From: Nitrospirota bacterium
Lineage (GTDB): Bacteria; Nitrospirota; Thermodesulfovibrionia; Thermodesulfovibrionales; Dissulfurispiraceae
Direction of reading: 5' to 3'
DNA length: 19,196 nucleotides
Assembly: GCA_040758355.1 (NCBI GenBank)
Contig: JBFLWF010000035.1
Coordinates: 1-19,196 of the forward strand
Shown here: positions 1 to 19,196 of the stretch, piece by piece
How the letters are laid out: the number at the start of each line of letters is the position of its first letter
How positions within the stretch are numbered: position 1 is the first letter of the stretch
The notes under the pieces: model-generated
Databases searched by the model: none
Seen by the model: only the letters and a program-made list of their open reading frames with translations
Told to the model about the DNA's origin: nothing
Position numbers and translations under genes: made by a program

Positions 1-315
1 GTCGGTGAGTATGCTGTATATCTTTTTCGCATCTGTTGATGCGTAGTTCAGATTGGGTATGTCCTGTCTGTTCTTGTAGTCTATGCCGATTACTATTGCA
101 AAGGTGTCTGGACGAGGTGAGGGGAGTTTGTCGTCTGTGATAGGTTCTTCTTTTTGCTTCTGTGGCTTGCCAACAGGTGACTTCCCTTGTTCGGGGGTCT
201 CATATGCAATCTGTATCTGAGCTCCTGTGGGGTCTTTGAACTCATACATGCTGCAGCCTACAGCTATTAAAAGGATGCTTGACAATAAAATTTTAATACG
301 CAAACCTGCTACCAT
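1..315 (-). CDS. Lipoprotein with caspase-like (peptidase C14) domain, N-terminal 105 aa; truncated by window edge
   Basis: Own translation (not in ORF track): MVAGLRIKILLSSILLIAVGC-SMYEFKDPTG...PRPDTFAIVIGIDYKNRQDIPNLNYASTDAKKIYSILTD. Lipobox AVGC, Pro/Lys-rich linker, then FAIVIGIDY...L.YA..DA, the typical start of a C14 domain. AAGGAAG lies upstream of ATG 315. Catalytic His/Cys would be outside the window. Confidence 0.8.
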   Translation of the reverse strand, partial: MVAGLRIKILLSSILLIAVGCSMYEFKDPTGAQIQIAYETPEQGKSPVGKPQKQKEEPITDDKLPSPRPDTFAIVIGIDYKNRQDIPNLNYASTDAKKIYSILTD

Positions 316-326
316 CTAATCTTCCT

Positions 327-929
327 TTAATACTCCAATGTTTTTATTATTTCGGGCACAGCCTGCTGCATGGCAGCCTGCATTGCCTTGCGAAGAGAAA
401 TTCCCTTTGTCTCGGCTGTACCGGCCATAGACCGCTCGTCACCTTTTGCAGCAATGTTCAGTACCTTTGCCTTAATGCCGTTTTTCCATATCTCGACTGT
501 AAACTGTATATCGCTTATAGCACCTACTGTCCAGAACCCTGGATCCTGATCCACAAATACCTTTAAAACAGTTAAATCAATCCCCTTTGATGCATCGTTT
601 GGAAGTTCCGACACGGTCCTCGTATTATATCCTGCAAAGCTCAACTCCTGTACCAATGCGCCCACAATCCAGTCTCCAATATTATTTTCTGTAACTACAT
701 CTGCTGTTTTCATTCCCATTGTATTTTTTACGGTTCCGATAACCCAGCTATTTGACTTCTTAACAAGACTATGCTGCTCTTTCGGCTTTGCAATAAACAC
801 CTCGCCTGAACCACCTCTTGCATTGACAGTTCTTTCGTAAGACAAATCGACCTTCTGGTCAACAAATGCACAGCTTGCTGATGCCAATAAAACCAATCCT
901 GCTAAAATAGTTATTGCTCTCTTTAACAT
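327..929 (-). CDS. Uncharacterised lipoprotein, YajG-like alpha/beta fold
   Basis: Start moved to ATG 929 (MLKRAITILAGLVLLASASC; lipobox-like SASC; G-rich SD upstream). About 200 aa with the pattern 'VGALVQELSFAGY...IDLTVLKVFVD' and a C-terminal amphipathic helix, as in YajG-type lipoproteins. Confidence 0.55.
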   Translation of the reverse strand: MLKRAITILAGLVLLASASCAFVDQKVDLSYERTVNARGGSGEVFIAKPKEQHSLVKKSNSWVIGTVKNTMGMKTADVVTENNIGDWIVGALVQELSFAGYNTRTVSELPNDASKGIDLTVLKVFVDQDPGFWTVGAISDIQFTVEIWKNGIKAKVLNIAAKGDERSMAGTAETKGISLRKAMQAAMQQAVPEIIKTLEY

Positions 930-1041
930 AACCCTACCCCCCCCTCTGAGAATATTCAAAAGATTTCATATAAGTATGCCATATTGCCTACTTATATTAT
1001 CCAACAAAAATTAATGTTTTTAAAGATAAAAATGAAGATGC

Positions 1042-2313
1042 TTATTCCCTGTAAAAACGAATTTTGTCAATCCAGAGGGTTCCTTTGACAGGAGGACTCG
1101 TATTGATATGCACTCCTATACTCACAGACTCTATACGGCTTATGTCAAGTATTTGTTTGCCGGGTTTGGCGCCGAATCTCGTGGCTCCTCCCTTTATCCA
1201 GCCTCGCCCTATGGTCAATTGTTCGAACGGAATCTTCACACTTTTCCAATCAGTCCCTATTTCAAATGTCGATACCCACGCATCAATCACATTTGGGTCT
1301 TCCTTTTCAGAAACAAGAAGCCTCACAATGCCTGTGAGCGGCATATCAGCCTTTATATAAAATTCTATGCCGCTGAAAAGCGAAAGGTCTCGCTTCTTTC
1401 TGTTTTCTATATGGGCAAATACGTCCCTTATTGCCTTTGTGAAATCAAAATCCACTTTGAGCGAGTGTCTTGAATTTTCAGCTCCTTGGGAGGCATCCAT
1501 TTTCACAAAATAAACGCCCTTGGCCCTGTACCCTATCTGCCATGAAGAGTTAACCACATCCCCTTCAAAATCCTCATCTAAGGCGTTTGCATCTCTTAAT
1601 TCCGTAGGCTTAAACAACGGCGTTCTCAATGCAATTGCTGCTATTGCCTGCCCTGTCCTGACATTTACAAGCCTGAGATTTATATCCCATGTTCCTCCGA
1701 CTTCAGCCAGCGTGCCTGTAAGAATGAGGTCTGCTGTCAGGAGTTTGCCTATCACCTTTTCCGGCGGTTCCTTTGTAAGGCCGCTTAGGCTTAATTCGAG
1801 TTCGTTTATTATTGTCTTCAGTTTTGACCTTTCAACAACTGTGAAATGTCCTGAGTCTATTAAGGCAGAGGTCAATCCCTCGAGGGTAACTCTTCCCGCC
1901 TCTTTTTCTCTGCCCCTGATAACCTCGAAATCCACTACGGCGATTGTTTTTTGGGGAATTGGCAATCTCACCAATGCGCCGACTTCAAAAGCATGAGGCC
2001 GCTCAAGAACAGCAGTTATGGCATTGCCCCTCACTTCCTTTATGACAGCGGGTATGCTGTTTATCTCTGTTTTTATGCCTTCAAGGAAAAGGCTCTTCTG
2101 GATGACCTGATGTGCGATTTCACTTATGGGAATATCAGGGGTTGGTTTAAACTCAGGCAGTTTCAGCGATAGAATAATCTCGTTAGCCGAAATGCTCTGA
2201 ACAGTTCCTTCAATATACTGAAGGCTGACAGGCCCGGGCTGTTCTAAAGGCTTGACTACAGTACATGCTGATAGAAGGATGATTGTTAATAAAATCTTAA
2301 ATGCCTGTTTCAT
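1042..2313 (-). CDS. Lipoprotein: N-terminal beta-rich domain + FlgO/CsgG-fold domain + CIA30/CBM11-like C-terminal domain
   Basis: Lipobox LSAC. Middle region KTIAVVDF...SGHFTVVERSKLKTIINE..LSLSGL...IGKLLTADLILTGT...INLRLVNVRTGQAIA is CsgG/FlgO-like. C-terminus DLSLFSGIEFYIKAD...WKSVKIPFEQL...GTLWIDKIRFY resembles CIA30/CBM11 beta-sandwiches. Confidence 0.75.
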   Translation of the reverse strand: MKQAFKILLTIILLSACTVVKPLEQPGPVSLQYIEGTVQSISANEIILSLKLPEFKPTPDIPISEIAHQVIQKSLFLEGIKTEINSIPAVIKEVRGNAITAVLERPHAFEVGALVRLPIPQKTIAVVDFEVIRGREKEAGRVTLEGLTSALIDSGHFTVVERSKLKTIINELELSLSGLTKEPPEKVIGKLLTADLILTGTLAEVGGTWDINLRLVNVRTGQAIAAIALRTPLFKPTELRDANALDEDFEGDVVNSSWQIGYRAKGVYFVKMDASQGAENSRHSLKVDFDFTKAIRDVFAHIENRKKRDLSLFSGIEFYIKADMPLTGIVRLLVSEKEDPNVIDAWVSTFEIGTDWKSVKIPFEQLTIGRGWIKGGATRFGAKPGKQILDISRIESVSIGVHINTSPPVKGTLWIDKIRFYRE

Positions 2314-2317
2314 CCTT

Positions 2318-2806
2318 TTACCCTCTTAGACCTTTTAAAATCCCTGCATAGGATGTGATGATTTTGCCGGTGGAAGAACTGACAAGTTCTATCTTGAGCT
2401 GCCATTTCCTTTTATCTTTGAATGGTGTGAGTATTCCCCTAACAACTGCATCTGCATTGTCTGATGTAACACTGAAGCGGCTTTTACCAGAAAATACCAA
2501 TTGCCTTTTAAATTCCTCGGTTATCTCTTTTGTGACCATTGTAGGTCTCCCTCTGATGTCTGTAAAGTCTTTTACCATTATGGTTTTTATATCCCTTCTG
2601 ACTATCTCTGCAGCAATGACCCCTGCTATCTTTTTCAGTTTCTGGATATGTTCTTCTGAAAGGGGTTTATATTCCTGCACCCCTTCTGATGAGGAAACAG
2701 GAGTAAAAAATAATAATAGGATAATCAGCATAAAGGATGAGGGCACTAACACACTATAAATATTCATTGCATGAAACCCGCATCCTGTATGCTGTGTTGT
2801 ATTCAT
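2318..2806 (-). CDS. Small exported FlgO-like (CsgG/TolB_N fold) protein
   Basis: Hydrophobic N-terminal segment, then KTIMVKDFTDIRG...ITEEFKRQLV...FSV...ADAVVRGIL...LKIELVSSSTGKIITS. ATG directly follows the TAATAA of the upstream gene; the exact start is uncertain. Confidence 0.6.
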   Translation of the reverse strand: MNTTQHTGCGFHAMNIYSVLVPSSFMLIILLLFFTPVSSSEGVQEYKPLSEEHIQKLKKIAGVIAAEIVRRDIKTIMVKDFTDIRGRPTMVTKEITEEFKRQLVFSGKSRFSVTSDNADAVVRGILTPFKDKRKWQLKIELVSSSTGKIITSYAGILKGLRG

Positions 2807-2809
2807 TTA

Positions 2810-3727
2810 TTACTTCAATACAAATGCCACCTTTGCACCTGCAAGGAAGTTCGTCTTCTGATTTGCAGAGAAAATCTTTACGGCATCCTCATCTGTAACC
2901 TGCAGGTCTGACGGAGAGACCGTTCCAGATGCCTTTACAATCAAAGGGTTCTTTACGCCCCGTGTTTCGAGTGCTGCCTTTGCCTTGTCAACGCTGTTTG
3001 TGTATTCGCCGCACCCCTGCTCAACAAGCACCTTCTGGCTTATCTTTGAAGGGTCATAAAGCACTTCTCCCTTTGGTGTAAAAATCCTGTTTATCAGGGC
3101 AGGCCTGAAACCTTGCTCTGTGGCATCAATAACAAGGCCATCATAACGTTCTTCAATAGCCACCGGTTTTGCCCTGTACGCAGGTTTTGGCTCAACCATG
3201 GCCTGTTTAATGGAAGGGTCTCCAAGCATCTTTTCGTACATGACCTTTGCAAAACTCTGCGGCCCTGTCATGCCTATTTTCACAAAGACAACAGCCACTT
3301 CTTCCTGCGGATTATACTCTTTGTAAACAACCTTTGCACCCTTTACAAAACCCTCGACTGCTGTCCTCACAACATCATACTGGAGCGAGGCATCTTTTAC
3401 CAAGGTATCACCCACCACTGCCACGCCTTCGAGGATCTCTGCGAGTTGGCGGTATGCAAGGGCTGTTGCTGCCCTTTCGGCAGTAAGCCTCTTTTGTGCA
3501 GGAGACTTTGCGTTGGGAGACGGAAGCCCTTCAGCCATGACAAGGATATAATCGCTTATAAATGCCTGCTCCTGCGATGTTGTGATGGAAAGGTTATTCT
3601 GGTTCAACCACTGGTTTGCTGATTGAAACCTCAAGTCAGCCTGAGATGGAACGGCTTCCTGCTGGGCAAGGGCAATGCCTGCTAAAGCAAGAACTATCAA
3701 CAGTGCAACAAATACATTCCTTTTCAT
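2810..3727 (-). CDS. Exported LPP20/FlgP-like domain protein
   Basis: Signal peptide ending ALA and SD AAGGAGG. AQKRLTAERAATALAYRQLAEILEGVAV.GDTLVKD...VEGFVKGAKVV is LPP20/FlgP-like. The second domain (YDGLVIDA...NPLIVKA...AKVAFVL) is commonly paired with it. Confidence 0.7.
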   Translation of the reverse strand: MKRNVFVALLIVLALAGIALAQQEAVPSQADLRFQSANQWLNQNNLSITTSQEQAFISDYILVMAEGLPSPNAKSPAQKRLTAERAATALAYRQLAEILEGVAVVGDTLVKDASLQYDVVRTAVEGFVKGAKVVYKEYNPQEEVAVVFVKIGMTGPQSFAKVMYEKMLGDPSIKQAMVEPKPAYRAKPVAIEERYDGLVIDATEQGFRPALINRIFTPKGEVLYDPSKISQKVLVEQGCGEYTNSVDKAKAALETRGVKNPLIVKASGTVSPSDLQVTDEDAVKIFSANQKTNFLAGAKVAFVLK

Positions 3728-3750
3728 AATGCCTCCTTATTTATTTTCAA

Positions 3751-5004
3751 TTAATAAACATTCATTCTCTGTTTCAATACCCTTATGGCTAAAATAGCCT
3801 CTGCTCCGTCCACAGGTGAGTCAATCCTGAACTCACCCGACAACTCCCCTTCCATTATCCCCCTTGTCGTCATGTTCATAACGGCATTGTAAAATGGCGA
3901 TGTAGGCCGAACATCAGGGAATGGAGATTTGGAATGTCCGAAGAATGCAGTGGCCATCTTTTCGTCGCCGGTAAGTTTTATTAAAACATCCTCAAGGATA
4001 AATGCCATCTCACCTCGCCTTACAACATCTGTAGGCTTAAATAAATATGCCTTTGTCGTCTCATCATACTTTGGCTCGAGGCCTCTGACCTTCCATTTCA
4101 GAATAGTGAGTATTTCCTCTTTGAAATGATAATTAAGAATATCTGCAGGTGTAAATTCAGCCTTCATTTTATCGATCATGGATTGGGCAGGTATGCGGCC
4201 TGCAAAGAGTTTGTCGATCTTCATCTCATCAATTAGTAATGCTGCCAAATCTCCGCGTGTAATCGAGTCCTTGACAGCTATTTTCCTTCCAACATCACCC
4301 ACTGTTATTCCTGCCATTGCACGGACAATCTTGTCTGTCTTTTTCCATGCCCTGTCGGCCTTTTCATGCCACTTGCCCTCTCTCTTTGCATTAAGCACGC
4401 TCGCAAACTTATCCTTTGCCTGCTGAAATTCAAATGCTTCGAGATAGGCAATGCCCAAGAAATAGCTTGCGGCCTCGGTGCCCTGATAATAGACCAACTT
4501 TTTTTCGTCCACTTTTAATTCCCGGATCTCTCCATAGGCATCCTCTACTGTCTTGAGCCAATCACTTGTTTTGATGGCAGTGTAAACGCGCATTGTCGCC
4601 ATAAGGTAATCGAATTTATCTTCATTGGTTTCTGAGAGTTTATTTGCCTTCTTCAGATATTCCATCGCCCTGTCAATCTCAACCTTTCTAAATCCTGCAT
4701 CTGTCTGTTTTTTTACCTTCTCTGCAGTGACAATGGCAAGTCCGCTGTGAGCAGGAGAAAATTTCTCCTCGCAGTAAACAGCCCTGTCAAATTTGGACTG
4801 AGCAACATCAACCTTCCCCTGCTCCAGTGCATTCATACCTGTCAGGTAGTGATGCTGCGGGTTGTCCTCGGGAGAAGTGCACTTAGCAACCTCCTTCGGA
4901 GCACAATTAGAAAGAAAAAACAGGACAAATATTGTGATGGATAGTAAAATCCATAGTTTCTTATCCCTTTGCCCATTGTCTATTGCCCATTGCCTATTGC
5001 TCAT
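3751..5004 (-). CDS. TPR + S-layer homology (SLH) domain lipoprotein
   Basis: AGGAGGTG SD favours ATG 5004 over 5034. Lipobox LSNC; TPR-like helices (HYLTGMNALEQGKVDVAQSKFDRAV; ASYFLGIAYLEAFEFQQAKDKF); SLH-like motifs ITRGDLAALL, FKPTDVVRRGEMA and FPDVRPTSPFYNAV...GIMEG...FRIDSPVDGAEA. Confidence 0.8.
   Translation of the reverse strand: MSNRQWAIDNGQRDKKLWILLSITIFVLFFLSNCAPKEVAKCTSPEDNPQHHYLTGMNALEQGKVDVAQSKFDRAVYCEEKFSPAHSGLAIVTAEKVKKQTDAGFRKVEIDRAMEYLKKANKLSETNEDKFDYLMATMRVYTAIKTSDWLKTVEDAYGEIRELKVDEKKLVYYQGTEAASYFLGIAYLEAFEFQQAKDKFASVLNAKREGKWHEKADRAWKKTDKIVRAMAGITVGDVGRKIAVKDSITRGDLAALLIDEMKIDKLFAGRIPAQSMIDKMKAEFTPADILNYHFKEEILTILKWKVRGLEPKYDETTKAYLFKPTDVVRRGEMAFILEDVLIKLTGDEKMATAFFGHSKSPFPDVRPTSPFYNAVMNMTTRGIMEGELSGEFRIDSPVDGAEAILAIRVLKQRMNVY
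4969..5003. repeat. Five tandem heptamers (TTGCCCA TTGTCTA TTGCCCA TTGCCTA TTGCTCA) at the start of the TPR-SLH gene
   Basis: Read directly; encodes MSNRQWAIDNGQ on the - strand. Confidence 0.85.
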
Positions 5005-5043
5005 TTTAAAACACCTCCTGTTTTCATTTGCCATTCTGAAGCA

Positions 5044-5085
5044 AGTTTACACCCTGTGAGATGCCATGTAAAGGTAATTTTCACA
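5044..5085 (-). promoter_or_regulatory. Sigma70-like internal promoter with upstream TGTGAAAATTACC element
   Basis: - strand: TGTGAAAATTACC TTTACA (5072-5067) - 17 nt - TAAACT (5049-5044). Confidence 0.6.
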
Positions 5086-5088
5086 CTT

Positions 5089-6009
5089 TTATTTCGATGT
5101 GGATACATCATCGTTTTCCTTGATAACATCGCATTTGCCGCTCACACACAAAAGCGTTGCATTTGAACCTTCAACTTCGATAACTTTCAACTCTGCCACA
5201 ACATCGGTCAGTCTTTTTATGACTGCTCCCGTTGTAGGGCTTTTTATCTCCTTTACAACCTTGACTACATAAAATATAGTGTCGTTTGTTACTCCGTGGT
5301 CTTTGCCCGCATCGATAATACATGTCTTATTCGTCTTATCCACATAAGCCACCTTTGCATTAATTACAGCCTCTCTCAATTTAGCTGACTGCTCCTTGAA
5401 TTGTTTAACGATATTCGCAAGTGCGTTCTTTGTTGCAGTCCCCAGAATCGTATTTGCCATATTCGATGCATCAATATTTGCAAGCCCCTCTATACTCACA
5501 CCGGATGCCGATTCTTCAGCAGAGCCTTCAGCAGCATTGAGGATTTCCGCAGTTGTTGTGTCTATCAATCGCGCATTAACGGCAACCTTGGCATAGTTCT
5601 GTTTAACGCCGATACCAAAAATGCCCATGACCTTTGAGTCTATGCCAAACTGCGTAACACTTCCGACAATAACAGCACTCACCCCTAAAATCTTCCCTAT
5701 CTTTGCTACCTCTGATGTATCCACAAGTCCGCTTGCCGATAATTTCTGCTCGCTGATGACCTTTTCCAACTGACTCCTTTCTATAACCTTGAATGTCCCA
5801 TCCTTGACGAGTTCTGTAACCAGGATATCTGCAACCGCACGGCCGATTTTGAAGTTTCTTGCCTGAAAGTGTGCCGATACTGCAGCGTCCTCAAAATCAA
5901 GGACGGCTATCTTCTTGACACCGGCATCTGCCGCATATCCCTGAAATACGATTAATACTGAAAATAAAAAAAATATCATTATTTTTTGATGCCATTTCAC
6001 TACTGTCAT
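5089..6009 (-). CDS. CsgG/HfaB family protein with FlgT C-terminal-like beta domain
   Basis: KKIAVLDFED...ADILVTELVKDGTFKVIERSQLEKVISEQKLSASGLVD...KIGKILGVSAVIVGSVTQFG...VAVNARLIDTTTAEI is a strong CsgG pattern. C-terminal AKVAYV...IIDAGKDHGV...VAELKVIEV resembles FlgT_C. SD AGGAGGAG; signal peptide without lipobox. Confidence 0.85.
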   Translation of the reverse strand: MTVVKWHQKIMIFFLFSVLIVFQGYAADAGVKKIAVLDFEDAAVSAHFQARNFKIGRAVADILVTELVKDGTFKVIERSQLEKVISEQKLSASGLVDTSEVAKIGKILGVSAVIVGSVTQFGIDSKVMGIFGIGVKQNYAKVAVNARLIDTTTAEILNAAEGSAEESASGVSIEGLANIDASNMANTILGTATKNALANIVKQFKEQSAKLREAVINAKVAYVDKTNKTCIIDAGKDHGVTNDTIFYVVKVVKEIKSPTTGAVIKRLTDVVAELKVIEVEGSNATLLCVSGKCDVIKENDDVSTSK

Positions 6010-6038
6010 AAAATACTCCTCCTTTGTATCTTAAAGCC

Positions 6039-7166
6039 TCATCTCTGATATGCAACGGTTATCGAATATGGTGAAAAGTCCATTATTTTAAAATTACCCT
6101 TCTGACTTATGCTGTTTGCCAGGTATACTAAATTTTCAGGATAGCTTACGATAAACTCGCCAAGCCCTTTATCTTCAACATTGGTAACCCATGCTATATT
6201 CTGGAGAATTTCCTTGACCTCAAAATTGGTGCTCATATCACTAACGCCTGTAACCTTGACCTGCACCTTCTTTGCAACTCCCTTTATATACCGGGAAACC
6301 TTTTCAAGAATAACCGGCGTCATCTTCTGCGACAACTCCTTCATTCCACTTGCCACAGCATCCTCAACACCCGCTGCAAGTCCCTTCCCTTCTTCGGTAC
6401 CTGCTGTAAGTATAACCATCTTCCCTGTATTGTCCCTTGCTATAATACGATAGGTGAGCCTTACTGTTACATTATTAAAAGGCATGGATATGCCGTATCC
6501 TATGCCCTCTCCCTTTTTTGTGGAAATAGCATAATCGATTTTACCTATGAGGAGGATGTTTGAGAGGAATTTATACACAAGGCTTCTCAGGGTCAGGAAA
6601 TTGCCGCTCTTGATTGCATTTTCAACCTCTTTGGCTTCCAATGTATGGGTCGGTGCGACATCGACAACAGTATATCCCTGCTCTGTCAGCCTGCCGATAA
6701 GATTCTCTGACAGTATATTGGTCTCCTCATATTCATCTCTTATACTCCCCGGTTTCTTTGCAGGAATGAATACAGCCACAGAGTTATTAAGGGCAAGGGA
6801 AGATATGGCGTCTTTTGCCTTTGTAGGCTCAATACATGCATTTATCTTTACCCATATAGTTCCTTTCCTGTTTTCTTGTTGTAATAGCTTATATCCGGCA
6901 ACAAACCCCCTTATGTTTTTGCTCACAGCGTCGTCAACAAGGGCCATGTTCTGCACTACAGACTGAGCCTTCACCTCAACGCCAACCACCTGTTCTACTG
7001 CTGACCATTTTGCCCGTGCTATTGCCTCTGCCTTTGCAGAGGGGATATCATTGTTTATGATGACAGCTTCGCCCTCCGAGTCAATGCACTTCACCTCGCA
7101 CAGTCCTTCTGACGCGAAAAAAACACAGATAAACAGAAAAATCCAAACCACATTTTTATAATACAC
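6039..7166 (-). CDS. Flagellar assembly protein T (FlgT) N-terminal domain-containing exported protein
   Basis: SEGEAVIINNDIPSAKAEAIARAKWSAVEQVVGVEVKAQSVVQNMALVDDAV...GFVAGYKLLQ...WVKINACI matches FlgT_N. It is followed by an alpha/beta domain (LTEQGYTVVD...ILLIGKI) and a small C-terminal domain. GTG start with G-rich SD. Confidence 0.75.
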   Translation of the reverse strand: MYYKNVVWIFLFICVFFASEGLCEVKCIDSEGEAVIINNDIPSAKAEAIARAKWSAVEQVVGVEVKAQSVVQNMALVDDAVSKNIRGFVAGYKLLQQENRKGTIWVKINACIEPTKAKDAISSLALNNSVAVFIPAKKPGSIRDEYEETNILSENLIGRLTEQGYTVVDVAPTHTLEAKEVENAIKSGNFLTLRSLVYKFLSNILLIGKIDYAISTKKGEGIGYGISMPFNNVTVRLTYRIIARDNTGKMVILTAGTEEGKGLAAGVEDAVASGMKELSQKMTPVILEKVSRYIKGVAKKVQVKVTGVSDMSTNFEVKEILQNIAWVTNVEDKGLGEFIVSYPENLVYLANSISQKGNFKIMDFSPYSITVAYQR

Positions 7167-7218
7167 CGAAATAACCCCCCTGACTCCGCCAAACTTCAGT
7201 ACCTCATAGATTAAAGGT

Positions 7219-7260
7219 AGTGTAAAATGGCGTACTTATAGTGTCAAGTGAAAATTCACC
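7219..7260 (-). promoter_or_regulatory. Sigma70-like promoter of the FlgT/CsgG cluster with abutting GTGA-N4-TCAC palindrome
   Basis: - strand: GGTGAATTTTCAC TTGACA (7247-7242) - 17 nt - TACACT (7224-7219). Confidence 0.7.
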
Positions 7261-7268
7261 TTCCTTAA

Positions 7269-7967
7269 TTATTCGTTATACACATCTTCCGCATTGGGTG
7301 AAATCAAAAAATAACCGCCCTCCTCTTTTACCATCTCTCTGAAGGCAAGCACCTTCATAACCTTGGTTATGGCCTCCCTTGATGCGCCTGTGTGTGCTGC
7401 AAGCTCCCGGTGTGTGAGTTTCTTTATCCTGAAAAATCCATCCTTATCCTTATGACCCTCTGTCTTTGCAATTTGCAATAATAGCTTTACAAGCCTCTGG
7501 CTCACATCTAAAAATGCCAGGGACTCTATCATGCCGTTTGCCATTCTCATCCTCTGGACAATTGCCGAAAGCAGGTCAATGGCAATCATCGGGTCATTTT
7601 TGACTGCAAGGAGAAACTTCTCCCGCCTTAATATGCCAAGCGTTGAATCATCTACTGCTATCATTGTTGCAGACCTGGGCTTGCCATCGAGGAGGCTCAT
7701 CTCGCCGAAGAAATCCCCCTTGCAGAATGTTGCGAGTATGAGTTCCTCTCCATCCTGATTCAGAAGGGATGCCCTTACAGTCCCTTCAAGGACTATATAA
7801 AGGTCTGTGCTGTTGTCGGACTGATAGAATATAGTCTCGCCTTTACTCACATTACGAACAATGAAATCACCTGACAGATGTCTTAAATGTCTGTCCGTGA
7901 GTCCTTTGAAAATGGGGAGCTCCTTAAGGAAGCCCATTATCAATTCTGTGCTCGTGCCTTTTTCCAT
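7269..7967 (-). CDS. Crp/Fnr family transcriptional regulator
   Basis: cNMP-binding cassette GDFFGEMSLLDGKPRSATMIA, hinge LAFLDVSQRL, and HTH LTHRELAAHTGASREAITKVM. No FNR-type Cys cluster. Confidence 0.95.
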   Translation of the reverse strand: MEKGTSTELIMGFLKELPIFKGLTDRHLRHLSGDFIVRNVSKGETIFYQSDNSTDLYIVLEGTVRASLLNQDGEELILATFCKGDFFGEMSLLDGKPRSATMIAVDDSTLGILRREKFLLAVKNDPMIAIDLLSAIVQRMRMANGMIESLAFLDVSQRLVKLLLQIAKTEGHKDKDGFFRIKKLTHRELAAHTGASREAITKVMKVLAFREMVKEEGGYFLISPNAEDVYNE

Positions 7968-7975
7968 AACGGTGT

Positions 7976-8030
7976 AATTTTATCAGATTTCAAAAAATTC
8001 CTGAATATAAAAATTGATTATGATAAAATT
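7976..8030. promoter_or_regulatory. Putative divergent extended -10 promoters forming a 10-bp inverted repeat
   Basis: AATTTTATCA (7976-7985) and TGATAAAATT (8021-8030). Each reads TGnTAAAAT toward its gene. Confidence 0.5.
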
Positions 8031-8036
8031 TGATTT

Positions 8037-8813
8037 ATGACAATCATTAATATTCAAAAAATCGGGGAAAATATAATCAACGCCTTTAAATATCTGGAGG
8101 GGTATTATACGTTATTGTGTTATTCCGTAAGGAATATCCCGTTATTGCGCAGTGCCCCAATCCGTTCCGTCTTATACAAACAGCTATATTTCACGGGGAT
8201 AGAAGCATTGAGCAAAGTGGCTGCAATAGGGATACTTATAGGGATTGTCATCATCACGCAAATAGTGAATCTTGTGGGATCAAATGCCGTGCTTACAGGC
8301 AAGATACTCATCTGGACGGTAGTAAGAGAACTCGGGCCATTGCTTGCTGCCATAATAATCATAGCACGAAGCGGCACCGCCATCTCCTCAGAACTCGGCT
8401 CGATGAAGGTCAACAGCGAGACCGACAGCCTCAGGATTATGGGGATTAATCCCGTGGATTATCTCATTGTTCCGAGGGTTGCAGGAATTACGGTCTCTGT
8501 CTTCATCCTTGCGTTCTACTTTCAGGTGATGGCAATTGCAGGAGGGTTGGCATTCACATCGGTATTCCTCGACCTCTCTTTTTCACAACACCTCAAAGGC
8601 ATATTCTCGGCCCTGAAGCTCTTTGAGGTTTTAGTCTCCCTTCTTAAAAGCCTTGTGTTCGGATTGTTGATCTCCATAGTTTCATGCTATCAGGGCTTCA
8701 GCGTGGAGGCATCAATAACAGAAATTCCGCAGGCAGCTACGAGGGCGGTTATGCAGAGCCTGTTCTTAGTATTCATATTTGATGGTATAATTACAGTTAT
8801 ATCGTTTGTATGA
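8037..8813 (+). CDS. mlaE: MlaE family ABC transporter permease
   Basis: QLYFTGIEAL, VVRELGPLLAAIIIIARSGTAISSELGSMKVNSETDSLRIMGINPVDYLIVPRV, KSLVFG, IPQAATRAV: classic MlaE motifs. Confidence 0.93.
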   Translation: MTIINIQKIGENIINAFKYLEGYYTLLCYSVRNIPLLRSAPIRSVLYKQLYFTGIEALSKVAAIGILIGIVIITQIVNLVGSNAVLTGKILIWTVVRELGPLLAAIIIIARSGTAISSELGSMKVNSETDSLRIMGINPVDYLIVPRVAGITVSVFILAFYFQVMAIAGGLAFTSVFLDLSFSQHLKGIFSALKLFEVLVSLLKSLVFGLLISIVSCYQGFSVEASITEIPQAATRAVMQSLFLVFIFDGIITVISFV

Positions 8814-9451
8814 TACGGCTCGAAAATATTGCTACAGAGCATTTTCATGCGATCTCGTTTGAGATAAGGAGGGGCTCTGAATGCAAGGTTATCACACGTT
8901 CCGAATATGAAAACAGAAAGCTGCTCAATGTCATCGTGGGACTCGAAAGACCTGCATCGGGAAGGGTTTTTCTGCTCGACAAGGAAACATATGCGCTTTC
9001 CGAAAAAGATTCTTTCAGGCTTTTCAGCAGGATTGGGGTGGTTTTGAAAGACGGGGGATTGATCAGCAACCTAAAGGTATGGGAGAACATAGTGCTTCCT
9101 GTATCGTACCATACAGGAGAAAAGCCGGAGGATGTGGAAGCAAAGGTAAAACAGAGATTCAACGAGGCAGGTATAGATATCCCCTATCTTAAAGAGTTAA
9201 TAGGAAGACTGCCCGGGCCCCTGCCTGTTCATGAGAAAAGGCTGATAGGACTCATAAGGGCAATGCTCATGGAGCCTGAACTGATGATATACGACTCTTT
9301 ATTTGAAGGGCTGAGCCCCGATATGTCGGATAGATTAATGAAAATGACCATGAATTTCCACACAGAAAAACAGGGCAGAACATCTGTGTATATCACCTTT
9401 GACGAACAATCCATCAAGGATGTAAGGGCAGATATTATCTTAAGGATATAA
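8810..9451 (+). CDS. MlaF-like ABC ATPase homologue with degenerate catalytic motifs
   Basis: ABC scaffold is clear (GLERPASGRV, LISNLKVWENIVLP, RAMLMEPELMIYD) but Walker A, Q-loop, signature, catalytic Glu and H-loop are all replaced. ATGA overlap with mlaE. Confidence 0.85.
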   Translation: MIRLENIATEHFHAISFEIRRGSECKVITRSEYENRKLLNVIVGLERPASGRVFLLDKETYALSEKDSFRLFSRIGVVLKDGGLISNLKVWENIVLPVSYHTGEKPEDVEAKVKQRFNEAGIDIPYLKELIGRLPGPLPVHEKRLIGLIRAMLMEPELMIYDSLFEGLSPDMSDRLMKMTMNFHTEKQGRTSVYITFDEQSIKDVRADIILRI

Positions 9452-9460
9452 GGATATGCT

Positions 9461-10417
9461 ATGGGATTAATGAAAGAAACGGATGAAAGGTTTATCGGCA
9501 TAGAAAAGAAGATAGGGCTGTTCGTCATTATCGCAATCGCAGGTATTGTCACTGCAATGGCTTTTATCGGGATACAGCACGGCGTGTTCACGCCCAGGAC
9601 AAAGATATATTTCATAGCCGACAGCGGACAGGGTATAAATGAAGGAACCGCAGTAAAACTCAGCGGATTTAAAATAGGAAAGGTTGCGAGATTATCCCTG
9701 GACGATGTGGCAAGGGTAAAGGTGGAGCTATCCATAAATACCAAATACATGAAATGGATAAGGACAGACTCAAAGGCAAGGCTCTTCAAAGAAGGGTTTA
9801 TCGGCGACAGTGTTATCGAGATAACGCCGGGTTCGGCAAAGGCGAAACAGGTTACTGAAAATGGAATAATAGAATTTGAAAGGGCAAAGGGGCTCGGCGA
9901 AATAGCAGAGGAGTTAAAAGAGGAAATAAAGCCTGTTCTAAGCGATGTAAAAGAGATAATCCATTACATCAACGATCCGCAAGGCGATGTTAAACAGACA
10001 TTAAAAAACCTCCGCAAAATTTCGGAAGACCTACCCGAGACACAGCAGAATCTGAATGCCCTGCTCAAGGATGCCGACAAAGGAGTGAATGCGACAACAA
10101 AGAAAATAGATTCCGTACTCGATTCAACAAAACAGACCATGAACACTGTTGACGGCCTCATAAAGAAGGTTGACAAGGACATCCCGAATATCCTTGAAAA
10201 GACAAACAAGAGTCTCGAAAATATCCAGAAGACAACCGAAGAGATAAAAAAGGCGACAGAGCAGACAGCACCTAAAATCCCGTCCATGCTCAAAAAAGGC
10301 GAAGACGCAGCAGAAGGAGCAAAAGAGATTACCGATTCCGTAAAAAAGATATGGCCAATAAGGCTATTCATAAAAGAGCCTGAAGAAAAGGCATTAAATA
10401 CCGACAGCTATGAATAA
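9461..10417 (+). CDS. MlaD/MCE family protein with long helical C-terminal region
   Basis: N-terminal TM (IGLFVIIAIAG); MCE domain GINEGTAVKLSGFKIGKV...IRTDSKARL...GFIGDSVIEITPGS; about 160 aa coiled-coil-like tail ending WPIR. Confidence 0.92.
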   Translation: MGLMKETDERFIGIEKKIGLFVIIAIAGIVTAMAFIGIQHGVFTPRTKIYFIADSGQGINEGTAVKLSGFKIGKVARLSLDDVARVKVELSINTKYMKWIRTDSKARLFKEGFIGDSVIEITPGSAKAKQVTENGIIEFERAKGLGEIAEELKEEIKPVLSDVKEIIHYINDPQGDVKQTLKNLRKISEDLPETQQNLNALLKDADKGVNATTKKIDSVLDSTKQTMNTVDGLIKKVDKDIPNILEKTNKSLENIQKTTEEIKKATEQTAPKIPSMLKKGEDAAEGAKEITDSVKKIWPIRLFIKEPEEKALNTDSYE

Positions 10418-11366
10418 GACAGGCAAAAGGCAATGGGCTATAGGCAATAGGCTGAAGGATTTTATTCCTAATTTCTTCGGCCTTAAGCCTAAAATCGCCT
10501 ATCGCCTTTTGCCTATTGCCTTTTGCCTGTTTTTAATTGGTTGCGGGGCAAAACATCCAACATTATCGGATGCCCATCTTTCAGCAGTCAAGCTCAACCA
10601 GAGGGCAGAATCTTCATTTAAAAACAGCGATTATGAAAATGCGCTCAGGCTTTACAATGAGGCGATCAAAATCAACCGCTCCATCGAAAACATTGATGGC
10701 ATTGCGATAAATATAATTAATATAGCTGCCACTTATCGCAAGCTCGGTGATAAAGACAATGCACACAAACAGATAAACGAAATACTAAACGCATCGCCAA
10801 TTGCCTATAACCCGATACATCTGTCCGAGGCAGCATTTTTAAAGGCAATGCTTTATTTTGACGAAAAGAATTATGATAAAACATTGGAATGGACGGACAA
10901 ATCATTAACCTTCTGCCAAAGCTCGCAATGCAGCGACATAGGCAAAGTTTATAATCTCAAAGGAAGGGCTTATCTTGAAAAAGGCGATGTCGCTTCAGCT
11001 ATTTCCTATGGGAATAAAGGACTTGAGTCAAACAAGGAAGATGGGCATAAAACTGAAAGGGCGAATTCCCTGAGATTGATTGCAAACGCAAAGTTAATGA
11101 AAGGTGAATACGAAGATGCACGAAAATTTTACGAAGACGCCCTTTCCATAGACAAGAAATTGGAAGCAGGCAGAAAGATAGCGATGGATCTGATGGGCAT
11201 AGGCAATACATTCTTTAAGCAGAAAATGTGCGGGGATGCGGTTAAGTATTATCAGAGGGCGCTGTCCGTCATCGAGGGCTTAGGAGACGTGCAGGGCGCT
11301 AAGGAAGCCGTTGAGATGATAAATAAATGCTCTCAGACCTCAAGCAAAAATCCGGACAAAAAATAA
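10410..11366 (+). CDS. TPR lipoprotein
   Basis: Lipobox LIGC after an elongated N-region; about six TPR-like repeats (DYENALRLYNEAIKI, GEYEDARKFYEDALSI, AVKYYQRAL); overlaps the MCE stop codon. Confidence 0.85.
   Translation: MNKTGKRQWAIGNRLKDFIPNFFGLKPKIAYRLLPIAFCLFLIGCGAKHPTLSDAHLSAVKLNQRAESSFKNSDYENALRLYNEAIKINRSIENIDGIAINIINIAATYRKLGDKDNAHKQINEILNASPIAYNPIHLSEAAFLKAMLYFDEKNYDKTLEWTDKSLTFCQSSQCSDIGKVYNLKGRAYLEKGDVASAISYGNKGLESNKEDGHKTERANSLRLIANAKLMKGEYEDARKFYEDALSIDKKLEAGRKIAMDLMGIGNTFFKQKMCGDAVKYYQRALSVIEGLGDVQGAKEAVEMINKCSQTSSKNPDKK
10419..10530. repeat. 34-bp imperfect inverted repeat built from GGCAATA-type heptamers, 44-nt loop
   Basis: Left arm 10419-10452 ACAGGCAAAAGGCAATGGGCTATAGGCAATAGGC; reverse complement of right arm 10497-10530 ACAGGCAAAAGGCAATAGGCAAAAGGCGATAGGC; 30/34 match. 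Confidence 0.9.
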
Positions 11367-12544
11367 CGGAGACTTCTTTAATACTCTTAGAGTCTTTAAA
11401 ATCCTTCCGGAGGAATAACAATCTCAGCGCATCGGCATCTCTCGCTTATTACGGACTGTTCGCCTTAGTCCCGCTTTTCCTGCTCGTAATATTTCTGCTC
11501 GGCACTTATATCATATCGTCAGACGCAGCGATCAGAGGCGTAGAGACATTATCATCCCGCCTTCTGCCCGAATTCCATAATACATTAATGAATGAAATCT
11601 ATTATCTTGCCGTCAATAAAAACCTCTGGGGATTTATAGGCATTGCAGGTCTTTTCTGGACTGTTATGCCGCTCGCGGGAGCTATAAGAAGCGCGTTCGC
11701 AAAAATATTCATAACAGAAGAAGGACCGGCATTTCTCAAGGCGAAGTTTCTTAACGCTCTGGCGGTCGCGGCCTTGCTGTTGACCTTTATTTTCCTTGTG
11801 ACAGGCGAAATAGTTTATTCCCAGGTCGTTTCCATGCATTTGAAAAAATTACCGGCGCTGTTTCGCATAACCGATATTGCCGTTCCAATGCTGATAACAG
11901 CATTCTTTATGTCGGTTTTCTATTTTATCTTCTCGCCCGTAAAGCTGCGGCTGCCGCATCTCATCGCAGGAGCAACAGCGAGCGCGGCTCTATGGGCAAT
12001 CGTAAGTCCGGCGTTTACCTTCTTTATGACATTCAATCCGCAGTTCGGCATTGCGTTCGGCTCATTAAAAGCCGTATTCATAATTCTTATCTGGGTCTAT
12101 TATTCCTTTGCGGTCATACTTTTCGGAGCTGAGGTCATATCCAACTCAAAAAGGAAAGACATCCTGCTGCTTAAGGGCATGTTTTTAGGAAAGGCTCGCA
12201 AAAGACTTATAACACGGTTTATGAATACTTACGGCTCGGGCGAAACAGTCTTCAAAGAAGGCGGGAAGGGTAATGACATGTTTTATGTGCTCTCCGGCTC
12301 TGTAGCCATAAGCAGGCACGGGCAAATATTAAGAATGATAAAACAGGGAGAATACTTCGGAGAAATGTCCATGCTTCTGAATGCTCCGAGGACTGCCGAT
12401 GCGGTTGCGGCAGAGAACGGCACCCAACTCATATCTATCTCAAAAAACAATTTCGAAAATATTCTCAGGGAAGAGCCTAAAATCGTAATTTCAATACTAA
12501 AAGAAATGGCCTTGAGGCTTAAGACCACAAACGAGTATCTGTGA
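11327..12544 (+). CDS. YihY/BrkB family inner membrane protein fused to a C-terminal cyclic-nucleotide-binding domain
   Basis: SASLAYYGLFALVPLFL, multiple TM segments and FGSLKAVFIILIWVYYSFAVILFGAEV (YihY). Then GETVFKEGGKGNDMFYVLSGSV...GEYFGEMSMLLNAPRTADAVA (cNMP). Start is uncertain (40-nt overlap with the TPR gene). Confidence 0.9.
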   Translation: MLSDLKQKSGQKITETSLILLESLKSFRRNNNLSASASLAYYGLFALVPLFLLVIFLLGTYIISSDAAIRGVETLSSRLLPEFHNTLMNEIYYLAVNKNLWGFIGIAGLFWTVMPLAGAIRSAFAKIFITEEGPAFLKAKFLNALAVAALLLTFIFLVTGEIVYSQVVSMHLKKLPALFRITDIAVPMLITAFFMSVFYFIFSPVKLRLPHLIAGATASAALWAIVSPAFTFFMTFNPQFGIAFGSLKAVFIILIWVYYSFAVILFGAEVISNSKRKDILLLKGMFLGKARKRLITRFMNTYGSGETVFKEGGKGNDMFYVLSGSVAISRHGQILRMIKQGEYFGEMSMLLNAPRTADAVAAENGTQLISISKNNFENILREEPKIVISILKEMALRLKTTNEYL

Positions 12545-12546
12545 TG

Positions 12547-13101
12547 TTAGCCGAAACGCCTTCTGAGAACTTCTATAAAATACCTGTCAGCTTTTTGAGA
12601 AAACAGTTCAAGAAGTGAATATCCTCGCTTCCATGAAACGAAAATTGACAGGCAGATCGCGATTGCGGTAATAACAATATTCTGCCAGGCGTTCAATTCC
12701 CACTGCCCGCTCCATGTAAACTCAACATCCGAAAACGGCCAGAAATAAGGTATAGACCAGAAAGAGCCTTCCGGCCCGGCGGAACCAACTATATCACCAA
12801 GAAGATGGAGATGAAAGCTCGCAAATGAGAGCGACGCGGCGAGCGCACGCTTCTTCGCGAGCAAAAAGGCGGCGATAGTTACGATAAGGGCAAACGCAAG
12901 ATTATGCGTCAGCACATGATGGAACTGCTGATACCACTTAAATGGCTCATTAGCGTTTTGCATGAAAATATCCGCTACAATGCCGAGGCCGTCTATGTCA
13001 GGAATAACACCGGAAGCAGTTACGATGATCCTGTCGCGCCTTTCAAGTTTTGCGCCGTCAGCCACAAGCCAGCTTATGAAAAAATGCGTAACCGGGCTCA
13101 T
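12547..13101 (-). CDS. Membrane-bound metal-dependent hydrolase (YdjM-like)
   Basis: Motifs MSPVTH, IPDID, HHVLTH, HLLGD and P.FWPFS with hydrophobic segments. Confidence 0.85.
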   Translation of the reverse strand: MSPVTHFFISWLVADGAKLERRDRIIVTASGVIPDIDGLGIVADIFMQNANEPFKWYQQFHHVLTHNLAFALIVTIAAFLLAKKRALAASLSFASFHLHLLGDIVGSAGPEGSFWSIPYFWPFSDVEFTWSGQWELNAWQNIVITAIAICLSIFVSWKRGYSLLELFSQKADRYFIEVLRRRFG

Positions 13102-13189
13102 TTTATTTTTGCTTCAATAAAACGCAAATGCCAGAAATGATTATGACGATCCATATTCTCATGATTAATTTTATCTTACCTCACTACTA

Positions 13190-13840
13190 CTATTTTTTAA
13201 ATTGTTTATTCAGCCAGTTAAACGGTATATCCACATTAAAAAATAATATCGCAGGCTCGCCTGTCTTTCTGTGTTTAACTTCCATCTTATCATAACTGTG
13301 CCCGTTGGATTTTATAAGGCTCTGGCGCACGACCTCGAAGCCTATCATTCCGAGAAGCGTATACTCCTCGCCTGTCTCAATAACTATAAAGGCAGTCTCA
13401 GGGGTCTTGCCGTCTCCGGAATCAAGGATCGAATCAACAAGCCCACTCGTAACAAAGTGATGGAAATTGTATCGCTCGACATTCTTCATCTCGCTGAAAG
13501 CTATGCTGGAGACAAAATGGGCTTCGATATCAACAAACTTCTTTTCGAGTATTACTTGTGCATCGGCAATAGCCTTATCGTAATCCTTATTTCTCAGCGC
13601 TTCAAACATCTCGGATTTTTTCGCCTTATCGTCGCTGTAAGGATTATAAGCGGCTGTTTCGGCATACGAAAGCCTTAACGCCCTGAAATCAACAGTGCGG
13701 TCGAAATTCATTACCCGTTTAAGCAGGGTCTGATAGTCAGAAGTTTTTTTAGGCTGATCTTCTTCGGCAAAAATATTTCCGCTGAAAAAACTTGAGACAA
13801 CTATGGAGAGTAAAATTGCCAAAAGCAGCCTGAATATCAT
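13190..13840 (-). CDS. Exported DUF4919-like protein
   Basis: Signal peptide, a TPR-like segment, and ILDSGDGKTPETAFIVIETGEEY...YDKM...LFFNVD, recalled as the DUF4919 pattern. Confidence 0.7.
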   Translation of the reverse strand: MIFRLLLAILLSIVVSSFFSGNIFAEEDQPKKTSDYQTLLKRVMNFDRTVDFRALRLSYAETAAYNPYSDDKAKKSEMFEALRNKDYDKAIADAQVILEKKFVDIEAHFVSSIAFSEMKNVERYNFHHFVTSGLVDSILDSGDGKTPETAFIVIETGEEYTLLGMIGFEVVRQSLIKSNGHSYDKMEVKHRKTGEPAILFFNVDIPFNWLNKQFKK

Positions 13841-14121
13841 TTTGCGTCTCCGGTTATTGTTTTAGACCTGTAAGCCTTGAGATGTTCGCTGGTTTTGAAA
13901 TATTGCGATACTGTAAGGGCGATGCTGATTATCAATAAGAAAAAGGCAATATAGCGGGTCCATCTTTTCCCTTTCAACCCTGCTATAAGCAGGAGAACTC
14001 CTGCCGTAGCAAAGCAGATAAATCCAACCGCAGGGTTCATAGCCATCCCGCCTATCAATACAAGAAAGATAGATAGCCCGATGAGAACTTTTGGGTCTGA
14101 GATATTTGGAGACTTGTCCAT
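13837..14121 (-). CDS. Small membrane protein (about 3 TM, 94 aa)
   Basis: ATG 14121 overlaps the upstream TGA (TGATG) and its own stop overlaps the next ATG (ATGA); three hydrophobic stretches. Confidence 0.7.
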   Translation of the reverse strand: MDKSPNISDPKVLIGLSIFLVLIGGMAMNPAVGFICFATAGVLLLIAGLKGKRWTRYIAFFLLIISIALTVSQYFKTSEHLKAYRSKTITGDAK

Positions 14122-14651
14122 CAAAATATCTTTCCGATGCCGCTGGAGGTAATCGTCCACTTCCCGCCGGTTTTATCAAGTGAAACATAATGCCCTACTC
14201 CCATTTCAGGGCCTGCCACATGCTGCACATAAACCAGCGCCTTTGTCTTCTCTTTATTAAATCCCACCCTCGATACAGATGTCCTTCCCATATCAAAGGG
14301 ACCAAAACTTTTGTCTCTTTGACCCCTTACCTCTATGTTTAGATTCCTGTGGTCAGACGGCGATTTATATTTCGGGAATTTATCTTCAAGCGGATATTCC
14401 CTTTCATTCTTTCTGTTAAAGTCATCGACCATAAAAGCATCTGCATCTTTCCATCCGTCTTTGCGTATCTTTTCCTTTAGGGTCTCCTTCTCAAGAACAA
14501 TATAGCCGAAAGGGATGCCGTCAAGCTTTCCTGAGGCAAAAATCGCCGCATACACTTCATATTCTTCGGGCTCGATATCTGCCGCATAAGCCGCAACCGA
14601 TATACACAGGGCGATAAATACCGCGATAAATATATTTTTCATTGTTTTCAT
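14121..14651 (-). CDS. Exported hypothetical protein
   Basis: Signal peptide ending AYA-A; AAGGA 8 nt upstream of ATG 14651; C-terminal beta-rich SRVGFNKEKTKALVYV...W motif. Confidence 0.7.
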   Translation of the reverse strand: MKTMKNIFIAVFIALCISVAAYAADIEPEEYEVYAAIFASGKLDGIPFGYIVLEKETLKEKIRKDGWKDADAFMVDDFNRKNEREYPLEDKFPKYKSPSDHRNLNIEVRGQRDKSFGPFDMGRTSVSRVGFNKEKTKALVYVQHVAGPEMGVGHYVSLDKTGGKWTITSSGIGKIF

Positions 14652-14653
14652 TT

Positions 14654-17600
14654 TCAATATCCTTCTCCATGCAGTATAAACGGCGCCCAGTAAAACGGAT
14701 TCGGATATTTTGCCTTGATTGCGTTCCTCGCAAGCCTAAGCGCCTCTGCCCTGCTTCTGCCCTCTTTGAGGTAACGATAAAAGGCTGTCATATATTCCAC
14801 CGTCTCTTTCGAAGGCACTTCCCACAGGCTCACAACCACACTCCTTGCGCCTGCGTGCTGGAAGGCGCGTGCGAAGTTTGCTACGCCTTCTCCTTCCACC
14901 AATTTACCTTTGCCTGTTACACATGCGGAAAGCACAGCCATGTCAGCATCGAGCTTCATATCAAGAACTTCGCTCATGGTTAAGAAGCCATCATCTTTGT
15001 TTTCATTTTCAACCTGTCCAAGAAGCAGGAATGGCTCGTTTATTCCCTGAACCTTTCCGGGAAGGTCTGCATGTGTTGCAAAGTGAAGATACCTGTAATC
15101 CTTTAGCTGAACCTTTTTAAGGCCTGTCTCATTTGCAGATATATTCAGGAGAATATCAGGTGATTCGGGTTTTGTATTAAAGAGTTTGGCTATTTCTTTT
15201 ACTTCTATTTCAGTCTCAGGTAATGGTGCATATACTATCTCTTCCCATTTTATATCGCTTTTGCCGTCTGTGATTTTTATTTCTTTAGGTTTTATGGTAA
15301 TACCTCTGTATGCATAGCTGTCTGTATTCTGAGCGAGAAGGATTGGCTGCTGTCCTTTTTTGTATGCAATGTATCTTGGGTCTTCTTTGCCATAAACAGG
15401 ATTGCCTAAAGCAAATAAAGGCTTCTTTGCCTGTGAAGGTTTTAACATACGATTGAGAGCAAGGGCAGTTGCGGACTGAGTATATGTTATCGTCCACTTG
15501 TCTCCAACAAAAAGGCTGTCCTTAAAGTCTTTTCCCGCATTTATTACTAATGCTTCAAAGGGCAGTAAGCCGAGTATCCCATCGGGAACAATTATTATTT
15601 TTTCTGTTTCTTTTATGTCTTTTAATGCGTCTGCAAGTAGGGTATTGTAAAGCTCTTTTGATGCTTTAACTGAGAATTGAGAATGTTTTCCTGTGTTTAA
15701 AGGCTCCATAAATGCCTTTATCTTTTCTTCGAGAGCCTCTTTGCCAAGCGGTATCTTTACAAGATTTCTTACCCCTCTCTTTCTTACAACAAAAACATAG
15801 CTTGCGTCATCGGTGATAGCGTATTCAATGAGCACATCATTTTCTTTAAGAGGCAGTTCTTCTGCCGGAATGGGCTTGGGATAATGAAGGGCTGCATAAA
15901 GCGGATATTCTTTTCTCATTAAAACAATGAGGGAATCAAGTTCTTTTTTGAGATTTTCTTTTCTCTGAACTAATTCCTTAAACGCTTCTTCGCCTTTTTT
16001 ATAGGCGTCTTCCCATTGATTCTCTATCGCAGAAAGCTGGGTTAAAAGGCCGTTCTCTTTTTTTGCTATATCAGCGGACAGTTCTGTATTGGTAGATTTC
16101 TTTGCAGATTTTGCCATTGCCTCAAGAAGTGTCCTTGCCTTTGTAGATTCGGAGAAGTAAAAAACAGCGGATGCTAAATCCTTGCCGTAAGAGGCAAATT
16201 CATCATCAGTCTTTTCTCCATTAATAACCCTTTCTGCAAGGGTAGATACAAGACCTATATATGCGCGAATGCGACCACCATAGCTGCCTCCACCAAAGAA
16301 TCCAGACTTTTCTCCCTTTACTCTCTGTCTCATTTCTTCAGAAAGTGTAACTGCCTTTAGAAACTCCTCCGAGGCATTTTTGACATTTCCTGTGCCTTTA
16401 AGGGCAACACCTTTTTGAGTGTAATATTGGGTTCTATAAGGGGTAGCGTCCTGCAAATTTGGCGGCATTTCATTTCGCAATGCTTTTAATGCATCATTAT
16501 ACTTTCCTGTAGCTATATAGACATCAACAATCAAGGGCGTTCCAATCCGTGTCGTACTGTCTATTTTCATGTATTCTTTTTCAGTAGTTCTATAGAGTTC
16601 TTCTGCTTTTTTATAATCTTTGAGCGATAAGTAAATAGCTCCGATGTCTAAATAAGAGGACAGAATACCCTTAGGAATGTTCAGCTCTTTATATATCTTT
16701 AATGCTTCCTCACGATATTTCAACGCTTCATTATATTTGCCAACAGAATGATATATGCTGCCAACATTGCTCAGAGCATGGGCGATACTGTGTTTAGCGT
16801 TAGATTCCCTTCTGAATTTTAGAGATTCTTCGTAATATTGCAGCGCCTTGTCATATTGCCCGATGGAAGAATAAATACTGCCGAATAAACTATAGCTTAA
16901 ATGTATATGCTTTTCGACATTTATTCCTTTAAATAAATTAAACGCTTTTTCACAAAATTTCATGGCATTATCATATTGTCCTATCTCATAATAAACTCCG
17001 GCAATATTGTGCAGGGTTAAAGCTATTCCTTCTTTATTATTAAGCCGTTCGTCTATCTTCAATACTAATTCAAACTCTCTCAGCGCATCAGCATAATGCC
17101 CTCTGGATATTGCAATATGAGCCATATTATTAAAAGTTGTAGCTATCGACTTTAGATCTTTAACTTCGTTTTGTTTATTAATCTTATCTACTAACTGTAG
17201 CGCCTCCATATGACATTTCATTGCCTTGTCTACATAACCAAGAATGTTATAAATATGCCCAATCTTATTAAGATCAGTAACGATTCTCTTTTTAATACCA
17301 AGATTTCTATTTATCTTTAAAGCATCTTCGTGATATTGAAGAGCCTTATCATAATTGCTGAGTGCAAAATAAATAGCGCCGATATTATCAAGGCTTATTG
17401 TTATATCGGCAGGTATATTTAAAGCTTTCCTCATCTCCAATGAATCTTCAAAATATTTAAGGGCTTTTTTGTAGTCTGACATGCTTTTGTAAACACCGCC
17501 GATATTATTTAAGCTCGTAGCTATATGCTGTGGGATATTAAGCTTTTTATATATTTCTAACGCCTCATTGTGATAGCTAAGTGCGTCTTCATATTTTTTA

Positions 17601-17950
17601 AGAGATTGATAAGTGAACCCGATACTTGTAAGACTTGTAGCCACCCCCTCAGAATTATTCAATTTTTTATAGATAGCTAATGCATCACTAAAAAAATGAA
17701 GGGCATTTTCATGCTTATCAAGAGAGTTATAAACCTTACCAATATTAACAAGATTTGCAGCAACGCCTTCATCAAGATTATATGACTGATAAATCCTTAG
17801 GGACTTGTCAAAATGCTCAATCGCATCGCCGTATCTATCTTCTTCTAACGCCTTCTGTCCTTGCTGATACAAAACCAAGGCATTATTAGACGCACAGCCA
17901 ACAAGCTCAAACATAAAAAGGGCTATTAATAAGAGATGCACTTTTCTCAT
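14654..17950 (-). CDS. TPR-CHAT domain protease lipoprotein (caspase clan CD)
   Basis: Start ATG 17950 (MRKVHLLLIALFMFELVGC, lipobox LVGC). More than 10 TPRs at about 40-aa spacing; SESTKARTLLE; IIIVPDGILGLLPFEAL; catalytic YLHFATHA (His codon 15071-15073) and VLSACVTG (Cys codon 14921-14923); AGARSVVVSLWEV; PFYWAPFILHG. Confidence 0.95.
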   Translation of the reverse strand: MRKVHLLLIALFMFELVGCASNNALVLYQQGQKALEEDRYGDAIEHFDKSLRIYQSYNLDEGVAANLVNIGKVYNSLDKHENALHFFSDALAIYKKLNNSEGVATSLTSIGFTYQSLKKYEDALSYHNEALEIYKKLNIPQHIATSLNNIGGVYKSMSDYKKALKYFEDSLEMRKALNIPADITISLDNIGAIYFALSNYDKALQYHEDALKINRNLGIKKRIVTDLNKIGHIYNILGYVDKAMKCHMEALQLVDKINKQNEVKDLKSIATTFNNMAHIAISRGHYADALREFELVLKIDERLNNKEGIALTLHNIAGVYYEIGQYDNAMKFCEKAFNLFKGINVEKHIHLSYSLFGSIYSSIGQYDKALQYYEESLKFRRESNAKHSIAHALSNVGSIYHSVGKYNEALKYREEALKIYKELNIPKGILSSYLDIGAIYLSLKDYKKAEELYRTTEKEYMKIDSTTRIGTPLIVDVYIATGKYNDALKALRNEMPPNLQDATPYRTQYYTQKGVALKGTGNVKNASEEFLKAVTLSEEMRQRVKGEKSGFFGGGSYGGRIRAYIGLVSTLAERVINGEKTDDEFASYGKDLASAVFYFSESTKARTLLEAMAKSAKKSTNTELSADIAKKENGLLTQLSAIENQWEDAYKKGEEAFKELVQRKENLKKELDSLIVLMRKEYPLYAALHYPKPIPAEELPLKENDVLIEYAITDDASYVFVVRKRGVRNLVKIPLGKEALEEKIKAFMEPLNTGKHSQFSVKASKELYNTLLADALKDIKETEKIIIVPDGILGLLPFEALVINAGKDFKDSLFVGDKWTITYTQSATALALNRMLKPSQAKKPLFALGNPVYGKEDPRYIAYKKGQQPILLAQNTDSYAYRGITIKPKEIKITDGKSDIKWEEIVYAPLPETEIEVKEIAKLFNTKPESPDILLNISANETGLKKVQLKDYRYLHFATHADLPGKVQGINEPFLLLGQVENENKDDGFLTMSEVLDMKLDADMAVLSACVTGKGKLVEGEGVANFARAFQHAGARSVVVSLWEVPSKETVEYMTAFYRYLKEGRSRAEALRLARNAIKAKYPNPFYWAPFILHGEGY

Positions 17951-17985
17951 AGGCAATCCTTTTACTTTCAAGCTATTTGAACCCA

Positions 17986-18027
17986 ATTATATCAGCACAA
18001 CCATAGCAGGTAAAGGTAATTTTCACA
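17986..18027 (-). promoter_or_regulatory. Sigma70-like promoter of the CHAT operon with upstream TGTGAAAATTACC element
   Basis: - strand: TGTGAAAATTACC TTTACC (18014-18009) - 17 nt - TATAAT (17991-17986), with TGn extension. Confidence 0.7.
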
Positions 18028-18108
18028 TAGCCCTACACTTCACATGGATAAATACCGGGCATTACGTTTTGCGCCATAATCTGCTCCCTGTTATCTACCT
18101 CAGTTTTA

Positions 18109-19071
18109 TCAGAGGTAATAAACCGGCATAAAGAGAACCTCGGTTCTTCCGACGATTGTTTTACCACGGTAATCTTTTGTCAGCACAATGCCGCGCCCGG
18201 GATTGAATGATTCAATAAAACTTACAAGGCTCCTCGGCGTTTTTTCTTTTTCAAACTTTGAATATTTAACCTCAATAGGAATAACATCTCCTCCGGCATG
18301 CAATACGAAATCCACTTCAGCGCCGGCCTTAGTGCGCCAGAAATTTATCTTATGGATTCCATTGCATAGCCCATTAAGACGAACAAAGACTGCATTTTCT
18401 ATCACTGCGCCGCTGTCTGAGCGCTTATCAAGGCTGTTCATATTCTCTACGAGGCTGTTTCTGAAACCGGTATCGTAAAAAAATATCTTAGGATTTTTCG
18501 ATAATTCTTTTTGCCTGTTCCTAAAAAAAGGACTGACCTCCGCACAAATAAAAGTCTCATCTAATATATTGAGGTGTTTTTTCATTTGCCGATAGTCAAG
18601 ATGCGATATCTGACTCAGGTTCTGATATACCACTATGTTGCCTGTCTGTGCAGCCAGATATTGCGACAGTAAAAAGAGATTTTTATCTGTGGCGAGTTCA
18701 AGAAGTCCTTTGATATCCTTCAACACATAATTGCTGTATATATCATTGAGCACTTTCCTGCGTTCCATATTGGTTTTTGACAACACAACAGATGGATAGC
18801 CTCCCCATATACAGTATTCCTCAAAACGTCCGATCATTTCCTCGGCGAAAATATCTTTACCGGCCCTGAATTTAAAAGGTTTGCCGTCAAACAACCATTT
18901 AATAAGCCCTGCATTATTCTCCTTGTATATCCTATAGAGCCTCTTATCCCTCGCGTTCAGAAACTCTGCGAAATTAAAAGGATATAAGTGAAATGTAAGT
19001 ATACGTCCGACCAGATGCCTGCCCACCTGCGCCTTAATATCAAGCGACGAAGATCCGGTTATTATTATTTT
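18109..19071 (-). pseudogene. AAA+ ATPase (AAA_14 + DUF4143 type), 3' part of an interrupted gene
   Basis: The frame extends upstream of the listed ORF as KIIITGSSSLDIKAQVGRHLVGR, then hits TGA at 19075-19077. Also YPFNFAEFL, WGGYP, PKIFFYDTG, ENAVF, FWRTKAGAEVDFV and PIEVK. The Walker A/B region is absent. Confidence 0.8.
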
Positions 19072-19196
19072 GGCTCATCGTGGAAGAGAGTGGGTAAACC
19101 GATGGACTTGAAGCGGTATAACATGGCTTCAAATAATGGGGAAAGAGCTTTCAAAGGGGCGAGAAAATCCGTATGATTACCGTATGGGAAAAAATA
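19072..19196. mobile_element. Probable insertion sequence end (ISL3-like terminal inverted repeat)
   Basis: GGCTCATCGTGGAAGAGAGTGGGTAAA starts exactly where ATPase homology stops, next to an AT-rich site (ATTATTTT). It resembles GGCTCTTCG...GTGGGTAA ends recalled for ISL3 elements. No transposase is visible in the window. Confidence 0.5.

Follow-up and report, generated by a model that had tools for sequence, protein, structure and literature searches.

A conserved SLH lipoprotein-LPP20-type gene pair within a Nitrospirota envelope gene cluster: a putative wall-tethered ring scaffold with a candidate Crp-family regulator

The window analysed here (positions 1-19196, 19,196 nucleotides) lies on a contig from a Nitrospirota bacterium. 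Its first part, 1-7166, encodes eight minus-strand ORFs (G1-G8), all co-directional, the last of which is truncated by the contig end; the locus likely continues on other contigs. The genes and features are the following:

6039..7166, minus strand: G1, FlgT-like protein, without lipobox
5089..6009, minus strand: G2, fusion of a CsgG-family domain and a FlgT_C-like one, without lipobox
3751..5004, minus strand: G3, SLH-motif lipoprotein that also has TPR-like helices; part of the core and predicted to act as a tether to the wall
2810..3727, minus strand: G4, FlgP/LPP20-type domain with a hairpin insert, followed by a domain of Tp0624 D2 type; part of the core and predicted to form rings
2318..2806, minus strand: G5, accessory protein consisting of a minimal FlgO/CsgG-like domain that has no long hairpins
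1042..2313, minus strand: G6, lipoprotein combining a CsgG-like domain with a C-terminal domain that weakly resembles CBM11; variable accessory
327..929, minus strand: G7, lipoprotein, weakly YajG/Lipoprotein_16-like; variable accessory
1..315, minus strand: G8, first 105 residues of a lipoprotein of the caspase family (C14)
7269..7967, minus strand: Crp/Fnr-family regulator gene, cyclic-nucleotide-binding domain; candidate regulator
7219..7259, minus strand: palindrome (12 bp, 7248-7259) and sigma70-type promoter before G1, with the -35 box at 7247 and the -10 box ending at 7219
5044..5084, minus strand: second palindrome (5073-5084) and internal sigma70-type promoter before G3
18010..18026, minus strand: third palindrome and -35 box, before the TPR-CHAT gene
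14654..17986, minus strand: TPR-CHAT protease lipoprotein, putative member of the same regulon

A preliminary description of this DNA had claimed eight co-directional genes with export signals on all of them, and both claims hold: a hydropathy script detects an N-terminal hydrophobic stretch in 8/8, and a lipobox is present in four (G3, G6, G7, and G8), with none found in G1, G2, G4, and G5. Its statement that the window lacks flagellar and curli genes was also borne out, since none was found among the 20 ORFs scanned. The upstream Crp-family gene, the shared operator-like motif, the TPR-CHAT protease, and the likely extension of the locus onto other contigs were not mentioned there. No strong terminators stand out in the window (10 found, compared with 6.8 +/- 2.9 in shuffled sequences).

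The G3 protein matches Pfam SLH above the cut-off (E 9.4e-14), and its Cys34 is invariant across 61 sequences. The SLH-type residues Arg250 and Arg330 are kept in 60/61 and 61/61 of them, respectively, and the third motif has no Arg. Against the PDB, the G3 profile reaches SLH chains at E 0.1-0.5 only. G3 is the sole SLH gene found in the host genome, and a polysaccharide pyruvyl transferase (CsaB type, PF04230) was found in none of five genomes, with positive controls in 9/14.

FlgT, FlgP, and FlgO are characterised components of motor rings, and CsgG is the curli pore. The G4 protein (305 aa) ends after its D2 domain and carries no fused OmpA-like D3. Its profile matches the Campylobacter motor-scaffold chain 9hmf (E 3.6e-13) and FlgP 8z5n (E 8.4e-10), and its model matches Tp0624 5jir by Foldseek (E 6e-8 over 270 columns), the C-terminal D2 domain superposing with Z 13.1 and rmsd 2.6 over 117 aligned residues. 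The hairpin insert is ungapped in 72/72 rows of the alignment; the model over this insert (105-121) is of low confidence (pLDDT < 50). A lipobox-like motif is seen in one of 72 G4 homologues and one of 17 G5 homologues. A feature-based Atlas placement pointed, as leads only, to LPP20-domain and SLH-TPR clusters.

These two genes form the conserved part of the locus. Among the best 80 of 122 relatives, a sample that leans to close kin and is not independent, and whose counts were taken from an ORF map without pruning of overlapping frames, G3 is found in 70 of the 80 G4 loci. A strict gap rule gives adjacency in 68 of these best 80 of 122 loci, a 69th failing through a 61-base ORF overlap, and six of the 80 carry G4 without G3 despite about 10 kb upstream. 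G4 was also present in 47 of the 48 G3-positive genomes among 151 examined, and in families f19 and f23 the pair is adjacent, with its order reversed, in all 7 loci fetched. Thus, the idea that the cluster is conserved as a unit stands for the G3-G4 core and fails for all eight genes, since G6, G7, and G8 occur in only 1, 3, and 3 of the best 80 of 122 loci.

The G1 protein comprises an SHS2/FlgP-type N-terminal domain, a TolB_N/CsgG-type middle domain, and a ferredoxin-like C-terminal domain that replaces FlgT_C. Its matches to Pfam FlgT_N (E 2.5e-5) and NCBIfam LipL46 (E 5.7e-11) lie below and far below the respective cut-offs; its profile matches 9hmf (E 3.7e-7), and the top Foldseek match of its model is FlgT 3w1e (E 2.2e-10). 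The middle domain aligns with 8z5n (Z 10.9, rmsd 3.6, 150 aligned) and the third domain (residues 297-367) with ferredoxin-like folds (Z 7.8, rmsd 2.4, 71 aligned). G2 is a clear member of Pfam CsgG (E 5e-34, 117.9 bits, cut-off 20.8), and its FlgT_C-like domain scores E 0.028, and 3e-5 in one orthologue. G1 and G2 are found in 35 and 30 of the best 80 of 122 loci and, where at least 5 kb of upstream sequence is available (57 of those best 80), in 30 and 27.

The accessory genes are less sharply defined. G5 itself has no Pfam match, but four of 17 members of its family match FlgO (best E 1.6e-4), and its profile matches the G2 family with a probability of 86. G6 matches Pfam CsgG (E 6e-13) and, below the cut-off, CBM_11 (E 2.5e-4), with nothing significant against the PDB CBM11 chains (E 1.1). 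Reading the N-terminal domain of G6 as FlgT_C-like was dropped, as it did not match the G2 profile. The Pfam match of G7 (YajG/Lipoprotein_16, E 0.0033) is below the cut-off, and neither G5 nor G7 has a significant match among solved-structure sequences. The 105 residues of G8, cut at the contig end, match no Pfam family, and therefore its assignment as a caspase relies on an orthologue (L029:12681-13838, 385 aa, 78% identical over 105 aa) that matches Peptidase_C14 (E 3e-15) and contains the GHG and DAC motifs (His/Cys); the corresponding part of G8 falls beyond the contig end. The TPR-CHAT gene matches Pfam CHAT (E 3.5e-59) and TPR, with the His motif at 968 and the Cys motif at 1019; its true start is probably Met13, near 17950. 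A TIGR04219 outer-membrane beta-barrel gene, present in 9 of the best 80 of 122 loci, was rejected as a core part because it has no match in the host genome. Taken together, the fold assignments proposed earlier are sound for FlgT, FlgP, CsgG, SLH, and caspase and weak for FlgO and CBM11, and the CsgG/FlgO/TolB_N-like fold is indeed present in several proteins (G2 and G6 by Pfam, the G1 middle domain, and weakly G5).

The promoters before G1 and G3 and the TPR-CHAT gene share the motif GTGAA-N2-TTCAC/TTACC, a palindrome abutting the -35 box. The 2.77-Mb host genome contains seven copies, five of them independent of the motif derivation, and all seven lie upstream of system-type genes: two core promoters, two TPR-CHAT proteases, a DUF4139 gene, a GNA1162-TPR gene, and a FecR/caspase/CHASE2-cyclase operon. 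No copy appeared in 200 window shuffles or in 5 genome shuffles. Among 151 genomes the motif is present in 35 of the 48 that are G3-positive vs 11 of the 103 that are G3-negative, and a reversed-motif control matched in 17/151; the exact motif is missing from 13 of the 48 G3-positive genomes. In genus g30, motif and G3 coincide in the same 5 of 10 genomes, and a close Crp orthologue was present in 2/2 carriers and 0/3 non-carriers tested. Within the best 80 of 122 loci the motif occurs in only 22, the named records among them being all of Nitrospirota type, and 9 of 30 motif sites inspected in relatives have no clear exported gene downstream. For G6, G7, and G8, this shared promoter motif is better evidence of a link to the core than gene order.

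The protein encoded at 7269..7967 matches cNMP_binding (E 2.6e-24) and HTH_Crp_2, and its family lies upstream of the core in 16 of the best 80 of 122 loci. The recognition helix SREA[IV][ST]K is shared by 16/16 linked copies and 5/5 distant orthologues. From synteny and co-occurrence, this adjacent Crp-family protein is likely the regulator acting on the motif, with an atypical spacing: the half-sites of the CRP consensus are 2 bp further apart than those of the palindrome, and no precedent for such short spacing (FLP site) was found in the literature covered. Genomes G004 and G021 keep 5 and 3 motif sites, though their Crp matches contain a stop, and genome G001 keeps 2 sites with no close Crp match. 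Rex, FNR, and NarL-type regulators were weighed as alternatives from their consensus sites, and a response regulator is a possible alternative binder.

We tentatively favour the reading that the cluster encodes an undescribed ring scaffold of the periplasm, tethered to the wall, inducible by cAMP, and deployed together with exported proteases and transglutaminases; this proposal is plausible and far from assured. We infer that the cluster proteins likely assemble into a ring and that G3 likely tethers it to the wall. An outside or envelope signal would activate a CHASE2 adenylate cyclase, and cAMP-loaded Crp would bind the palindrome beside the -35 box and switch the regulon on. G4 would polymerise via its FlgP-type hairpin, G1, G2, and G5 would add FlgT/FlgO-like layers, and the lipoprotein G3 would secure the assembly between the wall and a membrane (likely the outer membrane). 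Accessory proteins that can replace one another, many of them carrying the same CsgG-like or FlgT_N modules as fusions, would dock on this scaffold and bring proteases, transglutaminases, and glycan-binding-like domains, by which the envelope may be reinforced or remodelled.

Several published observations bear on this scaffold. In the available portion of one study, ring formation in this protein family correlates with an insert between the SHS2 helix and the second strand (PMC12222027). The two-domain unit of Tp0624 is fused to an OmpA-like domain (PMC5104382), a parallel to G4 lying beside the SLH protein G3. A precedent in Sinorhizobium, as described in the accessible part of the report, combines CHASE2 cyclases, the Crp-like Clr, and FecR/TPR target genes (PMC5498481). 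Several findings count against the model: Tp0624 is monomeric when purified, G1, G2, G4, and G5 do not have the lipid anchor used by Vibrio FlgP and FlgO, and loss of H. pylori Lpp20 left flagella, motility, and bacitracin resistance unchanged. The third SLH motif without Arg and the missing pyruvyl transferase (0/5 genomes) also count against it, as do the loci with G4 but no G3, the limited occurrence of G1 and G2, the low-confidence G4 insert, the half-site spacing, the motif sites without an intact Crp, the G3-positive genomes and loci in which the motif is missing, and the motif sites with no clear exported gene downstream.

The strongest rival supposes no single complex at all, but a co-regulated set of periplasmic and outer-membrane proteins that are independent of one another or paired only loosely. 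They would make up a regulon for envelope stress or lifestyle in which only G3-G4 may form a small unit; we consider this rival rather unlikely. Gene content and order do vary widely between loci, accessories relocate to other contigs yet retain the motif (as the G6 orthologue of genome G004 does), Tp0624 is monomeric, and many unrelated envelope proteins share the CsgG/TolB_N fold. However, G3-G4 adjacency persists across Nitrospirota and Geobacterales-type records, the FlgP-type insert is ungapped, all three H-ring-type folds co-occur, and natural fusions exist, namely one CsgG-G4 fusion (P0067) among 27 scanned homologues and FlgT_N-LPP20-G4 fusions.

A CsgG-like outer-membrane channel formed by G2, braced by the other parts and exporting caspases, CHAT proteases, or other cargo, is improbable and less likely than the ring scaffold. 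G2 is a clear CsgG homologue that keeps the FGIG turn of the first hairpin, several of its homologues have longer glycine-rich hairpins, and exported enzymes are encoded around it. Nevertheless, in the alignment to CsgG 4uv2 the first hairpin region is six residues shorter, and the second hairpin falls outside the alignment, varies among G2 homologues, and is absent in several. G2 has no lipobox (a lipobox-like motif occurs in 6/18 homologues), it is missing from most loci (found in the 30 of the best 80 of 122 noted above), and neither CsgF nor curlin was found in any of 5 genomes, with a positive E. coli control. The pore suggested in the preliminary description is weak on account of the absent anchor, the shorter first hairpin, and the loci without G2.

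It is more doubtful still that the assembly is the sensing arm of a cAMP loop, in which a wall-anchored platform, FecR/TPR proteins, and exported caspases would pass an external cue on to the CHASE2 cyclase and Crp would provide positive feedback. FecR families occur in 10 and CHASE2-cyclase families in 9 of the best 80 of 122 loci, FecR genes lie downstream of 6 of the 30 motif sites inspected, and in Campylobacterota, according to the accessible part of one study (PMC9239204), FecR and TPR genes are clustered with those for CHASE2 cyclases. But the cyclase is missing from most loci, and the available text on Sinorhizobium reports the FecR/TPR targets as dispensable for signal perception (PMC5498481).

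The system is independent of flagella because 23 of 48 G3-positive genomes lack FlgI, which is present in 63 of the 103 G3-negative ones. In addition, genome G034, 100% complete, contains the core and neither FlgI nor flagellin. The earlier view of a non-flagellar, non-curli system is therefore upheld, and the search for homologues inside flagellar loci found structural flagellar genes in none of the best 80 of 122 loci. In the light of these three observations, it is very improbable that the cluster encodes unlinked accessory rings of a flagellar motor like Vibrio FlgT/FlgP/FlgO, even though motor rings give the top structural matches, FlgI and flagellin-domain genes are present in the host on a different contig, one of 10 further loci (L131, genome G088) has the Crp-G3-G4 block directly after flagellar genes, and two-hybrid tests detected interactions of FlgP with H. 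pylori Lpp20 and HP1454.

A wider form of the ring-scaffold reading can be envisaged and is doubtful at present: a widespread and self-contained envelope machine, built as a ring platform anchored to the wall and induced by its own cAMP-Crp circuit, that would display or export interchangeable caspase-like and CHAT proteases and transglutaminases, and that would be the non-flagellar source of the motor proteins FlgT/FlgP/FlgO. If true, it would place exported bacterial caspases in a physical and regulatory setting, and the flagellum-independent use of all these folds would point to non-motor roles and to the origin of the rings. With the common promoter motif, what was a loosely drawn cluster can be treated as a regulon with clear members, a candidate regulator, and a candidate signal, and direct tests of inducing conditions, co-expression, and phenotypes are therefore within reach. 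The motif also connects the exported caspase-like and CHAT proteases with an envelope programme.

No description of the cluster or of the motif was found in the literature covered, which is largely that outside subscription journals. The newness lies in the system as a whole; each part is of known fold, and the assembly is putative. Compared with the Vibrio H-ring (3W1E, 8Z5N) and the Campylobacter FlgP basal disk (9HMF), G1 has the FlgT N-terminal and middle domains, G2 is FlgT_C-like, G4 is FlgP-type with the hairpin insert, and G5 is weakly FlgO-like. Unlike them, the system described here is not tied to flagella, G4 has an extra Tp0624-type domain, and an SLH lipoprotein and exported enzymes are added. 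In Vibrio, FlgP and FlgO are lipoproteins, whereas G4 and G5 have no lipobox, and FlgT holds its N, M, and C domains in one chain, whereas in G1 a ferredoxin-like domain takes the third position and it is G2 that carries the FlgT_C-like domain. G4 matches the D1-D2 unit of Treponema pallidum Tp0624 (5JIR) over most of its length, both are exported, and both are coupled to a wall-binding-type domain; in Tp0624, a monomer, this is a fused OmpA-like domain, whereas here SLH is on a separate adjacent lipoprotein.

The curli channel CsgG (4UV2/4UV3) shares its family domain with G2 and G6 and its turn motif with G2, but G2 has no lipobox, has shorter or missing hairpins, carries the extra FlgT_C-like domain, and is not accompanied by CsgF or curlin in the 5 genomes searched. 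The H. pylori HP1454/HP1456 (Lpp20) operon is likewise non-flagellar and encodes exported SHS2/Lpp20-fold proteins, but the available part of its description mentions no SLH protein, Tp0624-D2 domain, or protease cassette. Finally, the accessible account of the Sinorhizobium meliloti CyaD/Clr regulon describes a similar circuit, with a CHASE2 adenylate cyclase, a Crp-family regulator near its targets, exported FecR/TPR targets, and a palindromic box, TGTT-N8-AACA for Clr vs the putative operator GTGAA-N2-TTCAC/TTACC here; unlike the Clr targets in that account, the putative targets in this system extend to caspases, CHAT proteases, DUF4139, and structural proteins of ring type.

The host genome is 2.77 Mb in size and 99% complete, and the window, which is one entire contig (C35), contains the following genes:

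1-7166, minus strand: eight ORFs, G1 to G8, with G1 at 6039-7166 and G8 at 1-315.
7269-7967, minus strand: Crp/Fnr-family regulator (Crp gene).
8037-11366, plus strand: MlaE/MlaF/MlaD-type lipid-transporter genes, divergent from the Crp gene.
11327-12544, plus strand: YihY/BrkB membrane protein with a fused cyclic-nucleotide-binding domain.
12547-14657, minus strand: four genes, for a 178-aa exported protein, a small membrane protein, a DUF4919 protein and YdjM, downstream of the TPR-CHAT gene.
14654-17986, minus strand: TPR-CHAT gene.

The eight ORFs are co-directional and, according to a simple script, all have an N-terminal hydrophobic stretch, which agrees with the exported gene set of the preliminary description. 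The same script detected a lipobox in G3, G6, G7, and G8, and found none in G1, G2, G4, and G5. Ribosome-binding sites favour 5004 as the start of G3 and 929 as that of G7, and G8 is cut off by the contig end.

The conservation of the locus was analyzed in the best 80 of 122 G4 loci, belonging to Nitrospirota and Geobacterales-type records. G3 is present in 70 of these 80 loci and is adjacent to G4, by a strict rule, in 68; the 10 loci without G3 include 4 at contig ends and 6 real cases. Among the 151 genomes of the phylum, G4 was found in 47 of the 48 G3-positive genomes (carriers), and two families (f19 and f23) have the G3-G4 order reversed with adjacency kept in 7/7 loci fetched. In the best 80 loci, G1, G2, and G5 were recovered by profile in 35, 30, and 21 cases, respectively, and G6, G7, and G8 by BLAST in only 1, 3, and 3. 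Thus, the cluster is a two-gene core (G3-G4), to which a G1-G2 layer is often added, plus a cassette of shuffled genes, and the eight genes postulated to form a single complex are not conserved as a unit. The neighbours in these 80 loci comprise transglutaminase-like (33), GNA1162/beta-helix/TPR (16), Crp (16), FecR-TPR (10), and CHASE2 adenylate cyclase (9) genes, and ORFs with a caspase domain are found in 11 loci.

A caspase start is located at the end of three contigs of the host (C35, that of the window, C47, and C80) and a caspase end at that of three others (C63, C65, and C23), which is consistent with a collapsed repeat. Contig C65 encodes a FlgT_N-DUF4384 protein, an ankyrin-caspase, and a GNA1162-TPR gene, an insertion sequence overlaps both C65 and C80, and C23 goes on with genes of transglutaminase and polysaccharide type, an arrangement that the closed genome G003 also has. 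Because of the shared caspase ends, the insertion-sequence overlaps, and the G003 arrangement, the putative contig order is likely C35-C65-C80-C23, passing through repeats. The near-identical caspase domains at these contig ends carry differing N-terminal modules (a plain lipoprotein, ankyrin-TPR-PDZ, an unknown domain, and, in locus L030, S41 peptidase-PDZ), suggesting an active domain shuffling of caspases.

Sigma70-type promoters precede G1 and G3, and in both of them a 12-bp near-palindrome (GTGAA-WW-TTCAC/TTACC), conserved in relatives, touches the -35 box. A 17-base pattern built from this pair of sites has 6 copies in the genome, and a relaxed version, which follows a variant in a relative, has 7; five of the seven sites took no part in deriving the motif, and shuffled sequence yielded no copies. 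The 12-mer by itself occurs 52 times, both strands counted, so what makes the motif specific is where it stands relative to the -35 box. The further sites are:

18010-18026: before the TPR-CHAT lipoprotein of the window.
Elsewhere in the genome: before a second TPR-CHAT gene, a DUF4139 gene, and a GNA1162-TPR gene.
Contig C19: before a FecR / FlgT_N / WD40-caspase / CHASE2-cyclase operon.

The motif was detected in 35/48 carriers versus 11/103 other genomes (reversed control, 17/151), a comparison in which kin among the genomes are not independent, and in 13 f19 genomes the G4 match follows the motif at a distance of 240-340 bases. Downstream of 30 inspected sites (27 from relatives and 3 from the host) there are system-type genes in 15 cases, other exported proteins in 6, and nothing clear in 9. 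The G6 orthologue of genome G004, placed on a separate contig, retains its motif site. The genes sharing this motif could be a co-regulated set whose products build no complex, an explanation that we consider possible but doubtful, and we tentatively prefer an inducible scaffold tethered to the wall.

It is fairly probable that the Crp protein is the binder of the motif. Its cyclic-nucleotide pocket motifs and distinctive recognition helix are found in 16/16 linked copies and in 5/5 f19 orthologues, and within genus g30 a close orthologue is present in 2/2 carriers and 0/3 non-carriers of those tested. The site is centred near -42, the position of class II CRP sites. Speaking against Crp, the half-sites are 2 bp closer together than in the CRP consensus, and the motif is unlike the Clr box of Sinorhizobium (PMC5498481). 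In G005 and G017, where the core was not found in these searches, a motif site still lies directly behind the Crp gene. A further point against Crp is that G001, G004, and G021 retain sites, with the Crp match missing or stop-interrupted.

Other observations concern the surroundings of the cluster. The four genes at 12547-14657 are probably part of the TPR-CHAT transcript and therefore under the same motif. The TPR-CHAT gene has a GC content of 34-40% over much of its length versus 42-46% in most of the remaining window, and it may have been acquired recently or have exchanged its TPR part. The YihY/BrkB fusion could be a further cAMP sensor in the vicinity of the cluster. In 5 of the best 80 of 122 loci, a family of similar size lies ahead of the Crp gene or of the core, and in 8 the Mla-type set, which includes a TPR lipoprotein and an MlaD with a long coiled coil, is core-linked. 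Genome G001, of the same genus as the host, keeps only a G4 fragment of 108 aa (L034:10984-11310) and two motif sites; it lacks G3 and gave no close match to Crp, so that the system there is apparently decaying. In G110 (L132:6894-7752), G1 is split into two separate ORFs and its middle part is absent. Another cluster type, without G3, contains LPP20 tandem proteins, FlgT_N, CsgG, and exported proteins of 1180-1393 aa without Pfam match (L035:8619-12800 and L036:7576-11118); FlgI was not found in those genomes. Finally, a separate four-gene lipoprotein cluster of the host (C9:5201-7606), lacking the motif, encodes a CsgG paralogue and, by reading, a GNA1162-like gene.

Concerning the folds, G1 has a FlgT_N match below the Pfam cut-off, and its model (mean pLDDT 74.8) has FlgT (3w1e) as top structural match (E 2.2e-10). 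Its middle domain resembles the LPHT-ring chain 8z5n (Z 10.9), in a tie with a Chlamydia protein (Z 11.3), and its final domain is modelled as ferredoxin-like and not as FlgT_C. G2 contains a CsgG-family domain (E 5e-34) and a FlgT_C-like domain. The FlgT-like and CsgG folds initially assigned were confirmed. G3 is a lipoprotein of TPR-SLH type in which the lipobox cysteine is invariant and two SLH-type motifs bear an Arg; a pyruvyl transferase, which would have hinted at the SLH ligand, was not found. G4 has no Pfam match, but its profile reaches FlgP-type motor chains (E 3.6e-13 and 8.4e-10), and its model (pLDDT 73.6) matches Treponema Tp0624 (E 6e-8), with the second domain aligning over 117 residues (Z 13.1, rmsd 2.6). 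At E 0.001 the G4 profile search yields 3660 representatives, many of them with the LPP20-type domain alone in common. The insert after the SHS2 helix, at residues 98-131, is ungapped in 72/72 rows of the G4 alignment. G5 has a pared-down FlgO/CsgG fold, G6 is CsgG-like with a weakly CBM11-like end, G7 is weakly YajG-like, and the G8 orthologue is a C14 peptidase of 385 aa with both catalytic motifs.

A pore is unlikely, since G2 has no lipid anchor and, compared with CsgG, its hairpins appear shorter or, in homologues, are missing. CsgF and curlin were each found in 0/5 genomes, and the proposed non-curli character of the system stands. A sensing platform is quite unlikely as the role of these proteins, and the wall-tethered scaffold is again preferred.

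The system is independent of flagella, as had been proposed. The flagellar genes of the host are located on contig C5, FlgI is encoded by 25/48 carriers and absent from 23/48 (63/103 non-carriers have it), and the best 80 of 122 loci contain chemotaxis-type genes in a few cases and structural flagellar genes in none (0/80). An accessory of the motor is thus very improbable. The only counter-example seen is G088 (L131:1-7626), in which flagellar genes sit immediately upstream of Crp-G3-G4; they were named by reading the sequences and by comparison with C5. In G110, a second genome of that genus, this block is not behind flagellar genes.

Neither the cluster nor the motif was found described in a literature search, and the scaffold reading draws on related systems. 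Within the FlgP family, the formation of rings correlates with the insert after the SHS2 helix (PMC12222027), and in Vibrio lipid anchors hold the concentric rings that are made of FlgT, FlgP, and FlgO (bioRxiv 10.64898/2025.12.02.691832). CHASE2 cyclases are clustered with FecR/TPR genes in Campylobacterota (PMC9239204), and in Sinorhizobium they act together with FecR/TPR genes and the Crp-like Clr (PMC5498481). On the basis of the G4 insert and these precedents, we tentatively favour a wall-tethered scaffold, inducible perhaps through cAMP, on which enzymes would be docked. The analysis itself shows the export signals, the homologies, the gene linkage, the independence from flagella and the motif, and from these the assembly, anchoring, docking, cAMP control and purpose are inferred. 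In contrast to Vibrio, the ring-type parts here have no lipids, so that the lipoprotein G3 is the candidate anchor and might hold them. For Helicobacter pylori Lpp20, two-hybrid tests indicate binding to FlgP, but its loss was reported to give no motor phenotype (PMC11756786). G4 and Tp0624 have the same two-domain unit, which in Tp0624, reported to be a monomer that did not bind diaminopimelate, is fused to an OmpA-like domain (PMC5104382).
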